A DNA stretch of 64,000 nt, taken from positions 1-64,000 of IMG/VR virus record IMGVR_UViG_3300044750_000003; one strand, 5' to 3'. A model generated the notes under the pieces. The model did not search any database. It saw nothing but the letters and a program-made list of their open reading frames with translations, and was not told the origin of the DNA. The number at the start of each line of letters is the position of its first letter. Position 1 is the first letter of the stretch. This document shows, in pieces, positions 1 through 64,000 of this stretch. The translations under genes and the position numbers were made by a program. This DNA is from a virus.

Positions 1-2
1 AA

Positions 3-368
3 AAAAAAACGACACGGATAACTGTCTGTAATTATGATACTTACCAAATAAAGCAACACAAGAGCGACACGAGGTCGACACCAAACAATAATATACTACC
101 TAACGGTAGTAATATAAATAACAGGCGTGAGGCTTTTAAGGAGTCTCTTAAACCATTTTTAGAAAAATATGGTAGAGATATTTTAAATGCCTTTTACGAT
201 TATTGGAAAGAAATGAATCCATCAAAAACAAAGATGCGATTTGAATTGGAAAAAACTTGGGAAGTAAATTTAAGATTATCAAATTGGAAAAATAACAAAG
301 TTAAGAAGACCGAATTTAAACAACAAAAAAATTATTCAGAAGATCAACCATTACTTTCCGAAAACTGA
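3..368 (+). CDS. C-terminal part of an ORF that starts outside the window, function unknown
   Basis: Frame 3 is open from the window edge to TGA 366-368. The stop overlaps the next ATG as ATGA. It is absent from the ORF track because no start codon lies in the window. Confidence 0.5.
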   Translation, partial: KKTTRITVCNYDTYQIKQHKSDTRSTPNNNILPNGSNINNRREAFKESLKPFLEKYGRDILNAFYDYWKEMNPSKTKMRFELEKTWEVNLRLSNWKNNKVKKTEFKQQKNYSEDQPLLSEN

Positions 369-1399
369 TGATTAAAAAACTAAATGATGTTCGTGATATT
401 ATTGAAGACATTTGTAAAAAGCCAGATCAACGTGGCGAACTTACAGGATTTTCAAATCTTGATAAAATATATTCTGTAAAGCAAGGTTCATTTACTTGTT
501 TTCTTGGCGCACCGGGTCATGGTAAATCTGAATTAATTTTTGAGTTATGTATAAACCAAACCCTTGAATTTGGTAAACGTCACATGATTTATTCTCCTGA
601 AACCGGAAGCGTGGCTGAAATAATGCTTGAGATAGGTCATAAATATTGTGGCAGACCACTTTACCAAACAAGCTATTATGGAGATTATTGCAACGAAAAG
701 GAACGTAGTAATGTTTTAGAATGGGTTAATTACAATTTTATTTTTCAGGATGGCGATGAAGAAGCAATTTCATTTGACGAATTATGTGAACAGCTTTTGA
801 AAGAAGAACAAGACTCTAAAAATCCTATTCACACTTTGATGGCAGAACCATATAACGAAATTAGGCATGATAAGATGTCTTTGTTTGGATCAAGGCAGGA
901 TTTGTATATAGAAAGTTTTATGAGCGATGTAAGGCGCTTTACTAAAAAACACAACAAGCATGTATTTCTATCTTTCCATCCGGGGCATCAGGAAAAAATA
1001 GTTAAAGGTAAGTTTTCTTATTACCCAATGCCTTCTGCAAGACAAGCAGCAGGCGGACAGGCGGCACTAAGGAAAGCAATGACATGGATTAACCTTTGGA
1101 GGCCACCTACAAGCCTTAAAAACGAATGGGGAGAAAATTACAAGGATAATGAAGTTGTGCTGATAGTTGAGAAGGCTAAACCAAAGGGAGTTTCATTCAG
1201 AGGTACATGCAGTTTGTTTTTTGATTGGAAAAAAAACAGGTATTTTGAAAACCTTAATGCATTAAATATTTATGCATTTGAACATAAAAAGCAATTTAAG
1301 TTTTTAGGGAACCAAACTATTGAAAGTATAAATACAGCGGAATTTGATTTTGAAATAAGTCAAGTAGATGAAAAAGAAGAAGCGGATAAAGCATTTTAG
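368..1399 (+). CDS. P-loop NTPase, DnaB/T7 gp4-like replicative helicase domain (tentative)
   Basis: Walker A GAPGHGKSE near the N-terminus, RecA-like domain size, ATGA coupling to the upstream ORF. Confidence 0.5.
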   Translation: MIKKLNDVRDIIEDICKKPDQRGELTGFSNLDKIYSVKQGSFTCFLGAPGHGKSELIFELCINQTLEFGKRHMIYSPETGSVAEIMLEIGHKYCGRPLYQTSYYGDYCNEKERSNVLEWVNYNFIFQDGDEEAISFDELCEQLLKEEQDSKNPIHTLMAEPYNEIRHDKMSLFGSRQDLYIESFMSDVRRFTKKHNKHVFLSFHPGHQEKIVKGKFSYYPMPSARQAAGGQAALRKAMTWINLWRPPTSLKNEWGENYKDNEVVLIVEKAKPKGVSFRGTCSLFFDWKKNRYFENLNALNIYAFEHKKQFKFLGNQTIESINTAEFDFEISQVDEKEEADKAF

Positions 1400-1402
1400 G
1401 CT

Positions 1403-1897
1403 ATGGGATATTTAAAAAGCAATTATAAACCAACAACGCCACAACTGATATTACCTGAAAACGAGATGATAGATAAAATGGCAGTTCTGGCCGAACTGGA
1501 ATTGATAGATACTTTTGAAACCTATTCAAAAAATTTAGGTAATGCAGTAGCTAAAGAGGCTTATGTACATTTGGCTGAGATATATTCCTTTGAGCACGAT
1601 AAAAAATATCAATATGCCAATACGTTGCTTTCTGTTGAGGGGGTTATCGTAGAGATGTATTCTGATATTTTTAAGTTTGAGAACCAAAAAGGGGAAAGCG
1701 AAAAAACTAAATCAGCCAAAGCCCGGATATTAATTTTAAAAGAAGGGATTGAAATCTTAAAGGCTTATATCGTAAAGCACGATCAAATGCAACTGATGCT
1801 AAAAAATTCAATAATTGTAAGGCAACAACTTAGCCGTGAGAATAACCTGCTTAAAAAACAAGTTAACGAAATGAAAAAATCTTATGATGAACTTTAA
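1403..1897 (+). CDS. hypothetical protein, coiled-coil rich
   Basis: 164 aa ORF starting 4 nt after the previous stop, on the same strand as its neighbours. Confidence 0.6.
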   Translation: MGYLKSNYKPTTPQLILPENEMIDKMAVLAELELIDTFETYSKNLGNAVAKEAYVHLAEIYSFEHDKKYQYANTLLSVEGVIVEMYSDIFKFENQKGESEKTKSAKARILILKEGIEILKAYIVKHDQMQLMLKNSIIVRQQLSRENNLLKKQVNEMKKSYDEL

Positions 1898-1900
1898 CCC

Positions 1901-2110
1901 ATGCCAAACAACTACAAAAAGCTAAAGCAAGTACCCACAGGAGTATGGTACAGTGTAATCAATAAATCAGGGGAGAATATGAAAACAGAAATTATGGAGT
2001 TGATTGATAGCTATGAACAGTTTGAATTATCGGATGACCTTACTAAATTCAAAAGACTTAATGATGATTGGTTGTGGGATAGCTCTCAGACTTCATTATC
2101 TCATCCCTGA
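1901..2110 (+). CDS. hypothetical small protein
   Basis: 69 aa ORF starting 4 nt after the previous stop. Confidence 0.45.
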   Translation: MPNNYKKLKQVPTGVWYSVINKSGENMKTEIMELIDSYEQFELSDDLTKFKRLNDDWLWDSSQTSLSHP

Positions 2111-2205
2111 CGAACTTTTATGCAAAAGTGGATACATTGTATATACGATGTAAAATAATCGCTTACAAGAAGCCTTTGGTGCCAATACGACGATGTAAAT
2201 ATTAG

Positions 2206-2237
2206 TTTGTAATTTTAAAAATAAGATTATATATTTG
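2206..2237 (+). promoter_or_regulatory. Bacteroidota sigma-A type promoter (-33 TTTG, -7 TAnnTTTG)
   Basis: TTTG at 2206-2209, a 20 nt AT-rich spacer, then TATATTTG at 2230-2237. It sits in the 223 nt gap upstream of the glycosyltransferase operon. Confidence 0.55.
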
Positions 2238-2242
2238 TTGAA

Positions 2243-2320
2243 CGCAGAACAATTTTAGAATGAACTCAAAAAATAAAAGACATCCCGGCAACTCATCATT
2301 CAGTAGTAAATTGTTCTGCG
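2243..2320 (+). promoter_or_regulatory. leader hairpin formed by a 13 bp perfect inverted repeat
   Basis: cgcagaacaattt (2243-2255) pairs with aaattgttctgcg (2308-2320). It begins at about the predicted transcription start. It encloses the ATG (2260) of a 38 codon upstream ORF that runs into the GT2 start. Confidence 0.45.
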
Positions 2321-2366
2321 ATAATTTCTCCGTTTGTGGTTGTCGGGTTACTTTAAACCAATTATT

Positions 2367-3137
2367 ATGGCTTTAATAGCAATGTGTGTGTACTGTACGG
2401 ATACTAACGGAAGGCTTGAATACACCAAAGAGTGTTTAAGATCAATAGTTTACACGGTGAACTTAAATAAACACAGACTTTTCTTAATTGACAATGGTTC
2501 TAATCAGGAAACTAAAGATTATTTGGCGGACTTCACATCTAAATTTCCATCAACAATAATCACCAATAAAGAAAACTTGGGTACTGCTAAAGGCATTAAT
2601 TTGGCGCTTAAACAACGGTTAGAAAATGAGCATTGTATTAAGGCGGATAATGATTGTGCTTGGCATATTGAAGGATGGGTAGAGGAATTGGAAGAAGCTA
2701 TAGAAAGAGAGCCAACCATAGGTATTTTAGGGCTTAAAAGAAAGGATTTAAGGCAAACACCTTATGACTCTGATCCTGATTTCAGGAGTGAGTATGTGCA
2801 GTTACCACACGAACATGGACAGAAATGGATAGCAGTTGAGAGAAGCCGTGATATCATGGGAACCTGTACCATGTTAAACTACAGGCTTATTGATAAAGTA
2901 GGGGGGATGGCACAGCCATTACCTTACGCATTTGATGATTCCCTGATGGGATTAAGATCAATACTTTCAGGATTTTGGAACGGCTTTCTTTCCCATATAG
3001 AAATTGAGCATTTAGACACGGGCGAAAACATTTACAGTCAGGAAAAAATAAATATAGCCAATGAAGCATGGCCTATTTACCACGAATGGCACAAGGGATA
3101 TGTTGATGGTACACGACCTTTATACGAAGAAATATGA
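2367..3137 (+). CDS. family 2 (GT-A fold) glycosyltransferase
   Basis: Motifs LFLIDNGSNQET, NLGTAKGINLAL and ADND. The ORF track start at 2334 is TTG; the in-frame ATG at 2367 is preferred. Confidence 0.7.
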   Translation: MALIAMCVYCTDTNGRLEYTKECLRSIVYTVNLNKHRLFLIDNGSNQETKDYLADFTSKFPSTIITNKENLGTAKGINLALKQRLENEHCIKADNDCAWHIEGWVEELEEAIEREPTIGILGLKRKDLRQTPYDSDPDFRSEYVQLPHEHGQKWIAVERSRDIMGTCTMLNYRLIDKVGGMAQPLPYAFDDSLMGLRSILSGFWNGFLSHIEIEHLDTGENIYSQEKINIANEAWPIYHEWHKGYVDGTRPLYEEI

Positions 3138-3745
3138 TTGAATTTTTAGGTGACAGCGGTGAATACGAAATGCTCACAAAGGGTATTGAACTATCTAAAG
3201 AAGTAGATGGGCTATGCTTGGAAATAGGCACACGTTTAGGGCTGTCAGCCAAAACAATATTGGATGCCATAAGATTGTATTGCCCAACAAAAACATTGGT
3301 CTGTGTAGACCCGTATGGCAGTATAATTTATGAAGGAAGAGAGGGACAGCCTTGTCGTTTAGATTATACCAACGAAATGAAATCAACATGTATGGGTAAT
3401 ATTTGGATGGATGTAAAAGAAAGTCCTGTATCATTTAAATATTTTGATTTAGAAGACACTGAATTTTTTGAAAGGTTTTCAGATGGAGTTCCAGTTTATG
3501 AACTTGAAAAGAAAATAGTTAATCAATATTCTTTTGTTTTTTTTGATGGGCCACACAACATAGCACATATTCTAAAAGAAATACGGTTCTTTTTACCTCG
3601 TACGCCAGAAGGCGCAGTGTGGTGTTTTGATGATTGTACGCCGGATTTTTATGACCATGATTATATTGAAAAGGAACTATTTGAGCAGTGTGGTTTTGAA
3701 TTAATTGAAAAAGGACTAAAAAAGGCTTTATACCGTAAACTATGA
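3134..3745 (+). CDS. class I SAM-dependent methyltransferase-like protein
   Basis: LEIGTRLGLS (motif I like), VCVDPY and FFDGPHN. ATGA overlap with the GT2 gene. Confidence 0.5.
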   Translation: MIEFLGDSGEYEMLTKGIELSKEVDGLCLEIGTRLGLSAKTILDAIRLYCPTKTLVCVDPYGSIIYEGREGQPCRLDYTNEMKSTCMGNIWMDVKESPVSFKYFDLEDTEFFERFSDGVPVYELEKKIVNQYSFVFFDGPHNIAHILKEIRFFLPRTPEGAVWCFDDCTPDFYDHDYIEKELFEQCGFELIEKGLKKALYRKL

Positions 3746-4365
3746 GCATCCCAATAATTTCAGTTTGTTCACACCCTGAACACGCTTATAAACTTATCAA
3801 TTCAGCCTCTAAAAATGGGTGGGAACTGCATTTATTGGAAGTGGAATGGAAAGGATTTGGCACCAAACTAATTGCCACACATGAATATTTAAAACTACAT
3901 CCTGAAATAGATAGATTTATATTTGCAGATGCTTTTGATGTGTTGGTATTTGGAACAGAACATGAATTTGAGAAAAAACGTACCCCAGGACAAACATTTG
4001 TATGTAGTGCCGAAAAAGGTTGTTGGCCAAATCCAAAACTTGAAAGTTTTTATCGTAAAAAAGAACATGGGTTTAGTTATTTAAATAGTGGATTATTTTA
4101 TGCTACCAAAAAAGCATTTGAATGGTATATGGGAACTAATCCTCCTGATTATTATACAGACGATCAAGAATGGCTTACAGATAGATTTTTGAATAATAGT
4201 GATATCCAATTAGATACAGAGCAGGTATTGTTCAATTCACATAGCTTTATAGCAGAAGGAGAATATACTTACAATAATGGTCGTGTTCAGATATTAGGAA
4301 ACGAGCCAATTTTCGTGCATTCAAATGGAAAAACTTTAGACCCAAAGTTAGATGAACTTATCTGA
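3742..4365 (+). CDS. GT-A glycosyltransferase resembling the LH3/PLOD glycosyltransferase domain
   Basis: FADAFDV (DxD), CWPNP, YLNSGLFY, DDQEW and HSNGKT in the order I recall for that family. ATGA overlap upstream. Confidence 0.5.
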   Translation: MSIPIISVCSHPEHAYKLINSASKNGWELHLLEVEWKGFGTKLIATHEYLKLHPEIDRFIFADAFDVLVFGTEHEFEKKRTPGQTFVCSAEKGCWPNPKLESFYRKKEHGFSYLNSGLFYATKKAFEWYMGTNPPDYYTDDQEWLTDRFLNNSDIQLDTEQVLFNSHSFIAEGEYTYNNGRVQILGNEPIFVHSNGKTLDPKLDELI

Positions 4366-5065
4366 ACTAAAAACAATTTGGCAGGATAATCCTGATACCC
4401 ACGAACATATTAAAGACCTGTTCACGCAATTAGTTAATCAGGACGAACAACTTTGTGCACATCGTGACTTTGTGGAAAAGAATGCTTTTGGCTTTGGCGA
4501 AAGATGCTTTCAGTATTTTTGGGATATATTGGTACAGGAAATGCCCGAAGTATTTACGTTGTGTGAGGTAGGAGTTTTTCGTTTTCAGATCGTATCACTC
4601 ATTCAGCTATTGGCAGACAGACAGGGGAAGACAGTTGACAGGTATTGTGTGACACCACTAAGCCCAATAGGTATCGGTTGGGAAAGTGATTATAAGGCTG
4701 ATGGCGAAAGGATACATGATGAATTTAATTTGGTAAAGGATTATACCATTTATCATGGACTATCAACTAATCCTGACATAATTGAAAGGGCTTATATTTC
4801 CTCTCCTTACGATATAGTTTATATAGACGGTTCACATGAAAAAGTTGATGTGGACAGCGATTTAAATTTTTATCCGTCATTTGTGAAAAAAGGCGGTTAT
4901 TTGGTAATAGATGACGCCGCATGTCGTATGAATATGAAATGGGGAAACTTCCAGGGTATAGCCGATGTATGCGTTGCTTTGGCAGAATGGGAACAAACTG
5001 AAATAGCTAAAGAGTTTGAATTTCAATTTAACGTGGTTCATCTTATGGTTTATAAAAGAAAATGA
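4352..5065 (+). CDS. class I SAM-dependent methyltransferase (Methyltransf_24/CmcI-like)
   Basis: C-terminal YIDGSHEKVDVDSDL...KKGGYLVIDD pattern. Overlaps the previous gene by 14 nt. Confidence 0.55.
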   Translation: MNLSELKTIWQDNPDTHEHIKDLFTQLVNQDEQLCAHRDFVEKNAFGFGERCFQYFWDILVQEMPEVFTLCEVGVFRFQIVSLIQLLADRQGKTVDRYCVTPLSPIGIGWESDYKADGERIHDEFNLVKDYTIYHGLSTNPDIIERAYISSPYDIVYIDGSHEKVDVDSDLNFYPSFVKKGGYLVIDDAACRMNMKWGNFQGIADVCVALAEWEQTEIAKEFEFQFNVVHLMVYKRK

Positions 5066-5256
5066 TACTCCAACTATCACCACCTATTGAGGTAAAAACA
5101 CCTCTTGGCTATGGTTGGTGTATATTTATCATAGACTATTCAATAAATATCAACACAATATGGGTAGTCAGACTAAAAGACGGGATAGTTAAACACTTTG
5201 ACGCAAATGATATATTGGTTCAGGGTAATGAAATGTTAAAACAGGAAAAGTTATGA
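5062..5256 (+). CDS. hypothetical small protein
   Basis: 64 aa ORF with ATGA overlaps at both ends. Confidence 0.5.
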   Translation: MILQLSPPIEVKTPLGYGWCIFIIDYSININTIWVVRLKDGIVKHFDANDILVQGNEMLKQEKL

Positions 5257-5441
5257 AAAAGGAGAAAGTAAAATTACCATCACAATTCCAACCGGAAGAA
5301 ACAGTAGTGCTTTACGGGCACGAATATCCTGTGGAATACGTAAAGTTCACAGATAGTAAAGTTTATTATGGTGTAAATGGCGTAGAGGTAGAAAGTGATT
5401 TAGTAAACTCCCCCGCCAATTCAGGTGACGAGGAAGTTTAA
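5253..5441 (+). CDS. hypothetical small protein
   Basis: 62 aa ORF with an ATGA overlap upstream. Last gene of the coupled run. Confidence 0.5.
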   Translation: MKKEKVKLPSQFQPEETVVLYGHEYPVEYVKFTDSKVYYGVNGVEVESDLVNSPANSGDEEV

Positions 5442-5444
5442 GAG

Positions 5445-5669
5445 TTACGCTAACGGAGCGTTTGCAGCAGCCTTAATGGTAGATGCAGCCTCGTTGCAAT
5501 ACAAAGCAGTTAAAACAGGGTTGGTCGTATAAACAACAGACTTGATAAACGGAAAATTTGCATCCGTATAATCAAGAACGTCAAGAATAGACGAAACCCC
5601 AATATTGTGTTGTTTTGAAGGGGGTGTTCTGTTCTGCAACTGTGCAGAAACTGTTACAATGTTTGCCAT
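5445..5669 (-). CDS. small S/T-rich protein, possible paralogue of 13839-14048
   Basis: 74 aa ORF alone on the minus strand between plus-strand operons, divergent from the GT-B gene at 5731. Confidence 0.5.
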   Translation of the reverse strand: MANIVTVSAQLQNRTPPSKQHNIGVSSILDVLDYTDANFPFIKSVVYTTNPVLTALYCNEAASTIKAAANAPLA

Positions 5670-5730
5670 GATTAAAGATTTGAAATGAATAAATTAAAAA
5701 ACTTGCAGTAAATATATGTAAAATTATTAT

Positions 5731-6666
5731 ATGCAAGTATTGTATTACTCACCCACAATTTGGAGCAACACCGATTTTTATCGTACTACAGGGGTGCTCC
5801 CATTTATAAAAAATACTGAAATAACGTTAAGGGATATTTCTCATTTTGGTAAAATAAACCAATGGGATTTACAGTCCTCGGATGCTATTATTATTCAGCG
5901 ACCGTGTAACCCCGACCATATGAAGTTGCTTAAACTGGCTAAGAAGTGCGGCTTAAAGGTAATTGTTGAATACGATGACGCCGTATTGCACGTAGATATG
6001 TATTCTCCTGTTTATCAGCAGTACAAAGAACAGAAGTATATTATTTTAGAAATGATAGATTTAGCTGACGAGGTTTGGGTAAGCACTAAAACCATAGCTG
6101 ATACTTTTGGCAGGGGTATTATTATACCAAATGCACTGAATGAATATATTTTAGGGAATTGTGCTGAATTTAATTCCAATAGCAACAAGGTAGTTTGGAG
6201 AGGGGGTTCGGCACACGAGGCAGATGTTTATGAACATATAGAAGAAATCAAGGTCATGGTGAACGACAATCAAAACCTCGACTTCTTTTTTATAGGCCAC
6301 CGATTTATAAAATTAGAAATGGCATTGGATAAGTTGAGACTAAGAAATTATTATGCGGTAGATCAGATGCCGGTAATGCAATATTTTGATTACCTTAAAA
6401 AGCTAAAACCAAAAGCTATGATATTCCCATTATGTGATACGGTGCTTAATAGGGGTAAGAGTAATATTAGCCTCATCGAAAGCGCGTGGTGTGGGGCTGA
6501 ATATTTTGGTAATAAAACGTTGCCCGAATTTGACTTCCCATTTACACATAGCTTATCTGATTTCCCGGTAGGTTCAGCACACAAAGAGGCAGTAGAATAT
6601 GTAGAAGAAAACCTGTTACTTTCTAAGGTAAATTTGTTACGTGAACAATCTTTGCTAACTTTATAA
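5731..6666 (+). CDS. GT-B fold glycosyltransferase (tentative)
   Basis: 311 aa. VVWRGGSAHEADV and a C-terminal NRGKSNISLIESAWCGAEYFG, which resembles the GT-B nucleotide-sugar binding half. Confidence 0.45.
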   Translation: MQVLYYSPTIWSNTDFYRTTGVLPFIKNTEITLRDISHFGKINQWDLQSSDAIIIQRPCNPDHMKLLKLAKKCGLKVIVEYDDAVLHVDMYSPVYQQYKEQKYIILEMIDLADEVWVSTKTIADTFGRGIIIPNALNEYILGNCAEFNSNSNKVVWRGGSAHEADVYEHIEEIKVMVNDNQNLDFFFIGHRFIKLEMALDKLRLRNYYAVDQMPVMQYFDYLKKLKPKAMIFPLCDTVLNRGKSNISLIESAWCGAEYFGNKTLPEFDFPFTHSLSDFPVGSAHKEAVEYVEENLLLSKVNLLREQSLLTL

Positions 6667-6667
6667 A

Positions 6668-7459
6668 ATGATCGATACCATTGACCCCAAAACGGCTATT
6701 ATACCAACAAATTTTTGCCTTATCAAAGCTGATATCTCCTATGATTTCCACGAAATACCAACACCTGACGGTAAAGTAAGTATACAACTAAGCTACTTCA
6801 ATCAGGATAAGAGCAAATACCTGTCTATCAGTGGAACGGTACTGATGTTACCGAAAGAAAAATGGTTTTTCAGCAATAAGGCAGATGGTGGCGAGGGTGA
6901 CGAATTTAACGCTATGGTGCGTAACTCATTAGAGTTTGATGCCAATTGTGATATAAAGGTGGGTGATAAAGTTTTCTTTGACTACAGGGAGCAAATAGAC
7001 TGTGAAACAGAACGCAGATTGGTCAGGACAGCAGACTATGGGCTTTGCGTTTTGGTGCGCTTAGACAGGCTATATGGCGTTTATGAGAATGATGATCTAA
7101 GGCCGGTAAACGGGTATGTATTTTTCTTACGTGACCAATTACCTGATAAACTGGAACTAAGCAACGGTATTTTACTTAGCAGAAACCACAATAAGTACGG
7201 TCTTAATACTGGAACTGTTTTAGCGGCTGATGCCCCTGTCAGGCAACACTTAGAAAATGAGGAAGAGCCAAATATAGAATTGGCACAAGGCGACAGGATA
7301 CAATTAATGAAGAACAGGGGTTTCAGAATAAGCTACGAGGTTGGTAACGAGGATTTGAGGGATATAGAGATTGTTCACAGGAAAGACATTTGGGGGGATT
7401 GGAACGATATACTTAGTATTGTACGTGAATATGAAGCTAATAAATTGGAGGTAGTATGA
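6668..7459 (+). CDS. hypothetical protein with two Cpn10/GroES-like halves
   Basis: SGTVLMLP...IKVGDKVFFDY in the first half and NTGTVLAADAP...LAQGDRIQL in the second. ATGA coupling to the next gene. Confidence 0.35.
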   Translation: MIDTIDPKTAIIPTNFCLIKADISYDFHEIPTPDGKVSIQLSYFNQDKSKYLSISGTVLMLPKEKWFFSNKADGGEGDEFNAMVRNSLEFDANCDIKVGDKVFFDYREQIDCETERRLVRTADYGLCVLVRLDRLYGVYENDDLRPVNGYVFFLRDQLPDKLELSNGILLSRNHNKYGLNTGTVLAADAPVRQHLENEEEPNIELAQGDRIQLMKNRGFRISYEVGNEDLRDIEIVHRKDIWGDWNDILSIVREYEANKLEVV

Positions 7460-7986
7460 GATACGATGCCAACTGTAAGGAACCAATGGTTGAAAAGTAC
7501 CCTACTTTAAAGGGTATAACAGATGACGACAAGCTTTTGAGGGTAGTCATTTGGATGATAAGTGAAGATAGTCCATTTCTGTTAGCAGACCGTGAAGATT
7601 ATGCGTCAAGGCTCACTAAGGTTTTAAAGCACGTTGGCGCTGAATACCCAAGAATAGCAGAGGGGGAGAACAAAGAGTATAACGCTGTAGCCACGGGACT
7701 TTTTATGATGATGGATAATTTGGTTTATGTAGCGTGGCAATCAAAGCTGATTAATTTTCATCAACTTACCATGTTTTTGAGGTCGCCACTAAACTTAGAC
7801 GATCCTGAAAAATCAATAAAGCAACGGCTCGACATTGAAAAATACCTGCCCGATATGCACAAATCATTAGTAGAATATGAAAGACAAATATTCCCCGATA
7901 CGCATACCAGAAAGGTAGTAAAGAAAGAAACAGCGCGACTTTTACAATTTGCCGAGAAGTTTAGTGATGTAAAAGGGGTAATTTAA
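7456..7986 (+). CDS. putative small terminase subunit (by position only)
   Basis: 176 aa ORF immediately upstream of, and TAATG-coupled to, the large terminase. No motif recognised. Confidence 0.3.
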   Translation: MRYDANCKEPMVEKYPTLKGITDDDKLLRVVIWMISEDSPFLLADREDYASRLTKVLKHVGAEYPRIAEGENKEYNAVATGLFMMMDNLVYVAWQSKLINFHQLTMFLRSPLNLDDPEKSIKQRLDIEKYLPDMHKSLVEYERQIFPDTHTRKVVKKETARLLQFAEKFSDVKGVI

Positions 7987-10103
7987 TGAAATTATACACA
8001 GTAGATTATTCAGAAATAAGCGGATACACAGAATTTGGCGGTTATAAAATACCACTCCCTAAAATGCCCCCTAAGTCACAGATGGAAAACTACGGTCTAT
8101 CTGAAAAGCAACAAAAATTCCGGCATACTGAAACTCCGAAATCCTTATTATACCGGAAAAATTTTGTAAGCAAGGAAGAAGAAGAATGGATAGCAAGGGA
8201 ATGGCATAAGCGCAAAAATGGAATTTGGATTTTAATAAAAGGGCAACCAATTTATTTCACGGGGCCTTATTACTTTTTTTTAAATTATTGGTGGACTATA
8301 AAAAATATACATCCTGAGTTTCGTCTTTTTCAGTGCCATATATTCCAGTTGTGGAATATGATAGTCAGGAATATAAACTGCTATGGGTTATTCCTTATTG
8401 GCCCACGAAGGGGGGGTAAAACAGAATTTACGTTAGGAGAAGAGTATGAGTTTTGTAGCCGTGTAAAGAACGTACAGGGGCATAATCAATCTAAAAACGA
8501 CGAGGAAGCCTATAAAAACTTTAAGCGTATCACAAGGGCTAATAAGAAGATGATCTGGTTTATGAAGCCTGTCCATAAAGGATCAGATGACCCCGAAGAT
8601 CGTTTAGAGTTTTTATATCCATCTGAACGTATGACCGATGCCAAAATGAGAGGCATGGCAGAGAATGATGAGAATACGGAGGAAGTAAAATATTCAGAGG
8701 AAGAGTTAGGCTCAAAGATTGACTTTGAACCTGCTAAAGCGAGTGCCTATGACGGGCAGGAAACTAATCGTGGTATCCTGAACGAAGCAGGAAAGTTAGA
8801 AACCATGTCACTTATTAAGTGGTGGGAAGTATTTAAGCCAACATTACACTATTTTGATGGAGAGGAAATTGTAGGTAAATGTTGGATTGAAAGCTCTATA
8901 GAGGAAATTGATGATGACCAAATAGAAGAAGTAAATTCATTATGGACAGACAGCAACCCCGATGAGTTAAACGAAAATGGAAGAACCACATCAGGATTAT
9001 TCAGGGTATTTATATCTGTTGAAGATGTAGCAAAACCGGATGAGTGGGGCTTCCCTAAACGCGAAGAAGCGAAATTAAGACTTGAAAGGGAAATAGCAAA
9101 CTTACGTGCAAAAGGGAAAGAAAAAGCGATAAGCAGCTTATTAAGAAAATCGCCACAAAAAGTTGAAGATGCACTTACTCCGTCAGGAGAAAAAGGCGCA
9201 TTTAACAAGGATAGACTACAGGAGATATTTCAGCGTATAGATTACCCATCCGCCTATAATTTACCACCTAAAGAATGGATTGTTAAAGGGAATTTTGAAT
9301 GGGTAAATGGACAGCGAGACACCAAAGTAATTTTCAGACCTTGCGATGACGGTAAATGGGATGTTTCGCAATTGCTTAAAGACGGGAAAGATAATTTGTC
9401 GGTAATGATAGGCGGTGTACGATATCCAGGAAATATACGTCACTATAGAGGTGGTTGCGACCCTTTCGAGCATGATTTATCTGAGATTGTGGATGCTAAC
9501 AGAGCATCTAAAGGCGCGGCAATGATATTCAGGATGTATGATGATATGGTAGACGGAGCTAAGAAACATGATGATGGCGTACCATTGGATTTTGCATGGG
9601 AATGGGAAACAAATCAATTTGTGGCAGATTACTTCGCCCGTGAAGATGACCCAAATGTATTTTTTGAGGATATGCTAATGATGCATGTTTACTACGGCAC
9701 ACAAATGAATGTGGAGAATAACAAGCGTTCTATTAAAGGGTATTTTAGGGCGCGTGGGTATGCTGAATATTTGATGGACAGACCCGAAAGTACGTTTGAC
9801 AGCAAGGAATATGAAGCACGGGGGGTAAAACAAGTGGGAACGCCTGCTACTACTGATACCATTGACCAATATTTTATGGCTATAGCCCACTATGTAATGA
9901 TGTACTCAAATGCCATTAAACACAGGAGAATTGTATTAGCTTGGCTTAGTTTGAACAAAAGCAAAAAATCACGTACTTCAAACGATACTGGCGTAGCGGC
10001 AGGTTGGACACTTTTAGGTAAGGAAAAGATGTATTTAAGATTCCCGGATGAGCAAGTTGAAGAAAGTAAAGGCGATACATGGTTTGTTACGTATAAAGTT
10101 TGA
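7986..10103 (+). CDS. terL: terminase large subunit
   Basis: Walker A LIGPRRGGKTEF, ILNEAG Walker B-like segment, later GCDPFEHD nuclease-like motif. 705 aa, directly upstream of the portal candidate. Confidence 0.7.
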   Translation: MKLYTVDYSEISGYTEFGGYKIPLPKMPPKSQMENYGLSEKQQKFRHTETPKSLLYRKNFVSKEEEEWIAREWHKRKNGIWILIKGQPIYFTGPYYFFLNYWWTIKNIHPEFRLFQCHIFQLWNMIVRNINCYGLFLIGPRRGGKTEFTLGEEYEFCSRVKNVQGHNQSKNDEEAYKNFKRITRANKKMIWFMKPVHKGSDDPEDRLEFLYPSERMTDAKMRGMAENDENTEEVKYSEEELGSKIDFEPAKASAYDGQETNRGILNEAGKLETMSLIKWWEVFKPTLHYFDGEEIVGKCWIESSIEEIDDDQIEEVNSLWTDSNPDELNENGRTTSGLFRVFISVEDVAKPDEWGFPKREEAKLRLEREIANLRAKGKEKAISSLLRKSPQKVEDALTPSGEKGAFNKDRLQEIFQRIDYPSAYNLPPKEWIVKGNFEWVNGQRDTKVIFRPCDDGKWDVSQLLKDGKDNLSVMIGGVRYPGNIRHYRGGCDPFEHDLSEIVDANRASKGAAMIFRMYDDMVDGAKKHDDGVPLDFAWEWETNQFVADYFAREDDPNVFFEDMLMMHVYYGTQMNVENNKRSIKGYFRARGYAEYLMDRPESTFDSKEYEARGVKQVGTPATTDTIDQYFMAIAHYVMMYSNAIKHRRIVLAWLSLNKSKKSRTSNDTGVAAGWTLLGKEKMYLRFPDEQVEESKGDTWFVTYKV

Positions 10104-10161
10104 TAATTTGTAATTAATTAATAATTACTACATTTATACCCCATACAGCACTCCCGCATCA

Positions 10162-12495
10162 ATGGAAAAATTAAAGTTCGCCACAAATTATCTAAAAGAA
10201 ACACAGTACCCTTTTCCTGATGAAGCCAATCCTGTAAAAGATGAGGGCTATTTTTTAGCCGCTTGTAACGCCATGTGTTCTAAATACTTTATGAACAGGT
10301 GTGCCTTACCTTATGATGGTTGGGGAGTACGCAGAAGCATTGCTGAACTAAGGGCGTACCGTCACGGCAGAAACAACATTAACAAGTACAAGAACTGGAT
10401 GATAGGGATGCCTGACCAATCGGGTGAGCGAAAAACAACGTTAAATATTTCGTGGGACATGCTTCAAATACTCCCGCAAAAGATGGATGCAGTATTGGGT
10501 TTCCTGATGAAGACGAAGTACGACATTAACGTGCAGGCGGGGGACTATGAGGCGTTAATGGACAAAAAGGCAAAAGTAGCCATAGCCAAAATAGTAACGG
10601 ATATCAGGTTGGGCAATATGCTATCCGTAGTCAACTCCAACCACACCGTAAACTTAGCACCGCCAAAGATACCAGTAGCCAACAACTCCGTACCTATACA
10701 GACCCCACAGGATGTTGATTTAGCCCAAAGCATAGGACTATTCATGTTGGAGGAAGAAAGTGCCTTAGAGAACCTGATAGACACCACACGCTACATTTCT
10801 AAATCAGATGGCATAGAAGATTTAATCAATGACGACCTGATTACCTGCGGATACGCCGGAAGAAGAATATTTACCAACCCCAACACGAATGAAGTGGAGG
10901 AAGGGTATGTAGATGTAGAACGGGCAGTATTCCCTACTTCACAATACCGTGATTACCGGGATGCCTCTTGGGGAGGTTGGTGGGAACGCATCAGCATAGC
11001 CGAACTCAGGCGCTCAAGTAACCTTACTGACAAACAAGTAGTGGAGATAGCACGGAGATATGCCGATACCAACAGGGCAGGATTTTACTCATCCCTATAC
11101 ACCAATAACGATCAGTTTGATTTTAGGATGATAGATCAGATAGAGGTCGATGTATTCCGTGGCTACTGGATAGGCAGTAAACAGGTAAAAGTAACAAGTG
11201 TCACAAGGAAGAACGGCTCATTGGTAGTCAACAAAGTTGATAATGACTACGAATTGGAAAATGTAGCCAATAACAAGGGTAAATCCTTGGATGCCTTTTC
11301 TAACATGACGGTATTTAAAGCCTCTTTGGTATTGGGGTCAAGCTATGTTTTTGACTATGGAGAGGACACCGACATCAACTATAAAACTGAGGGTGGTAAA
11401 AAATGGCCGCTGTTCCCGTTAAGGTTTGCCCGTACAGGTTCAACAAGCCTAGTGGAACGCTCTATTCCTTTCGTGGATGACGCACAGCTTATCAACCTTA
11501 AGCTACGTGTAGCAAGGGCTAAGATGCCTGCACCACCTAACTTAGCCATAGACAAAGGTGCATTAGAGGGAATGAAGATAGACGGTGTATCCTACAAACC
11601 ACAGCAACTACTAAAACTGCTACAGGACGAAGGATACCTGTTGATGGATACCAAGAACCAATGGGGGCAAAATCAGGGCGCAGGAAGACCCGTAGTCCCT
11701 ATAGGGACAGACCTGATGCAAATTATCAGCGCATGGTGGGAAGATATGAACCGAACCATAGGCATGATAGAAAAGGTAACAGGCGTAAATGATATTTTTG
11801 CTGCCCAAACACCACATGAGCAAACAGGGTTAGGCGTATCAAAACTACTTTTAGAAGGCGCTCAAAACTCATTAACGCCACTTATCAATTCAGGTGAGCA
11901 AATGATACAGGGTACTTATGAAGTGGTAGCTTCAAAATGGCAATGTGTAGCGAAGTATGCTACCCCTGAGCAAAAGAAGAAGTTATCTATTTCAAGGAGT
12001 TTGGAGATAGTAGCTGTAAGTGAGAAGATTTTTGATTACGATTTTGACACCATCGTGCGCCCCGGTTTTTCAGATGCAGACAAGGAAAGAATGATGAATG
12101 ATTTGCAAAACATGAGAAGTGCTAGCAGGCAAGGTGGTCAGGCATCTATGAGTGAGAATGATTTTTTAATTGTTTTTTCTATGATCCGTTCAGGCAGACT
12201 AAAACAGGCAGAAATATACACTGCTTATGCGGTTAACAAGCGCCAACAGCAGGCTCAGCAGGAACAACAGCAAATGATACAGCAGAACGGGCAAGTTCAG
12301 CAGCAATCTCTACAGGCAAAAGGCCAAACAGACTCACAACTTAATCAACAAGAGGCACAGAATGATGCAGCTTTACAGCAGCAAAAATTTGAAGCACAAT
12401 CACGCCAGGCTGTGCAGGTTGAAATAGTAAAAGGACAAGCAAGATTAAATGAGATTAGGTTAAAATCATTGTTAGAACCACGAAAGATAGCTTAA
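10162..12495 (+). CDS. portal protein (by position and size)
   Basis: 777 aa ORF following terL, with a Q-rich C-terminal tail. Confidence 0.55.
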   Translation: MEKLKFATNYLKETQYPFPDEANPVKDEGYFLAACNAMCSKYFMNRCALPYDGWGVRRSIAELRAYRHGRNNINKYKNWMIGMPDQSGERKTTLNISWDMLQILPQKMDAVLGFLMKTKYDINVQAGDYEALMDKKAKVAIAKIVTDIRLGNMLSVVNSNHTVNLAPPKIPVANNSVPIQTPQDVDLAQSIGLFMLEEESALENLIDTTRYISKSDGIEDLINDDLITCGYAGRRIFTNPNTNEVEEGYVDVERAVFPTSQYRDYRDASWGGWWERISIAELRRSSNLTDKQVVEIARRYADTNRAGFYSSLYTNNDQFDFRMIDQIEVDVFRGYWIGSKQVKVTSVTRKNGSLVVNKVDNDYELENVANNKGKSLDAFSNMTVFKASLVLGSSYVFDYGEDTDINYKTEGGKKWPLFPLRFARTGSTSLVERSIPFVDDAQLINLKLRVARAKMPAPPNLAIDKGALEGMKIDGVSYKPQQLLKLLQDEGYLLMDTKNQWGQNQGAGRPVVPIGTDLMQIISAWWEDMNRTIGMIEKVTGVNDIFAAQTPHEQTGLGVSKLLLEGAQNSLTPLINSGEQMIQGTYEVVASKWQCVAKYATPEQKKKLSISRSLEIVAVSEKIFDYDFDTIVRPGFSDADKERMMNDLQNMRSASRQGGQASMSENDFLIVFSMIRSGRLKQAEIYTAYAVNKRQQQAQQEQQQMIQQNGQVQQQSLQAKGQTDSQLNQQEAQNDAALQQQKFEAQSRQAVQVEIVKGQARLNEIRLKSLLEPRKIA

Positions 12496-13484
12496 CGTAA
12501 CAGATACCTGAACCACTTCAATATTGCATGGTGATTATAGGCAGCAATATCGTGTATATTATCTTCAACTGATTCAGCCCTATGCTGCATGGTATATTCC
12601 AATACTTCTGCCATATTTGATTCACTATTTTGGTCTGCTTTTCGGCAATGAAGCCAGTTAATAGCATTAGATACAACAACAGGAACATGCGATGCCACAC
12701 AATCAGCAGTTACAATATTGAACGTTTCTGTAAAGCTAACCTGCATACATGCATCCATATCGGCAATTAACTTTACGAACTCTGAGTGTTCAAGCCATCC
12801 TATTTCTACTAATTTATGACGTGTACCTTCAAATAAAGCGCGCAATGACTTAACTACGGATTCTCCACGCTGTTCTACCCGACTTGAATTTACGTAGAAA
12901 TGCACTACAGCCTTTCTTTTCTCTGCCCATAGTATGGCGGCAACCGCCTGTGATAATTGGTTCTTAAATGGCCTGATGGCACCAAAGCATCCTATTTTAT
13001 ACAGGTGCTTGCGCTTATATGGCTCGCATCCATTGAACTCAGTAACTGGGTATATATTAGGCAGGTAAATATTTGGTATACCTAGTTCTTGAAAATCATA
13101 TGATGTTTGATCGTGGTTAAATGATACGACAATGAACTTAACATATTCCTTTACCCATGCTATTGAGTTACCTTCCATTGCCAGGAACGGTATACGGCTA
13201 TGTATGCGCACTACAAATCTAATATGTGTATGAAGCGATACTAACTCACGCAACTTATCAGGCGATACCCATATAGCCTCTATGATGCATATATCAGGTC
13301 TGAACCTATGAAGCCATTTATCTATTTCATTCCCGTCCCTACAGAACTCTAAAACAGCTTGTGTGTGTGGAAACTTATTCACAGCATCTACAACGAACCT
13401 GGCTGAATTACGAAGACCTGCTTTGGATGGAATAATATCGCTGCCATATTCAGAGTTTGTGCGTACAAGAAATAGTATTTTCAT
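12492..13484 (-). CDS. GT-B fold (GT4-like) glycosyltransferase
   Basis: SFTETFNIVTADCVASHVPVVVS resembles the E-x7-E region of GT4 enzymes. The track start at 13490 is TTG; ATG at 13484 is preferred. Its stop overlaps the portal stop within TTAA (12492-12495). Confidence 0.55.
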   Translation of the reverse strand: MKILFLVRTNSEYGSDIIPSKAGLRNSARFVVDAVNKFPHTQAVLEFCRDGNEIDKWLHRFRPDICIIEAIWVSPDKLRELVSLHTHIRFVVRIHSRIPFLAMEGNSIAWVKEYVKFIVVSFNHDQTSYDFQELGIPNIYLPNIYPVTEFNGCEPYKRKHLYKIGCFGAIRPFKNQLSQAVAAILWAEKRKAVVHFYVNSSRVEQRGESVVKSLRALFEGTRHKLVEIGWLEHSEFVKLIADMDACMQVSFTETFNIVTADCVASHVPVVVSNAINWLHCRKADQNSESNMAEVLEYTMQHRAESVEDNIHDIAAYNHHAILKWFRYLLR

Positions 13485-13500
13485 ACACAAAGCTAACTAA

Positions 13501-13689
13501 TTAATGCAATACACCGAAATGCTGTAAAGCCCAAATTAATAAAATAATCAGAACCAAAGCATAGAGCAATCCTCTGATACGAGGGGTGATTAGAGGGCCA
13601 AAAATTAAGGTTATTATCCAAAATATAACTTCTATTACTATAACTGCAATTACGAGATATAGCAGAAAGAATAGGATGCTTGTTAACAT
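13501..13689 (-). CDS. small membrane protein with two predicted TM helices
   Basis: 62 aa, almost entirely hydrophobic, with a central PRIRG turn. Confidence 0.5.
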   Translation of the reverse strand: MLTSILFFLLYLVIAVIVIEVIFWIITLIFGPLITPRIRGLLYALVLIILLIWALQHFGVLH

Positions 13690-13734
13690 GGCTTTAAGTT
13701 TAGTGATTAACTATTTTATTTACAGATTGTTTTA

Positions 13735-13775
13735 AAATAAAAAACCGTAGCCGGATGAAGTGTCGCGTGCTACGG
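13735..13775 (-). terminator. rho-independent terminator
   Basis: On the minus strand, ccgtagc ... gctacgg (7 bp stem) is followed by TTTTTTATTT. It lies downstream of the 69 aa gene. Confidence 0.5.
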
Positions 13776-13838
13776 TCAATGAAATCAGTTACCTTATGAG
13801 AACTTAAATCTAAAATTAAGTTTTGGTAATTACAAATA

Positions 13839-14048
13839 TTATCTTGGATATTCCTGAATGCCTTTAACACATTGTTCAGCAAAGTCAGGATAGCACGTAA
13901 CAGGTGTTGTTACAGCAGGAGTTCCTGAAACATAATTAAGTAATGAATCCTGTGTAGATGCTGAATTGTTACCAAAGGGGCTTAGTTCTGTAGCGGGTAA
14001 CGATACACCTGTTGCAGGTGGATACGTCATTGTTAAATTTGATGCCAT
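13839..14048 (-). CDS. small S/T/P-rich protein, possible paralogue of 5445-5669
   Basis: 69 aa ORF, last gene of the reverse-strand operon, followed by a terminator. Confidence 0.5.
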   Translation of the reverse strand: MASNLTMTYPPATGVSLPATELSPFGNNSASTQDSLLNYVSGTPAVTTPVTCYPDFAEQCVKGIQEYPR

Positions 14049-14061
14049 GATTTAATGTTTT

Positions 14062-14313
14062 TTAGGATAAATATATAAACTTAATTTCTAAAATATGTAC
14101 CAAGTGCTTTCCATCAATCTCGGTTGCGATAATTGGATTATATAAAACTTTTTTACCAAGTAAACTTTTGTCAGCCTTTTCACCTACTATAACCACCGTG
14201 CCTGTGTTTGGTTTTTGCAAAACCGTCTCAGGTAAAAATAAACCTGATGGCATTTGCCTTATTGGTTCTGTTGGTTCAATCAGTATTCTATTTCCTAATA
14301 TTTTCATTTCCAT
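14062..14313 (-). CDS. GroES/Cpn10-like co-chaperonin (T4 gp31 analogue)
   Basis: LGNRILIEP...SGLFLPE...NTGTVVIVGE...GKKVLY matches the Cpn10 pattern. About 83 aa. Confidence 0.7.
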   Translation of the reverse strand: MEMKILGNRILIEPTEPIRQMPSGLFLPETVLQKPNTGTVVIVGEKADKSLLGKKVLYNPIIATEIDGKHLVHILEIKFIYLS

Positions 14314-14329
14314 TTACCGTCTTTAAATA

Positions 14330-14520
14330 TTTCAATTTTATTACAAATTTGACATTTGCGTGTACGAAAGGTTTTTTGTAGCCAAGTATGGCCAAGAAAA
14401 GTGCAGTGAACTACCCATCCACGCCAAAGGCGATGGGATGGGCTTCGGGTTTCATAGAGTGTGCTTTGTTGCCAAAGTCTGATTTACTCTCCACCTTTGT
14501 AATGGACAGTTCCTGCCCAT
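14330..14520 (-). ncRNA. candidate TnpB omega-RNA (reRNA) scaffold; boundaries not resolved
   Basis: TnpB guide RNAs are expected to overlap the 3' end of tnpB and extend downstream. A strong hairpin, cccatcc-cat-cgcc-ttt-ggcg-t-ggatggg, lies at 14414-14442 over the last codons. A 97 nt non-coding tail separates it from the next gene. Confidence 0.35.
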
Positions 14521-15634
14521 ATATTTTTAATCCTTCTTTAAGAATATTCTTTGAAGCATTTAAATCACGGTCTAATACGTGTCCGTTTTTGCAAGTCCAT
14601 TCTCTAATTGAAAGATTTAAGTCTTGATTTATCCAACCACATTCACAACAGGTTTTAGAACTTGGATACCAGCGATTTATTTTAACAATTTGCTTGTCAT
14701 TCCAATCTGCTTTGTATTCAAGCAACCTTACAAAATTTCCCCAACTGGCATCTGATATGTGTTTGGCAAGTTTATGGTTTTTGACCATTCCTTTCACATT
14801 CAAATCTTCCAATGCGATTATATCAAAATCAGTTACCAATTTGTGAGATACCTTATGTAAATTATCCATTCGTGAGTTGGTTATCTTCTCGTGAATTAAG
14901 GCTATCTTTCGTCTTTGTTTTTCAAACGAATTACTGCCATTTGTTTTACGAGAAAGATGTTTTTGTGCCTTTGCTAACTTTTTTTCATATTGTTTTGTGT
15001 ATTTGTTATTCTTAAATTTAATTCCATCAGAAGTAATGACAAAATCCTTCAAACCTAAATCTATTCCGCAAACCGCACCAGTTTTTTCTTTTGGCTGATA
15101 TTGCTCTTCGGATAGTATTGATACAAAATATTTTCCTGTTGGTGTTTTGCTTAAAGTGCATTTACCAATTTCGCCTTTTACTTCACGGTGAACGTTAACT
15201 TTAATTCCTTCTTTGAACTTTGGTGCGTAAAATTTACCATCTTCCAGTTTGGCAAATTGTGGAACAGTAAATGTGTTCTTCTTTTTTCTCGATTTAAATC
15301 TTGGAAACTTTGCATTTCCACGAAAGAAGTTCACGTATGCAGTATCCAAACATCTTAAAGCAAATTGTAATGATTGGCTATTAACTTCTTTAAGCCAAAT
15401 AGTTTCATCTTTTTTCTTTAATTCTGTTAAGGTTGCTGCTTGTGCATAGTAGTTATTAGACTTTTTATCTGCTTGATATTGTTCTTTACGCTCATTCAGA
15501 AAATGATTATAGACAAATCGGATACCTCCAAAATGCTTATACAACAACACTTTTTGCTCTTGTGTTGGTTGCATCTCAAATTGATATGTCCGAAATATTG
15601 TCTTCATTCTACTATTAAATAGTGTTGTCATCAT
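14411..15634 (-). CDS. tnpB: TnpB, IS200/IS605-family RNA-guided RuvC endonuclease
   Basis: N-terminal RTYQFEMQPTQEQ; RuvC-I GIDLGLKD; RuvC-II ALEDLN; zinc finger CCECG...CKNGH; RuvC-III DRDLNASKNI. The true start may be the third ATG at 15607. Confidence 0.85.
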   Translation of the reverse strand: MMTTLFNSRMKTIFRTYQFEMQPTQEQKVLLYKHFGGIRFVYNHFLNERKEQYQADKKSNNYYAQAATLTELKKKDETIWLKEVNSQSLQFALRCLDTAYVNFFRGNAKFPRFKSRKKKNTFTVPQFAKLEDGKFYAPKFKEGIKVNVHREVKGEIGKCTLSKTPTGKYFVSILSEEQYQPKEKTGAVCGIDLGLKDFVITSDGIKFKNNKYTKQYEKKLAKAQKHLSRKTNGSNSFEKQRRKIALIHEKITNSRMDNLHKVSHKLVTDFDIIALEDLNVKGMVKNHKLAKHISDASWGNFVRLLEYKADWNDKQIVKINRWYPSSKTCCECGWINQDLNLSIREWTCKNGHVLDRDLNASKNILKEGLKIYGQELSITKVESKSDFGNKAHSMKPEAHPIAFGVDG

Positions 15635-15664
15635 TTTTAGATAAAAAGTAAAGGAATTTAATTT

Positions 15665-15859
15665 TCATATCTCAAAAACCAATTTTAACTTATCACCTAT
15701 TTTTTTTAAAAGTTGGGTATTAATGCCTGTTAATTTACCATTTTCTAACTTATTAATGGTAGATGTTGACATCCCTAAACTTGATGCAAGATTTTGTTGT
15801 GATATTTTTATTTTGTTACGTTCGGTTCGTATTTGCAAACCTATTTTTTTCATGTTCAT
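15665..15859 (-). CDS. XRE-family helix-turn-helix DNA-binding protein
   Basis: ISQQNLASSLGMSTSTINKLENGK is a classic Cro/C1-type HTH. 64 aa, 30 nt upstream of tnpB and co-oriented with it. Confidence 0.75.
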   Translation of the reverse strand: MNMKKIGLQIRTERNKIKISQQNLASSLGMSTSTINKLENGKLTGINTQLLKKIGDKLKLVFEI

Positions 15860-15955
15860 TATTCAAATTTATATATTCATGGCGACATATCCAAAATAGT
15901 AAGCGTAAATAAATCAATCGATATTTACCTTTATACGAAAACCAACTCCGATTAA

Positions 15956-17089
15956 ATGGATAACTCGATTGACTTAATACAAGAAGCAGGTTTAAAAATT
16001 AATGGTCAGGAACCATTAGTTCAGGAAAAACCCGAAGCAACCCAATCACAAGAACAAACTAACACCGACAATATCCCGGCAGACAAGGCAGCGATTGCCG
16101 AACCTGCCAAAGCAACCGAACAGGCGCAACCACAGTTTAACTTTGACGACGAATTGGTAAAGATTACCGATGGAAAGATAAAAAGTCAAACCGACCTTGC
16201 GGGAATGTTAGAGAAGTATGGCCAGTTAAATGACTTTGAAAGCCGTTTACAGCAACTCGACAGCGAGAATACCGAACTAAAAGCCAAAGTAGCAACAGAC
16301 CCGTTCGCTAATGATTTATCAAAAAAATTCAACGACCTGCTCAAAGGCGGCGCAAAACCCGAACAGGTAGACGCATTTCTGAAACTGAACAAGCATGACA
16401 ACTTTGAAAGTATGTCCGCTTATGATGCTAAGTTACTGGCGCTACAGGTAAAAGAGGGATTGACAGAGAAAGAGGCTAAAGTATACCTTGAGTCCTCATA
16501 TAAACTGAACCCAGAAGAGCATGACGAAGATACTATTGCAAGAGAGCAAATCCGCCTAAAAGTAGATGCAAGAGGCGACCGTGAGTTCCTTACCGCCCAT
16601 AAAGCGCAGGTATCACAAGCCCCGGCATCGGAATATGAACAACAGCAACAGGTATTGCAGGAAAAGCAGACAGCGCATTTGGATAAACTTGCGCCCATAG
16701 CTAAAAATGCATTGCAGTCTATCAGCTTCGCCAACCAAAACATCAATGGTAAGGCAGATGATAAGGCGATAATGGCGGACTTTACACCCTCTGAGGAAAG
16801 CGTGAAGTCATTGCCTGATAAGGTAGCACAGTTCATTAAAAACGAATGGAATAACATACCTGCGAATGAAGATGGCGCTAAACGCATATCTGACTTCGCA
16901 AAAAGTATTCTCATATTGGAAAATCACGAGACATGGCGGCAACACGCGGTCAATGTCGCTGAAAAGAAGATACGGGAAGAATACCATAACCCATCGGCTA
17001 TACAAAGAGGTAAGGATAACACTGAGAATGCAGGTAAATCAGATAAGGATGCACGGTCTAAGTTTGTAGAAGAATATTTCAAACTTTAA
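15956..17089 (+). CDS. scaffolding protein (by position and composition)
   Basis: 377 aa, acidic, A/E/K/Q-rich and helical, immediately upstream of the capsid gene. Confidence 0.5.
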   Translation: MDNSIDLIQEAGLKINGQEPLVQEKPEATQSQEQTNTDNIPADKAAIAEPAKATEQAQPQFNFDDELVKITDGKIKSQTDLAGMLEKYGQLNDFESRLQQLDSENTELKAKVATDPFANDLSKKFNDLLKGGAKPEQVDAFLKLNKHDNFESMSAYDAKLLALQVKEGLTEKEAKVYLESSYKLNPEEHDEDTIAREQIRLKVDARGDREFLTAHKAQVSQAPASEYEQQQQVLQEKQTAHLDKLAPIAKNALQSISFANQNINGKADDKAIMADFTPSEESVKSLPDKVAQFIKNEWNNIPANEDGAKRISDFAKSILILENHETWRQHAVNVAEKKIREEYHNPSAIQRGKDNTENAGKSDKDARSKFVEEYFKL

Positions 17090-17106
17090 TTTAAACAACT
17101 AAGACA

Positions 17107-18573
17107 ATGCCAGTAAATCCATATAATTACGCAAATCAGCCATCTACAGTGATGGGCACCACCTCGGAAGGTTTTGTAACCGGACTTGGTTTAATTGCGG
17201 ACGTACCGCAGGTGAGAAAAAAATTACTGTCCCGTCACGGGATGGACAAGAATTGGTATACTATGCTCAAGGAAATGGGTATGGGAACACCAGTAGAAGG
17301 CCCCAACTACGCACACTGGGAGCAGGATTGGATAATCAACAACTTCTTGGCAGGAACGGTAATAACACCGTCTACAGGCGCAGGAACATCTGTTGTTATC
17401 GCCCTTGATTCCGCTTCTATGTATACCACTACTGTAACAGGCTACGGAACACAGAGTTTCTCTTACCCTGCACAGTGGGACATCATTAAGTTGGTAGATA
17501 ACTCAGAGGCGCAAATCATATTGAAAGACGAAACCGTTACCCCGCATAGGATAACAGTTAAACCACGCCTTTCAACAAATGATATCGCTACCAAGCTGAC
17601 CGCAGGCAACCGTTACTGGATCACCACTAACGCCTTTGCAGAAGGTACATTAGGCGCTGACCCTAAAGAACCACGTTTATACCGTCAACAGAATAACCCA
17701 CAGATCATTAAAACAGCCTATGGTATCACAGGTTCGGCTATGACCGACCGTATGCCTGTAGTGTCTGTATCGGGTTCTGACGGTGGCAACTACATGATGA
17801 TAGTAGGTTCTGAAAGCACTGAAAAGCTGCACATGGACAGAATATCTAAAGCACTGTGGTTCTCTGTACAGGGTGATAACAACGTTACCCAAAACATGGC
17901 AGCCGCACAAAACCGTGTAGCGCCTGTCCGTACCACTCAGGGCTTGGACGACTATATCACTAACTCAGGTGGTAACCTGTTATCTTATTCTTATGGCAAT
18001 TTCGCTATGAGTGACTTTGATAACATTGGTACTATCCTGCAACGTGAGAGAGCCGGAACAAAAGCGTTTATATTGCCGATGGCTTACGGATTACGTACGC
18101 AGATTGACAATACGCTAAAAACGTACATGAACAATACCTGTTTCCAGTATGCAGCAGCAAGCGGAAAGATCAGTTCAGATATGTTTGATTCGTTCCAGGA
18201 TAAGAACGACTTCTTCCTGTGGCTGTCATTTGACGGTGTGCATAAAGGCGGTTACAACTACCTGCTACGCACTCAGGAAGAACTGAACGAGCAGATGGGT
18301 GCGGGAACAGAAGGCTACAACTGGTCAGGAGTAGGCTATGTACTGCCAATTGATATTGTACAGAGCAAGTTCGACAAGGACGCTACTGCATCAGTAGGCT
18401 ACCGTTACAAAGCATTGGGAGGTTATTCAAGGGAAATGGAACAACACTATACAGGTGGCGCAGGCTTAGACCCGGCAACATCTTCTATAGATGCCAAGTT
18501 CCTTGATATCCGTTCAGAAATCGGTTCTGAGCAGGCATTAGCTAACCTGATGATAAAATTAATAGGTATCTAA
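17107..18573 (+). CDS. major capsid protein (by position)
   Basis: 488 aa ORF after the scaffold candidate, followed by a terminator hairpin. Confidence 0.55.
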   Translation: MPVNPYNYANQPSTVMGTTSEGFVTGLGLIADVPQVRKKLLSRHGMDKNWYTMLKEMGMGTPVEGPNYAHWEQDWIINNFLAGTVITPSTGAGTSVVIALDSASMYTTTVTGYGTQSFSYPAQWDIIKLVDNSEAQIILKDETVTPHRITVKPRLSTNDIATKLTAGNRYWITTNAFAEGTLGADPKEPRLYRQQNNPQIIKTAYGITGSAMTDRMPVVSVSGSDGGNYMMIVGSESTEKLHMDRISKALWFSVQGDNNVTQNMAAAQNRVAPVRTTQGLDDYITNSGGNLLSYSYGNFAMSDFDNIGTILQRERAGTKAFILPMAYGLRTQIDNTLKTYMNNTCFQYAAASGKISSDMFDSFQDKNDFFLWLSFDGVHKGGYNYLLRTQEELNEQMGAGTEGYNWSGVGYVLPIDIVQSKFDKDATASVGYRYKALGGYSREMEQHYTGGAGLDPATSSIDAKFLDIRSEIGSEQALANLMIKLIGI

Positions 18574-18588
18574 TTAATTTAAACTATG

Positions 18589-18613
18589 AAAGGGGTGTAA
18601 AAAGCCCCTTTTT
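18589..18613 (+). terminator. rho-independent terminator after the capsid gene
   Basis: aaagggg-tgtaaaaag-ccccttt followed by a T run. Confidence 0.5.
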
Positions 18614-18634
18614 AACATAAAAACCAAAAAACAG

Positions 18635-19750
18635 ATGAGTATTTTCGTGGATAATGAGGTAGTAACCAAAAAGAGATTATTTGAGATATTGAGCGTACCA
18701 TTAGCCTCAGTACCTTCCGCAAGAGAGAAGCGTTTCCAGTTTCCTACAAGAACAGACCAAGACGGCAACAAGCGCCACTTAGGTCGTTTACTATGTAATG
18801 AATATTCTATATATGTACCTTCTTTAAACCGGGAAGTACGTGTAAGATGGGCAAACTCTCAGAAAAAGGATAAGGACGGTAACTTTGAGTACTTCCCTAC
18901 TGACAACGAAATGAAGTCAGGTGAGGGTGGCGAAGTGCTGATGAGCGACGAAATGGTATACCTGTTTTGGTATCTGTGCCCCATGAACCGCCAAAGCCCT
19001 TTCAGGAAGCCACATGCCCCTGTATTCTATGAGTTCTTAGATAATGACCACTTGGCAAGAGTGTCCAACACGAAGGACGAAACACGCATCACAGCAATGT
19101 CAATTGTATTGGGCGCGTCATCATGGCCAATGTCAAGGCTGCGTACCCTTGCAAAAGGTATCGGTATCGGCGGGGTGGGTGATATGACGGATGACGTGGT
19201 AAAATCACAGCTAAAGGACAGGGCATTTAAAGACCCGCTTACTTTTATAAATCAGGCAGAAAGCAGGGAAGTAGCATTTACAGGAAAGATACAGGAAGCT
19301 ATAGACAGGAATATATTAGTACTGAAAATGGTAAACGGTATGCAGCGGTGGTATCTTAATAATGCGGAGATCATCCCGGTACAATACGGCATAGATAGCA
19401 GAAAAGTATTGGACGACCACCTGTCAGCCAAATGGTATATGTACTCTGACGAAATAAATCAGACGTTAGACAATACAAGCGTGGCAAGTAATTTGTCACA
19501 GCCTGAGAACGATGAACACTTTGAAAACCCTGATATGATAGAAACTATTTCAGAGGTTGACAATGAGTTGTGGAGTGCCTATCAGGCATTGAAAGCCGAT
19601 ACATTTAAATTGGAAAGGGTAATGAAGTATGCCGATATGGACTTAAACAATCCGGGTATCCATACGAACAGCCGTAAAGCGGCAGAGGCATTATCAGAAG
19701 AAATAGCACTTTATAAAAAAGGTCTTGAGTTAGAGAAACTCAAAGGTTGA
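18635..19750 (+). CDS. hypothetical protein, possibly virion associated
   Basis: 371 aa ORF downstream of the capsid gene, followed by a strong terminator. Confidence 0.6.
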   Translation: MSIFVDNEVVTKKRLFEILSVPLASVPSAREKRFQFPTRTDQDGNKRHLGRLLCNEYSIYVPSLNREVRVRWANSQKKDKDGNFEYFPTDNEMKSGEGGEVLMSDEMVYLFWYLCPMNRQSPFRKPHAPVFYEFLDNDHLARVSNTKDETRITAMSIVLGASSWPMSRLRTLAKGIGIGGVGDMTDDVVKSQLKDRAFKDPLTFINQAESREVAFTGKIQEAIDRNILVLKMVNGMQRWYLNNAEIIPVQYGIDSRKVLDDHLSAKWYMYSDEINQTLDNTSVASNLSQPENDEHFENPDMIETISEVDNELWSAYQALKADTFKLERVMKYADMDLNNPGIHTNSRKAAEALSEEIALYKKGLELEKLKG

Positions 19751-19776
19751 TAATTTTTTTTTATAAGTTTTTTGGT

Positions 19777-19811
19777 AACCTATCAGTAGTGAATGACTGA
19801 TAGGTTTTTTT
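19777..19811 (+). terminator. rho-independent terminator between convergent genes
   Basis: 11 bp perfect stem aacctatcagt / actgataggtt, 8 nt loop, then TTTTTTT. Confidence 0.75.
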
Positions 19812-20748
19812 ATTTAATTGGTGGCTGTCTAATAGAATTTGCAGCAGAAACAATAGGAGATGGTGTGTTATTTACAGGCGGCAATTTATCATCAGGTATA
19901 TATTGTTTCGTTTTTGGGTCAAAATAAAACCTATCATATACCTTAAATGGTTTGCCAGCCTGTTGCATGAGAGATGCCTGAACGTAAGCAGCCTGTTTAT
20001 TTTCACCGCCATTAAACCTGTTTGCATATCCGTTAGGTTCAAAATCCCATGCATCGGATATAGATGCATAAGGTAACTTTCTAACAGGATCATAAGATAT
20101 ACCAACTTTATGACTTCCTAAATCAGCATCTAAAGCTTCAGATAGTGCCGATGATTCCATACTTGTTTTATAAAGTGGCTTAGTAAAGTCGATATCATTC
20201 ACCTGTTCAGGTACTTTTGTACGGGCTATATCTTGCAGTACAGGCGTCATATCATAGCCTTTTTTTGAATGTCGCTTATCAAAATCGCCTTTAATACTAT
20301 AACTTGGTAGAAATGGAAGATAATCAGATGTTGGGGTATATGTAGATTTAGGTAAGTTTCCTTTTCCGAAATATTGGTCAACTAAATTTGGACTTTTTTG
20401 GCCGTCCATTTCATTCATATCCTGTCCTGTATATTTCCCCTGCTTCCTAGTTAGGTCATCAACAGTATTCCCACCTCCTGAATTAGAGGCGATTTCGTAA
20501 GCCCTATTTTTTATAGCTTTACCAATAATTGGAAGATTCATTAGCCATGGATGGTTATATACTATATCTTCGGCTGTATTACCGCTTGAATATCCTGAAA
20601 TAACTGCTGGATGATAATAGTTATATTCTTTATCCGCTTCTAACTCCTTATCAGTAGGTGGTTTTGTATCTTTTATTAATGGCTTAGTACCATCTCGCTT
20701 AGCTAAGATAGGTTTTTGGTAAAATGTAGCCGCTTTAACAAATGTCAT
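19810..20748 (-). CDS. hypothetical protein
   Basis: Long minus-strand ORF. The track start at 20754 is TTG; the ATG two codons downstream (20748) is preferred. Confidence 0.6.
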   Translation of the reverse strand: MTFVKAATFYQKPILAKRDGTKPLIKDTKPPTDKELEADKEYNYYHPAVISGYSSGNTAEDIVYNHPWLMNLPIIGKAIKNRAYEIASNSGGGNTVDDLTRKQGKYTGQDMNEMDGQKSPNLVDQYFGKGNLPKSTYTPTSDYLPFLPSYSIKGDFDKRHSKKGYDMTPVLQDIARTKVPEQVNDIDFTKPLYKTSMESSALSEALDADLGSHKVGISYDPVRKLPYASISDAWDFEPNGYANRFNGGENKQAAYVQASLMQQAGKPFKVYDRFYFDPKTKQYIPDDKLPPVNNTPSPIVSAANSIRQPPIK

Positions 20749-20759
20749 AGTCAAATATA

Positions 20760-20795
20760 AATAAAAAAGCTGTTCAATTTCTCAACTAAACAGCT
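20760..20795 (-). terminator. rho-independent terminator
   Basis: On the minus strand, agctgtt ... aacagct (7 bp stem) is followed by TTTTTTAT. It lies in the gap between the two minus-strand genes. Confidence 0.5.
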
Positions 20796-20944
20796 ACCTT
20801 TTAAATTATTGGGAAGTTAGAACCTAAATAGGTCATCGTGTATCCACGTTCCTAATTTATACAGCCTGAATGAATTACATACAACTAATAATGGATGTCC
20901 TATTGCATTATGCAAGAACTCAGAAAAGGATTGTTTTGGAATAC

Positions 20945-21601
20945 TCATTTTATATTATTTATTAATATATCTTGCCAATACTCTGCACCTTGTGGAGTGT
21001 CTGAAATATAGAACGATTGTAAGATAGCCTCCTGTAAACTGTTAACTTCTAAATCAAGCTTTGTTTTTGACGTATTATCAAATGCTGCCATTCTTGCCTC
21101 TTGGTGTGGCAAATCCAATTCAAAGAAATCTCTAATTGTTCTTTTAATTTGTACTGATTTTGGCAACTGGCTTTCCAAATATGGATGTTGTTCCTCCCAT
21201 GTAGCCCCTTCCTGTTCTTCGAGCCAATTAAAAAACTCCATGATTTTAGCGTGCTTGCCTTGTGATTTTTCCTTTCCCTCATTTATGGCACAGATAGTGT
21301 TGTAAGGAACTAACCTGTTTAATATATTGTGTTTAAACAGGTTAAACAGTTCGCCAACTTCAACCGGAGCAATTGTAGTTATTTGGTGAGTTGGATTTTC
21401 AAATGGATGAGTAAAATGCGTGTTAACCCTAAACCAACCATTCCAATCTGTCATTGATGGCTTTTGAATAAACTCAGAGAGAAGTTTATCCCTTACATCG
21501 TAATCTTCATTGTTGTTAACAAAATTAACGCAATCAATCGGCTGAATGATCTTAATAGCCGGAACACCACATTCTGTGGTAATTTTAATAGTACTTTTCA
21601 T
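20945..21601 (-). CDS. hypothetical protein
   Basis: 218 aa ORF. TATCTTTG (TAnnTTTG) lies on the minus strand at 21645-21652, about 40 nt upstream of the start. Confidence 0.6.
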   Translation of the reverse strand: MKSTIKITTECGVPAIKIIQPIDCVNFVNNNEDYDVRDKLLSEFIQKPSMTDWNGWFRVNTHFTHPFENPTHQITTIAPVEVGELFNLFKHNILNRLVPYNTICAINEGKEKSQGKHAKIMEFFNWLEEQEGATWEEQHPYLESQLPKSVQIKRTIRDFFELDLPHQEARMAAFDNTSKTKLDLEVNSLQEAILQSFYISDTPQGAEYWQDILINNIK

Positions 21602-21700
21602 TTTTGTGTTTTCTATCCGCTGGCGACATTGCTCGAACGGTAAAACAAAGATATAAAATATGCCTTATGTAAATTATTAATTTTATAATATCTTTATGCC

Positions 21701-22390
21701 ATGATAAGCGTAAAATATATTTGGGATAGAATTTCAGCTTACGGTCAAAAATATCAGGTTGGACTTGATGTAGTCGCTTATTTTAATTCAGCATTAGCCG
21801 AAGTGCAAGCCGAAATTTTCAACGACTTTTCGCCATTATACGATAAGAACGAAAAGATTAAAGCCTTACTCGATGTTTGGGTTAAGGAACAGGTAGGTTC
21901 ATCAACTTCGGGTGGAGTAGTTACGGTAGGTACGGGTGCTGATGTAGTAAACAGGCCATTATCAGCAGGGTATGTATTAAGTGGCAATATTTCTTTCAGT
22001 ATACCAAACGTTACAGAAAGCGAATTAGTAGCAATAGCAAGGATACCACAAAGAACACCTGATGTAAGTAAAAAAAACGTGTATTACAGGTTTAACGCCC
22101 CGGCAACATTACAGTTTTATCCAAAGACAACCATCCCATACGATTTATTTTATTTGGTTTACCCTACAGTAGCATCTATTGCCTTTACCTTTAGTGAAAC
22201 TGATGACGAGGATATTATGACGTATGATTCTGTAAATAGTGTACAGTTAGCATGGCCTGCCTCTGCAACCAACTTAATTCTATACCTGATGTTAGAGAAA
22301 TATGGCGTGTCAGTAAGGGAAGAATTATTACAAGCATACTCAAAATATGGTTTTGTACAATCAGCACAGGCAGGGGAGGTACAGAAATGA
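21701..22390 (+). CDS. hypothetical virion-module protein
   Basis: 229 aa. First gene of the long plus-strand structural run. Confidence 0.6.
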   Translation: MISVKYIWDRISAYGQKYQVGLDVVAYFNSALAEVQAEIFNDFSPLYDKNEKIKALLDVWVKEQVGSSTSGGVVTVGTGADVVNRPLSAGYVLSGNISFSIPNVTESELVAIARIPQRTPDVSKKNVYYRFNAPATLQFYPKTTIPYDLFYLVYPTVASIAFTFSETDDEDIMTYDSVNSVQLAWPASATNLILYLMLEKYGVSVREELLQAYSKYGFVQSAQAGEVQK

Positions 22391-23001
22391 GCTTTACTAA
22401 GGCGGCGCTAATTTCTCAGGCGCTCATCAGGGTAGAAGGTGGCGCTATCACCTCGGATTCGGATGTAAGATGGGGAGAAATGGAAACCTACCTGTCAATG
22501 GCAGTAAACTACGTTATGGTAGGCCAATATTGGGCAGAGAATAAAGCAGAGGGTGGTCATAACATAAATCCATTGCTTTACACCGTTTTTGAAAATATAG
22601 CCATACAGACAGACAGTACTACAAGCCGTAAATACTTTACCTTACCAAAAAACTTAATCACACTACCTAAAGCAAGGGCATTAGAAGTAAATACGATGTG
22701 CGGGAAGATGTGCTTTCCGTTGACGCAAGGGGATAATGCTTTAGAGCAATACTATGGTAAACTTAAAAAATCTATTTCTTACTTCCCGGAAGGTCAGTTA
22801 AAGGTTTGGCTGTATAACGTTCCTGCGTTGGTAACAGCTATAAGGACAAAGCAATGGGTACATGTACAGGATTTAGCCGATACTGATTTAGTGATATTAC
22901 CATCTGACGGAGATACCAAAGTGGTTGACCTTATGGTGCAGTTTTTTACAGGAGAGAGGCAGATGCCTAAAGATTATACACAAGATTCTCAAGATAACTA
23001 A
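22387..23001 (+). CDS. hypothetical virion-module protein
   Basis: The ATG at 22387 overlaps the previous stop (ATGA). The track start at 22252 would overlap the upstream gene by 139 nt. Confidence 0.55.
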   Translation: MSFTKAALISQALIRVEGGAITSDSDVRWGEMETYLSMAVNYVMVGQYWAENKAEGGHNINPLLYTVFENIAIQTDSTTSRKYFTLPKNLITLPKARALEVNTMCGKMCFPLTQGDNALEQYYGKLKKSISYFPEGQLKVWLYNVPALVTAIRTKQWVHVQDLADTDLVILPSDGDTKVVDLMVQFFTGERQMPKDYTQDSQDN

Positions 23002-23003
23002 CA

Positions 23004-23783
23004 ATGAGCGTTGTAGCAACTGAACAAATCGTAATTGAGTTATGTAAAGAAACCGGAGAGCCTGGATTTCAAAATAATGCTACAATTTGGGGTTGTATTT
23101 TTGACGCAATTCGCGACCTTTCGCTTCACTCGATGCCTTGTTGGTCTGTAACTCAAGGGTTAACATTAAATAGTTATAATGCCCTATGTTGGCCTGACTC
23201 ATGCATAAAGCCGATCATGACATTCCTGACCAGAAGTGTAACACACGATGATGGTACTGTTGAAAAGCGTTCATTTGCCTTATCGGTTGATGATAATTTA
23301 TTAGGAACTGTAAATAAAACAAATACGGCAGGTAATCCTGACGATGTGCTATGGAAATTTTTCAGTAGTGACTTTTTCTATGCAGTAGCACCGTATGCCT
23401 ATCAATCATGGAATTTTGGACTTGGCGAAATTTATGGTTTACCAAGTGATGCCTTTAAATTGGGTGTTGTAACGCATGACCCGTCACGCAGGCAATCTTT
23501 CGTCAATGGGTGCAGGTTAGAATCAACAGATACTTTCGGAATTTTCGGAAAATCTGACGGGCTTAGTTCGTGCCCTGAATGGGTTCCATCACAGGCAAAA
23601 GAGGCTATAGAGTATTTCGCACTTGCCAAATATTATCGTACCCGTAGCCCACAATTAGGCGCAATAAACAGGGAAAACTATAAGCAGGAAATGTATCGTT
23701 TATCGGCATGGGAGGCAGATGAGGGCGTTTCTGCTTGGATTGACGCAATGAGAGCAGGAACAGTTTCAAGCCCGAAAGGATAA
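23004..23783 (+). CDS. hypothetical virion-module protein
   Basis: 259 aa, starting 3 nt after the previous stop. Confidence 0.6.
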   Translation: MSVVATEQIVIELCKETGEPGFQNNATIWGCIFDAIRDLSLHSMPCWSVTQGLTLNSYNALCWPDSCIKPIMTFLTRSVTHDDGTVEKRSFALSVDDNLLGTVNKTNTAGNPDDVLWKFFSSDFFYAVAPYAYQSWNFGLGEIYGLPSDAFKLGVVTHDPSRRQSFVNGCRLESTDTFGIFGKSDGLSSCPEWVPSQAKEAIEYFALAKYYRTRSPQLGAINRENYKQEMYRLSAWEADEGVSAWIDAMRAGTVSSPKG

Positions 23784-23786
23784 GCC

Positions 23787-26700
23787 ATGGCGGGGGAGAA
23801 AAAAATAGCAATCAACGATTTTACTGAAAGTGTAGACACGGATTCGGCAGATCAGTTCGTATCCCCTAAATCTGTCCGAAGTATGACCAATATGCGGGTG
23901 TATGGTTCAGGCAGACGCGGTGTTGCTACCTCTATTTTAGGAAATACCATTGTAGCCAATTCTCTCCCCGCAGGAATAAATAAATGTATTGGTTGGGCAG
24001 CAAATGAGGAACAGGGCAAACTTTACTACTTCAACTGGAACAGCGCAGCCAATCACGGAATTTACTTTTATGATATAAAGTCCAACACTATTACGCAGGT
24101 ATTATTGAACCTAACCGATACCAATGGAGTAGATATTTTACATTTCGACACTAACTTTCCTATCTATCACGCGGACGTAATACAGGATGACCTTTTATAT
24201 TGGTGTGATGGCTTAAATAAAGCCCGTAAAACGAATATATTACGCTGTATAGATAAGAGTGCCACAGGATATGGAACGGTGATTACAGAGGACTTTATTA
24301 CAGCCTATAAGCAAGCGCCTGTTTACAGCCCTACATGGGCATTTATTACTGACCTGACCAAAAGTTCAAACTACCTTTATGGGATACAGTTTAAGATGTG
24401 TTACCGCTTCTATTATTTCGATAATGAGCAATCGGACTGTTCGCCTTACTCAGACGTACCATTGCCGCCTAACGAAAGTTATTTAGGTGTAGGTAATGTT
24501 TCCTTCAACAACAACGCTATTGAGTGGAGCATGGAAACAGGGAGCAGGGATGTAACCAAGATAGAACTGTTGGTAAAGATAAATGATGATGATTGGGCAA
24601 GTGTTATCGTGCTGAATAAGGCCGACTTAAACATTCCTGATTACTCTACTTTTATCTACACTTTTTTTAATGACGGCCCATTGGTAACCGTAGACCAAGA
24701 CAAGGTATTACGTCCCTATTCTTTTCTGCCTAAAAATCCAAAGTGTCAGTCATTCCTCAACAGGGCAATGTCATACTCTAATTTTAAAGAGGGGTTGCCT
24801 GTAGTTCATATCGATGCAGATATTGTGGTTACGTTTAAGCCATTTTACCTGCCATCTGGAACCACCTCACAGTTGAACCATCCGGCATTCACTTCTTCGC
24901 TGACAAGCACAGATGAGCATGGTGGTATTTTTAACTCATGGTTTACCACGATAACACATTTTTTGGTAGGTGCTGATGTAAAGAAAGGGAACGTTTTCTT
25001 CATTCAATCTTTTGGCGGTAACGGCGCAAGACCCTTCACCTATACGGCTACAAACGCTGATACAGCAAGCACAGTAGCTTCACGTATAAAACAATGGCTG
25101 CGTACCATAGACGCTGTTGGAACGGGTACAGTAAGCGGAGAGAGTGCCGCAGGGGGTAACGCTGCATGGGACTTTACCATAGAGGCACACGAGGGTAAAA
25201 ATGCGATAACTTTTGCTACAAGTGTCACCGCTGTTAACTTTTCAACGCTGTTAGATAATGGTCTTTCTATAAACACGATTAAGCAGGGTGCATCAAGGAA
25301 GTACGGGATTATATTTTATGATGATGATGGAGTAACAAGCGATACCTATACCGCTAACTCACTTTTGGTAAGGACACCTTTTGAAACAGAGTTTGGTGCA
25401 GATGGCATTACCCCTATAGGCTTACAGCAGCCCTTACATACGATAACTATTACAAGCCTGCCACCAACATGGGCAAAGTATTTTTCTATAGTAAGGACTA
25501 ACGACACGGCTACCTTTATTCAATTACTCATTCAGCAGGTAGTAACCGTTGAGGTGGCTAACGAGGATACTTATTTGGATATGATAGTAGGCAGCTTATT
25601 TACCTATCAGCAGATACACCCCGACACGATTTTAAAATACGAGTTTCAGAGGGGTGACAGGCTGAGGCTTATCTCCAATGAGATAACGATACCACCAACG
25701 CCGTATACCCCGTATTTTGAAACAGAGGTATTAAGTTATTCCGATAATGTATTGGAGTTGGTAAATGCCAATATCACGGTAGCTAACCCGCCCTCAAATA
25801 ACGTTACACCCTCTATTGCGCCCGATGCAGGACACGTAGGTAAGTTTATTATCATCAACGATGTGCAGCGTTTGATTACAGGTATATCGGGTGCTGATTA
25901 CGTGTTAGACCAACCCTTAGTGGCCAACGTAAACTATTCAGGGGGAACAGCATCTTCTACGATTTACCCTAATTACTCTTACAGGGATACACGGGGTATA
26001 GTAAGGATTAAAAAACCACCTGCAACCTATGTTTTTGCCGACGGTGACCAACCATTAGTAGAGATATACCGACCTGAACAGAATATAGATAATGTGGGTT
26101 ATCTTAACTTTAAGGACTTTCAGCAGAAATACCCCATTAAAGACGGTGCTTTCACAGGTAATATTCAGTCACAAGACCCAAATAATCCCATTGGAATACC
26201 GTGTATCATTCAAATATCACAGGGTGATGCCTATGTAAGGAACAGGGCGATGCCTACCAATAACGATAACCCTAACCCGCAGGTAATCATTGACCAAATA
26301 TGCGATCCTAACTTTTCAGACTTTTATCAGTCTAACCTTTATGGTACAGGCAGAGTTTACCCGCAGGATCAGGGTTTTGGCATAGTTGACTTTACGCAAC
26401 GGGTACGATTTTCTAATAATTACATACAGGGAACACGTATAAACGGTCTTAATGACTTCGATAACCTCGACAGGAAGGACTATAACGACCAGTATGGGGC
26501 AATCATACTCTCAAGGATGAGAGGCGACTACGTGTTCTTTTTTAAGGCGCTAAAGACCACATGGTCACCTGTATCTAAAAGGCTGATACAGGACAACTCA
26601 GGCACCAATATTCTTTCCACCTCTTCGGAACTACTGAATGACTTACAATATTCTGCGTGGGAGGGCGGCATAGGGGATAATCCTGAAAGCTGGCTCGATG

Positions 26701-27866
26701 ACGGCAGTTACCAAAAGTACGCATCTTCTAATTCAGGGGTATTTATCAGGATAGCACAGGACGGCTCAATCCCTATTTCAAGCCTGTACCTGTTTGATAA
26801 AAAGGCACGGGATATACTGTCTAAAATATCTAAGAACAACGTAAAGATGGGTGGGGCGCATGACAGGCTGAACGGTGAGGATGTGTGGGCAATACCTGCT
26901 TATATCGATTATATATTTAATGGCAGTTTCTTTACCAACGATTGGAAAACAGCATTAGACCTTTACCCGTCAGGAACAACATGGGCAATAGTGGCACAAC
27001 CTGCACACGCTACGGCTACGGTAACAGGCAATCAAATAGCGATAACAGGGACAAGCACTTTAGGGAATGACTTTTTTACTTTTCAGGGGACATTACCTGA
27101 CAGCAGTTTAACGCCTGTTATTAAGTTTTGCTTTACGGTAATACCTGACCCTAATCCTGTACTTATTTGGGTAATCGATAGTAGTACAGTTTACTGTAAC
27201 TTCCCTGATGGGGAAAATGACGGACAGCAGGGATGGGAAGTATTGGATGAAAAGAATGTTGGAACAGGCGTTTTAACAGGAAGGACAATGCCGAATGGGC
27301 AGAATATATCCCCTGATGCTATCGTACCTAACACAGCGGCTATAACTTACAATGCCAATAGTGATATAGCACCAAGTGGCGGAAGCAACGGTGATATTTG
27401 GTATAACGGCTTATCTGACCTGCTTTATAAGAAAGTAGGTGGTGCATGGGTGCTATTGGTGAATAAGGTAGTGAATACCAATTACGTGCCAACAGTAGAG
27501 AATTTAACAGATTGCCCATTACCACCACCACCTACAGGAAACTTTACCGCTATGGGTAAATATGGAGGTACAATAGTCAGCGTATTGGATGGAACAGGAA
27601 GTGGCGTCCCTGCCGGATATAACCCGTGTAACCTTCCCCCCGACGTTGCACTAACTAAACCATATACAACTCTAACAGTTGGTACTTATCAAATGGTAGT
27701 AACAGGGGTATCAGTTGTACCGGGGCATATCTATTGTGTGATGGTTGTTAATGGTGTAAATGTTGGCTCACCACAGTTATTTACTCATGGCGGGGCTTAT
27801 ACCTTTACGTTGGGTACGGCAGCCAATGATCCTGATATTGTAGTTTTTACGTTAATTTACATGTAA
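23787..27866 (+). CDS. large virion protein (tail or nozzle class by size and position)
   Basis: 1359 aa uninterrupted ORF in the structural run. Confidence 0.7.
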   Translation: MAGEKKIAINDFTESVDTDSADQFVSPKSVRSMTNMRVYGSGRRGVATSILGNTIVANSLPAGINKCIGWAANEEQGKLYYFNWNSAANHGIYFYDIKSNTITQVLLNLTDTNGVDILHFDTNFPIYHADVIQDDLLYWCDGLNKARKTNILRCIDKSATGYGTVITEDFITAYKQAPVYSPTWAFITDLTKSSNYLYGIQFKMCYRFYYFDNEQSDCSPYSDVPLPPNESYLGVGNVSFNNNAIEWSMETGSRDVTKIELLVKINDDDWASVIVLNKADLNIPDYSTFIYTFFNDGPLVTVDQDKVLRPYSFLPKNPKCQSFLNRAMSYSNFKEGLPVVHIDADIVVTFKPFYLPSGTTSQLNHPAFTSSLTSTDEHGGIFNSWFTTITHFLVGADVKKGNVFFIQSFGGNGARPFTYTATNADTASTVASRIKQWLRTIDAVGTGTVSGESAAGGNAAWDFTIEAHEGKNAITFATSVTAVNFSTLLDNGLSINTIKQGASRKYGIIFYDDDGVTSDTYTANSLLVRTPFETEFGADGITPIGLQQPLHTITITSLPPTWAKYFSIVRTNDTATFIQLLIQQVVTVEVANEDTYLDMIVGSLFTYQQIHPDTILKYEFQRGDRLRLISNEITIPPTPYTPYFETEVLSYSDNVLELVNANITVANPPSNNVTPSIAPDAGHVGKFIIINDVQRLITGISGADYVLDQPLVANVNYSGGTASSTIYPNYSYRDTRGIVRIKKPPATYVFADGDQPLVEIYRPEQNIDNVGYLNFKDFQQKYPIKDGAFTGNIQSQDPNNPIGIPCIIQISQGDAYVRNRAMPTNNDNPNPQVIIDQICDPNFSDFYQSNLYGTGRVYPQDQGFGIVDFTQRVRFSNNYIQGTRINGLNDFDNLDRKDYNDQYGAIILSRMRGDYVFFFKALKTTWSPVSKRLIQDNSGTNILSTSSELLNDLQYSAWEGGIGDNPESWLDDGSYQKYASSNSGVFIRIAQDGSIPISSLYLFDKKARDILSKISKNNVKMGGAHDRLNGEDVWAIPAYIDYIFNGSFFTNDWKTALDLYPSGTTWAIVAQPAHATATVTGNQIAITGTSTLGNDFFTFQGTLPDSSLTPVIKFCFTVIPDPNPVLIWVIDSSTVYCNFPDGENDGQQGWEVLDEKNVGTGVLTGRTMPNGQNISPDAIVPNTAAITYNANSDIAPSGGSNGDIWYNGLSDLLYKKVGGAWVLLVNKVVNTNYVPTVENLTDCPLPPPPTGNFTAMGKYGGTIVSVLDGTGSGVPAGYNPCNLPPDVALTKPYTTLTVGTYQMVVTGVSVVPGHIYCVMVVNGVNVGSPQLFTHGGAYTFTLGTAANDPDIVVFTLIYM

Positions 27867-28789
27867 TGTCACTAACCATAGTACAAAATAAAACAGGATT
27901 TGTAAACGCACCCGTAGCTGCTACCGATACAGGATGGAGCATAAGCGAGGGCTTCGGTGTCCATGTTGCGTGTCAATCAGGAAGTATCACATCTTTAACA
28001 AACTTTGGTTTAGTAATCGGCAGACAATATATTTTTACTTATACAGTTGACCAACTTACAAGCGGAGAGGTTCATATATTAGCAGGAACAGCAGCAGGAA
28101 CGAACAGGACTACCAACGGCACTTTTACCCAAACCTTAACACAAACAGGCGATACCACTTTATCATTCTTTTCAGATGGTAACTTACGTATATCAGCCAT
28201 AAAATTCTATGATTTACTTTTAGGGCCACAGGATGCACAGGTAATTTCCTTTTTCGACAAGGCCAATAAATGGACAGCCGATTATCAATACTCCAACGAT
28301 GTAATGGCTAAATTCATTGATAGTTTTGTCAGTTGGAAAGACGGTGCACTTTGGGTACACAATACCAACCCTATTCAAAACAATCTTTACGGGGTACAGT
28401 ACTCATCAAAAATAACCATTATAGTAAATGTTGACTATCAAAAGGAAAAACTATATTATAATTTCAGGATGGATGCCGTAGGTAATTGGTATATGCCATC
28501 TATATCAACACCTGACAGTAATCAGTTCCCAAATGGGATGTTAACACAGTTGAAAAAGAACAACTTTAAACTGATTGACAATAAACTTTGGAGCTCAATA
28601 TTGAATGACGTCAATGACCCTAACTTTGCCACTATAAGCGACCCGACACAAAGGAGATTGGCAGCTTTATTTGGTGGTAGAAAAATGCAGGGTGGTTGGC
28701 TTATTGTTGATCTCCAATGTGATTCAACCGAGTATCATGAGATATCTTCGATCAGCACGTACTACACTGATGTTTATAGGGACATTTAA
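27866..28789 (+). CDS. hypothetical virion-module protein
   Basis: 307 aa, TAATG coupling to the upstream gene. Confidence 0.6.
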   Translation: MSLTIVQNKTGFVNAPVAATDTGWSISEGFGVHVACQSGSITSLTNFGLVIGRQYIFTYTVDQLTSGEVHILAGTAAGTNRTTNGTFTQTLTQTGDTTLSFFSDGNLRISAIKFYDLLLGPQDAQVISFFDKANKWTADYQYSNDVMAKFIDSFVSWKDGALWVHNTNPIQNNLYGVQYSSKITIIVNVDYQKEKLYYNFRMDAVGNWYMPSISTPDSNQFPNGMLTQLKKNNFKLIDNKLWSSILNDVNDPNFATISDPTQRRLAALFGGRKMQGGWLIVDLQCDSTEYHEISSISTYYTDVYRDI

Positions 28790-28800
28790 AATATAAGACA

Positions 28801-29271
28801 ATGACATACGTATCAGCGGCCGCCGCAGCACAAAAAAGGATACCATTAAGTAATGGTCAACGGCAGGAATGGAATAGTTTTTTGAACTACCTTAAACAAA
28901 AAGGTGTGCAGGGGAGTACGGCTTTGGATGATAGGGATACAGGATTAGGGCAAAAGTTAATGGAAGAATACAGGACACAAAATCCACATTTTTCATTAAC
29001 GTACGACCAAGTGCCCCAAGTGCAGCAAGATTTACAAAACTACAGGCAACAACTCATACAGAAGTGGAAAGCTAACCCTAAAACAGCACCTGATGTAAAG
29101 GATGAGAGTGAGATAATGGGTGGAATAAGCCCCGTTGACGGTTGGTTAGGAAGTAAAACAAGTTCATATCGTTATCCTGTGGCAACGTTAAATACCTCAG
29201 ATGGCAATAAGGTCAGCTATGGCACTGACGTAAATTCATACGATGCAGCAATAGCTAATATTAAGAAATAA
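28801..29271 (+). CDS. hypothetical protein
   Basis: 156 aa ORF on the structural-run strand. Confidence 0.55.
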   Translation: MTYVSAAAAAQKRIPLSNGQRQEWNSFLNYLKQKGVQGSTALDDRDTGLGQKLMEEYRTQNPHFSLTYDQVPQVQQDLQNYRQQLIQKWKANPKTAPDVKDESEIMGGISPVDGWLGSKTSSYRYPVATLNTSDGNKVSYGTDVNSYDAAIANIKK

Positions 29272-29292
29272 AAAATTATCTTTATCAGAAAT

Positions 29293-29742
29293 ATGGAAAC
29301 CTACACAGAAGATCAGGTACTTGATTTAGTTGAAGCAGAAATAGCCTCAAGACCACAACTTGACTTACCTGTAGCTGCCTGTTTTACAAAAGGGTTATAC
29401 TCCCGTCAATTGTTTATGCCTGCCGGAATTGAGATCAGCAGCGAGTGTCATAAAACACAGCATCAATTTATCATAGCCTTTGGAGTGGTGGATATCTACC
29501 TTAAAGGACGTGGATGGGAAAGGGTAGCAGGATATAAGCATGGTATCACAGAACCGGGCACAAGGCGTGTTTTCAGAACGATTACAGATACGATGCTGAT
29601 AACCTTTCACCCTATTGATAAAGAATTGAAGGACGACACCATAGAGGGTATACAGGAACTGGAAGCCTTGGTGAGGTATGATATCATAGAAAAAAGAGTA
29701 AACCCGTATTTAAACGGTGGTAAAAAGGAGGAACTAACATGA
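29293..29742 (+). CDS. hypothetical protein
   Basis: 149 aa ORF, ATGA coupled to the next gene. Confidence 0.55.
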   Translation: METYTEDQVLDLVEAEIASRPQLDLPVAACFTKGLYSRQLFMPAGIEISSECHKTQHQFIIAFGVVDIYLKGRGWERVAGYKHGITEPGTRRVFRTITDTMLITFHPIDKELKDDTIEGIQELEALVRYDIIEKRVNPYLNGGKKEELT

Positions 29743-30428
29743 CTTTTATAGCGGCAGCAGCGATCGGTTCTGTAGCGTTGGGGGCATATAAAACTATTAA
29801 CGGGGCAAATCAAACAGCTAAAGCAAATCGCTTGGCTAAGAGCAATATTTTTACACCCGAAGAAATGCCTTATGAAGTGGGGTTGGGTACTGACCTTGCC
29901 GCGCGTAACTATACCAATGGGATGCCGGGAACAGCGAACGCTGTAAACAACATTAACCGCAATGCCGCTACCCAATTTTACAGGGGGCAACAAGGGGCAA
30001 CATCAGGGGGTGATATCCTTGATTTAGCTACCCGTATAGGACAGGGAACTAATATGGCCACAAATCAGTTAGGCGCACAGGAAGCGCAGTACAAATCAGG
30101 GGCGCTAAACCAATACGAGGGCGCTTTAAACAATCAGGCTAACTGGCAAAAACAACTATATAACAATAACACTTTACAACCCTATTTAAGAACAGCTAAC
30201 CTTGCCTCATCTATGTATGGCGCAGGGCAACAGAATATGTACAGCGGCCTTGATGATATTGGTTCTAGTGTTGTAGGTGCAGCAAGTGCCTTTGGTGCTA
30301 ATAATAAGCCACCACAATCTACTTTCTTCAATCCGAATACCTCGCCATTACAGGCATCAGGCGGGACTTATACCTCAAGTTATCCTGACCAGCAAATAAC
30401 ACCTTATCAAATCCCCAACTCACTATAA
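29739..30428 (+). CDS. putative internal virion protein with an N-terminal TM helix
   Basis: N-terminus FIAAAAIGSVALGAY, G/Q/N/A-rich body. Precedes two larger Q/A-rich proteins, as in podovirus ejection-protein sets. Confidence 0.4.
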   Translation: MTFIAAAAIGSVALGAYKTINGANQTAKANRLAKSNIFTPEEMPYEVGLGTDLAARNYTNGMPGTANAVNNINRNAATQFYRGQQGATSGGDILDLATRIGQGTNMATNQLGAQEAQYKSGALNQYEGALNNQANWQKQLYNNNTLQPYLRTANLASSMYGAGQQNMYSGLDDIGSSVVGAASAFGANNKPPQSTFFNPNTSPLQASGGTYTSSYPDQQITPYQIPNSL

Positions 30429-32002
30429 TGGCTGACGAAACAATAGGAGGATTTGAGGGAGATCAGACCGGAATGGGTCAGGGGCTTGCCTACGTGTTGC
30501 CACAAAGCAGGACGACAGGCTATTTTATGCAGTTGGCAAATGAGAGGGCACACCAAAGACGGGCTGAGGCAGCGGCACTACAGGCACAGCAGCAAAAGGC
30601 AAACGAGGACTATGCCAACCACTTATATGCATTTAAAACCCCTGAGATAGCCAATGAGTATACTAAATGGCTACAGCCAAAGTTTGACGACCTGTTATCT
30701 CAGGCATCAGACTACCATGCTCAGACAGGGCAAGACCCATTTACTAATCCACACTTTGTTCAACAGACAAACGACCTTAATACCGTAGCAAAGTCTACCC
30801 ATCAGGCTAATTTAAGGGCAACAGCTTTAGGGACTGCTTTGGCAGATAAGAGCAAGAACTACACTCCTGAAAGCAAACAGGCAAATACCGAATGGCTGCA
30901 AAACTATTATAAAGACCCTGTAGGTAGCTTATATAATGCACCACCACCGTTACAGCAACGCGACCTTGATCTGAATGACGCGGTTAAATTAGGCCATGCC
31001 AATGCGAATGTAAGGAGTGCGGGAGGGTTTACGATTACAGAACCAAACAGCCACAACCACGTAGTACAAGGGCAGGCTATTTTAAGCCAACCTGAGTTTG
31101 CACCTTACCTGCAACAGAATGGTATCAACCCAACAGTAGGGGATGCTTTCGGGCAACCTAACGGCCACGGTGGAACAATATACCCTACAGATGCCCCTAC
31201 AGTAAACGCTATAGCCGACCACATTATACAAAACGCTACACAGCCGCATTTTGCCTCAACGTTACAAGCAGCAGGAATAGACCCTGCCGACCCACATGCA
31301 AAGGATAAACTGACGGAGTTGGTACAGCGTCAAAACGCAGGGTATGGTAAAGTGTTGGGTGATTTCAGGGACAGGATGAATGCTAATGTAGAAACTAAGA
31401 AAGTACCCGACTATAACCCTGAAAGAATTGAACAGGGATGGCAACGTATTTTTGATGCACAGCAAAGGCATAATGACGCCCAAGCAAAACAAACTACTCC
31501 TATATATAGGCAAAATTGGGTAACAGGAATGTTGAGTGGCGATGCTGATAGCGGAGAACAATTGAAAGCTAAAATAGATGCTGACCCAAGTTATGATAAA
31601 AACTCATATGGTGGCTTAGGCTTTCATATTGGTAAAATGGGGACTAAGATAGCCCTGAACGTTCCTGCTAAGACAGTTTTAAACGCAGCAGGGGAAACAA
31701 TAGAAAAGATACCACAAAGACAGATAGTCGTAGATAAAGCCGACCCTAATGCTGATATAAAGCTAAACGAGGCTGTAAATCAATTAACAGGTGAAAAGGT
31801 AGACATTTCAGCATTAAGAACATTAGGTGGTAAAAAACATTTACCTGTAGTGGAAAACAATGCACAGCCAACATCAGCACCACATGGTAAAGTAGCAACT
31901 ATGCAACAAATACAATCCAAGGTAGGTACTAAAGGCTATGAGGGATACACAGCACAGGAATTGGCAGATTATTATAAAGCACAGGGATATACAATTAAAT
32001 AA
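30428..32002 (+). CDS. putative internal virion protein
   Basis: 524 aa, TAATG coupling at both ends, Q/A/N-rich. Confidence 0.4.
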   Translation: MADETIGGFEGDQTGMGQGLAYVLPQSRTTGYFMQLANERAHQRRAEAAALQAQQQKANEDYANHLYAFKTPEIANEYTKWLQPKFDDLLSQASDYHAQTGQDPFTNPHFVQQTNDLNTVAKSTHQANLRATALGTALADKSKNYTPESKQANTEWLQNYYKDPVGSLYNAPPPLQQRDLDLNDAVKLGHANANVRSAGGFTITEPNSHNHVVQGQAILSQPEFAPYLQQNGINPTVGDAFGQPNGHGGTIYPTDAPTVNAIADHIIQNATQPHFASTLQAAGIDPADPHAKDKLTELVQRQNAGYGKVLGDFRDRMNANVETKKVPDYNPERIEQGWQRIFDAQQRHNDAQAKQTTPIYRQNWVTGMLSGDADSGEQLKAKIDADPSYDKNSYGGLGFHIGKMGTKIALNVPAKTVLNAAGETIEKIPQRQIVVDKADPNADIKLNEAVNQLTGEKVDISALRTLGGKKHLPVVENNAQPTSAPHGKVATMQQIQSKVGTKGYEGYTAQELADYYKAQGYTIK

Positions 32003-32142
32003 TGGGTACAGTAGACGACGAATTATTGCCACCTCAGCCTAAAAAGGTTAGTTCAGGAGACGATGGGTTACCCCCGCCGCCTCCTAAAAAAAAATATACC
32101 CCACGCTACTACTGGCACAAGTTCTGTAACTGGTTTAGGTAA
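32002..32142 (+). CDS. 46 codon ORF, possibly the true N-terminus of the 1548 aa protein via a shift at an A9 run
   Basis: The ATG at 32002 overlaps the previous TAA (TAATG). The A9 tract at 32086-32094 separates this frame from the long ORF frame by one nucleotide. Confidence 0.3.
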   Translation: MGTVDDELLPPQPKKVSSGDDGLPPPPPKKKYTPRYYWHKFCNWFR

Positions 32143-35100
32143 TATAGACCAAAGTTTCCAAGCGCATACTGAAAATACTACGCCTTTTACCCCTGCTTAC
32201 CACGAACAACAGGCAGCGCAAAGACAGCAGCAATCCGATCAACTTCAAGGACAGCTACAGGCTTTTAGTGAGGCACAGAGCGGTAATGTAGGCGAACAGC
32301 CCCAATCTACAGATCAAATAAAGGCGTATAAAGCACCTACTTTAGGACAAAAATCAGCCTTTGAACTGAAATCTATTGCAGGTAGTTTAAGCAAGGGTAT
32401 AGCCAATATGACTATAGCCCCACTCTACGAAGCAGGCAATAAATTAGGTTTGGTAAGTGATGAAGAAAAAGCAGATATACTGAGGCAAGTATCTGATAGC
32501 GATAAAGAAACCTTTGGCTTAGACCCGCATAATTTGCAACACGGGGACAACATGGTTCATAATGCCATTAATCAGTTTGCTTTCATGGCACCTGCTTTAA
32601 TCACCGCGCCCGGAACAGGTGGCGCAAGCTTTGGCTTACAGTCAGCAGGACAGGCAGCTACGGCTGTTCAAAAGATGAAGGATAACGGCGTGGAGTTTAA
32701 TAACCACTCCGATGACCTGTTTATATTAGGTTCAGGACTGATAGGAACAGCTTTGGGACGCGGTAGTATGGGTAAGCTATTTGGCTCATTAGGCAGTGCC
32801 ACCAAGAATAATATCGTTACAGGGCTGACCGCCGATGTGATAAAGGAGTTAGGAGAGAAAGGCACACAGGCGACAGCCGATGATATTACGCAGGCTTTTT
32901 TGGCAAAGGCAGGTACTTTGGCTGATAAAGTTGGGCAAACCGGATTGGCGGGATTACAGCAATACGCTAAAGTAGGAACTGAATTGTCGGCAGCAAACGC
33001 CGCTACTTTTGGGACTAAGAAGTTAGCCAATGCAGTAAGCGGTAATGAGCCATTTACAGACACTACAGGGCAAGATTTTGTTCAGGGAGTAGCAGAACCT
33101 TTCGGATTAGATAAAGACGCTCACGGCAATCCTTTGACGGCTATAGCGAACATGGCAACCTCTCCCGCAGGAGTGTTCGGTGCTATAGGTGCAGGTTCAG
33201 AAGCTTTAGGATTAATAGGAAATAAAGCACCAATCATAGAAAGCCTTCAAAATGATAACTCTCCTGAGAATGTTAGCGCAGTAAAACAACAGTTGGCACA
33301 AACAGGGCAATCAAGGGGGTGGAATGAGCAGCAGATAGCTGATGCCAGTAAAGGGGTTGACCTGCTTTCTTCAACTGTAGGGAAACTACCAAAAAACCTG
33401 TCACCTGAAAAGATGCAGAAGGGGGTATCGCTGATAATGGGACAGGATGAGTTACAGCAGCAGTTAACCGACTTACAGCAGCAACGCTCACAATTACACC
33501 CATCAGTTTCAGAGATAGTAACACCACAGGAAGAATTGATACAGAATAAGATAGACCAAGCCAATGATAAACTTAAAAGTTTAGTGACAGGCGATAAGGT
33601 AACTTATTCAAAAGGAACTGAGGCGAATGGTGAGGAAGGTCAATATTTTAAAACTGCTAATGGTGAAAAGGAAGAAATAACCCCACAAAGGTATGAACTG
33701 GAAAGTTTAGAAAGAGAAGTAAAAGCTGATGCAAATAAACAAACTGAACCGACTACTGAAAATGTCGTACCTGAAACACCGCAGGAAAATGTTACTGAAA
33801 AAGTTAATGAAGAACCTCAAACTAATATAGGAGAACCAAGTGATGCCGATAAAATCGAAAGCACAAGAACGCTACCTTTGGAGCCAACACCCGGAAATAG
33901 CGAAACGTTGGGAGAAGGAAACGCCGGACAGGAAGAACTTGCCGGAGAAAGTAAGCCCGAAAGTATCAGCAGCAGCGATGCACAGCAAAAAGAAGAAGTA
34001 ATACCGTCTGCCGAAGAAGGAACTATTACCGAACCCAAGGCAACTGATGAAGAACCCATAGGTATATCGCGGGAAGAAACTAAAAAGCAACGTGAAATAA
34101 GGGGACTTGAAGATTTGCCGGAAGCAGACCGTGTTACGCTTTCAGATATGTTCGATGAAGGTAAAAAAGCCGTTGAGGATAAGGAGATAAACCCTACTGA
34201 ACTTGCTTCGCATATCGCAGATAAACCGCGTAACCTTGCACCAAAAGAAGTAAACGCCTTACTGTATGACAGGCAAAATATCAGGGAGCAATTGGATAAT
34301 ATCAAAACTGAAATTGATAAGCACTTAGATACTGAAAATAGCTCGCCTGAATCAATGGAGTTACTACAGTCAAGACAACGCCTTTTAGAGAACCAACTAG
34401 ACACCAACGAACGTGCTTTGCGTTACGGTGCAAGGCAAAACTCATTGGCTTTAAACGCTATGAAAAGCATGATTAATGCGGATTATACTTTGGCGGAACA
34501 ACGTGCAAGGATGAGAGTAGCGGCAGGTGGTGAACTTACACCTGCTATGGAGGCTGAACTTGAAAAATATAAAGCAGAACGCGATAAAGCAGTTAAAGAT
34601 TTAGAGGACTACCAAAACTCACAAAAAGAGGGTAAGGTAAAAAAAGAGGTAGATATTGAAAAGCGTAAAGCTACTAAGTCAGCTACCAAAGAATCACTAA
34701 AGGCCGAACGTAAATCTATTGTAGAAGATTTCAGGGCTGAACTAAAGAAGATGCGCCAAAGCGGGTCTTTCAATAGTGCAGGGAAAGCTTCAGTAGAGTT
34801 TTTACAGGCAGCGGCACCTTTTATGCGTAGAATGCTGACTAACCTTGTAAAAGACGGTATAGTTGAGGTAAAGGATATAGTAGCGGCTATCAGGGATGAG
34901 TTTAAGGATGATATTGAGGGATTGACTGACAGGGATGTAATGGATGCCCTTTCAGGAAAGCACAATAAAAAAATTGAAACCAAAAATGAATTATCAGAAC
35001 AGCGTAAGGCTATAGTAAGAACGCTTGACCTGACTACACGTCTTGAAGATTTAAAGAACAGGGAGATACCCGAAAAGAATGAGCGCAGACAGGTGCAAAA

Positions 35101-36709
35101 GAATAAAGAGATAGCGAGCCTTGAAGAACAGATCAAAGAGGAAAAGAAAAAAATAAGCTTTGAAACAGCGGAAGATAGGGGTAAGGAAAGCCTGCGTAAA
35201 AAATTGGACAGGATAAATGAGCACATTAAAAATAATGACTTTGAACCCCCTATACCTAAAAATACGATTAAGCCTGATGCTGAAAGAATAACCTTAGAGG
35301 CTAAAGTAAAAAAGGCTGAGAATAATTTTGATGCGATGGCTGAAAGGCTAAACTCGCATACCAAAAGTAAACTTGAAAAAATACTTACTACTATTCAACA
35401 GATAAGGAGAGGTATGCTGCTTTCAGGTACTAAAACATTGGCTAAACTTTATTCCTTTGCAACAGCAAGAAGTGTCACTACTCCGATGGAAGAAGCAGTA
35501 GCAGGGTTAAATACTAAGGTTCCGTTTTTAAGCAGGATATCTAAGAACTCACCACGTTTCTCCAAAGGTTTTAATCCTAAAGCAGAAGCAGAGGCAATTA
35601 GCACCCGTTGGTCAGTAGCAACCCTAAAAGATAGCTGGATAGATGTACTTAAAACAGGCGTGGGAGAGTTAGACAGGTTATACGGTAAGCAGGGAGTGGA
35701 TAAGGACTTCGACCTGAACCCATCGGCACTTGAATTTTTCGGCAGGCTACACGGGGCTTTTAAGAATTCAACCAAGCGTGCAGAGTTTTTCAGGTCGTTC
35801 CAAAAGAGGTTAGAATTTGCTGCAAAAGAGGGACAGGATATCAATGACCCTAACGTGCAGTTTGCAACGGGTTTAGAGGCTTATGCTGACGCTAAACGCT
35901 CTATCCTTATGAATGATAACATTTTGGTAGATAAGGGCTACAAAAGCCTGTTAAGGGGCTTAGAACAAAGTGATAAAACCAACAAGAATAATACAGGTAA
36001 AGTTATAGCTGCTGTAATAAAAGGATTGTTCCCTATCGTAAAAATACCTACCAACTATGTAGTAGAAAGCCTTGATGTGGCAACCTTTGGCGCAAGGGCA
36101 ATTCCTAACCTGATAAAAGCTATGAGTAAAGGCGCTGATAGCCTTACACCCAAGGAATCAGATATGGTAATGAGAACGCTTGCCAAAGGACAGATAGGGT
36201 TAGCCTTAATGATTTATGCCTATGCCAATCCTGATATGTTTGGGGGCTATTACTCAGGAAAGCGTAAAGAAACTGATTTAAAACCGGGAGATATAAAAAT
36301 GTTCGGCGTTACTTTGCCACACTTTTTAAGTCATAACCCTTATTTTGAGGCTATGCAGATAGCGGCAACCATGAGAAGGGCGGTAGATGCAGCGGATAAG
36401 AGCAAGAAGAAAAATAAACCTAACGGTGTGGTTACAGGAACTAAGAACGCTATAAAGGGGCTGACAGAGCAAATACCGTTTACAAGTGCAGGTGAAGTAT
36501 TAGGCAGTCATAATGAGAGCGTTGGTGATGTAGTAGGTAAAACAACTAAAAACCTGATTGAGCCACGCCTATTACAGGAAGCAGCAGAATGGACAGACCC
36601 TGACACCGATGACAAGCATAAGCGCAATCCTAAGGGCTTCCAAGAGCAGTTGGAAAGTGGTGTACCGGGATTGCGTGAACAAGTCCCTATAAAAAAGAAG
36701 AAAAAATAA
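32063..36709 (+). CDS. giant virion protein (ejection/internal core or tape-measure-like)
   Basis: 1548 aa ORF with long charged coiled-coil segments and a C-terminal hydrophobic stretch LALMIYAYANPDMFGG. Confidence 0.7.
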   Translation: MGYPRRLLKKNIPHATTGTSSVTGLGNIDQSFQAHTENTTPFTPAYHEQQAAQRQQQSDQLQGQLQAFSEAQSGNVGEQPQSTDQIKAYKAPTLGQKSAFELKSIAGSLSKGIANMTIAPLYEAGNKLGLVSDEEKADILRQVSDSDKETFGLDPHNLQHGDNMVHNAINQFAFMAPALITAPGTGGASFGLQSAGQAATAVQKMKDNGVEFNNHSDDLFILGSGLIGTALGRGSMGKLFGSLGSATKNNIVTGLTADVIKELGEKGTQATADDITQAFLAKAGTLADKVGQTGLAGLQQYAKVGTELSAANAATFGTKKLANAVSGNEPFTDTTGQDFVQGVAEPFGLDKDAHGNPLTAIANMATSPAGVFGAIGAGSEALGLIGNKAPIIESLQNDNSPENVSAVKQQLAQTGQSRGWNEQQIADASKGVDLLSSTVGKLPKNLSPEKMQKGVSLIMGQDELQQQLTDLQQQRSQLHPSVSEIVTPQEELIQNKIDQANDKLKSLVTGDKVTYSKGTEANGEEGQYFKTANGEKEEITPQRYELESLEREVKADANKQTEPTTENVVPETPQENVTEKVNEEPQTNIGEPSDADKIESTRTLPLEPTPGNSETLGEGNAGQEELAGESKPESISSSDAQQKEEVIPSAEEGTITEPKATDEEPIGISREETKKQREIRGLEDLPEADRVTLSDMFDEGKKAVEDKEINPTELASHIADKPRNLAPKEVNALLYDRQNIREQLDNIKTEIDKHLDTENSSPESMELLQSRQRLLENQLDTNERALRYGARQNSLALNAMKSMINADYTLAEQRARMRVAAGGELTPAMEAELEKYKAERDKAVKDLEDYQNSQKEGKVKKEVDIEKRKATKSATKESLKAERKSIVEDFRAELKKMRQSGSFNSAGKASVEFLQAAAPFMRRMLTNLVKDGIVEVKDIVAAIRDEFKDDIEGLTDRDVMDALSGKHNKKIETKNELSEQRKAIVRTLDLTTRLEDLKNREIPEKNERRQVQKNKEIASLEEQIKEEKKKISFETAEDRGKESLRKKLDRINEHIKNNDFEPPIPKNTIKPDAERITLEAKVKKAENNFDAMAERLNSHTKSKLEKILTTIQQIRRGMLLSGTKTLAKLYSFATARSVTTPMEEAVAGLNTKVPFLSRISKNSPRFSKGFNPKAEAEAISTRWSVATLKDSWIDVLKTGVGELDRLYGKQGVDKDFDLNPSALEFFGRLHGAFKNSTKRAEFFRSFQKRLEFAAKEGQDINDPNVQFATGLEAYADAKRSILMNDNILVDKGYKSLLRGLEQSDKTNKNNTGKVIAAVIKGLFPIVKIPTNYVVESLDVATFGARAIPNLIKAMSKGADSLTPKESDMVMRTLAKGQIGLALMIYAYANPDMFGGYYSGKRKETDLKPGDIKMFGVTLPHFLSHNPYFEAMQIAATMRRAVDAADKSKKKNKPNGVVTGTKNAIKGLTEQIPFTSAGEVLGSHNESVGDVVGKTTKNLIEPRLLQEAAEWTDPDTDDKHKRNPKGFQEQLESGVPGLREQVPIKKKKK

Positions 36710-36736
36710 TTATATATTTAAACAAAATTTAAAACT

Positions 36737-37234
36737 ATGGCAGCCTTTTTACCATCCGTATCATTGGAGCAGAGCGCGGACGGCTCCACAGTAATTATAA
36801 CCGATGTTTCCAACTACTCGACAAATTCCGATGGCGTTTTGCTTGCTAATATAATTTCACGTACAGATGTTATTCAGGACGGCTTAGGAAACGCCATAGC
36901 CACGGTAGTATTTGTACCGGGTTCTCTTACTGCTACCGTAACTATTACCAAAGATTATTACATGAATAATACTTTATCTTTTGTAATACCGGGGCCAGTA
37001 ACTAAAATAGCCATAGAAAACTTTGATGCCTTTAACTTTTACAGGAACGCAGCGAGGGAAGTATCACGTAAACTAAGGTGCTGTAACTGCAATAACCTTT
37101 GCAACTCTGCGGTAAAGGCTGACTTAGCTTTTACAGAGGCAGAAACAGCTTATCAGTTTGGTGTGCCCTCTGAATCACAGAACGCTATAGATGATGCCAA
37201 CGCACTGATTAATTCGGAGGATTGTCTATGCTAA
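36737..37234 (+). CDS. hypothetical protein
   Basis: 165 aa ORF in the structural run. Confidence 0.55.
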   Translation: MAAFLPSVSLEQSADGSTVIITDVSNYSTNSDGVLLANIISRTDVIQDGLGNAIATVVFVPGSLTATVTITKDYYMNNTLSFVIPGPVTKIAIENFDAFNFYRNAAREVSRKLRCCNCNNLCNSAVKADLAFTEAETAYQFGVPSESQNAIDDANALINSEDCLC

Positions 37235-38025
37235 CTGCATTACAATATGCCTCAGCCGTATTTAATGCTGAAAGGGCTAATGCTGTACTTATAGGTAACT
37301 TACGGGCAAAGGAAGCTTTAGGCTGCTACCCCAACTGGAATACCGCGATGTGTCAGGGTTTAAAGATCAAGTCAGGCTTTTGGTCGCTCAATATGGAAGA
37401 TTACAGCAGTGTTCCATCGGTAGATATTTATAACCAACTATTAGTTATTGGCTCATCATGGTTTGGGGGTATAGCCTTTGACCCTAATGCGCAATTACCG
37501 GGAAACACGATTATACTCGGGGGTGTGGAAAGTGACTTTACCCAAAGTGAAAGGATACCATTCACCGCTAATACCACGCTTACTATCAGCAACTGGCCGA
37601 CGAATTACTGGCCTACTTATGGCGACAATCCTGAAATACAGGTGTTCACCCTTGATAGCGAAGATGGGCAGTATAAAGAAGACACGAATACAGTACCTAC
37701 CTATGTATATCCGGGTAATGACTTTACCCAAAGGCTGGATAGTATTGTTTGGACATGGCCAATAGTCACTACTGGCTATTATGTAATATCAGGTAAGAAA
37801 CCAAATAGCAGTTCAGGGGGTACTTATGTACCACCACCGCAGGCTTTACTACCTATTACCAATTTAAGTACAGACTTATTAAGTGATGCAGAACTAAACG
37901 CATTATACTCATTTGCACAATGGGGGCAGCTAATCCTGTTACCGAATGTGCCTGCTAAATACGAAAAATTAGATAACTCACCTACAGGACAATGGGACTT
38001 ACAAACATATACGCCAAATACTTAG
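37222..38025 (+). CDS. hypothetical protein
   Basis: 267 aa ORF overlapping its neighbours by 13 and 34 nt. Confidence 0.55.
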   Translation: MSMLTALQYASAVFNAERANAVLIGNLRAKEALGCYPNWNTAMCQGLKIKSGFWSLNMEDYSSVPSVDIYNQLLVIGSSWFGGIAFDPNAQLPGNTIILGGVESDFTQSERIPFTANTTLTISNWPTNYWPTYGDNPEIQVFTLDSEDGQYKEDTNTVPTYVYPGNDFTQRLDSIVWTWPIVTTGYYVISGKKPNSSSGGTYVPPPQALLPITNLSTDLLSDAELNALYSFAQWGQLILLPNVPAKYEKLDNSPTGQWDLQTYTPNT

Positions 38026-39446
38026 TAGTAGCATTATTCCTTTGGGTATCCGTAGCGAATGCGCAGGTAAACACGACTACCATACCGGGCAAGCTAAAGA
38101 TCAAGACTGTTCCTCATACTGTAGCAGCGGGTGATACCTTAATGGTTGTTGATGCCACAGGTAATGTAAAAAAGGCAGCCAATGGCGTAGTTTTAAGCGT
38201 AAGCGGTACAACCAATCAGATAATCTCTACAGGTGGCGTAAATCCCATTATAGGCATATCTGCAACTTACCCCGGACAAGCCTCTATAACTACGTTAGGA
38301 ACGATTATATCAGGTGTATGGCATGGTACAGCTATTGGAGATACATGGATATCCTCAGCGGCAACATGGAACGCTAAGCAATCTGCGCTGACTTTCAGCA
38401 ATGGACTAACAAACACAAGCGGAACAGTACGTCTGGGAGGAAGCCTTACTCAAAACACGCTGTTAAATGATAATTCATTCTCTTTAACTGTCAATCAAAC
38501 CTCTCCGTTGGATATTATATTGTTTCAGCAATCCACTACTCCTGTAGCGAGAATAAATGGGAGCGGTGAGTTTCTTGGTGGTGGTGCAGGGAACTATGCA
38601 GACGTAAGGAACTCTAATATCAGGACAACGGCAAACGGTACTATTGTCACACGGGATATTGGGGACACACACACTACCATGACGGTAACCAGTACTAATT
38701 ATCAGGCCACAGGGTTACTCCTTAACTTACAGAATTACTACCGTAGCCCTTGGTTTATAGGCAATGATGGCGACATACAGCACTTCCCTACAGTAGCATC
38801 CTTTGGTGGTCACGGATATGGGCACTTTATGGGAGGTCACGTAAAGGCTACCGCCAACGGCGACCTGTTGATAGGAATGGATATTGAGCCTGTATTTGGA
38901 ACATCGAGCATTTCCTCAAGTGGTTCTTTGGTGGGTGGTACTGGCTATCCCAACGGAACACAATACGCTACGTTTACCGGGGGTACAGGCATTAATGCGG
39001 TGGCGCAGGTTACCGTTGTAGGCGGGGTCGTAACTTCTTATCTTTTGGTTGACAATGGTCTGAATTATACCAACGGTGATGTGCTCTCTTTCCTGATGGA
39101 AGATTCCAGTGGTTCTCCTACGGGTTCAGGAGGGTCAATTACGGTAACAGGTGTGACCTCCTTTAGTGGCGTTACTCAATATACCTTAAGAACAAAAGGG
39201 TTAGACGTATATGATGTTGATTATTCAAGCAGTTACACATCACGTACCAAGGTGGATAAAGGATATACAGATACACACAGTGCAGGGGTGTTATTAACAA
39301 GCACCACCACAGCACCCATACCGTTCCCTAAGATGACGACTACACAGAAGAACGCTATAAGCCCCGTGACAGAGGGAATGGTAGTATACGATATAACACT
39401 GCATAAAATCAGCTACTATGATGGCACAATCTGGCAAGCCCCATGA
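37992..39446 (+). CDS. tail fibre-like protein with a signal-peptide-like N-terminus
   Basis: N-terminus KYLVVALFLWVSVANAQ. Shares the block TNQIISTGG..P.I.ISA.Y.GQ.SITT.GT (38211-38327) with the next gene. Confidence 0.55.
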   Translation: MGLTNIYAKYLVVALFLWVSVANAQVNTTTIPGKLKIKTVPHTVAAGDTLMVVDATGNVKKAANGVVLSVSGTTNQIISTGGVNPIIGISATYPGQASITTLGTIISGVWHGTAIGDTWISSAATWNAKQSALTFSNGLTNTSGTVRLGGSLTQNTLLNDNSFSLTVNQTSPLDIILFQQSTTPVARINGSGEFLGGGAGNYADVRNSNIRTTANGTIVTRDIGDTHTTMTVTSTNYQATGLLLNLQNYYRSPWFIGNDGDIQHFPTVASFGGHGYGHFMGGHVKATANGDLLIGMDIEPVFGTSSISSSGSLVGGTGYPNGTQYATFTGGTGINAVAQVTVVGGVVTSYLLVDNGLNYTNGDVLSFLMEDSSGSPTGSGGSITVTGVTSFSGVTQYTLRTKGLDVYDVDYSSSYTSRTKVDKGYTDTHSAGVLLTSTTTAPIPFPKMTTTQKNAISPVTEGMVVYDITLHKISYYDGTIWQAP

Positions 39447-40675
39447 AAAAGATACTCTTTATATTATTATTAGTAACAGCGTTTAGTGGGCTCCTGCACG
39501 CGCAGACAGCGCCTGTAAGCCCATCGCAGATGAATCAGGTCACTTGGTACTATGACACCTCAACAACACTCAGGTGGGGCTTTAATGCTACCCGTGGATG
39601 GTTCTTGGTTCCTGACAGCGCCAAGGTAAGACAATGGGTAGGTAGTAGTACAGGGACAATGACCTCGATAACTCCCGGTGTTGGTTTCTTATCGCATACG
39701 CCAATTACGATAAGTGGTACTATAAATGTGGATACTGCATCAACTATAGTAACCAAGACTTTTGCTGGTAAATATGCTACATCTGCTTCGACCAATACGT
39801 TTACCAATAAGTCAGGTAATATCAGTCAATGGACAAATGATAGCGGGTATGGTACAGGGACATTAACAGCTGTTACAGGTACAGCCAATCGGATAACTTC
39901 CACAGGTGGAACAACACCTGCAATTGATATATCAGCATCTTATGTTGGGCAATCAAGTATCACAACCGTTGGAACGTTATCAGCAGGTAGTATACCTTAT
40001 TCACTACTAACTGGTACGCCAACTGCATTACCCCCAAGCGGAACAGCAGGCGGTGAACTTGCCGGGACATACCCGAATCCTACATTACTAAACTCTGCTG
40101 TAATAGCTAAAGTTTTAACAGGATATACAAGCGGTTCAGGTACGGTAGCCTCTACTGATAATATTTTACAGGCTATACAGAAACTGAACGGGAATGACGG
40201 GCTGAAAGCACCTATTGCCTCACCGACATTTACAGGAACGGTTACAATCCCTAATGGCGGCGTATTTGGTACACCCACCTCAATGACAGCAACCAATGTT
40301 ACGGGGCTGCCATTAACTACAGGAGTGACAGGGTTGCTTCCAGTTGCAAATGGTGGTACAGGCACAGCAACGCCTGCAATAATAGCGGGGACTAATATAA
40401 CAGTTTCTGGCACATGGCCTAATCAAACAGTAAATTCGACTGGAAGTGGTTTGACTACTTCTAATTTTGTATTTAATGAAGCGCCATCAGGTTCTATCAA
40501 CAGTACCAATGTTACATATACGTTAGCTAATACGCCTACATCTGGCACAGTAGTGTTGTATGAGAATGGATTGCAGCAAGTATCAGGTACAGATTACACT
40601 ATTTCAGGTACTACCATTACTTATTTATTCCCACCACAAACAGGATATGTATTAAAAGCTAATTATTTAAAATGA
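39443..40675 (+). CDS. tail fibre-like protein with a signal-peptide-like N-terminus
   Basis: MKKILFILLLVTAFSGLLHAQ. Shared fibre block at 39884-39994, plus LPVANGGTGTATP, a motif common in phage fibres. ATGA coupling. Confidence 0.55.
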   Translation: MKKILFILLLVTAFSGLLHAQTAPVSPSQMNQVTWYYDTSTTLRWGFNATRGWFLVPDSAKVRQWVGSSTGTMTSITPGVGFLSHTPITISGTINVDTASTIVTKTFAGKYATSASTNTFTNKSGNISQWTNDSGYGTGTLTAVTGTANRITSTGGTTPAIDISASYVGQSSITTVGTLSAGSIPYSLLTGTPTALPPSGTAGGELAGTYPNPTLLNSAVIAKVLTGYTSGSGTVASTDNILQAIQKLNGNDGLKAPIASPTFTGTVTIPNGGVFGTPTSMTATNVTGLPLTTGVTGLLPVANGGTGTATPAIIAGTNITVSGTWPNQTVNSTGSGLTTSNFVFNEAPSGSINSTNVTYTLANTPTSGTVVLYENGLQQVSGTDYTISGTTITYLFPPQTGYVLKANYLK

Positions 40676-42837
40676 AAAAATTACTATTCGTAATCTTATT
40701 ACTTCCGGCATTGGCTTTTGGGCAGACCCAATTAAGTATAAATCAGGTCGCACCTAACTTTCAGACTGCTGGAATATGGAAATCAACAGGCACTATTATG
40801 ACCCCGGAAACGGTAGCCGACCAAAGCAATCTTCAAGAGCCTAACGTTATCTATGAAGGGTCGCCTCAAATATTAACAGATGCCACGAACGTATATAAAA
40901 TGCTTTTTACGGCAGGTGGCACTACTCAGGGCATATATTATGCAGAAAGTGTTGATGGCCAAATATGGTCAAGGAGGGCAACTGTTTCTATAGCTAACCA
41001 CGCTCGTACTTTTGTTATGAAATCTGGAAGTACCTACTATTGTTTTTGCGCTCCAACGGCAGGCGGATTTGCTCAAATAGATGTTTACTCATCTACAGAT
41101 ATGGTAACATGGACGCTTGCCCAAGCCGCTATTATTACTGTTAGTGGTAGTGCAGGATGGAATCATCAAAGTTTAGCCAACTTAGCTGTTTACTTTGACG
41201 GCACAACATATCAAATGTTACTATCCGCCAACGCTACAGGTGGAGGCCCTTTCACAACCGGATATTATCATTCTACAAGCATAACAAGCGGATGGATAGC
41301 ATACGGAAGTAACCCCGTTATGGGCAATACAACTAATCAGGAATTAGCTCCGGGTACTTTAACTAAAATAGGAAGTACTTTTTACGCATGGATGTTCGGC
41401 GGTATGACTACCGGAAATTTACCTACAGATATTTACCGATACCATTCTGCCGATATGATGACATGGGTAGCTGACAATAGCGGAAGTCCTACATATCCAA
41501 GGGTACAGGGTGATGAAGGTGTTGGAGAAACTGGCGGTCAGGTAGCCAACCCGTGCCTTATCGAAGTAAATGGGCAATCGCATATGTTCTTCAGCGCGGT
41601 TTCAAATGGTGCAGGACTTGCTCCCGGACTACATTTAAAACAGGCTATCTCCAATTATAATATAACTAATTTAGTTACGACCAATGAGGGTAATGGCACT
41701 GGATATAATTTTGCGCAGCCATTAGCTTATTCAAGGGTTGCAAGTGATGTTAATTATGTTACAAATGCTACCAATGTGGGGGCTAATTTAGTTTGGACAG
41801 TTGGGTCTATTTTACTAACAAGCGATCCTAATATTTTTGGTATAAGGATTCGCGATCCATCTGTAAATACTACACTATCGGTAGTTACTCCAGGTAATTT
41901 AGACTTATATAAAGCAGGGGCGCATAGTTACCTAAACGCTTTAAGTACGAAGTTAACTATTGGTGCCAACGGTGGTATTGATTTCAATAATGGTTCAGGG
42001 TCTGGTGCGGCTTCTTTGGGTACCTTTGATAACTCAGGATTGCTTACCACAACCAATGGAGTAACCACGAATGCTTCTGGATTTAATTTTGCTTCCGCTG
42101 CTTTTGGCGCGACAGCTACAAACGGGGCGACATTACGAAATCAAACAGCCGCGACTGGAAGTGTTTTATCAAGGTGGTCGCCTACGTATTATCAAAACGG
42201 GACTGCATGGACGGGTGCCGCTTCGCAATTAATTCAATTCTATCAGGTATTAAAACCCGTAAGTGGAACCAACCCTGTGACATATAACTACGAGTGGGTA
42301 CATAATATAAATTTTGCTTCTGATGTTACCGTAATGAGGTTGAGCAACTTAGGAGTATTATCAGTATCTGGATTAAATGCATCGGGTTTAACCGCTTCAA
42401 AAGTAGTATTCACAGATGCATCCAAAAACCTTACCTCTACAGGAATAGGCACAGCATTGCAATACATAGCAGGTGATGGATCATTAGGGTCACTTTACAC
42501 TGGATTAATTACAGGTACTCCAACCATAGTAGCAGGTACAGGCGCAGGTACATCCCCTACGGTAAGTGTAACGACCAATGGTAAGCAATTACAGGTAACG
42601 GTAACCACGGGTACATTACCAACAGGTACAAACGCAACTATAGCAACGGTAACGCTTCCAAATGCTTTAAGCTACACTCCTTTACCTGTCTTTAGTTCAG
42701 CAAGTGCGGCAACAGCATTATTGAACGGCGCAAGTATGATTTATATGACCAGTACCGGAACGGCAAATGTGACCATTACATCAGGTACAACTGCATTAAC
42801 AGCAGCAACCACTTATGTTTGGAACGTGAGCCTATGA
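40672..42837 (+). CDS. fibre/spike protein with an N-terminal beta-propeller glycosidase-like domain
   Basis: MKKLLFVILLLPALAFGQ. Three SxDxxxW blade-like motifs (ESVDGQIWS, SSTDMVTWT, HSADMMTWV). T/G/S-rich fibre-like C-terminal half. Confidence 0.5.
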   Translation: MKKLLFVILLLPALAFGQTQLSINQVAPNFQTAGIWKSTGTIMTPETVADQSNLQEPNVIYEGSPQILTDATNVYKMLFTAGGTTQGIYYAESVDGQIWSRRATVSIANHARTFVMKSGSTYYCFCAPTAGGFAQIDVYSSTDMVTWTLAQAAIITVSGSAGWNHQSLANLAVYFDGTTYQMLLSANATGGGPFTTGYYHSTSITSGWIAYGSNPVMGNTTNQELAPGTLTKIGSTFYAWMFGGMTTGNLPTDIYRYHSADMMTWVADNSGSPTYPRVQGDEGVGETGGQVANPCLIEVNGQSHMFFSAVSNGAGLAPGLHLKQAISNYNITNLVTTNEGNGTGYNFAQPLAYSRVASDVNYVTNATNVGANLVWTVGSILLTSDPNIFGIRIRDPSVNTTLSVVTPGNLDLYKAGAHSYLNALSTKLTIGANGGIDFNNGSGSGAASLGTFDNSGLLTTTNGVTTNASGFNFASAAFGATATNGATLRNQTAATGSVLSRWSPTYYQNGTAWTGAASQLIQFYQVLKPVSGTNPVTYNYEWVHNINFASDVTVMRLSNLGVLSVSGLNASGLTASKVVFTDASKNLTSTGIGTALQYIAGDGSLGSLYTGLITGTPTIVAGTGAGTSPTVSVTTNGKQLQVTVTTGTLPTGTNATIATVTLPNALSYTPLPVFSSASAATALLNGASMIYMTSTGTANVTITSGTTALTAATTYVWNVSL

Positions 42838-43028
42838 CCCAATATTATATACATGGTGAGTTAGTCACCCCGCGAGAGATCATGCGACCAATGAACAGCC
42901 CATTAGGTAAGGAGTATGGCTGCAACGTGCTTACTTATCAGGGGAAAGAGTATGATATCATTTGGAACGGCATTGGTGATGGCTATATTTTAATTGATGG
43001 AAAGAAACGTTATTTAGAAGAACAATAA
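42834..43028 (+). CDS. hypothetical small protein
   Basis: The ATG at 42834 overlaps the previous TGA (ATGA). The track start at 42819 is less likely. Confidence 0.45.
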   Translation: MTQYYIHGELVTPREIMRPMNSPLGKEYGCNVLTYQGKEYDIIWNGIGDGYILIDGKKRYLEEQ

Positions 43029-43030
43029 TT

Positions 43031-43159
43031 ATGGCAAAGACAAAGAAAGTAAAAGAGAAAATTGTAAAGCAACCAATCCATACAGACGGCGATCCACCTG
43101 TTTGTGGCCCCGGCTACTACTGGAACGGCACAAGATGTGTTAAAAACGTAGGCAGTTGA
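43031..43159 (+). CDS. hypothetical 42 aa basic protein (below the ORF-track cutoff)
   Basis: ATG at 43031, 3 nt after the previous stop. Translates to MAKTKKVKEKIVKQPIHTDGDPPVCGPGYYWNGTRCVKNVGS. Its stop overlaps the next start. Confidence 0.35.
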   Translation: MAKTKKVKEKIVKQPIHTDGDPPVCGPGYYWNGTRCVKNVGS

Positions 43160-43521
43160 AAGCCCGTATTGCAATTACGATAATAGCCCTCATATTGTAT
43201 GTAGGGCTATTTAATTTATACCTGTATGATTTGACACGTATAAATATCGGCACAAGCAAAGTATTTTATAATCTGATCACATTATTCGCGGTCGGGTTTT
43301 TCGTGCTTGATCTTAAAGCTGGATTCGTCAGTCATGTGCATCAACAGTTTAACTTACTGCTTATTCTATGCGTAATAGTTAATTACATCATTATTATCTG
43401 TACACATGCCGGTTGGATACTAGATACTGACAACTTATTCTATAGTTTCAACCTGTCAGTTTTTACGATAACTTTAACTATATTTATCTGCGAAATAAGG
43501 TATAAAACATTCCGTGATTAA
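43156..43521 (+). CDS. membrane protein with about four TM helices, holin candidate
   Basis: 121 aa, strongly hydrophobic, TTG start overlapping the previous stop. Confidence 0.45.
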   Translation: MKARIAITIIALILYVGLFNLYLYDLTRINIGTSKVFYNLITLFAVGFFVLDLKAGFVSHVHQQFNLLLILCVIVNYIIIICTHAGWILDTDNLFYSFNLSVFTITLTIFICEIRYKTFRD

Positions 43522-43536
43522 TTTTGTACTTTTTAA

Positions 43537-43848
43537 ATGAGAAACAAATTGGCAACACCTAATCTACCTAATCCTTTTGACTGGACAGAAAATATAAAAT
43601 GGCTATCGGCGTGTATATCAGCATTGCTTGGCTACGCTTATTATATAAACCTGTACTTTAAAAATAAATCGAAAGAAAAACAGCAATTCATAGAAGATAT
43701 TGTCAAAACAACGTTACGTAATACACTTGATCATGAATTACAAGGTATTAAGGATAATATAGAAAAACTATTCGAATACCGGGAGGATGACCGAAAACAT
43801 ATTGATGAGAAGTTTTCTAAAATGATGACAGAAATAAAAAAGAGTTGA
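43537..43848 (+). CDS. single-pass membrane protein
   Basis: TM segment IKWLSACISALLGYAYYINLYF followed by a charged helical tail. Confidence 0.5.
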   Translation: MRNKLATPNLPNPFDWTENIKWLSACISALLGYAYYINLYFKNKSKEKQQFIEDIVKTTLRNTLDHELQGIKDNIEKLFEYREDDRKHIDEKFSKMMTEIKKS

Positions 43849-44258
43849 TGCCTAAACAACCTGACCCTACTAAAGCTGTCCTGCGAACCCTTAAAACGGC
43901 AATCAAGGGTATCAATAAAGAAATGGCTATTCATTTCTCCTACCTGCAAAGATTAATGGACGCCGAAGAAAAAAGGACAGACGCGAATAGAAGTGGCGAT
44001 ATGACCGCTACATCACTAGCTAATGAGCGTACAATCAATCAGGCAGCAGTACTTGCCAAACAGGTAGATAATTCAGCACAGGTACTCGCAGCTCAATTAC
44101 AGGCTATGGAGAATAAGATTAATGATAAAATAACCCTTATTCAGCAGGCTCAATATGAATCTAAGGGAAAGACAGCTGTCATTAATCCCATAGTAGGCTG
44201 GATAATAGTATTGATAATTGGTCTTATAATAGCGGCCGTAGGGTTGATGAGAAAATGA
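43845..44258 (+). CDS. C-terminally anchored membrane protein
   Basis: Coiled-coil body and C-terminal TM IVGWIIVLIIGLIIAAVGL. Overlaps the previous stop. Confidence 0.5.
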   Translation: MMPKQPDPTKAVLRTLKTAIKGINKEMAIHFSYLQRLMDAEEKRTDANRSGDMTATSLANERTINQAAVLAKQVDNSAQVLAAQLQAMENKINDKITLIQQAQYESKGKTAVINPIVGWIIVLIIGLIIAAVGLMRK

Positions 44259-44377
44259 TTTGGTTCATCCTGTACAATAACCTTTGGCATAAGTTTCACT
44301 CCATCCTACGAAAGAGGAATGCTAAAATTCACTCATTAATGCTAGAAAATCAACGTCTTAGGAAATTAAATAAATAG
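44255..44377 (+). CDS. hypothetical 40 aa protein (below the ORF-track cutoff)
   Basis: ATGA overlap with the previous gene. Translates to MIWFILYNNLWHKFHSILRKRNAKIHSLMLENQRLRKLNK. Confidence 0.3.
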   Translation: MIWFILYNNLWHKFHSILRKRNAKIHSLMLENQRLRKLNK

Positions 44378-44403
44378 TTTTACCTTTATAATAAAAACAG
44401 CCC

Positions 44404-45468
44404 ATGACAAAAGCAAAACTCATCCTACTGGCATTGGTGATAAGCGCCAAATGCTTCGCCCAAACAACCGTAACACGAACGGTTCAGGCAAATTTAGATA
44501 CGTTGGTAACGACAACTGCCGTATCAAGTGTTACTCTCAAATATAAGCCACCTGTTACCCCTCCAAACAATGGTGGTATGGTAACTATAGGTAAGGTAGC
44601 TTCTGGCCCTGTAACTATAAAATCCAATACAACTTACAAGGATTTAATATTTGATGGTAAGAATGCATCCGTCTTATTGGCAAATGGCAACGGCGCATCT
44701 AATGTTACTTTTAAAAGATGCAAGTTTATAAATACCACATACTTTGCTATGTTACTTAATGGATGTAAAAATGTCACCGTTGACAGTTGTTTTTTCAGCA
44801 ACATTGGCTTCGGAATTTATGCTCAATCCGGCAGTGCACAAATACAGGTAACTAACTGCCAATTCCTTAATGTTAATGGGATAACAGGCGAACTAAAGGG
44901 GCATTCCATACAGTTCAATAATGTCAATGGTGCTGGCAATAAAATAAATAATAATAGAATTGAAAATATTGCCGGAAAGGCACTCCATCCACATGACCAG
45001 ATCAGCCTATATAACTGCAACGGCACACAGGCATCTGTTATAGAAATATACTCAAATCTAATCCGAGGCGGCCAGCAGTACTTTTGGCCAGGTAGCACAG
45101 CTAGTTCAAGCGGGGCAACAGCTATAGGCGTAGGTGACACAGGGGGGTCTTGGCAGGTAGCTAAAAATAATATTATTGTAAACCCGGGTTTCATAGGTAT
45201 ACAAAATTCAGCAGGCTCAAATAATAATATAGTTGTAGACAGCAATGAAATTTTTGGTGACACTTCCCCTATTGCGGGAGCTGGACTAGTATATCAAGGC
45301 GGGACTAAAATAACATATTCTAATAATAAAGTGAATTACGTGAGGCCAAACGGCTCAAGGCTGGATTATAACTCGAATTCAAAAACTGGTATAACCTTGA
45401 CAAATAACACATGGGCGGCAAAAATTGACTCAAGTATTTTACCTAAACAGTTGATTACTTTTCAATAA
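44404..45468 (+). CDS. secreted right-handed parallel beta-helix protein, polysaccharide lyase/depolymerase candidate
   Basis: Signal-like MTKAKLILLALVISAKCFAQ. Repeated PbH1-like turns: NVTFKRCKF, NVTVDSCFFSN, IQVTNCQFLN, NNRIENI, VDSNEIFG. Confidence 0.6.
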   Translation: MTKAKLILLALVISAKCFAQTTVTRTVQANLDTLVTTTAVSSVTLKYKPPVTPPNNGGMVTIGKVASGPVTIKSNTTYKDLIFDGKNASVLLANGNGASNVTFKRCKFINTTYFAMLLNGCKNVTVDSCFFSNIGFGIYAQSGSAQIQVTNCQFLNVNGITGELKGHSIQFNNVNGAGNKINNNRIENIAGKALHPHDQISLYNCNGTQASVIEIYSNLIRGGQQYFWPGSTASSSGATAIGVGDTGGSWQVAKNNIIVNPGFIGIQNSAGSNNNIVVDSNEIFGDTSPIAGAGLVYQGGTKITYSNNKVNYVRPNGSRLDYNSNSKTGITLTNNTWAAKIDSSILPKQLITFQ

Positions 45469-45518
45469 ATTCGTATATTGTAATTAATCGCAGTTCAGGG
45501 CGCATTAAAAAAATATTT

Positions 45519-45572
45519 AAATCCTTAAGACGGGGAGAGGCTGAACACTCAAACCGTACTTAAGGATTTTTT
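45519..45572 (+). promoter_or_regulatory. structured hairpin/terminator element directly upstream of the HNH gene (copy A)
   Basis: aaatccttaag+acgg / ccgt+a+cttaaggattt stem, 20 nt loop, then a T run ending 6 nt before the ATG at 45579. A related copy lies at 47453-47504 on the other strand. Confidence 0.55.
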
Positions 45573-45578
45573 AGTTTT

Positions 45579-46148
45579 ATGGGTAGGAATCAATACAGTG
45601 GCTTAACATTAATAGAAAGATTTTTAGAAAAAATAAAAATTAATCCAGTTACAGCGTGTTGGGAATGGCAGGGATCATCTAATAAAAAGATGCCATACGG
45701 AAGAATAGCTGTAGGTAGAAAAGGATTGCTAACGCATAGATTGTCATACACAATCTACATAGGTGAATTAGAAGACCATATGAATGTATTGCATAAGTGC
45801 GATAATGCGTCTTGCTGTTCACCATTCCATATATTCAAGGGCACTCAAGCTGAAAACATGAACGATGCTCAATCTAAAGGGCGTAGGCCAGTTACATCAT
45901 GTCCTAGTCATATGATGTATAAAAAAGGTTGCAGATGTGATGGATGTATTCAATTATATAGAGAATGTTCAAGAATAAAAAGTAGCAAATGGCGTTTAAA
46001 CAATCCTGAAAAATATAAAGAAAAATCACTTTTAAGTGATGAAAAAAGAAAAACAAACCCTAAAAGAATTGAATACAATAGATTAAGATCGATAAGGCAA
46101 AAAGAAGAGCGTATAGCTAAAAAACTTGCCGATAAATATCGACTATAG
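45579..46148 (+). CDS. HNH homing endonuclease (HNH_3-like)
   Basis: CWEWQG...YGRI...THRLSY...HKCDNASCCSPFHIFKGTQAENMND, plus a Cys-rich and basic C-terminal tail. Confidence 0.75.
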   Translation: MGRNQYSGLTLIERFLEKIKINPVTACWEWQGSSNKKMPYGRIAVGRKGLLTHRLSYTIYIGELEDHMNVLHKCDNASCCSPFHIFKGTQAENMNDAQSKGRRPVTSCPSHMMYKKGCRCDGCIQLYRECSRIKSSKWRLNNPEKYKEKSLLSDEKRKTNPKRIEYNRLRSIRQKEERIAKKLADKYRL

Positions 46149-46189
46149 TGCAGTTTTGTTTTTGTCAAATGTAAATGTTACCTTTAATC

Positions 46190-46285
46190 ATGGATCGCGC
46201 AACCAAAATCGCCCTATACTGCTGGATCATACTATTAGTTACAGGAATAGGTATACCTCTGTTTATTATTTTATATGCAGCATGA
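46190..46285 (+). CDS. 31 aa single-TM mini-protein (not in the ORF track)
   Basis: Translates to MDRATKIALYCWIILLVTGIGIPLFIILYAA. Its stop overlaps the next ATG (ATGA). Confidence 0.45.
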   Translation: MDRATKIALYCWIILLVTGIGIPLFIILYAA

Positions 46286-46353
46286 AGTACATGTTGTGGA
46301 TAGCCCTGATAATTGTTATAGCTGTGGCCATTTGGGAGGCTTTGAACGCATGA
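46282..46353 (+). CDS. 23 aa single-TM mini-protein
   Basis: Translates to MKYMLWIALIIVIAVAIWEALNA. ATGA overlaps on both sides. Confidence 0.45.
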   Translation: MKYMLWIALIIVIAVAIWEALNA

Positions 46354-46433
46354 TTTTCATTATCATTTGGAGCGTAATCGGACTTGCCATAATTACACTT
46401 TGGATGATTTACTTTGCTAATAGAGAGATTTAA
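46350..46433 (+). CDS. 27 aa single-TM mini-protein
   Basis: Translates to MIFIIIWSVIGLAIITLWMIYFANREI. Its TAA overlaps the endolysin ATG (TAATG). Confidence 0.45.
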   Translation: MIFIIIWSVIGLAIITLWMIYFANREI

Positions 46434-46894
46434 TGACTAGTTTAGAAAAACTTCGATTACTACATCCTAAAATCCGTGAGGCTGCCTTAGACGCCTACGT
46501 GGAGGCCGTTAAATTAACTCCTGTAGGTTGCCACCCTGTTATAGATCAAACATTGAGAACGTTCGCTGAGAGTGACGCTTTGTACGCACAAGGTAGAACA
46601 GCACCGGGCAGCATCGTAAGTAATGCTAAAGCAGGGCAAAGCTATCACAATTATGGGTTGGCGCTTGATTTTCATTTAGTGATCAATGGTAAGGATAGTT
46701 GGGAAGTAGATCACAACTGGATATTGGTAGTGAATATCTTCAAGAAACATGGGTTCTCATGGGGTGGTGATTTTGAAGGAAACTTTAAGGACTACCCGCA
46801 TTTAGAAAACAGGTGTGGTTTTAATTGGAGAGACTTACTTAAAAAGTATAATGACAAAGATTTTATAGAGGGTACACAATACATTAATATTTAA
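46433..46894 (+). CDS. endolysin, peptidase M15 (VanY/L-alanyl-D-glutamate peptidase-like)
   Basis: SYHNYGLALD (SxHxxGxAxD), WGGDF and DYPHLE, the zinc-peptidase M15 signature set. Confidence 0.8.
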   Translation: MTSLEKLRLLHPKIREAALDAYVEAVKLTPVGCHPVIDQTLRTFAESDALYAQGRTAPGSIVSNAKAGQSYHNYGLALDFHLVINGKDSWEVDHNWILVVNIFKKHGFSWGGDFEGNFKDYPHLENRCGFNWRDLLKKYNDKDFIEGTQYINI

Positions 46895-46918
46895 AACATG
46901 GAAACTCAAAACTGGTTC

Positions 46919-47452
46919 TCACAATTCCTTTCTTTTTCTTAGAACATCATTTATCCGACATTCTCCCGGTTTACAACATCCCCTATTTGTTTTAGCTTGC
47001 TGTAGATATGTTGCCCACCTGCAATTCGACGGCTCATAATTACCGTTGTTATCAATTCTGTCAATTGAATACCTCTTATCGGTAGGCATCCTTCCCATAT
47101 CTGCTATAAAATTCTCAAAACTATCCCGCCATCTATCACAAACTACAATACCCCTTCCTCCGTAGTCCTTATACCTATTACTTGAAGGATTATAGCATCT
47201 TTTTTTCATGTTTTGCCAAGAACTATATTCCTTACTACTTCTTAATCCATGTGTTTTTTGAAGCCTTGAAGTATTTAATTTTCTAAAGCATCCACAACTC
47301 AAAGTATTTTTCATAGACCCTGTTATTCTTTCGAATTCATTACCGCAATCACATAAACAATTCCAATACGTGACGTCTGGCGATTTGGACTTTCTTGAAA
47401 ATGAAACTACTGTAAACATACCAAATCTAATCCCAGTTAAATCTTTAACCAT
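46919..47452 (-). CDS. homing-endonuclease-like protein with a degenerate HNH_3-type C-terminus
   Basis: WQNMKKRCYNPSSNRYKDYGGRGIVVCDRW and SIDRIDNNGNYEPSNCRWAT (R where HNH_3 has its first His). N-terminal Cys cluster CLCDCG...CGC. Confidence 0.5.
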   Translation of the reverse strand: MVKDLTGIRFGMFTVVSFSRKSKSPDVTYWNCLCDCGNEFERITGSMKNTLSCGCFRKLNTSRLQKTHGLRSSKEYSSWQNMKKRCYNPSSNRYKDYGGRGIVVCDRWRDSFENFIADMGRMPTDKRYSIDRIDNNGNYEPSNCRWATYLQQAKTNRGCCKPGECRINDVLRKRKEL

Positions 47453-47504
47453 AACAAAAAATCCTTAACAGGGTTCAGACGTGCAGGTCATCCCCCTATT
47501 AAGG
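47453..47504 (-). promoter_or_regulatory. structured hairpin/terminator element directly upstream of the HNH-like gene (copy B)
   Basis: On the minus strand: ccttaa-t-aggg / ccct-g-ttaagg stem, 20 nt loop, then ATTTTTTGTT and the ATG. Same architecture and flanks as copy A. Confidence 0.55.
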
Positions 47505-47597
47505 CGTTTAAATGTTTTGCTTCACCCTGCACGGTGATTAATTTACTTATAAATATAATAAAAATTGTTTATTATTGTATATAAAAACAATTTTTAT

Positions 47598-47873
47598 ATG
47601 GAAAAAAGTAATTGGTTTTCGCAGTTCATACAACGCCTGACTACAGATACACCAGCCTTTTTTAAACGCATCATAGCCTTTGGAATATCTGTAGGTGTAG
47701 TGGGTGCAGGTTTAATTGCTCTGCCGGATTCGGTAATTAAAGCTATCCCGTTAGACATACATGCAATAGGCGGTTATATGCTTGCTATAGGTGCCGTTGC
47801 GGGGGTTATTGCTAAGAGTGCGACTACTGATAAGTCACTTCAAAAAGAAGGTGGCTCGAATCCTCCTAAATAA
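47598..47873 (+). CDS. small membrane protein
   Basis: The ATG at 47598 is preferred over the TTG at 47565. Two hydrophobic segments. An 11 bp AT-rich inverted repeat (47560-47570 / 47585-47595) lies just upstream. Confidence 0.5.
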   Translation: MEKSNWFSQFIQRLTTDTPAFFKRIIAFGISVGVVGAGLIALPDSVIKAIPLDIHAIGGYMLAIGAVAGVIAKSATTDKSLQKEGGSNPPK

Positions 47874-47893
47874 AAAAGCCCAATTAAGGGCTT
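47871..47893. terminator. bidirectional terminator hairpin between convergent genes
   Basis: aagccc-aattaa-gggctt. There is a strong T run on the minus strand (TTTTTTA) and a weaker one on the plus strand. Confidence 0.55.
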
Positions 47894-47950
47894 CGTTTCA
47901 TTTATATATACCTCTTACCCAAAACCAATTCCAAAATTGATTAAAGAGGG

Positions 47951-48529
47951 CTAAGCGTTTGGGCTTTTAATGTCATTTAAAGCATCTTGTGCACTTTCTA
48001 CTACAATGTTACCATCGGGTATTTTAGTGCCAACAGGGAGGTCTATAATACCTGGATTTGCCTTTAAATCGTTCTGATAATCCTGCCACGCCTCTTCAAC
48101 GGCACTAACACCCTCCGCAAAGGTTAATTTACCATCAGCAAGTTTACTTTTAATAATGGTGTAAATCTGTGCGGATAAGGTGGTGTACAACTTGGAGGCA
48201 TTATCATTCACACTAAAAGCTTTTAATACCTGAGTTTCAAAGGCCAACACCTGGCCTTCGGTAGGGTTATCAGGGATACTCTCAATAGACAGTTCTATCG
48301 CAAGTATTTTAGGTATCTCATTACTTACTGCTAAAGATATTTGGCTTGGCAACTGTGTATGGGTGATACCATCGGCAAGGTTTAATAGGAAACCTGTTAC
48401 CGGATTAGATAAGAGCGCCTTAACGGTTTCTGTTATTACTACAGCTATTTTTGCCGCGTCTTTGGTATGGTCAATGACTGTTTTTTTGAACCATGTCCAT
48501 GCTGAAATGATGGGGGATAAAATTGACAT
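47951..48529 (-). CDS. hypothetical protein
   Basis: 192 aa. Last gene of the minus-strand block. Confidence 0.6.
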   Translation of the reverse strand: MSILSPIISAWTWFKKTVIDHTKDAAKIAVVITETVKALLSNPVTGFLLNLADGITHTQLPSQISLAVSNEIPKILAIELSIESIPDNPTEGQVLAFETQVLKAFSVNDNASKLYTTLSAQIYTIIKSKLADGKLTFAEGVSAVEEAWQDYQNDLKANPGIIDLPVGTKIPDGNIVVESAQDALNDIKSPNA

Positions 48530-48556
48530 TTTGATTTGATTAAGTGATTTGTAAAG

Positions 48557-48805
48557 TTATGTTAATTGATTGATAAATGTTAACTCTTCGCGTTTTTGTT
48601 GCTGAACGATTTTAAGTGTTTCATCAAAAGATGAGATAAATACCAATACTTTATCCATACTGATCTTAGACCCGATAGGGATATTCATGCTTATGCCTAA
48701 GTCGTTAAATTTGGCAGATATTGTCCAATTTTGGTGGTCTTTATCACACTGGTTAGAGGTGCATTTATAGGTTGTTGCACCTAATTTTAATTCAAATTCT
48801 TTCAT
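48557..48805 (-). CDS. hypothetical protein
   Basis: 82 aa ORF in the minus-strand block. Confidence 0.5.
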   Translation of the reverse strand: MKEFELKLGATTYKCTSNQCDKDHQNWTISAKFNDLGISMNIPIGSKISMDKVLVFISSFDETLKIVQQQKREELTFINQLT

Positions 48806-48808
48806 GTT

Positions 48809-49084
48809 TTATTTTTTAATTTGTTTCTGTTTATCCTGCATCTTCTTTTCCGCTTCAAATTGCTGAAACAGGAATTGTATAAACTTAATTGACTCATTAA
48901 CATCAAAGTGAGGTGCATCTGACTTATCAAGGCACTCATACACCTTTTGTAATGATTCTTTCACCTGCACATATTGTGCGCTGTCCACCTTGATGGATAA
49001 GGTGTATTTGGTGGTGTCGGGTTTACTTTGCGCCATCCCCATCGATACTATAAAGATGAGGGTTATTGTTAAAATTAATCTCAT
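48809..49084 (-). CDS. small secreted protein
   Basis: Signal-like MRLILTITLIFIVSMGMAQ. ATGA coupling upstream. Confidence 0.5.
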   Translation of the reverse strand: MRLILTITLIFIVSMGMAQSKPDTTKYTLSIKVDSAQYVQVKESLQKVYECLDKSDAPHFDVNESIKFIQFLFQQFEAEKKMQDKQKQIKK

Positions 49085-49449
49085 TTATTTAAATCGGTTA
49101 AGTCAGTAACATTATCCATATCAATATCATACCTGCAAATCCAATCAGCTACCCTATCAAACACATCGTCCCTGTTGCCCTCTTTAGTGGCTACTGTTAC
49201 CCACATGTAGAAGAACCATAGGATTACTACTTCCTGCATTAATACAGCCTCTATAGTGCCGTTGGTGGAGGTTATGCGGATTTGGTGGGTCATATTGAAA
49301 TAATTAAATTCAACCCCATTACCTGAACTGATACACCTTGAACCTCTTTTAGGGTTTATAAAGTCTTCAGGTAAATCGGAACGTAAAAACAAACCATTTA
49401 CTTTTTGGGAAAACTTTTTGATATTGAATTTTTTACTTTGCTTTTTCAT
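49081..49449 (-). CDS. hypothetical protein
   Basis: 122 aa, with ATGA overlaps at both ends. Confidence 0.55.
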   Translation of the reverse strand: MKKQSKKFNIKKFSQKVNGLFLRSDLPEDFINPKRGSRCISSGNGVEFNYFNMTHQIRITSTNGTIEAVLMQEVVILWFFYMWVTVATKEGNRDDVFDRVADWICRYDIDMDNVTDLTDLNK

Positions 49450-49595
49450 ATCAGTTTATAACGTTTAAAATCTCTATCTCCATCAGTCCAGATACCACAG
49501 AAAGCTAATACTGCTCTTTCTCCGCATCTTTCTATTCTCTCTCCTGCTTTCTTATAGTGTTCCTCCTGAAATGATTTTAGGTGTTTACGGTTCAT
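49446..49595 (-). CDS. hypothetical 49 aa protein (below the ORF-track cutoff)
   Basis: Translates to MNRKHLKSFQEEHYKKAGERIERCGERAVLAFCGIWTDGDRDFKRYKLI. ATGA overlaps with both neighbours exactly fill an otherwise empty gap. Confidence 0.45.
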   Translation of the reverse strand: MNRKHLKSFQEEHYKKAGERIERCGERAVLAFCGIWTDGDRDFKRYKLI

Positions 49596-49957
49596 GGTTT
49601 TAACGTTGGTTTTGAACTACTTTCTTCAACCATAGTAAAACATCCGGGTGATCCTATAATATTTTTTGGAATAGTAATCTCAAATTTGTCAACCTGATAA
49701 TCAGACCTTACAGGAATTATCTCTTGAGTATCGGTCATGACATTATCTGTTACCACTATATATGTGCCCCATTCTTGGAATAGCTGTACAGTTTGACGAA
49801 GCCTTAATTCAGGTATCCGTTTGATAATAAAATGTATTATAAGTGCCGTAGATGGCATCGGAGCCACCCGATATCCCGACCTAAATCGCTTATCTTGAAT
49901 ACCATCCTTCATATAGGGATGTATTTTTATTTGTGCTGTAATAATTTCAATTATCAT
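49592..49957 (-). CDS. hypothetical protein
   Basis: The track start at 50011 is TTG. The first in-frame ATG at 49957 gives an 11 nt overlap with the upstream gene. Confidence 0.5.
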   Translation of the reverse strand: MIIEIITAQIKIHPYMKDGIQDKRFRSGYRVAPMPSTALIIHFIIKRIPELRLRQTVQLFQEWGTYIVVTDNVMTDTQEIIPVRSDYQVDKFEITIPKNIIGSPGCFTMVEESSSKPTLKP

Positions 49958-50489
49958 ATAAAAGGCGGTTAAGTAGTGTATCACACTCTTTTTTATCTTT
50001 TGGCATTTCAATGGTTGGATAATGGTTTAATTTGTAAAAATACCATTTAAGCATTTTATACTTTATGGTTCCATCTCTGAACTGGAATCCTTTAGTATCT
50101 ATTAAAATATTTTTTGATGGAATTTGAAAATCAACTATAATTTTAATAGGCCTAACAGTATCGCTATTGTATTTAAATCCTATTTGAAGTACATACTCCT
50201 TTTGCATCTCAAATTTTAATCCTGAGCCTCGTAAAAGCGTGTACATATACCCTTCAAGCCTACTGGCGAAAGTGATGCCATCTATTTCGGTTTTAATAGC
50301 CGCTTTCATTTTCCCTTTTGGCTCAGATATGGCTATACTTTTGAAATCTTTAACCATAGTCGGATTTAAATCAATAATTATCTTATCCACTTTTTTTACC
50401 ACCAAAGATTTAACAGGCACATAGACACCATTTTTTTCGACTAAGCCTAACTTTTTCAATTGCTCTATTGTATAGGGTACTCTGCTCAT
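49947..50489 (-). CDS. DUF1064-like PD-(D/E)XK nuclease (tentative)
   Basis: IDGITFASRLEGYMY ... IIVDFQI ... ILIDTKG ... KYKMLK matches my recollection of the DUF1064 pattern. Confidence 0.4.
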   Translation of the reverse strand: MSRVPYTIEQLKKLGLVEKNGVYVPVKSLVVKKVDKIIIDLNPTMVKDFKSIAISEPKGKMKAAIKTEIDGITFASRLEGYMYTLLRGSGLKFEMQKEYVLQIGFKYNSDTVRPIKIIVDFQIPSKNILIDTKGFQFRDGTIKYKMLKWYFYKLNHYPTIEMPKDKKECDTLLNRLLYDN

Positions 50490-50626
50490 TATGCTCTTAT
50501 TTTTTGAGATACAGTGGTTTTGTTGACCTTATCTAACTGCTGCTGTAAATACTTCTGCCAACTGTTAAAGTTACGGCCTGTGTACCCTATTGGTACTATT
50601 GGTTGATTTGTAGAGGTTTGTTTCAT
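50489..50626 (-). CDS. hypothetical 45 aa protein (below the ORF-track cutoff)
   Basis: Translates to MKQTSTNQPIVPIGYTGRNFNSWQKYLQQQLDKVNKTTVSQKIRA. Its TAA overlaps the next ATG. Confidence 0.35.
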   Translation of the reverse strand: MKQTSTNQPIVPIGYTGRNFNSWQKYLQQQLDKVNKTTVSQKIRA

Positions 50627-50655
50627 ATTGGTTTATTTTTTGGTTATATGGTTTG

Positions 50656-50973
50656 TTAAGTCTTTGGGACACCTAAAAAGTCCAATGTTTCTTCACGTAA
50701 CTTATCTATTGCTTCATGCGTTGAATAGCTATGGTCATAAGCAGGATGCCCAAGATTACGAGCACATTCTAATAGTCGCTTTTTAAGGTCAGATTCATTT
50801 ATCTCTACCTGCCATAACAATTGCCTTATATCAGAAGCGTGATTCATTTCTTTATTTGGAGATGGCCCCGTTTCGCTATCAATAACGTCTTGCCTATCTT
50901 CCATGTACTCCAAAATTTGTATCAGAGTATCTTCAAGGTTTACTGTGTAAGGATAAATTCTTTCGTATTTCAT
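50656..50973 (-). CDS. hypothetical protein
   Basis: 105 aa ORF in the minus-strand block. Confidence 0.55.
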   Translation of the reverse strand: MKYERIYPYTVNLEDTLIQILEYMEDRQDVIDSETGPSPNKEMNHASDIRQLLWQVEINESDLKKRLLECARNLGHPAYDHSYSTHEAIDKLREETLDFLGVPKT

Positions 50974-50984
50974 ATTTTAATTTA

Positions 50985-51323
50985 TTAAAATGTATCTAAT
51001 GCTTTGTCTATAACGCGCTTAGCTATACTAACATCCCATGTAAGTATTTGACCATGTTTTTCGTAATGGCTCCACATATCTTGTAAAGCCTCTAATAAGT
51101 CAGGTGCAGCGGCTATGAGTTTAGCATCATTTTGAGCCTCTAAAAAGTTGCGCTCGTTTAACCTATCTATATATGAATCATTTTTGACTTCTTCAACTAT
51201 AAACGGCACACTGGCTATTTTATATTTTCCGCCAAGTGTGGTTCCAATTATGTTAATGTTGCGTTTCCCGCTTTGTGATTCCACTGTTTTCCACGGCCCT
51301 TTAGTTCCTTTAAACTCTTTCAT
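50985..51323 (-). CDS. hypothetical protein (GPW...LIAAAPDLLEAL type)
   Basis: 112 aa. The motif pair GPW / NDAKLIAAAPDLLEAL recurs in phage proteins of unknown function, from memory. Confidence 0.55.
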   Translation of the reverse strand: MKEFKGTKGPWKTVESQSGKRNINIIGTTLGGKYKIASVPFIVEEVKNDSYIDRLNERNFLEAQNDAKLIAAAPDLLEALQDMWSHYEKHGQILTWDVSIAKRVIDKALDTF

Positions 51324-51333
51324 ATTTCCTAAT

Positions 51334-51873
51334 TTATTTAATATGGGGAGAAAGCCCCAAATACTTCTCTGCTTTAACTTGTTTCGGTAATGGTAACAGG
51401 TGTAAAAACTTATTTACTCTTTCAACTGCCAATGGATAACATTTCATTGTCTTTCTATGGGCGGCATCCGAATTATCCCACTCAGAATGACAGCCACACT
51501 CACTAAACATATTCACGCCTAAAAACATTCTGTTATCAGGGTTGGTAGCTATGGTTGTAAAGTCTGCCTTACCTAAAATATGTGCTGTTACACATCTTCT
51601 CGCCCACGGACTAAAGGCATTTAATAGTTTATTGCAGTTCTCACATCTTAATGGTACTTCCTGACTCTCATAGAACTCATTTAAGGCTCTTTTTTCGTTT
51701 ATTTCCTCTACTATTATACTTTGTGTTGCCTTAATAGCTTTAGTGCTGTACAAGGGCTTATCAGAGTGTTTACGGGTAATAGGCTTATTAAATTCTGAAC
51801 TGCGCCAATGATTAACACAAAGCATCTTTGAGAACACAGGGGTATTACAGTTAGTATGTTGACAGGTTTTCAT
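51334..51873 (-). CDS. NinG/Rap-like HNH-type zinc protein (tentative)
   Basis: CENCNKLL...AHILGK...NPDN...CGCHSEWD resembles the NinG C-x2-C / H-N-H arrangement. Confidence 0.35.
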   Translation of the reverse strand: MKTCQHTNCNTPVFSKMLCVNHWRSSEFNKPITRKHSDKPLYSTKAIKATQSIIVEEINEKRALNEFYESQEVPLRCENCNKLLNAFSPWARRCVTAHILGKADFTTIATNPDNRMFLGVNMFSECGCHSEWDNSDAAHRKTMKCYPLAVERVNKFLHLLPLPKQVKAEKYLGLSPHIK

Positions 51874-51876
51874 CTG

Positions 51877-52104
51877 TTAATCATTCATTACTTCGCGTTG
51901 TCTATCCTGCAAATCATAAATCTGACCTTGAAGATATTCTATTTGATCTTGCAACCTGTCATATTCCTGTTGGGCTTGTTGCCTACGCTCTTGCTCAATT
52001 TGCATTTGATAATCTTCTTGGGCACATTGTTCTTCATACTCGCGCCTTTGTTCTTCCTCGTAAGCTTCCTGCTCTTGACGGTAATCATCTTCTCTATGGT
52101 TCAT
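51877..52104 (-). CDS. hyper-acidic E/D/Q-rich coiled-coil protein
   Basis: 75 aa, about 29 D/E residues against about 9 R and no K. Confidence 0.5.
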   Translation of the reverse strand: MNHREDDYRQEQEAYEEEQRREYEEQCAQEDYQMQIEQERRQQAQQEYDRLQDQIEYLQGQIYDLQDRQREVMND

Positions 52105-52108
52105 AACT

Positions 52109-52351
52109 TCATACTTTAAATTCTCTAATAGTTTTACTTAACCAATCGTTTACCTCGTGTTTTGAATAGAGATTTTCCTGAAAATTACAGTGTAACATTC
52201 CTTTTGCATACCACACTTTAAGGTTCATTATTCCCGGAAATTGGTGCTCAAGTATTTCTTTCCAAAGTCCGGCAGCTTCTTCGTCCCTTAAGTCCTGATG
52301 ATAGTTGATTAAATCAATCTCTGATATTTCTTTACTTATTCTTAAAGTCAT
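52109..52351 (-). CDS. hypothetical protein
   Basis: 80 aa, ATGA coupling upstream. Confidence 0.5.
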   Translation of the reverse strand: MTLRISKEISEIDLINYHQDLRDEEAAGLWKEILEHQFPGIMNLKVWYAKGMLHCNFQENLYSKHEVNDWLSKTIREFKV

Positions 52352-52887
52352 TTCTTTATAAATATATATTCAAACCATTTGCGAGGCCTCTGTACGTTTT
52401 TAAAATCACCACCATTTATATTAAATGTTTGATAGCAATACCTTGATTCATCGCCAAATACACCATACCGATATTCATTTCTTTTTCTAAGGATATGTGT
52501 ATGGTTTAATAAAAACTCCAATTTTTTATCGATTACTTTCCATATTAACCATAAACGGTATTTTAAGCGTTTATTAGGAACTTTTATTAATTCAGTTCCA
52601 CATCCTAAGCAGAATAGTTTCCGCTGAAATGCCATTGCTGAATTAGACCCACGACCACAATTTTTACACACCTCAGATGTCTGCCATTCTGAACTCAGAA
52701 TAGAGTATTTGCCTTTACGATAAAACAACCACCTAAGTTGATATCTTTTCCAAAAAGGAAGGATGGTTTTAATTATTTCCTCCCCTGCTTGTTGGTGTAA
52801 TAATGATACAGCCATAGCATCCCAAAGGTCGTTCCCTTCAAGATGAGATAACATAGGATTGTCTTTTTTAAATTCTTCTACTGTCAT
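52348..52887 (-). CDS. hypothetical zinc-ribbon protein
   Basis: CKNCG...CLGCG pair; 179 aa. Confidence 0.55.
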   Translation of the reverse strand: MTVEEFKKDNPMLSHLEGNDLWDAMAVSLLHQQAGEEIIKTILPFWKRYQLRWLFYRKGKYSILSSEWQTSEVCKNCGRGSNSAMAFQRKLFCLGCGTELIKVPNKRLKYRLWLIWKVIDKKLEFLLNHTHILRKRNEYRYGVFGDESRYCYQTFNINGGDFKNVQRPRKWFEYIFIKK

Positions 52888-53366
52888 GATATTAAACTAT
52901 TAAAGGATAATCTCCCGGCTGGAGAGAATGAAATTGAAAAGCGAAGGAAAAGAAGTTTCCCCCTTACCCCCATTGTAAAAATAGAGATAAGAGAGTTATT
53001 CCATTTCAAACCTATCGGCTGTCGGTCATTCATAGTGTCGCTTGGTTTCAGGAAAGAAGTTGCCCCATCCTGTTTAGTAGCATCCAAGTCCGCATCCACA
53101 ACTAAGCTGCCGGTTTTATAGACTATTTTAAGTGTTGCCGCCCGTATTACACTTATTATGCATACGGGATTAATTAGGGAATAAAAACATTTTAAAACAA
53201 ACGAACCCTGACGGATGACTTCCACACATTTAGATTTCTCGGGTCTGTTTTGTGTAGATAGCCCCCTGTCAGGGTTCACTAATTTCTTTACATTAACAAT
53301 GGTTGTATGCAGACCCGAGAGAGACTGGCAACCGTTAATTGCTGTTGTAAAGATAAATGTTTTCAT
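52884..53366 (-). CDS. hypothetical protein (coding status uncertain)
   Basis: 160 codon ORF with an ATG start and ATGA coupling downstream. The composition is odd and the DNA carries long-range inverted repeats. Confidence 0.4.
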   Translation of the reverse strand: MKTFIFTTAINGCQSLSGLHTTIVNVKKLVNPDRGLSTQNRPEKSKCVEVIRQGSFVLKCFYSLINPVCIISVIRAATLKIVYKTGSLVVDADLDATKQDGATSFLKPSDTMNDRQPIGLKWNNSLISIFTMGVRGKLLFLRFSISFSPAGRLSFNSLIS

Positions 53367-53388
53367 TTTAATTTTTATAATTAATTAT

Positions 53389-53811
53389 TTACTTTTTCCT
53401 ATTCAAATAAACAACAACTCCTAAACTAATAACCTTACTACCATGTAAAACAGATAGCGGCATTTTCCCCACACTTTCATCGTAGTAGTTCTTGCCACCC
53501 ATATAATTGAGGTTACGATGCGCCCCAACGTTGTACATAGCATCAAACATAGCGTACCTGACTAATAAATAAGTAACCGGATAGCGCCAGGTAACTTTAG
53601 TGGTAAATGGCAACGCAATCAATGTAGCGTATGACACAGCACTAAGGATATGCCCCGCTGTATACTTTGTTCGGCTGTTCATACCGTCCCCAATACCTCC
53701 GGCAACTACTGAGGCGATACAGATGCCCGTAGTTAACCATTTATGCTCCCTTCGGGTACTATCCTGCGCCAGAGAGGACAAAGGGATGAGTAATATTAAT
53801 AGCCACTTCAT
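53389..53811 (-). CDS. membrane protein with a signal peptide
   Basis: MKWLLILLIPLSSLAQ plus further hydrophobic segments. Confidence 0.55.
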   Translation of the reverse strand: MKWLLILLIPLSSLAQDSTRREHKWLTTGICIASVVAGGIGDGMNSRTKYTAGHILSAVSYATLIALPFTTKVTWRYPVTYLLVRYAMFDAMYNVGAHRNLNYMGGKNYYDESVGKMPLSVLHGSKVISLGVVVYLNRKK

Positions 53812-54053
53812 TTAAGGTCTGCGCTTGGTATATACCATTTAACATTATCCATATCAGTAATAACAGCATAGGGATAACCACTTATAGGATCAGTGTACAG
53901 GCTGTCAACTCTTACAGGTTGTTTGGGTTGGTACACCCCTTTGTTAAAGATATCTCCTTTGATGTGGTAGGATTGCCCTACAACTATTATTTGTTCTTTC
54001 TTACAGCTATAACAACATAGTGCTATGGCTATGATGAGTAAAAGTTTTTTCAT
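53808..54053 (-). CDS. small lipoprotein
   Basis: MKKLLLIIAIALCCYSC, a lipobox-like Cys after the hydrophobic core. ATGA coupling. Confidence 0.55.
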   Translation of the reverse strand: MKKLLLIIAIALCCYSCKKEQIIVVGQSYHIKGDIFNKGVYQPKQPVRVDSLYTDPISGYPYAVITDMDNVKWYIPSADLK

Positions 54054-54241
54054 GATAATGGTTTTAAATCAAATGCTTGCCTTATGCCAAATTCTTTTTT
54101 ACAATCAAGGCAACCGGATATGGTAGTGGTTTTAAAGCCGCCTCGTTTATGCTGGTCATGAACCTGAACTATTCCAGCTTTGCAGTTGTCGCATTCAAAC
54201 TCCCATAGTTGCCATTTTATTTTTGCGTTTGGTCTTTTCAT
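54050..54241 (-). CDS. small zinc-ribbon protein
   Basis: CDNC ... CLDC; 63 aa. Confidence 0.5.
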   Translation of the reverse strand: MKRPNAKIKWQLWEFECDNCKAGIVQVHDQHKRGGFKTTTISGCLDCKKEFGIRQAFDLKPLS

Positions 54242-54283
54242 CTCTTTCTTCTATTTTAAATTATGGGTGGTTAAATTAATTAG

Positions 54284-54541
54284 TTAAGCCTTATTTATTC
54301 TGTCCAAATACTCAACGCAGTTAGCAATTGCAGTTGAGGGGTCTAATCCTCCAAAATCAGTTAAATCTATACCATCTTTTGCAATAAAAACGTTGGTGTT
54401 ACCTTCTCCCCAAAACTGGATGCTAATTTCATATTTACCTGCATAGGCAAGCATCTTGTCGAATAATTCACGTTCTGTTAACAACATATCTATGTTTTCA
54501 TATGCTGTATTTAGTTCTCTTTCTGCGCGTCCCTTTATCAT
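54284..54541 (-). CDS. hypothetical protein
   Basis: 85 aa ORF. Confidence 0.5.
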   Translation of the reverse strand: MIKGRAERELNTAYENIDMLLTERELFDKMLAYAGKYEISIQFWGEGNTNVFIAKDGIDLTDFGGLDPSTAIANCVEYLDRINKA

Positions 54542-54606
54542 TGGGTCAAGTTTAAAATTGTTTTGTGTAACAGTCCTATATTTTTCATCCTTTTATTTTT
54601 TGGTGG

Positions 54607-54999
54607 TTAATACAACTTATATTCTTTGTACTTATCGCGAAAGGCTATGGAACCTATTTGCCTGTATTCGTCCATGTAACCCATAATATCATCAATTACG
54701 TCCTCCTTATCCGGATTCCCGTCAAGGTGATATAAGTCATCCCCATATCTTAAATCTGAACTGCTATAGCCTTTCTCAACATACTTACTGGCTATCCATA
54801 ATTTGTCTTCTGTTTCCATGTTATTCAAGTTTTTAAACACTTTGTTATAAGCTTTATACCTTTCGGTCATTTTGTTTTTACGGCTGTTAACATTAGATAG
54901 CCTTTCTAAATATTCTATGTTACCCCATTCATTACTTGCTATCAGAGCATCATAATAATAAGTTATAGCACTCCATGTAGCGGATGTTCTTTTTCCCAT
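54607..54999 (-). CDS. hypothetical protein
   Basis: 130 aa ORF, 1 nt from the upstream gene. Confidence 0.55.
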   Translation of the reverse strand: MGKRTSATWSAITYYYDALIASNEWGNIEYLERLSNVNSRKNKMTERYKAYNKVFKNLNNMETEDKLWIASKYVEKGYSSSDLRYGDDLYHLDGNPDKEDVIDDIMGYMDEYRQIGSIAFRDKYKEYKLY

Positions 55000-55000
55000 C

Positions 55001-56158
55001 CTACATAAATTCCATTAAATGACTTTCATCCATGCGCTTAATGATACCCGCGGCTATTTCTTTATCTGATAAGTTAGTATCGTCCCTTACATAAGCCTGT
55101 CCGTTGTGTACAAAACAATGGCTTTCACATTTACCGCTTTTAACAGGTAAATCAACATTCATGGCTTTAAGGTGATAAATGATGCCCTTAATATTCTTTT
55201 CGTCCGTTCTGATAAAACTCTCATTAGAATTTAAAAACTCAAAAGGTGATTTAACCAATCCTAAATCCTGTAATTTTTTATACCAGTTTGCCGGAATCAC
55301 CAAAGCGTTGGCGCTTGAAAAAAGTAAGCCACCTAATTTTTGCAATGTTTCAGTAGTAAAGGTATGCCCTGAATTAATCAGTTCATTTATATTTGCCATG
55401 ATAACATCATTCATACTACTTGGCAACCATGATATCTGCTCTTCCTCTAATATCTTTTTAAAGATGTTTACAGGTATACCTTGATTTAAAATATCATGTA
55501 TCTTATAGGCTATCTGATAGCTTTGTGTCAACCTGTCCTCGTTGATATTAATATCTACAAAATCAAAGTCTATACCAGATGTGACTTGCGTATCAAAGCA
55601 CCTTATGCCCTTTCTGTAAATATTTAGTTGTGATGGTTCAGTTTTAAAGAACATCCGGCACAAACTGTTTGAATAACTTTCCCTGCGGTTAAAAGCAAAG
55701 TAACTATCATATTTAAGCATTACATCGGATAGTTCACCGTTCATAGGTATATAGACAACAGTTTCATCCCGTACACCTGAAAAACCGCTTGGTGCCCAAA
55801 TAGTATTGATAGTATGGCCACCTTCATCAATGGCATTTGACAATACTTCCCTAATAGCCATCCATCCTGTCCATTTTGGCCCCATTTCGGTAGTTAAAGA
55901 AGTTTCAATGCCGTCAACAGTAATTACGTTTACAGCGTTTGTACGGTGCATCTTAACGTTAAAGTCTATATCAATCTGCTTTTCTCCGGCAAATATAATA
56001 GGCTTACAGTCGTTCCTTAAAAGCCATGCTAAGGCATATTTCCAGCCACTACCGAACATCCCTATTTTGCCTGATTGTTCTCTTTTGGTGCTGGAACCTA
56101 TCAGCATTAAATCTTCTTGGCAAATAAGCCCCTCGTTTGAAATTCTTAAATAGTTCAT
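55001..56158 (-). CDS. possible GHKL/Bergerat-fold ATPase-like protein
   Basis: AIREVLSNAIDEGG looks like the ExxxNAxD N-box, and GKIGMFGSGWKYA is a glycine-rich loop. The motif order is atypical, so this call is weak. Confidence 0.3.
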   Translation of the reverse strand: MNYLRISNEGLICQEDLMLIGSSTKREQSGKIGMFGSGWKYALAWLLRNDCKPIIFAGEKQIDIDFNVKMHRTNAVNVITVDGIETSLTTEMGPKWTGWMAIREVLSNAIDEGGHTINTIWAPSGFSGVRDETVVYIPMNGELSDVMLKYDSYFAFNRRESYSNSLCRMFFKTEPSQLNIYRKGIRCFDTQVTSGIDFDFVDININEDRLTQSYQIAYKIHDILNQGIPVNIFKKILEEEQISWLPSSMNDVIMANINELINSGHTFTTETLQKLGGLLFSSANALVIPANWYKKLQDLGLVKSPFEFLNSNESFIRTDEKNIKGIIYHLKAMNVDLPVKSGKCESHCFVHNGQAYVRDDTNLSDKEIAAGIIKRMDESHLMEFM

Positions 56159-56251
56159 TTTATTAATTGGTTATTTATTTTCTTTTGTGTATTTGGTATC
56201 AAATCGTTCGGATAATGGTATTTTATATTTTGGCATATTTTTTTATTATTT

Positions 56252-56293
56252 AAAAAACTCTCTTGTTACTTGCCTTGCGCTTTCGCAAGAGAG
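56252..56293 (-). terminator. rho-independent terminator
   Basis: On the minus strand, ctctcttg ... caagagag (8 bp stem) with a nested cttgcg-aaag-cgcaag hairpin, followed by TTTTTT. Confidence 0.65.
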
Positions 56294-56348
56294 CACCTAA
56301 ACCTTATCACAATGTAGTTTTGAGAATGGAACTACTTAACCAGTATTG

Positions 56349-57365
56349 TTAATTAAATACTCTTTCTATCACCTCAGCGATATAGTTGTAAGTAATGCTA
56401 AATTCTTCTTTATTTTCTTTTGCTGAAAATTCAGCTGCTTTTAATGCACTTATAAGAGCCATAAAATAGCCAACATCTACACCTATCAACTGATCTTCCA
56501 AAACAGCAATACTTTCTAAATTCAATTTGCTTATCTGAAACATGATTTTAAGATACGTCCCGGCATTTATTGTCCAGTTACGGTTAATAAATTTACGGGT
56601 ACGTATAATAGATGTTACAGGATAAAGAGAACCTATATAAACCAATTCTCTTGCTAAGATAGATTCCATAGCGCGTGGACTTAGAAATAGTTGTTTCTTA
56701 TTAGAAGTCCAGTAGCTTGTACAGTGAACAAAATCAAAGTTCTTATGTATTTCTTCGGCTTCACCGTAGAACCGCATAATTACCTGTATTCTGTTTGATA
56801 GTGATATAGCATTTGGAGATAAGAATAAGGGTCGGTATTTTTCAAGCACAGGCGTTTCAATCGGGGCTTGTACGCCCTCTTTATCATCAAGCACACCACT
56901 AATAATTTCAATTTCCTTGTCGGTTAATAATCCGCTTTCTTCTTCGTTTTTACCCATAATAGAAGTGCAAAATACTCCTACACGACCGCTTTGTGAAAAG
57001 CCACGATCGGCATAGTAATTTTTGTCGCCTAATATTTCATTATTAATATCTAATGGTTTTTCTTTTGTTTCCTCCCAATCTTCATGTGAGATAAGCGCAT
57101 CGACATCCACAACAGATATTTGTAGTTCAGGTGATGTTTTCTTAAACTCTCTTACATAATAGGCTGCGACTGCTAATACCGTTTCCTTATTGGTGAAATA
57201 CAGGTCAAAGTCATTTACATTTTCTTTTAGCAGCATAGAAGTTATACAGCCGCCTGTGATAATGGTATTCTTTTCTACTAATTTCTGAACGTCTTTGTCA
57301 GTTATTGATTTTACGAAATCATCAAACTTTTTACCGAGGATTTTTTTAATTGTTTTTGCTTTCAT
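56349..57365 (-). CDS. Pol-beta superfamily nucleotidyltransferase-fold protein
   Basis: ITGGCITSMLLKENVNDFDLYF fits hG[GS]-x9-13-DhDh, as in CCA-adding/poly(A) polymerase heads. Confidence 0.45.
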   Translation of the reverse strand: MKAKTIKKILGKKFDDFVKSITDKDVQKLVEKNTIITGGCITSMLLKENVNDFDLYFTNKETVLAVAAYYVREFKKTSPELQISVVDVDALISHEDWEETKEKPLDINNEILGDKNYYADRGFSQSGRVGVFCTSIMGKNEEESGLLTDKEIEIISGVLDDKEGVQAPIETPVLEKYRPLFLSPNAISLSNRIQVIMRFYGEAEEIHKNFDFVHCTSYWTSNKKQLFLSPRAMESILARELVYIGSLYPVTSIIRTRKFINRNWTINAGTYLKIMFQISKLNLESIAVLEDQLIGVDVGYFMALISALKAAEFSAKENKEEFSITYNYIAEVIERVFN

Positions 57366-57550
57366 TTTGAGGTTTGGTTTTTAATATATTCTAATGCTTC
57401 TTCTCTATTGGATGCTTCAAATGGCTGAATTACTTGGTCAACAAAATCTGATGAATAGGCTTCTTCTAAATCACGTTTATCAAAATAGCGTTTTGCTTGT
57501 AATGTACCGGATATATGTTTATATCCCCACCATGTTAATTTGTTGCTCAT
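57362..57550 (-). CDS. hypothetical small protein
   Basis: 62 aa, ATGA coupling on both sides. Confidence 0.5.
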   Translation of the reverse strand: MSNKLTWWGYKHISGTLQAKRYFDKRDLEEAYSSDFVDQVIQPFEASNREEALEYIKNQTSK

Positions 57551-58119
57551 TTTATTTGTAAATTTTGGTTTTCAACAATAAATATACCCTCAACTTTGAT
57601 AGCACCGCTTTTAGTATCAGCCTTTAGTCCGGCTTTATCTACGCTCTCTACTATCTTTGATTTAAGGTACTTCTTAGGGATTTTAGCATCATCATCAATA
57701 TGTAATTGTTCTGACTTTAAAAAAGATAAAGTAAGATTATTTTGTTGCACTTTGGTGATATTAAAGCATAACATAGCCTCTGAAATACGTTTTTTTAACT
57801 CTGTCTGTATTTTAGACTTACGTATCATTATTTTGCTCAAACGGGCTTGTTCGGCTGCAATTTGTTCTATCTCGAAGTCAAACTGACGAATACAATAACC
57901 GTAGCTGACGGCCTTTTCCTCTAATTGTTCCTGAGTAATTGCAAGCCTGTTTTCAGTGTCATCAGTTAGTTCGCCCTCATTGTTTTCTATCTCATCCATA
58001 AGGCGCAAATAATCTCCTTGAATGTTATATATAGATTTTTTAGCTACCCCTGTTTGTGTCCCGGTGGTTTCGCTTTGCTCTTGTTCCCTTAGAGACATAA
58101 ATGCGTCTTTTGTTTTCAT
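57547..58119 (-). CDS. Siphovirus Gp157-like protein
   Basis: 190 aa. Coiled-coil core with a C-terminal ...IDDDAKIPKKYL... segment typical of Gp157 family members, from memory. Confidence 0.4.
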   Translation of the reverse strand: MKTKDAFMSLREQEQSETTGTQTGVAKKSIYNIQGDYLRLMDEIENNEGELTDDTENRLAITQEQLEEKAVSYGYCIRQFDFEIEQIAAEQARLSKIMIRKSKIQTELKKRISEAMLCFNITKVQQNNLTLSFLKSEQLHIDDDAKIPKKYLKSKIVESVDKAGLKADTKSGAIKVEGIFIVENQNLQIK

Positions 58120-58121
58120 GG

Positions 58122-58448
58122 TTATGAAAGTTCTAAATTGAGTTTTTGTAGTTCCTGAATAAATGGCTCATCATCATAGCCGATTATTAAATAATCTTGC
58201 GCAGCGCCACAAATATTGGTAACTTCAACTTGTGAGTAATCGGTTAAATTGATTGTGTGAATAGTACCCGGTTGTTTAAGGCATATATTCCCATATCTGT
58301 AAGAAACAAAATGGGTTTGATCACGTAGTTTAACGATATCGCCATAACAAATATCCTTGCCATTGCAATCAGTTTTACCTGTGGGATGTTTCCTAAATTC
58401 AGGCAGGAAATCAATAATGCTAATTCTTATTTTTTGCTTATCCATCAC
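58122..58448 (-). CDS. YopX-like protein
   Basis: DCNGKDICYGDIVKL resembles the YopX core motif. Confidence 0.4.
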   Translation of the reverse strand: MMDKQKIRISIIDFLPEFRKHPTGKTDCNGKDICYGDIVKLRDQTHFVSYRYGNICLKQPGTIHTINLTDYSQVEVTNICGAAQDYLIIGYDDEPFIQELQKLNLELS

Positions 58449-58459
58449 TTTAAGTTTTA

Positions 58460-58495
58460 AAATAACCCCCGGCTATTACATTACTTCACCGGGGG
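58460..58495 (-). terminator. terminator-like GC hairpin
   Basis: cccccgg / ccggggg 7 bp stem. On the minus strand it is followed by TTATTTT. Confidence 0.45.
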
Positions 58496-58520
58496 GATTT
58501 ATTGGGTTAATTAGTTAATT

Positions 58521-59153
58521 TTAGAAGGGCAAATCTGAAGAATCATCCTCGTCTGCAATAGGTTGACCCTGTTCATTTATAAAAGCAGTTTCAGGATTTT
58601 TCAATTGTTGATATTCCAAAGATGTTTTTATTTGGTCGGTAATAAACTCCGGCAGGCTATCAAAAAGTTCCTGATTCCAGTCGTCAAATTGTAAAATCCT
58701 TTTAGGATTAAAAATCTTTGGTACGGGCATACTTTTTGGCAACTTAGTAATACCTGAAATCTTTTCATAGGTTTTACCGCTGTCTGCTTCATGATGAATG
58801 ATGTTTAACAGGCAGGCAGCACCAACTAATTTGGTAATATCAAAATCTTCAGCTTCTTTATCTGTCCAGGTACCACCGCGCCAGCTTTCCAAATCCTTCC
58901 TTAAATTAGACCTGTCTGTCATGTACAGGGTGTAATCTTTTTCAATTACTAAAGGTTTGGCTATATCGCCCTCTTTAAATACTTTTAGCTCTTCGCTAAG
59001 TTCCCATCCCAAACGTACTTTAGGTACTTTTTTAGTAACACCTTTGTACGTATTGTCAACGGTTCCAATCTGTATCATAGAATAACAGATTGCTACATAA
59101 TTGCCAGCCGGAATTAATTCCCTTTGCTGACCTACTGCTCCTTTAATTGCCAT
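58521..59153 (-). CDS. single-stranded DNA-binding protein (DUF669-like) with an SSB-type acidic tip
   Basis: The C-terminus DEDDSSDLPF matches the canonical SSB D-(I/L)-P-F tail. The N-terminal PAGNYVAI... resembles DUF669. Confidence 0.55.
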   Translation of the reverse strand: MAIKGAVGQQRELIPAGNYVAICYSMIQIGTVDNTYKGVTKKVPKVRLGWELSEELKVFKEGDIAKPLVIEKDYTLYMTDRSNLRKDLESWRGGTWTDKEAEDFDITKLVGAACLLNIIHHEADSGKTYEKISGITKLPKSMPVPKIFNPKRILQFDDWNQELFDSLPEFITDQIKTSLEYQQLKNPETAFINEQGQPIADEDDSSDLPF

Positions 59154-59191
59154 AGTTGCTAATTTTTAATTTGTTAATTGTTTATATTTAT

Positions 59192-59491
59192 TTAGTTAAT
59201 TCTAAAAAACGTTTTAATCGGCCTGTCCTTTTTATCCAAAGCAAAATACTGTTTTACAAATGACACTGGTATTTCAGGCACATTATAATATGCCCTGCAC
59301 GTTGATGCTTCCAATCGCTTACATCTAACACCCACCACAGGTTTAAATGCTTTCTGAACGCGGATAAAGGGCTGTAGTGCGTTGTTTAAATACATATCCC
59401 CTTTATCAATTGGCCTGTCAGAGCAAAAAAACAAATCTTCCTCGCTTTCAGGTGTCTGTTTAAAGCTTACTATAGTTATTTCGAGGTTCAT
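59192..59491 (-). CDS. hypothetical protein
   Basis: 99 aa, ATGA coupling upstream. Confidence 0.5.
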   Translation of the reverse strand: MNLEITIVSFKQTPESEEDLFFCSDRPIDKGDMYLNNALQPFIRVQKAFKPVVGVRCKRLEASTCRAYYNVPEIPVSFVKQYFALDKKDRPIKTFFRIN

Positions 59492-60270
59492 GATAATTCA
59501 CTTAGAATCTCCCTAATAATCTCACCGCTATATTCTGTCTTGGTCATATTTAAAAATTCTAACGTCGTCATCTTGCCGTCTAAATCTATTCCGTGACTTT
59601 TAACAAACATCAAACGTCCACTTTCGCAACTTCCAGTTAAAAAATGATGCCAGTCAAAAAATAGCTTATTACTATACTTTTCGACTTTTTTAAACAGTTT
59701 GATAAATTCGGCTTTACGTTCGCCAAAGGATAGAGAAGCGAAGAACTTATCATTTACGGATTTAAGTGCCTCTTCTTTGGTTTCCCCATGCGCAAACAGG
59801 TTATTCGACTTGGCGATGTACATCTTTTTTCTACTCATATCATAGTTAATAATCTCAACTTTAGCCACGTTATTAACTATTGATAAGAATACACAGGGTA
59901 TATTATCAATATAATAGACAGGTTTTTTGTTAAATGTTTTAAAGGATGCTATTTTTTTATCTAAAAAGCCCTTGTTGTAGTCGATGGGTGTTTCTACTTT
60001 AGCCGCTTTGGATTGGATTGAGCCAGAGCCATAGCCATAGCCAGAGCCAGAGCCATCGCCATAGCCATAGCCAGAGCCAGAGCCATCGCCATAGCCATAG
60101 CCATCGCCATCGCCAGAGCCAGAGCCATCGCCATAGCCATAGCCAGAGCCAGAGCCAGAGCCATAGCCATCGCCATCGCCAGAGCCAGAGCCATCGCCAT
60201 AGCCATAGCCATCGCCATCGCCAGAGCTTTTCGGCTCAACCCGCATAAACTCTTTAATTACATTTTCCAT
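59488..60270 (-). CDS. protein with an N-terminal (Gly-X)34 repeat and a globular C-terminal domain
   Basis: Residues 17-84 alternate strictly G-X, with X = D, Y or S. About 175 aa of ordinary sequence follow. Confidence 0.6.
   Translation of the reverse strand: MENVIKEFMRVEPKSSGDGDGYGYGDGSGSGDGDGYGSGSGSGYGYGDGSGSGDGDGYGYGDGSGSGYGYGDGSGSGYGYGSGSIQSKAAKVETPIDYNKGFLDKKIASFKTFNKKPVYYIDNIPCVFLSIVNNVAKVEIINYDMSRKKMYIAKSNNLFAHGETKEEALKSVNDKFFASLSFGERKAEFIKLFKKVEKYSNKLFFDWHHFLTGSCESGRLMFVKSHGIDLDGKMTTLEFLNMTKTEYSGEIIREILSELS
60019..60222 (-). repeat. tandem coding repeat encoding (GD/GY/GS)n
   Basis: Plus-strand reiteration of gccatagcc / gccagagcc / gccatcgcc units. It is open in several frames, which explains the two extra track ORFs here. 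Confidence 0.85.
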
Positions 60271-60557
60271 TCTTTTACCGCTTTAATATTTTCAACTGCT
60301 TCTTTAGTGCAAGGTAGTGCTTCAATTACCTGTGGTAGATAAACACCCTCTTCATCGGTTATAGTAACTGTAAACTTACATCCATTTGGGTTTTTTGTCC
60401 CTTCGGTTGCTAATTGGCTTAAAGAGGCTGCGCCTGCCCAATACCATAGCCGTCTGGCGTTTAATACAATGGCAATCGCGCCATCTAATTTTTGAATGTT
60501 ACCGAACCATACGCCTGCGGAATAGGTACGAATAATGTAGAATTTTTCCTTTTTCAT
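60258..60557 (-). CDS. hypothetical protein
   Basis: 99 aa; overlaps the downstream gene by 13 nt. Confidence 0.55.
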   Translation of the reverse strand: MKKEKFYIIRTYSAGVWFGNIQKLDGAIAIVLNARRLWYWAGAASLSQLATEGTKNPNGCKFTVTITDEEGVYLPQVIEALPCTKEAVENIKAVKEWKM

Positions 60558-60748
60558 TTTAATTGATTTTTGATTATTTATGTTTATCGTACGAATTTCA
60601 CGTAAGAGTTCTTTAATTGATTAACTTTTATAAAGTTATGAGCTAAACTTGGTGTATGTGTTGTAAATACTTCCATTTGTTTTGTATTACTGCTACATAT
60701 TTCCAGTTAGGCCATTGCTTTTTGGGGTGGTAGCTGTCGAAAACTTGT

Positions 60749-61168
60749 TTACTTAGATTGTCCATGTTCTAATTTATTTAAGGCTAACCCTTGTTCAATA
60801 AGGCCGAATACATCGTAATGTTCTGCTACAAGGGCGTGCCATGTTTTTATATCAATGGAATTATTTTTTACATGGTTTATTACATTTACAGCATACGCCC
60901 AATCGAATTGCCTTACAAAAGCGTCTGTTAATTCCCACATTGGAATAAGCAGCGGCTTAAATTCACTTAACGGCCTGTTTATTTCGTGCTTATACCTTGT
61001 TTTTAAAGAGTGACCAAAGCTTATATTGCCATCCCTGGATACACAAATATTGGTAACTTTATATATTCTGTTTTTACCATTGACCCATAAGCCCGTAAGC
61101 CCATAAATAGAATATGGAACAAGATATTTTAATTCCAGTTTCATAACTGTTTGGTCTAATTGGTTCAT
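60749..61168 (-). CDS. hypothetical protein
   Basis: 139 aa ORF. Confidence 0.55.
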   Translation of the reverse strand: MNQLDQTVMKLELKYLVPYSIYGLTGLWVNGKNRIYKVTNICVSRDGNISFGHSLKTRYKHEINRPLSEFKPLLIPMWELTDAFVRQFDWAYAVNVINHVKNNSIDIKTWHALVAEHYDVFGLIEQGLALNKLEHGQSK

Positions 61169-61172
61169 GGCT

Positions 61173-61670
61173 TTAGGAAAGTAAGGTATTTAAATCTATT
61201 CCCTCATTAATCAAAAAATCATCGTTGTGCATATTAAACCGAAGTCTAAAAAACTTTTCCTCACCTTCATCGTAATGGATTATAAAATTATTTTCAATAC
61301 AACGTATAATGTAAATAGCTTGATTGTAATGTTCAATAGCCCGTGTGAGCGTTTCTTTTAAATAAGAAGATGTATTTACATATATTTTACCTTCTAATTG
61401 CATCAATCCAGCCATTACCATAAAATCACAAACTTGGCTGTAAGAACCGAAATGGTTGTCAGTAAACATAGACCATGTAACAATTACATTTGATGGGTCA
61501 AATAATTTATCCTCAAACTGGTTTTGAACCTTATGAAACTCATGTATAAGTTTAACACTATCTCTGCGAATATTGCACAGCCCGTTATATTTTATCATAC
61601 TACATGCAGTAGCAAGGTTGTCTTTGGCCTTTTCTTCAAGGTCGTTATCTATAAAGATTATTGTTTTCAT
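61173..61670 (-). CDS. hypothetical protein
   Basis: 165 aa ORF, ATGA coupling upstream. Confidence 0.55.
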   Translation of the reverse strand: MKTIIFIDNDLEEKAKDNLATACSMIKYNGLCNIRRDSVKLIHEFHKVQNQFEDKLFDPSNVIVTWSMFTDNHFGSYSQVCDFMVMAGLMQLEGKIYVNTSSYLKETLTRAIEHYNQAIYIIRCIENNFIIHYDEGEEKFFRLRFNMHNDDFLINEGIDLNTLLS

Positions 61671-61879
61671 AACTGCTCATTATGAGGTTCAAGACAGTAA
61701 CAACAAAACAGGTTACTTCCCTCACGTTCTAAGGGCATAGCACAACAAACAGATAAATGATTGTTATGGGTGATGTTAAAGGCATCCTCTGAGCGTAAGC
61801 CTGCGCCAACTAAAGTAGCGTGATTAAGTGCCCTACCTAACTCGTCGTTGAGTAGCTTATTGGTGGTTAAAGTTTTCAT
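61667..61879 (-). CDS. hypothetical Cys-rich small protein
   Basis: 70 aa with a CC...CCYC cluster. Confidence 0.5.
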   Translation of the reverse strand: MKTLTTNKLLNDELGRALNHATLVGAGLRSEDAFNITHNNHLSVCCAMPLEREGSNLFCCYCLEPHNEQL

Positions 61880-61899
61880 TTTAATGGTGGTTTTTAAGG

Positions 61900-62088
61900 T
61901 TATTTTCTAATGATTAATATTTTACCCCCTTTTTGTTCTTCAAATGAATATTCTAAATTGGGGTCAACTTTTTTAACATAAAGTTTTATTTGATTCTTTA
62001 AAGAGTAAATATTAATTGGCTTAACCATTATGGTATCTCCTGATTGTTTCAATTCTTCAAAAAAGTATTTTTTGTTTCCGTGTGCCAT
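61900..62088 (-). CDS. hypothetical small protein
   Basis: 62 aa ORF. Confidence 0.45.
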   Translation of the reverse strand: MAHGNKKYFFEELKQSGDTIMVKPINIYSLKNQIKLYVKKVDPNLEYSFEEQKGGKILIIRK

Positions 62089-62090
62089 AG

Positions 62091-62282
62091 TTAATTAGTG
62101 TATTTTATGTGACTTCTATAATTATCGACAAGCCATTGATGAAAAGATACATTTCTTTTTATACAAAGATATTGCTCTATGGCAACACCGGATTCGCCTA
62201 TAAAAACCTTACCCCCATTTTCAAAAGCTTGCACGTCATTTGTCTCTTTACAAAGTTCTGCGTAATCATCAAAATATTCCAT
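62091..62282 (-). CDS. hypothetical small protein
   Basis: 63 aa ORF. First gene downstream of the ORF-free gap. Confidence 0.5.
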   Translation of the reverse strand: MEYFDDYAELCKETNDVQAFENGGKVFIGESGVAIEQYLCIKRNVSFHQWLVDNYRSHIKYTN

Positions 62283-62591
62283 ATCATTAAATTTAAAACA
62301 GCAAGTGGGCTAATCATACAAGTCATGTTGTGTTAAGTCCGGGCGATAGGCTACCATTGATCCTTTTACGGCTCTCTCAGTTCTCGTTTACGATGTTATC
62401 GCTTCCTACCAGTAAGGCCGAGTTGTTCCTATTCATGACATTGCATAGTCCCTGCGTTTTCTTTTCGTACTGTACTAACAGGCAAAGTTCGCATAATGCG
62501 CATTGCTCTACTCCTACTTTGAAACTCTCCACGCTATGGTGTCCGTCTTATTTTCCCCATGAAGTTAATATCACTTGCACTTGCTGCAAGA
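62283..62591 (-). ncRNA. candidate structured non-coding transcript or long 5' leader (alternatively part of a replication origin)
   Basis: About 310 nt with no plausible ORF on the gene strand, in an otherwise gap-free block. It lies downstream of a consensus promoter. Long-range complementarities: 62578-62586 with 62299-62307, and 62434-62452 with 62307-62327. Confidence 0.35.
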
Positions 62592-62625
62592 CAAATGTAA
62601 TAATTATATTTTAATTAAATGCAAA
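62592..62625 (-). promoter_or_regulatory. Bacteroidota-type promoter on the minus strand
   Basis: On the minus strand, TTTG (62625-62622), a 22 nt AT-rich spacer, then TACATTTG (62599-62592). Confidence 0.45.
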
Positions 62626-62636
62626 TTAAATTAATT

Positions 62637-62804
62637 TTATTTCACCACAGTATTAACCACCACAGTATTAACCACTACAGTATGTTTAAGTATTTCAGGG
62701 GTGTTGTCTATTTGTTCCAGCTTTTGAATAAGGGTAAATAAGTCTTTAGCCTCAAATTTTATTGTGGTGTTTAAAAAGTCGTAGGTGATTATGTAGTTTG
62801 GCAT
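62637..62804 (-). CDS. hypothetical small protein with a repeat-encoded C-terminus
   Basis: The internal ATG at 62804 (MPNYIITYDF...) avoids the 46 nt overlap implied by the track start at 62852. Confidence 0.4.
   Translation of the reverse strand: MPNYIITYDFLNTTIKFEAKDLFTLIQKLEQIDNTPEILKHTVVVNTVVVNTVVK
62643..62687. repeat. three tandem 15 bp repeats (two perfect, one degenerate), iteron-like
   Basis: caccacagtattaac x2, then cactacagtatgttt. They abut a 49 nt almost pure A/T tract (62592-62640). They also encode the VVNTV repeat at the C-terminus of the overlapping ORF. Confidence 0.7.
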
Positions 62805-62806
62805 GG

Positions 62807-63142
62807 CTAAATAGTTTTTATATGTTGCTGCAATATTTGAAATAAAGGCCATGTATGTTCCACAAAGTTTTTTACTACTATTTTTTTAACATCCATATAG
62901 CCCAAATTGTATTGCATTTTACCTTTCCAATACCCTTCATCAAGATCGCATAAAAACGCCTTGAATGCGGTTAATGATTTTTCAACACCATATGAGCGCC
63001 ATGCAAAATTGCTTTGCCCCCAATCACCATTTATAAATAAATCGCCATTTTCTGATATTGCAAAAATTGCAAAGGAATGTTCAGGGTGTGAAATGTAATA
63101 ACTTTCACTTGCTTGTTGATTAATTATAGGTTCGCTTTTCAT
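62807..63142 (-). CDS. hypothetical protein
   Basis: 111 aa ORF. Confidence 0.55.
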   Translation of the reverse strand: MKSEPIINQQASESYYISHPEHSFAIFAISENGDLFINGDWGQSNFAWRSYGVEKSLTAFKAFLCDLDEGYWKGKMQYNLGYMDVKKIVVKNFVEHTWPLFQILQQHIKTI

Positions 63143-63166
63143 AATTATTTCTCAGTTAAACAGTAA

Positions 63167-63589
63167 TTAATCAGTATTGAAGGTGTATGTTATTTCATGA
63201 TCTTTTGCTGGCTTAAAAACAACGTCTGTAAGCGTCTTTTTATCCTTGGCATACATAAAGTATCCTTTGAGTGTTTTAAAGCCGTTAGGAGTCATTAAAA
63301 TAGCTGTAAAGAACTGTATACCGGCTTTAGGTCCGTCATCATAACAAAAATCAGATATTTCGGAACGGTTTACGATGCTGTAAACTTGTCTGTAGTTGAC
63401 TGAACTATCAATCAAAATTAGTTTTTTAGTAACTTTGATTGTACCGTTTCGCCATTTGGTAACGGCTGTGCTTTGATCTGTTTTTGGTTGCCATATATCT
63501 ATAACTATTCTATTATACGCGCCGGTTCTAGTTTGACCTAGTGCCCCGAATACTATAAACAGGGCAGGCAGTAAAATTAGTTTTTTCAT
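63167..63589 (-). CDS. secreted protein
   Basis: Signal peptide MKKLILLPALFIVFGALGQ. Confidence 0.55.
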   Translation of the reverse strand: MKKLILLPALFIVFGALGQTRTGAYNRIVIDIWQPKTDQSTAVTKWRNGTIKVTKKLILIDSSVNYRQVYSIVNRSEISDFCYDDGPKAGIQFFTAILMTPNGFKTLKGYFMYAKDKKTLTDVVFKPAKDHEITYTFNTD

Positions 63590-63592
63590 GTC

Positions 63593-63859
63593 TTAGTTTT
63601 CGTTGACTTTTATGTAAGCTTTGTAAACGTTACCTGATTTGCTTGTACGCATGTAATAAAGCTTATGGTTGACGCTTTCGTACACGGGGTATACTTTACC
63701 CTTACTATCTGTGAAAGTCTTGCCAGTGGGCTTATTTGAGGCTGTATCGGCTTTGTGCGATGCTATATAGTTCCCAGTAGCATCTTTAACCGCTTTAGTT
63801 TGTGCTCCTGCTGCTAAAACTACAAACAGGGAGGCAATAGTAATTAATGTCTTTTTCAT
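63593..63859 (-). CDS. small secreted protein
   Basis: Signal peptide MKKTLITIASLFVVLAAGAQ. Confidence 0.55.
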   Translation of the reverse strand: MKKTLITIASLFVVLAAGAQTKAVKDATGNYIASHKADTASNKPTGKTFTDSKGKVYPVYESVNHKLYYMRTSKSGNVYKAYIKVNEN

Positions 63860-63889
63860 TTTAAGTTGGTGGTTGGTTATTTAATTGAT

Positions 63890-64000
63890 TTATAAATCTC
63901 TGTGGGTTCTTAAATATTCTATTAATTCATCGGGAAGTTGCCCTAACTTGTGCATATTAAAATCAAACTCTGTTGGCGGTGTACATTCAAGCCAATAAGG
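63890..64000 (-). CDS. C-terminal end of an ORF that starts beyond the window edge
   Basis: The minus-strand frame is open from 64000 to TAA at 63892-63890 (...MHKLGQLPDELIEYLRTHRDL). Confidence 0.4.
   Translation of the reverse strand, partial: PYWLECTPPTEFDFNMHKLGQLPDELIEYLRTHRDL

Follow-up and report, generated by a model that had tools for sequence, protein, structure and literature searches.

A conserved, phage-restricted glycosyltransferase and O-methyltransferase module between the replication and packaging genes of uncultured Bacteroidota-type phages

Introduction

Glycosyltransferase (GT) and methyltransferase (MT) genes set side by side in a phage genome raise the question of what glycan they build and on which acceptor. 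Such a locus lies at positions 2,367 to 6,666 of a 64,000-nucleotide stretch of viral DNA (positions 1 to 64,000 of IMG/VR record IMGVR_UViG_3300044750_000003), referred to here as the window. The source genome is complete at 74,847 bp. The phage is uncultured and its host is of Bacteroidota type.

Organization of the Cassette and Its Genomic Setting

The locus and its surroundings comprise the following features.

2206..2237, plus strand: tentative Bacteroidota-type promoter-like site, TTTG-N20-TATATTTG, inferred from one pattern-search match
2367..3137, plus strand: gene A, family 2 glycosyltransferase (GT2, GT-A fold), 256 aa, soluble, pI 5.2 (PF00535)
3134..3745, plus strand: gene B, accessory class I cation-dependent O-methyltransferase-like protein, 203 aa (PF13578)
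3742..4365, plus strand: gene C, LH3/Mimivirus R699-type retaining GT-A (PLOD GT domain), 207 aa (PF25342)
4352..5065, plus strand: gene D, core O-methyltransferase (Methyltransf_24/CmcI-rhamnosyl-OMT type), 237 aa (Pfam and fold)
5062..5256, plus strand: gene E, small conserved ORF, 64 aa (homologues in relatives L003 and L004)
5253..5441, plus strand: gene F, small ORF, 62 aa, last of the A-F chain (homology in L003)
5445..5669, minus strand: gene X, conserved Ser/Thr-rich protein, 74 aa, between F and G (five relatives)
5731..6666, plus strand: gene G, GT-B (GT4-like, retaining-type) glycosyltransferase, 311 aa (PHROG 7162 and fold)
6668..7459, plus strand: gene H, Cpn10/GroES-like domain protein (PF00166, 22.5 bits, cut-off 21.1)
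12492..13484, minus strand: gene L, probable extra GT-B (GT4-like), accessory (sub-threshold PF13692, PF20706 and PHROG 2170)

The first-pass annotation had counted seven ATGA-chained ORFs between 2367 and 5441. The coordinates and the chaining stand, and the public gene calls of the source contig match the ORF coordinates of the cassette, but the number of ORFs is six (A to F), with ATGA overlaps at four of the five junctions and a 14-nt overlap between C and D. Genes A to F are linked to the genes of replication and recombination rather than to the late operon. From position 5731, G, H, a putative small terminase (TerS), TerL and the portal gene follow each other with 1-nt gaps or overlaps. 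The cassette lies directly upstream of the DNA-packaging genes, and G is co-oriented with TerS, TerL and portal. Gene G is a core module member as well as the first gene of this operon. Gene H also precedes the terminase in the cassette-less relatives L005, L006 and L008 and in cultured Elemovirus, and belongs to the packaging block, outside the cassette.

The promoter-like site falls within the 256-nt gap upstream of gene A, of which a sigma-70 scan was uninformative; over the window, the motif is mildly enriched (85 observed, 66 +/- 8 in shuffles). Among the small ORFs, E is 64-69% identical in L003 and L004, and is kept in the latter despite a different cassette. In L003, E and F form a single fused protein of 122 aa, with F matching its C-terminal half. 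Gene X has homologues of 61-73% identity in five relatives, one of them L004, which has neither A-D nor G; it is best regarded as a candidate neighbour of the cassette and not as an established member. Profile searches gave no family match for F or X. No transmembrane segment was predicted in A-D and G, which are acidic (pI 4.7-5.5), and the cassette enzymes are therefore expected to be cytoplasmic.

Glycosyltransferases

Profile and fold searches upheld GT folds for A, C and G, as first annotated, and reassigned none of them to a different fold. Gene A passes the PF00535 cut-off of 23.3 with 44.8 bits (1.7e-11), and its DNGS and DND motifs are legible in the sequence. Gene G, at the head of the terminase operon, has no Pfam match; its assignment as a GT-B enzyme derives from PHROG 7162 'glycosyltransferase' (6.6e-17) and from an AlphaFold2 model (pLDDT 94.3) with a GT-B fold like that of GT4-type enzymes. 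Foldseek matches of this model include SenB, BshA, MshA, TarM, PglA, GtfA and SdgB, and many giant-virus GTs are found among its viral fold neighbours. The PF13692 cut-off is passed by a homologue of G in the third lineage described below.

The resemblance of C to the LH3/PLOD glycosyltransferase domain is borne out by GT_PLOD PF25342 (4.2e-17, 62.6 bits, cut-off 27) and by its best PDB matches, Mimivirus R699 (9dyt, 4.9e-9) and human LH3 (about 1e-6). Across 38 homologues, residues D63, D66, E91, W95, D140, D141, H193 and N195 do not vary; they align with the catalytic residues D83/D86, E114, W118, D162/D163, H216 and N218 of R699, which bind Mn2+, UDP and the acceptor sugar (PMC12279948). 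C retains HxN, the DxxD motif for Mn2+, the aromatic residue that stacks on uridine and the E/W/DD residues for the acceptor sugar; as a retaining GT dependent on Mn2+, it most likely transfers a hexose onto another sugar. Since the residues retained are those with which R699 binds the acceptor hexose and adds glucose in alpha-1,2 linkage, C most likely elongates a glycan rather than initiating it. Neither collagen-like repeats in the window nor a lysyl hydroxylase or 2OG oxygenase in the genome were found, so the acceptor of C cannot be galactosyl-hydroxylysine on collagen.

Gene L had been counted as a fourth GT, beside the portal gene. Its position is as described: it lies between the portal and head genes, convergent with portal and overlapping its end by 4 nt. 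The family call is weakly supported, with 23.4 bits for Glyco_trans_1_4 (PF13692, cut-off 27), 9e-4 for PHROG 2170, no precomputed Pfam match and no PDB sequence match. Four homologues share an invariant E253-x7-D261, and among close kin L occurs in L001 and L002 only. The set thus consists of three GTs and two MTs, with L as a possible further GT.

Methyltransferases

Both proteins annotated as class I methyltransferase-like exceed the cut-off of PF13578 Methyltransf_24 (26.3), B with 36.2 bits and D with 28.3, and share a D-G-x-H ... DD motif block. Gene D also passes RMNT_CmcI (23.7, cut-off 23.2). Its AlphaFold2 model (pLDDT 94.4) has as top Foldseek matches the sugar O-MT MeT1 of M. hassiacum (2.8e-9), MycF, CalS11 and SpnH; as modelled, D resembles sugar O-methyltransferases and not nucleic-acid MTs. 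In L001, a GIY-YIG homing endonuclease takes the place of B.

Conservation and Turnover of the Module

What the first-pass annotation lacked is that the gene set is conserved, phage-restricted and common to several lineages. GT2, PLOD-type GT, GT-B and O-MT form a conserved module, new here, that is shared by at least three lineages of phages with Bacteroidota-like traits, and its position between the replication and the packaging genes is constant. In the 30 viral loci around C over which co-occurrence was counted, A stands beside C in all 30 and D in 28, G lies within 5 kb in 29, and B is present in only four. All homologues (85 of C, 44 of G, 259 of D) are on contigs of 77 kb or less. Close homologues of C and G were absent from 50,697 cultured-phage records, and one weak match was all that a motif search through 185,579 bacterial and archaeal genomes gave; the cassette is restricted to phages.

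Domain fusions occur among the relatives, namely GT_PLOD with methyltransferase (C+D; P0263 and P0283), GT2 with GT_PLOD (A+C) and GT25 with GT_PLOD, and one relative of 1,781 aa joins GT11, GT10, GT25 and two PLOD-GT stretches. These natural fusions indicate a single probable glycan assembly line. Together with the similarity of D to sugar O-methyltransferases, the GT_PLOD+methyltransferase and GT2+GT_PLOD fusions support the earlier suggestion of a methylated glycan.

In sister phages, module proteins are 27-58% identical, while TerL, portal and MCP are 74-91% identical, with G as an exception (55-75%). The window's C and D are nearer to the versions of distant lineages. One and the same slot holds diverged, swapped or different GT/MT cassettes in sister phages: L004 has GT2, GT2_5 and an FkbM-methyltransferase there, and L005 an N6/N4 DNA methylase. 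This pattern suggests diversifying selection on the glycan, as would be expected of a feature exposed at the surface.

Possible Targets of the Glycan

The best reading of these data, a tentative one given somewhat less than an even chance, is that the phage itself glycosylates virion proteins in the cytoplasm. What follows on the sequence of steps, the sugars added, the methyl cap and the acceptor is inferred. Three soluble enzymes would build a short oligosaccharide from host nucleotide sugars, contributing one sugar each: the GT-B enzyme G and the LH3/R699-type GT-A enzyme C, both of retaining type, and the inverting-type GT2 enzyme A. D, and here also B, would then O-methylate a sugar hydroxyl, probably capping the chain, and L may attach one more sugar in this phage. 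The acceptor would most likely be at least one virion protein of the phage itself, glycosylated in the cytoplasm either ahead of assembly or in its course, and virions would be released with a phage-specified glycan coat differing between related phages. The constant position of the module directly next to the packaging and head operon favours this reading. Against it, the canonical acceptor of C's family, collagen, is absent, A-F are attached to the replication side of the junction, and DNA methyltransferases flank the module in a lineage of ~35 kb, a weak pointer to DNA. No structural protein near the module is recognisable as common to all three lineages, so a target protein would have to be recognised by some generic feature.

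It is rather unlikely that the soluble GTs and O-MTs act instead on undecaprenyl-phosphate-linked precursors of LPS, capsule, Bacteroidota O-glycan or other envelope glycoconjugates at the cytoplasmic face, although a changed surface of the infected cell could block superinfection or the adsorption of progeny to debris. Polysaccharide gene clusters typically contain GT2, GT4-like and CmcI-type O-MT enzymes, the closest fold to D is that of a polysaccharide-methylating enzyme, and NCBIfam shows weak resemblance of cassette proteins to rhamnosyl- and galactofuranosyl-transferases. A Bacteroidota-wide host target would also explain the transfer of the module among phages with unrelated structural genes, and the predicted glycan-degrading tail proteins (Beta_helix, weak GH43) imply that host glycans matter to this phage. 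There is also a phage-encoded soluble GT-A, TarP, that acts on wall teichoic acid, according to a preprint (10.1101/2023.12.21.572611). However, to our knowledge, the surface-converting phage GTs known so far come from temperate phages, and no integrase was found in the complete 74.8-kb genome, so lysogenic conversion does not fit. Further points against an envelope target are the near absence of the module from bacterial and archaeal genomes, the lack of a membrane anchor in any protein and of a detected flippase or polymerase, and the failure of bacterial NCBIfam models to score meaningfully for the cassette families, which are thus not recent captures from host glycan loci.

A small glycosylated product is improbable. 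The cassette would then modify either a small molecule or a small phage protein or peptide, such as E, F, X or another Ser/Thr-rich ORF of this kind, yielding a soluble effector, decoy or signalling compound instead of a virion coat. Every lineage does have small conserved ORFs inside or beside the module (here E, F and X; in the ~35-kb lineage c9, c3 and c41; in the third the minus-strand S/T/P-rich c60/c75, which neighbour A), and several fold neighbours of G (SenB, BshA, MshA, LmbT and a tetrahydrobiopterin GT) act on small molecules. Yet these ORFs are not homologous between lineages (X versus c60/c75 was not significant in hhalign), X and E are still present in L004 despite the replacement of the entire cassette there, no hydrophobic N-terminus like a signal peptide is seen in the small ORF sequences, and we know of no precedent for such a cassette.

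Glycosylation of DNA is likewise given little chance and is disfavoured. Here the GTs would place a mono- to trisaccharide on a modified base, as modelled on T4 or on 5mYOX/ThyS-dependent phage GT clusters, blocking host nucleases, with the MTs decorating the sugar. The position between replication and packaging genes would suit this, as would fast cassette turnover in a nuclease arms race, the DNA methylase in the same slot of L005, and, in the ~35-kb lineage, a ParB-N6 methylase flanking the module and, in some contigs, a C5 cytosine methylase 3 kb upstream. DNA GT clusters also adjoin helicases, methyltransferases and terminases, and their GT-B enzymes, like G, resemble BshA and MshA, according to Pyle et al. 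(bioRxiv 10.1101/2023.12.21.572611). The first-pass annotation had seen no hydroxymethylase or base-modification gene in the window and considered DNA glycosylation unsupported; this holds for the whole 74,847-bp contig, in which no thymidylate-synthase-like hydroxymethylase, TET/JBP dioxygenase or C5-methylase was found. In the other lineages, there is no hydroxymethylase or TET/JBP dioxygenase within about 10 kb of the module. Restriction sites are strongly avoided, both in the window (observed versus expected: GATC 70 vs 189, GGCC 68 vs 173, CTGCAG 0 vs 14) and in the ~35-kb lineage (GATC 0 vs 80, CCGG 0 vs 39, GCGC 0 vs 15, AGCT 0 vs 29), no less than in module-less sister phages, which argues against blanket base glycosylation, as this should relax such selection. 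The acidity of A-D and G, the sugar-acceptor residues of C and the sugar-O-MT character of D point the same way, and T4 beta-GT is not among the best 50 PDB fold matches of G.

Comparison with Known Systems

No bacteriophage counterpart with this gene set was found in the searched literature. DNA-glycosylating clusters are alike in being multi-GT sets of uncultured phages near helicase, methylase or terminase genes, with GT-A and GT-B members building mono- to trisaccharides, as far as the available preprint text describes them (10.1101/2023.12.21.572611). They differ in their defining source of hydroxymethyl-pyrimidine, absent from the whole genome here, and in the intense site avoidance of the module phages; that portion of the text mentions neither O-methyltransferases nor a PLOD-type GT.

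Mimivirus R699 and the GT domain of human LH3/PLOD3 (PF25342) are collagen galactosyl-hydroxylysine glucosyltransferases. The likeness to C lies in the sequence match, the PF25342 pass and the conserved metal, uridine and acceptor-sugar residues. However, C is a catalytic domain alone, without the second Rossmann domain of R699 or the lysyl-hydroxylase domain of LH3, and its partners are GT2, GT-B and O-MT rather than GT25/COLGALT, although GT25+PLOD-GT fusions do occur among distant relatives.

Giant viruses encode glycosylation systems of their own, with R699/L230-type GTs and GT-GT-MT proteins, and assemble short methylated glycans on virion proteins in the cytoplasm, independently of the host. 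A064R of chlorovirus PBCV-1 is a GT-GT-methyltransferase, and Mimivirus glycosylates its fibrils. Some of their proteins combine GT and methyltransferase domains in one chain, a feature shared by the phage relatives carrying C+D. These viruses infect eukaryotes, and their homology to the module is at fold level only, save for C with R699.

Mycobacteriophages in which an O-methyltransferase gene precedes a tandem of three GT genes are reported to glycosylate their capsid and tail-tube proteins (Freeman et al. 2023, as cited in PMC11600133). Operons of an O-MT with two or three tandem GTs share with this module, so far as that citing account goes, phage-encoded soluble GTs with an O-MT and a composition that varies between related phages. 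The hosts are Actinomycetota rather than Bacteroidota-type, no actinophage was matched by C or G among the 50,697 cultured-phage records, and the present module has a PLOD-type GT-A and is placed at the replication/packaging junction. Mycobacteriophage virion glycosylation nevertheless offers the best functional analogy for a module whose action on the virion is, here, a prediction.

Gene content of the locus

The locus carries a conserved, mobile and phage-restricted cassette of three glycosyltransferases (genes A, C and G) and one O-methyltransferase (gene D), including a stand-alone LH3/R699-type enzyme. A further methyltransferase (gene B) is accessory to it. The phage genome from which the window comes measures about 75 kb; Logan contig SRR35361594_94523 (74,847 bp) and a JGI contig of 75,114 bp contain the same sequence.

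Genes of the locus (positions in the window)
A: 2367-3137, plus strand, glycosyltransferase family 2 (GT2)
B: 3134-3745, plus strand, Methyltransf_24 protein
C: 3742-4365, plus strand, GT_PLOD glycosyltransferase
D: 4352-5065, plus strand, Methyltransf_24 and RMNT_CmcI protein
E: 5062-5256, plus strand, small ORF
F: 5253-5441, plus strand, small ORF
X: 5445-5669, minus strand, conserved 74-aa ORF inside the 289-nt gap between F and G
G: 5731-6666, plus strand, GT-B glycosyltransferase
H: 6668-7459, plus strand, GroES/Cpn10-like protein
TerS: 7456-7986, probable small terminase, co-oriented with G and H
TerL: 7986-10103, large terminase, same co-oriented block
Portal: 10162-12495, end of the co-oriented block
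L: 12492-13484, minus strand, convergent with portal

The first-pass annotation had counted seven ORFs between 2367 and 5441, chained by ATGA overlaps. Six are counted here, all on the plus strand; four of their junctions are ATGA as described, and C and D overlap by 14 nt. The proposal that a GT-B gene at 5731 heads the operon continuing into the terminase genes holds, since G is followed by H, TerS, TerL and portal with 1-nt gaps or overlaps throughout, save for 58 nt between TerL and portal. E and F, two ATGA-overlapping ORFs in the window (5062-5441), correspond to one 122-aa protein in the related locus L003 (7073-7441); the gene may have been split or fused, or a recoding site could possibly be involved.

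The replication module comprises RepL, a DnaB-like helicase, NinB and several HNH endonucleases (source contig upstream of the window, L074 2885-3421, and whole genome). Pfam detected no recognisable DNA polymerase or primase across the approximately 75 kb, and the majority of structural genes stayed without annotation in the PHROGs search. A similarity search of positions 2300-6700 against cultured-phage DNA gave no match, and Rfam and tRNA scans found nothing. Sigma-70 promoter and terminator signals did not exceed those of shuffled sequences, as expected for a Bacteroidota-type host.

The cassette enzymes

Among A-F, a GT2, two class I methyltransferase-like proteins and a GT-A domain resembling that of LH3/PLOD had been recognized at first pass, as well as the GT-B nature of G. 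All these assignments are upheld by profile or structure comparisons.

The PLOD-type enzyme C scores 62.6 bits against PF25342 (cut-off 27), and among solved structures it is closest to Mimivirus R699 (9dyt, 4.9e-9) and human LH3 (6wfv, 7.5e-7). R699 is a collagen galactosyl-hydroxylysine glucosyltransferase with kojibiose, formed from glucose, also among its products. The R699 residues contacting Mn2+, UDP and the acceptor sugar are D83/D86, E114, W118, D162/D163, H216 and N218 (PMC12279948). They align to D63/D66 (the DxxD motif for Mn2+), E91, W95, D140/D141, H193 and N195 of C, all invariant in 38 homologues. R699 has 458 aa in two tandem Rossmann domains and needs to dimerize for activity, whereas C, with 207 aa, consists of the catalytic domain only and matches residues 77-223 of the R699 chain. 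The canonical acceptor of R699 and LH3 is galactosyl-hydroxylysine on collagen-like repeats, together with a lysyl hydroxylase, but the phage has neither repeats nor hydroxylase: no G-X-Y run of five or more occurs in any frame of the window, and Pfam scans and precomputed matches over the complete genome revealed no 2OG-Fe(II) oxygenase. A collagen-type substrate was therefore rejected. In bacteriophages, the collagen-type LH3/R699 domain has radiated widely as a stand-alone enzyme, with neither collagen nor hydroxylase present, a point of interest for where this family arose and which acceptors it can use. Our literature search found no report on PLOD glycosyltransferases in phages.

The GT2 enzyme A exceeds the PF00535 cut-off (44.8 bits against 23.3) over residues 17-175, covering profile positions 10-164 of 168, and the precomputed Pfam match on the source contig agrees. 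Its translation contains 'LIDNGS' and 'KADNDC', read by eye in this single sequence as the nucleotide-binding Asp and the DxD metal motif. G matches a PHROG glycosyltransferase family. It gave no Pfam match, but its homologue in L034, a locus of the approximately 35-kb phages, reaches 30.0 against PF13692 (cut-off 27). The AlphaFold2 model of G (pLDDT 94.3, pTM 0.91) has a GT-B fold and matches SenB, BshA, MshA, TarM, PglA, PimA and GtfA in Foldseek (E 1e-7 to 1e-6, TM about 0.55-0.65), with SdgB also among the closest structures. By these neighbours G is probably a GT4-type retaining enzyme. The fold was rejected as a clue to the acceptor, because the top matches mix protein, teichoic-acid, lipid and small-molecule glycosyltransferases.

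Both methyltransferases pass the cut-off of PF13578 (Methyltransf_24, 26.3), B with 36.2 and D with 28.3; D also reaches 23.7 against PF04989 (RMNT_CmcI, cut-off 23.2). Both domains are precomputed in most of the D homologues listed, and the D-G-x-H ... DD block of D is also found in B. A PDB sequence search with D returned just a weak MycE match. Its AlphaFold2 model (pLDDT 94.4) is unlike DNA methylases; the top Foldseek matches are MeT1, Anaplasma OMT, MycF, SafC, CalS11 and SpnH. The nearest, MeT1, is a methylmannose-polysaccharide O-methyltransferase, and the sugar O-methyltransferases MycF, CalS11 and SpnH are interspersed with other cation-dependent O-methyltransferases. These fold neighbours, together with natural fusions to a glycosyltransferase domain, suggest that D would act on a sugar hydroxyl.

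Gene L had been described as a GT4-like gene abutting portal. Its position stands, and it is convergent with portal, but the family match is below threshold (23.4 against PF13692, cut-off 27), PHROG 2170 at 9e-4 being likewise a weak match to the GT1 clan. The protein has an invariant E-x7-D motif. No precomputed Pfam match and no PDB sequence match, by single sequence or profiles, was found for L, hhalign detected no relationship with G, and the neighbourhoods of its homologues have no other gene in common with the window. L is basic (pI 8.1), whereas A-D and G are acidic (4.7-5.5). Neither A-D, G nor L contains transmembrane segments. PDB sequence searches with A, B and G were uninformative, and NCBIfam searches with the cassette proteins yielded no meaningful match.

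Distribution of the module

A scan of IMG/VR with C identified 57 viral loci. In the 30 with enough flanking DNA, A was always adjacent (30/30), G and D nearly so (29/30 and 28/30), and B in 4/30. Loci with the module span at least three lineages, between which TerL is 21-29% identical or undetectable.

Lineages carrying the module
Lineage 1: window-like phages, 73-76 kb
Lineage 2: 50-70 kb, helicase ... A-(B)-C-D-G-[GroES-like]-...-TerL-portal
Lineage 3: about 35 kb, G-c9-A-C-D-[ParB-N6 methylase]-TerS-TerL (c9, a small ORF family)

In all lineages the module lies between replication and packaging genes, GC content is 33-43%, and Shine-Dalgarno sequences are nearly absent. TerL comparison gives phages of Flavobacterium, Cellulophaga, Tenacibaculum and Maribacter as the nearest in culture. 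Taken together, these observations indicate hosts of the Bacteroidota type. In the cultured Elemovirus, the GroES-like-TerL-portal block is present without the glycosyltransferase cassette.

All homologues of C (n=85), G (n=44) and D (n=259) are on contigs of at most 77 kb. Besides the window's phage, a widespread phage of 63.5 kb that carries P0187 can serve as a representative. Among 50,697 phage records, C and G had no close homologue in cultured phages; the matches, all remote, were to 2OG-oxygenase fusion proteins of cyanophages and to glycosyltransferases of Phapecoctavirus. A motif scan with the C alignment over 185,579 species-representative genomes gave one weak match, on a 4.8-kb MAG contig. 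The wider PLOD-GT superfamily comprises 3,686 representative clusters. Ten of its multi-domain proteins were scanned, and C+D, A+C and GT25+C fusions were found, which argue that the separate genes here probably act on one glycan. The GT25+PLOD-GT fusion mirrors in one polypeptide the two-step COLGALT-then-LH3 collagen pathway. Distant relatives of C include giant multi-GT fusion proteins, P0351 (684 aa) and P0267 (1,781 aa), of which one joins GT11, GT10, GT25 and two PLOD-GT stretches in its 1,781 aa.

The approximately 35-kb phages (L034, L039, L045, L053 and L064) are depleted of palindromes. Over about 20 kb, observed/expected counts are 0/80 for GATC, 0/39 for CCGG, 0/35 for CTAG, 0/29 for AGCT and 0/15 for GCGC, with GGCC also absent or nearly so. 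These phages encode C5 and ParB-N6 DNA methylases.

Cassette turnover among sister phages

Sister phages are 74-91% identical to the window in TerL, portal and MCP, but 52-58% in A, 27-48% in C, 41-44% in D and 55-75% in G. The C and D genes of the window are closer to copies from distant lineages (52-55% identity). The locus thus appears to diversify like a surface-antigen locus. Such fast turnover among sister phages is a mark of arms-race selection. In phage therapy and gut ecology, the range of hosts, the stability of particles or their recognition by the immune system and lectins could be affected.

In the sister phage L004 (TerL 78% identical), the same slot (2317-6871) holds a 404-aa GT2, a Glyco_tranf_2_5 protein, an FkbM methyltransferase and three ORFs without assignment, with E, X and H kept despite the different cassette. 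A GIY-YIG/NUMOD homing endonuclease takes the place of B between A and C in L001 (5339-6106); members of the same family are located between TerL and portal in L007 and after portal in L006. In L005 the slot contains an N6/N4 DNA methylase.

Neighbouring genes

The glycosylation genes are flanked by small conserved proteins on the minus strand, all of which begin with 'MA' and have a high content of Ser, Thr, Pro and Asn.

Small Ser/Thr/Pro/Asn-rich proteins
X, 5445-5669, minus strand, and o13839, 13839-14048, minus strand: window lineage
L017 3199-3513 and L027 7302-7562: related families c60/c75, directly upstream of A in another lineage

Possible roles for them are those of glycan acceptor or small virion protein. 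X, o13839 and c60/c75 were rejected as one homologous common acceptor, as only c60 and c75 are linked.

Two GroES/Cpn10-like proteins are encoded in the window, whereas this genome showed no GroEL. H (6668-7459, plus strand) has 263 aa with a C-terminal Cpn10 domain and is conserved directly upstream of the terminase genes throughout the clade, with cultured Elemovirus no exception; the second protein (14062-14313, minus strand) is an 83-aa GroES of canonical size. Between the latter and the head genes are a TnpB gene (IS605 OrfB/Cas12f-like, 14411-15634, minus strand) and an adjacent HTH_3 gene (15665-15859, minus strand). They look like a recent IS insertion in the structural region, because the sister phages L001, L003, L004 and L007 lack them. 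A weak second Cas12f1-like_TNB match is located at 52348-52887 (minus strand). In an attempt at host identification, no record of the exact TnpB protein of the window was found with either start codon. A 338-aa protein at 56349-57365 (minus strand) has a precomputed match to Gad2 (PF26128), which we take to be an anti-Gabija counter-defence family, and adjoins a Sipho_Gp157 gene (57547-58119). This neighbourhood may be an anti-defence island.

Target of the glycan

The first-pass annotation had proposed a methylated glycan on a phage-specified target and had considered DNA glycosylation unsupported for want of a hydroxymethylase or base-modification gene. The methylated-glycan reading appears essentially right, and of the acceptors left, virion proteins, we infer, fit best. 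The enzymes belong to the cytoplasm and are specific to the phage, their module borders the morphogenesis operon, and the locus diversifies in the manner of a surface antigen. Precedents come from giant viruses and from mycobacteriophages, where an O-methyltransferase together with tandem glycosyltransferases acts on proteins of the capsid and tail tube (Freeman 2023, cited in PMC11600133). Candidate acceptors in this phage include the MCP (17107-18573), a 371-aa protein downstream of it, the tail proteins and E, F and X. Virion proteins are proposed as a candidate acceptor and not more firmly, since no structural protein shared by the lineages was recognised near the module, A-F form a chain with early or middle genes, and DNA methylases are frequent neighbours.

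This last association, a weak one, points towards DNA glycosylation, a reading that the remaining evidence disfavours, in agreement with the first assessment. Known phage DNA glycosyltransferase clusters depend on hydroxymethylase or TET-type enzymes (bioRxiv 10.1101/2023.12.21.572611). At the sensitivity of Pfam profiles, with many ORFs left without a match, the complete 74,847-bp genome has no ThyS-like hydroxymethylase, TET/JBP or C5-methylase, so that neither route to 5-hydroxymethyl-pyrimidines (ThyS-like, or C5-methylase plus TET/JBP) is complete. In the other lineages, no hydroxymethylase or TET/JBP lies closer to the module than about 10 kb, and some contigs of about 35 kb have a C5-methylase and no dioxygenase. 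Restriction sites are also strongly avoided, with no relaxation compared with module-free sister phages. 6-mer palindromes have an observed/expected ratio of 0.77 in the window, with values of 0.68-0.87 for the other cassette-bearing loci, and the window contains 70 GATC sites where 189 are expected, 68 GGCC (173) and no CTGCAG (14). To judge from what is established for T-even phages, blanket DNA glycosylation should lift selection against such sites, and strong avoidance counts against a DNA target. Lysogenic conversion affecting the host surface is a poor fit, because Pfam found no integrase in the complete genome, a single weak match came from 185,579 genomes, and the cassette enzymes lack membrane anchors, unlike GtrABC/TarP-type systems, which belong to temperate phages or prophages and whose Gtr proteins are membrane-embedded.

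Comparison with known glycosylation systems

Experimental proof of phage-encoded virion glycosylation is, to our knowledge, confined to actinobacteriophages, where it affects antibody recognition; giant viruses also glycosylate their virions. What is new here is a conserved phage-restricted module, a variant of these phage and viral self-glycosylation systems with a defined four-gene set (GT2, PLOD-GT, GT-B and O-methyltransferase). It occurs in several lineages of Bacteroidota type that are abundant and uncultured, which suggests that phages glycosylate themselves, or direct glycan synthesis in some other way, far more commonly than thought. A bolder proposal, which we hold tentatively and as less likely than not, is that it would represent the first self-contained virion-protein glycosylation in phages whose hosts are Gram-negative and of Bacteroidota type: a horizontally moving module of three glycosyltransferases and an O-methyltransferase, with a stand-alone LH3/R699 alpha-1,2-glycosyltransferase, building lineage-variable, methyl-capped virion oligosaccharides, with sister phages exchanging cassettes in the way bacteria exchange O-antigen loci. 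In gene content, the cassette matches the mycobacteriophage virion-glycosylation cassettes, in which several tandem soluble glycosyltransferases are combined with an O-methyltransferase.

Follow-up and report, generated by a model that had tools for sequence, protein, structure and literature searches.

The tnpB gene in the head module of this phage very probably belongs to a decaying IS605-type element of the IS200/IS605 family, which entered a small phage ORF and afterwards lost about 560 bp; the helix-turn-helix (HTH) gene beside it would be a bystander of phage origin, and tnpB itself, predicted to be expressed by read-through, would either support homing or be carried as a neutral passenger. 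The DNA analysed (the window) comprised positions 1 to 64,000 of the IMG/VR record IMGVR_UViG_3300044750_000003 (64,000 nt). Features of the locus are collected in Table 1, where LE and RE denote the left and right end of the element.

Table 1. Features of the tnpB locus, in window positions
Feature	Position	Strand	Remarks
GroES-like (Cpn10) gene	14062..14313	-	Pfam Cpn10 3.8e-9; phage backbone, downstream of element
Small phage ORF, 3' fragment	14304..14404	-	stop overlaps probable GroES start at 14307 (ATGA)
Predicted guide GCACTTTTCTTGGCCA, possibly on to TACT	14385..14404	-	flank directly 3' of RE
5'-truncated IS200/IS605-family element, 1,236 bp	14405..15640	-	short LE remnant (tentative), tnpB and RE/omega-RNA
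omega-RNA scaffold, ~115 nt	14405..14519	-	inside tnpB 3' end; last bases ...GGGUAGUUCACU at RE boundary
Terminal stem-loop CCCATCC...GGATGGG	14414..14442	-	RE subterminal hairpin, the last omega-RNA stem; overlaps final tnpB codons
tnpB ORF, longest form	14411..15634	-	407 aa
tnpB from the ATG of relatives	14411..15607	-	398 aa
14 nt CTAAAAATGATGAC between TAM and homology start	15627..15640	-	tentative LE remnant
TTTAT, target site and predicted TAM	15641..15645	-	immediately 5' of element
Small phage ORF, 5' fragment, 28 nt	15641..15668	-	ATG overlaps HTH stop codon (ATGA)
XRE/Cro-C1-type HTH gene, 64 aa	15665..15859	-	Pfam HTH_3 3.2e-9
Divergent intergenic region between HTH operon and scaffold/capsid operon	15860..15955	.	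Bacteroidota-type -7-like motif TAAATTTG at 15871..15864(-)

The 407-aa ORF was assigned to TnpB by Pfam (OrfB_IS605 2.6e-25, Cas12f1-like_TNB 2.3e-22, HTH_OrfB_IS605 1.7e-15), by NCBIfam (guided_TnpB, 338 bits at a cut-off of 100) and by PHROGs (phrog_506). TnpB of ISDra2 from Deinococcus radiodurans (8BF8, 8EXA, 8H1J) aligned over residues 18–373 (8BF8/8EXA, E = 9e-74), and GIDLG, ALEDL and DRDLN fell on all three RuvC motifs of the ISDra2 protein. Pfam, NCBIfam and this alignment agree with the earlier note, in which the ORF had been read as a TnpB with an intact RuvC triad (D192/E276/D357 in the 407-aa numbering). The RuvC-like D/E/D triad is combined with a zinc-finger (TNB) domain, as in TnpB of the IS200/IS605 family; the finger, also named in that note, is of the form CxxC...Cx3H (CCCH) rather than the four cysteines (CCCC) of ISDra2, and His is the fourth ligand in the close relative L008 as well. 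The reading frame contains no frameshifts and no premature stops. The true start is likely the ATG at 15607 that is used by the tnpB genes of relatives, the nine codons preceding it in the window being derived from junction sequence. The nearest relatives found reached 93% protein identity, and tblastn placed TnpB relatives in 425 INPHARED phage records. By these comparisons the protein is close to ISDra2 TnpB and a predicted nuclease; assignment to TldR, a nuclease-dead TnpB-like repressor, was rejected, the RuvC catalytic residues being retained.

About 95 related loci represent a classical IS200/IS605 element of ~1.8 kb, arranged as TTTAT target, LE hairpin, divergent Y1 tnpA, promoter-like region, tnpB and RE. 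Full-length relatives measure 1,750–1,821 bp; the element at L008 (1,797 bp) carries an LE hairpin, a Y1_Tnp tnpA (E = 1.2e-34), tnpB and RE. TTTAT stands directly 5' of LE in ~30 independent insertions, with upstream flanks that are unrelated apart from this motif. None of the empty sites predicted for 43 related insertions turned up among the related loci. ISDra2 likewise has a Y1 TnpA partner, as do the full-length relatives, and a pentanucleotide TAM 5' of LE. The TAM of ISDra2 is TTGAT, in contrast to TTTAT here, and divergent orientation of tnpA is a further difference from ISDra2. Of 52 distinct related copies, tnpA was present in 36 and missing from 16, tnpA-less copies recurring in phage contigs, and deletion derivatives of 371–1,436 bp occur in the family; both features are shared with the IS1341 group of ISfinder and its miniature derivatives.

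Between the window copy and more than 40 related elements, DNA homology spans ~15626 to 14405 and breaks off sharply on either side. A conserved RE hairpin is present, whereas the LE hairpin, tnpA and a promoter-like block (TTTG...TAnnTTTG, conserved upstream of the tnpB of relatives) are absent from the window copy, relatives having ~573 nt at this place. The earlier note had found no Y1 transposase in the window, and tblastn bore this out: tnpA, the Y1 (HUH) transposase of IS200/IS605, was not detectable in ~73.6 kb of the 74.8-kb phage contig (the window plus 9.6 kb; E > 0.7). Since tnpA is absent here and present in 36 of the 52 relatives, the window copy is derived from a family member but defective, in line with one of two possibilities raised earlier, a decaying IS beside a phage regulator. 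The 14 nt between TAM and homology start match LE starts only loosely, a stretch AATGATG resembling the LE start of L045; tentatively, they are probably the first LE bases, joined to the tnpB leader when ~560 bp between them were deleted. Loss of LE and tnpA separates the window copy from ISDra2, and loss of the LE hairpin separates it from the IS1341 group, which keeps LE and RE hairpins and is mobilisable by TnpA in trans. Because the LE hairpin is gone the copy is fixed in place, and the remnant is predicted to be neither excisable nor transposable, even with TnpA supplied in trans. LE-like matches of 11–12 nt elsewhere in the window (6315, 59325 and others) and an RE-like match at 55727 were at chance level. 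Affiliation with IS607 (serine recombinase) was rejected on the Y1 TnpA of the relatives and on an IS200_TnpB score far above that of IS607_TnpB.

When the flanks were joined at TTTAT|GCAC (uninserted junction reconstructed as TTTACTTTTTAT|GCACTTTTCTTGG), an in-frame ORF of 42 aa was restored (MKIKFLYFLCTFLGHTWLQKTFRTRKCQICNKIEIFKDGKWK), which is homologous to small ORFs of the sister phages L002, L004, L065 and L068, with 62% identity to that of L068 and invariant C10, H15, C27 and C30. The junction rejoins without duplicated bases, as for insertion 3' of a pentanucleotide without target-site duplication. Treating TTTAT as part of the element instead of its target was rejected by reasoning, that junction breaking the frame of the restored ORF. 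As read from the rejoined flanks, the element disrupted a ~40-aa Cys/His phage ORF between the HTH and GroES-like genes. The 97 nt after tnpB, taken earlier for a non-coding tail, are the 3' two-thirds of this phage ORF and not a spacer. Neither IMG/VR queries nor the related loci yielded a near-identical phage with an empty site, so the insertion point is a reconstruction.

The omega-RNA was located by covariation. RNAalifold on 44 sequences gave compensatory changes in 13 of 26 pairs, and in a 31-pair model 95.9% of cells were paired (32–47% with partners slid), both sides changing in 18 of the 31 pairs; the observed values were reached by none of 500 shuffles. A 115-nt scaffold at 14519-14405, its 3' end 6 nt past the tnpB stop codon, is supported by this covariation. 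The sequence of the window alone folds to the same structure (−38.6 kcal/mol, z = −2.5), its minimum-free-energy fold containing every modelled helix. The hairpin that had been remarked over the last tnpB codons is present and forms helices 5–6, in which GCC/GGC is exchanged for GGC/GCC and AGC/GCT among relatives; a similar hairpin occurs in the LE of relatives. The arrangement of a structured scaffold overlapping the tnpB 3' end and RE, followed by a guide from the flank 3' of RE, is that of ISDra2 and of OMEGA systems in general. Known omega-RNA models, suggested as a check in the earlier note, gave nothing: an Rfam E-value search over 13500-16500 returned no omega-RNA family, its sole match being a spurious lncRNA. 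The guide start was set by the RE boundary at 14405, where homology ends, and its length is ~16–20 nt, which we take over from ISDra2. Of the earlier proposal that scaffold and guide both lie in the 97-nt tail, the guide part stands (the first ~16–20 nt from 14404 downwards), while the scaffold lies in the 3' coding region of tnpB; placing the guide in phage sequence upstream of the GroES-like gene was roughly right. The guide occurs once in the window. Queries of IMG/VR with 24 nt of guide plus flank and with 21 nt of TAM plus guide had no match, so no natural target or empty site was found there.

The surroundings are a phage head and packaging module, as described before, with terminase, portal and virion structural protein identified, and the element sits in a ~75-kb tailed phage, probably of Bacteroidota. 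The GroES-like gene is conserved in all sister phages, and HTH gene, small ORF and GroES-like gene are tightly coupled in one leftward operon of the head module. A scan for sigma-70 promoters and terminators performed no better than on shuffled sequence, and no terminator-like site was found between the HTH gene, tnpB and the GroES-like gene. The divergent intergenic region is a putative promoter region, from which tnpB is probably transcribed by read-through. In the sister phage L002 the corresponding operon includes an HNH_3 endonuclease gene, and two further HNH genes are carried by the window phage. No match was obtained in INPHARED by megablast with 12000-19000, and hence no close cultured relative; look-up of the GroES-like protein returned the source contig only. 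A single metagenome scan with the capsid protein as query yielded sister phages 51–92% identical, none near enough for an empty site. The TnpB locus was found in one contig only and is shared by no sister phage.

These observations suggest the following history. A full-length element would have been inserted 3' of TTTAT in the Cys/His ORF, and its LE hairpin, tnpA and promoter-like region would have been lost later through an internal deletion. tnpB would now be expressed from the HTH operon promoter, and the protein would bind the scaffold from its own 3' end and be directed by GCACTTTTCTTGGCCA with TAM TTTAT, its only cognate target presumably being the uninserted small ORF of near-identical phages. 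The resident allele is predicted to be protected because the insertion parts the TAM from the guide-matching flank, not by sequence differences. On co-infection, cleavage and recombinational repair might copy the insert, a TnpA-independent, non-restorative homing, or might handicap the competitor; where such encounters do not occur, the insert would be a neutral passenger heading for decay. Since the guide is predicted to target only the uninserted allele, TnpA-independent homing is possible for the window copy. At the corresponding site L068 reads CTGT|GTATTCCTCGG, which matches neither TAM nor guide; the sister phages thus differ at the target, and no natural homing substrate was observed.

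That the remnant is functionally inert, a scar of gene inactivation, is the less likely course but a serious one: the promoter-like block of relatives is deleted, so that too little tnpB and omega-RNA might be made, or the protein might be inactive, its fourth zinc ligand being His, and no target was detected in the window or in IMG/VR. Against inertness, the insert lies within an operon with no terminator-like site upstream, tnpB is free of frameshifts and stop codons, the fold of the window sequence includes each modelled omega-RNA helix, and the catalytic triad is intact.

An active role under selection appears rather improbable. The element without LE and tnpA would then be, in effect, a free-standing RNA-guided homing endonuclease locked in a phage operon, spreading among co-infecting siblings or excluding them by cutting the TTTAT-GCACTTTTCTTGGCCA allele, and the loss of tnpA and LE would be adaptive fixation of a phage weapon; we hold both the role and this selection for it to be doubtful in like measure. 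ORF and omega-RNA are intact despite lost mobility, a guide match to the uninserted allele follows by construction, tnpA-less copies recur among phage contigs, and the HNH genes of the L002 operon and of the phage itself indicate that the region accepts selfish nucleases. In the free-standing homing endonucleases of phages (T4 Seg/Mob; HNH) a selfish nuclease gene is likewise wedged among conserved phage genes and the predicted target is the allele without the insert, whereas recognition here is predicted to be RNA-guided. Sections 5.7 and 6.1 of PMC13565253 treat TnpA-independent 'non-restorative homing' in phages and plasmids, its support so far coming mainly from plasmid experiments. Selection as a weapon is opposed by the occurrence of the locus in a single contig, with no sister phage carrying it, and by the lack of a target in IMG/VR; an intact gene is equally expected of a recent insertion, because both pieces of the split ORF are still undamaged.

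The other possibility raised earlier was a domesticated nuclease with its own HTH regulator. A 64-aa Cro/C1-type HTH gene does lie on the same strand, 30 nt upstream of the 407-aa ORF, as had been reported. With element ends at 15640 and 14405 the gene is outside it, so that the layout, judged before to be no standard IS architecture, was misread. An XRE HTH gene pointing away from the scaffold gene was found in the same place, without tnpB, in five distinct sister phages (L002, L003/L067, L004/L066, L065 and L068), and an XRE HTH homologue within 1.5 kb of tnpB in 0 of 52 distinct related copies; a regulator inside the element that co-occurs with tnpB across copies is thus not what is seen. 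The best NCBIfam match of the protein was an antitoxin-type HTH, far below cut-off, and an exact-protein look-up gave no record. A functional pair of TnpB and HTH protein, be it a domesticated nuclease with its regulator or a toxin-antitoxin-like module with TnpB held in check by the DNA-binding protein, draws on the strand and spacing of the two genes, on that antitoxin-type match, on the toxin-antitoxin-like model of TnpB plus a DNA-binding protein cited in PMC13565253 and on the Arc repressor described for some IS605 elements in bioRxiv 10.64898/2026.09.24.754181, but is most improbable and largely refuted by synteny, given the position beyond the element boundary, the retention without tnpB, the missing HTH neighbour in relatives and the split gene that normally separates HTH and GroES-like genes. 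The Arc-containing IS605 elements and the proposed modules also have a gene for a small DNA-binding protein beside tnpB; the regulator there is inside the element and travels along with it, unlike the HTH gene here, which by position and conservation is a phage gene lying upstream by chance.

The apparent layout of TnpB plus regulator is an accident of insertion beside a conserved phage gene, so there is no new system to propose. The by-products are a well-defined IS605 subfamily of Bacteroidota and their phages with TAM TTTAT, a covariation-supported omega-RNA model and a fully specified guide/target pair, the last being suited to probing TnpA-independent TnpB homing between phages. If homing by the window copy is true, it would provide a case of TnpA-independent 'non-restorative homing' occurring naturally in a phage.

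The 407-aa ORF is a TnpB with an intact RuvC triad, as the earlier note had claimed: Pfam (OrfB_IS605 2.6e-25; Cas12f1-like_TNB 2.3e-22; HTH_OrfB_IS605 1.7e-15), NCBIfam (guided_TnpB 338 bits, cut-off 100; IS200_TnpB 418.8 bits versus IS607_TnpB 174.9 bits) and an end-to-end alignment with ISDra2 TnpB (8BF8/8EXA/8H1J; E about 1e-73) agree. PHROGs assigned it to phrog_506, 'transposase'. In the alignment the RuvC motifs of ISDra2 TnpB coincide with GIDLG, ALEDL and DRDLN, and the catalytic residues are D192, E276 and D357 (407-aa numbering); identity as TldR was rejected because the triad is intact. The zinc finger also noticed earlier is present and was read here as CxxC...Cx3H, with His replacing the fourth Cys, a form common to the window protein and its close full-length relative L008. 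Location of tnpB in a phage head module was borne out by the surrounding genes.

Features of the window and of retrieved sister-phage loci (L-numbers)
Feature	Coordinates	Strand	Remarks
terminase	7986-10103		packaging/head module
portal	10162-12495		packaging/head module
leftward block		leftward	glycosyltransferase, two small ORFs, GroES-like gene, tnpB, HTH gene
tnpB ORF	14411..15634	-	407 aa
XRE/Cro-C1 HTH gene	15665..15859	-	64 aa; HTH_3 3.2e-9
small Cys/His ORF, two pieces	15641-15668 + 14304-14404	-	
small Cys/His ORF homologue	L002 9444-9569	-	
small Cys/His ORF homologue	L004 9338-9460	-	
small Cys/His ORF homologues	L065, L068		just downstream of HTH genes
putative scaffold gene	15956-17089	rightward	
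capsid or virion protein	17107-18573	rightward	

TnpB protein scans returned 59 loci from IMG/VR (best-segment identity to the window protein 56-97%, full-length matches at least 70%) and 36 further loci from GTDB genomes; relatives were found in 425 phage records of INPHARED. Most GTDB matches belong to Bacteroidota (Sphingobacterium, Algoriphagus, Pedobacter, Saprospiraceae, Spirosomataceae, Flavobacteriales), an indication that the phage has its host in that phylum. Five GTDB contigs whose TnpB shares 64-93% identity with that of the window (L072, L074, L075, L084, L104) were binned in Methanobacterium, Patescibacteria, Saccharibacteria, Pacearchaeota and Woesearchaeota MAGs; they are likely mis-binned phage or Bacteroidota contigs, the rival reading being real cross-domain transfer of TnpB. 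Most relatives carry about 573 nt of additional conserved sequence 5' of tnpB, and full-length relatives measure 1,750-1,821 bp. In L008 the left end (LE) bears a hairpin, CCCATCCATCG...CGTGGGTGGGATGTAAGCGAC, similar to that of the right end (RE), and the upstream region holds a divergent 136-aa ORF encoding a Y1 transposase (Pfam Y1_Tnp 1.2e-34; NCBIfam transpos_IS200 3.7e-37) and a conserved Bacteroidota promoter-like block, TTTG...TAnnTTTG. TTTAT lies directly 5' of LE in about 30 independent insertions, the sequence beyond differing, and is the predicted target site and TAM of this classical IS200/IS605 family. TnpB without tnpA is common in this family, since tnpA is present in 36 of the 52 distinct copies and missing in 16. 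Miniature derivatives of 371-870 bp (L059 4891-5408, L097 2303-2914, L107 2301-2672), with LE and RE kept and little or no tnpB, and solitary RE-like ends (L009 8450, L011 4909) resemble non-autonomous, PATE-like elements.

Homology to these copies at the DNA level is confined to about 15626 to 14405 of the window. The 3' boundary is very sharp: more than 40 copies share the ending ...GAAGCCCA-hairpin-TGGGTAGTTCAC(T/A/C) before continuing into unrelated flanks, which places the end of RE at 14405, 6 nt past the tnpB stop codon, so that the 97-nt tail once expected to hold the omega-RNA scaffold is flank. The LE hairpin was not found in the window (chance-level 11-12-nt matches only), the promoter-like block of relatives is missing from this copy, and TnpA was found neither in the window (tblastn; best E = 2.3), as the earlier note had said of Y1 transposases, nor in a further 9.6 kb upstream (contig Logan SRR35361594_94523, 74,847 bp). 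In IS200/IS605 elements mobilisation by TnpA requires the LE hairpin; because this was lost, the remnant is predicted to be immobile by that route. TTTAT (15645-15641) is separated from the first homologous position by 14 nt (CTAAAAATGATGAC) that loosely resemble LE starts such as AATGATGGAGCG in the retrieved locus L045, and in the simplest history a full-length element would have inserted and then undergone an internal deletion of ~560 bp.

The left boundary was set by a small ORF that the insertion splits, its first 28 nt ending in TTTAT. Joining TTTAT|GCAC restores an in-frame 42-aa ORF with 62% identity to the L068 homologue (C10, H15, C27 and C30 invariant), so the predicted element is fixed at 15640-14405 (1,236 bp) with TTTAT as TAM; TTTAT as part of the element was rejected, the rejoined junction then being out of frame. 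The undamaged state of both halves of the ORF suggests that the event was recent. Among the five sister phages, four (L002, L004, L065, L068) have an ATGA overlap that translationally couples the HTH gene to this ~40-aa ORF (M..L[YF]C.[FL]L.HTW......R.C..C.K......G.W...; no Pfam match), which in L065 and the window is likewise ATGA-coupled to the GroES-like gene; L003 lacks the small ORF, its HTH gene directly adjoining the GroES-like gene. The small ORF is dispensable, since the IS inactivated it in the window phage. For the GroES-like gene the probable start is the second ATG, 14307 (MKILGNR...), as in sister phages; this ATG overlaps the small-ORF stop codon, and the listed start, 14313, adds two residues.

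The five distinct sister phages (L002, L003/L067, L004/L066, L065, L068; identity to the window phage 85-91% for capsid and 78-83% for portal proteins) all have an XRE HTH gene in the corresponding place, divergently oriented to the scaffold gene, with proteins ending F-x-I/L in the alignment, and all lack tnpB; no XRE HTH homologue lies within 1.5 kb of tnpB in any of 52 related copies. By synteny, the HTH gene is a phage gene outside the element, inherited independently of tnpB. The proposal of a TnpB with its own regulator was therefore rejected: the regulator lies beyond the element ends and the five sister phages conserve it without tnpB, the outcome that the earlier note had named as refuting the idea. 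The syntenic HTH proteins are 25-34% identical to the window's, versus 78-91% for flanking capsid and portal proteins; the HTH protein looks like a fast-evolving regulator, possibly specificity-setting, divergent from the scaffold/capsid operon.

For the omega-RNA, an alignment was made of the 3'-terminal 150 nt from 44 distinct copies. The consensus comprises a 5' stem-loop, two long-range helices enclosing an internal hairpin, and a terminal hairpin closed by GAA...UUC. Of 26 pairs in the RNAalifold result, 13 showed compensatory double changes; in a 31-pair model 95.9% of cells were paired (32-47% with partners slid 1-3 columns) and 18 pairs showed both-side changes, values reached by 0 of 500 shuffles, and this support persists although the region is protein-coding. 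The window sequence alone adopts this structure too (-38.6 kcal/mol, z = -2.5). As covariation and this fold agree, the scaffold is modelled at 14519-14405. The hairpin at 14442-14414 reported earlier exists; it is the last stem of this scaffold and, as DNA, the RE hairpin. The covariance-model search proposed with it returned no matching Rfam family.

The insertion falls in a stretch, from the HTH gene to the small ORFs downstream of the GroES-like gene, that is a variable hotspot in sister phages: L002 8666-9208(-) holds an HNH_3 endonuclease gene, L004 8050-9606 five additional small ORFs and L068 4800-5475 about 0.7 kb extra. Upstream of window position 1, a further part of the contig (L108) carries a RepL-domain gene (2885-3421) and, side by side at 6088-7461, two genes for HNH endonucleases of 240 and 215 aa. 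A glycosyltransferase/methyltransferase cluster at 2334-5065 of the window (Glycos_transf_2, Methyltransf_24, GT_PLOD; Pfam tags in L108) and a GT4-like glycosyltransferase between portal gene and GroES block (12492-13490) may modify DNA or virion.

The window copy retains an intact nuclease gene and an intact, covariation-supported scaffold, with TAM and guide defined. No terminator-like site was found between the HTH gene, tnpB and the GroES-like gene, a -7-like motif (TAAATTTG) lies just 5' of the HTH gene, and tnpB would be transcribed by read-through in the leftward operon. TnpB would then process and bind its own omega-RNA, as has been reported for ISDra2 (PMC10278001), and target TTTAT-GCACTTTTCTTGGCCA, presumably present solely in the uninserted allele. 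The window contains the guide once, preceded by RE and not by the TAM; neither guide plus flank nor TAM plus guide was found in IMG/VR. Because the target would be limited to that allele and the site differs in known sister phages, the element's only means of spread would be TnpA-independent homing into co-infecting, near-identical phages; otherwise it would be a passenger. A recent review (PMC13565253) discusses such homing for both phages and plasmids, the evidence coming from plasmids. Natural RNA-guided homing between phages by this element is judged improbable.

The closest known system is an ISDra2-type IS200/IS605 element with TnpB and omega-RNA. Having no LE, the window copy is unlike those tnpA-less TnpB elements in which both ends are kept; it resembles free-standing homing endonuclease genes of phages in position, sister phage L002 having HNH_3 in the same operon and the window phage two further HNH genes. 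It adds a member to an already known kind of element, the improbable homing between phages being the only non-trivial possibility of the finding.
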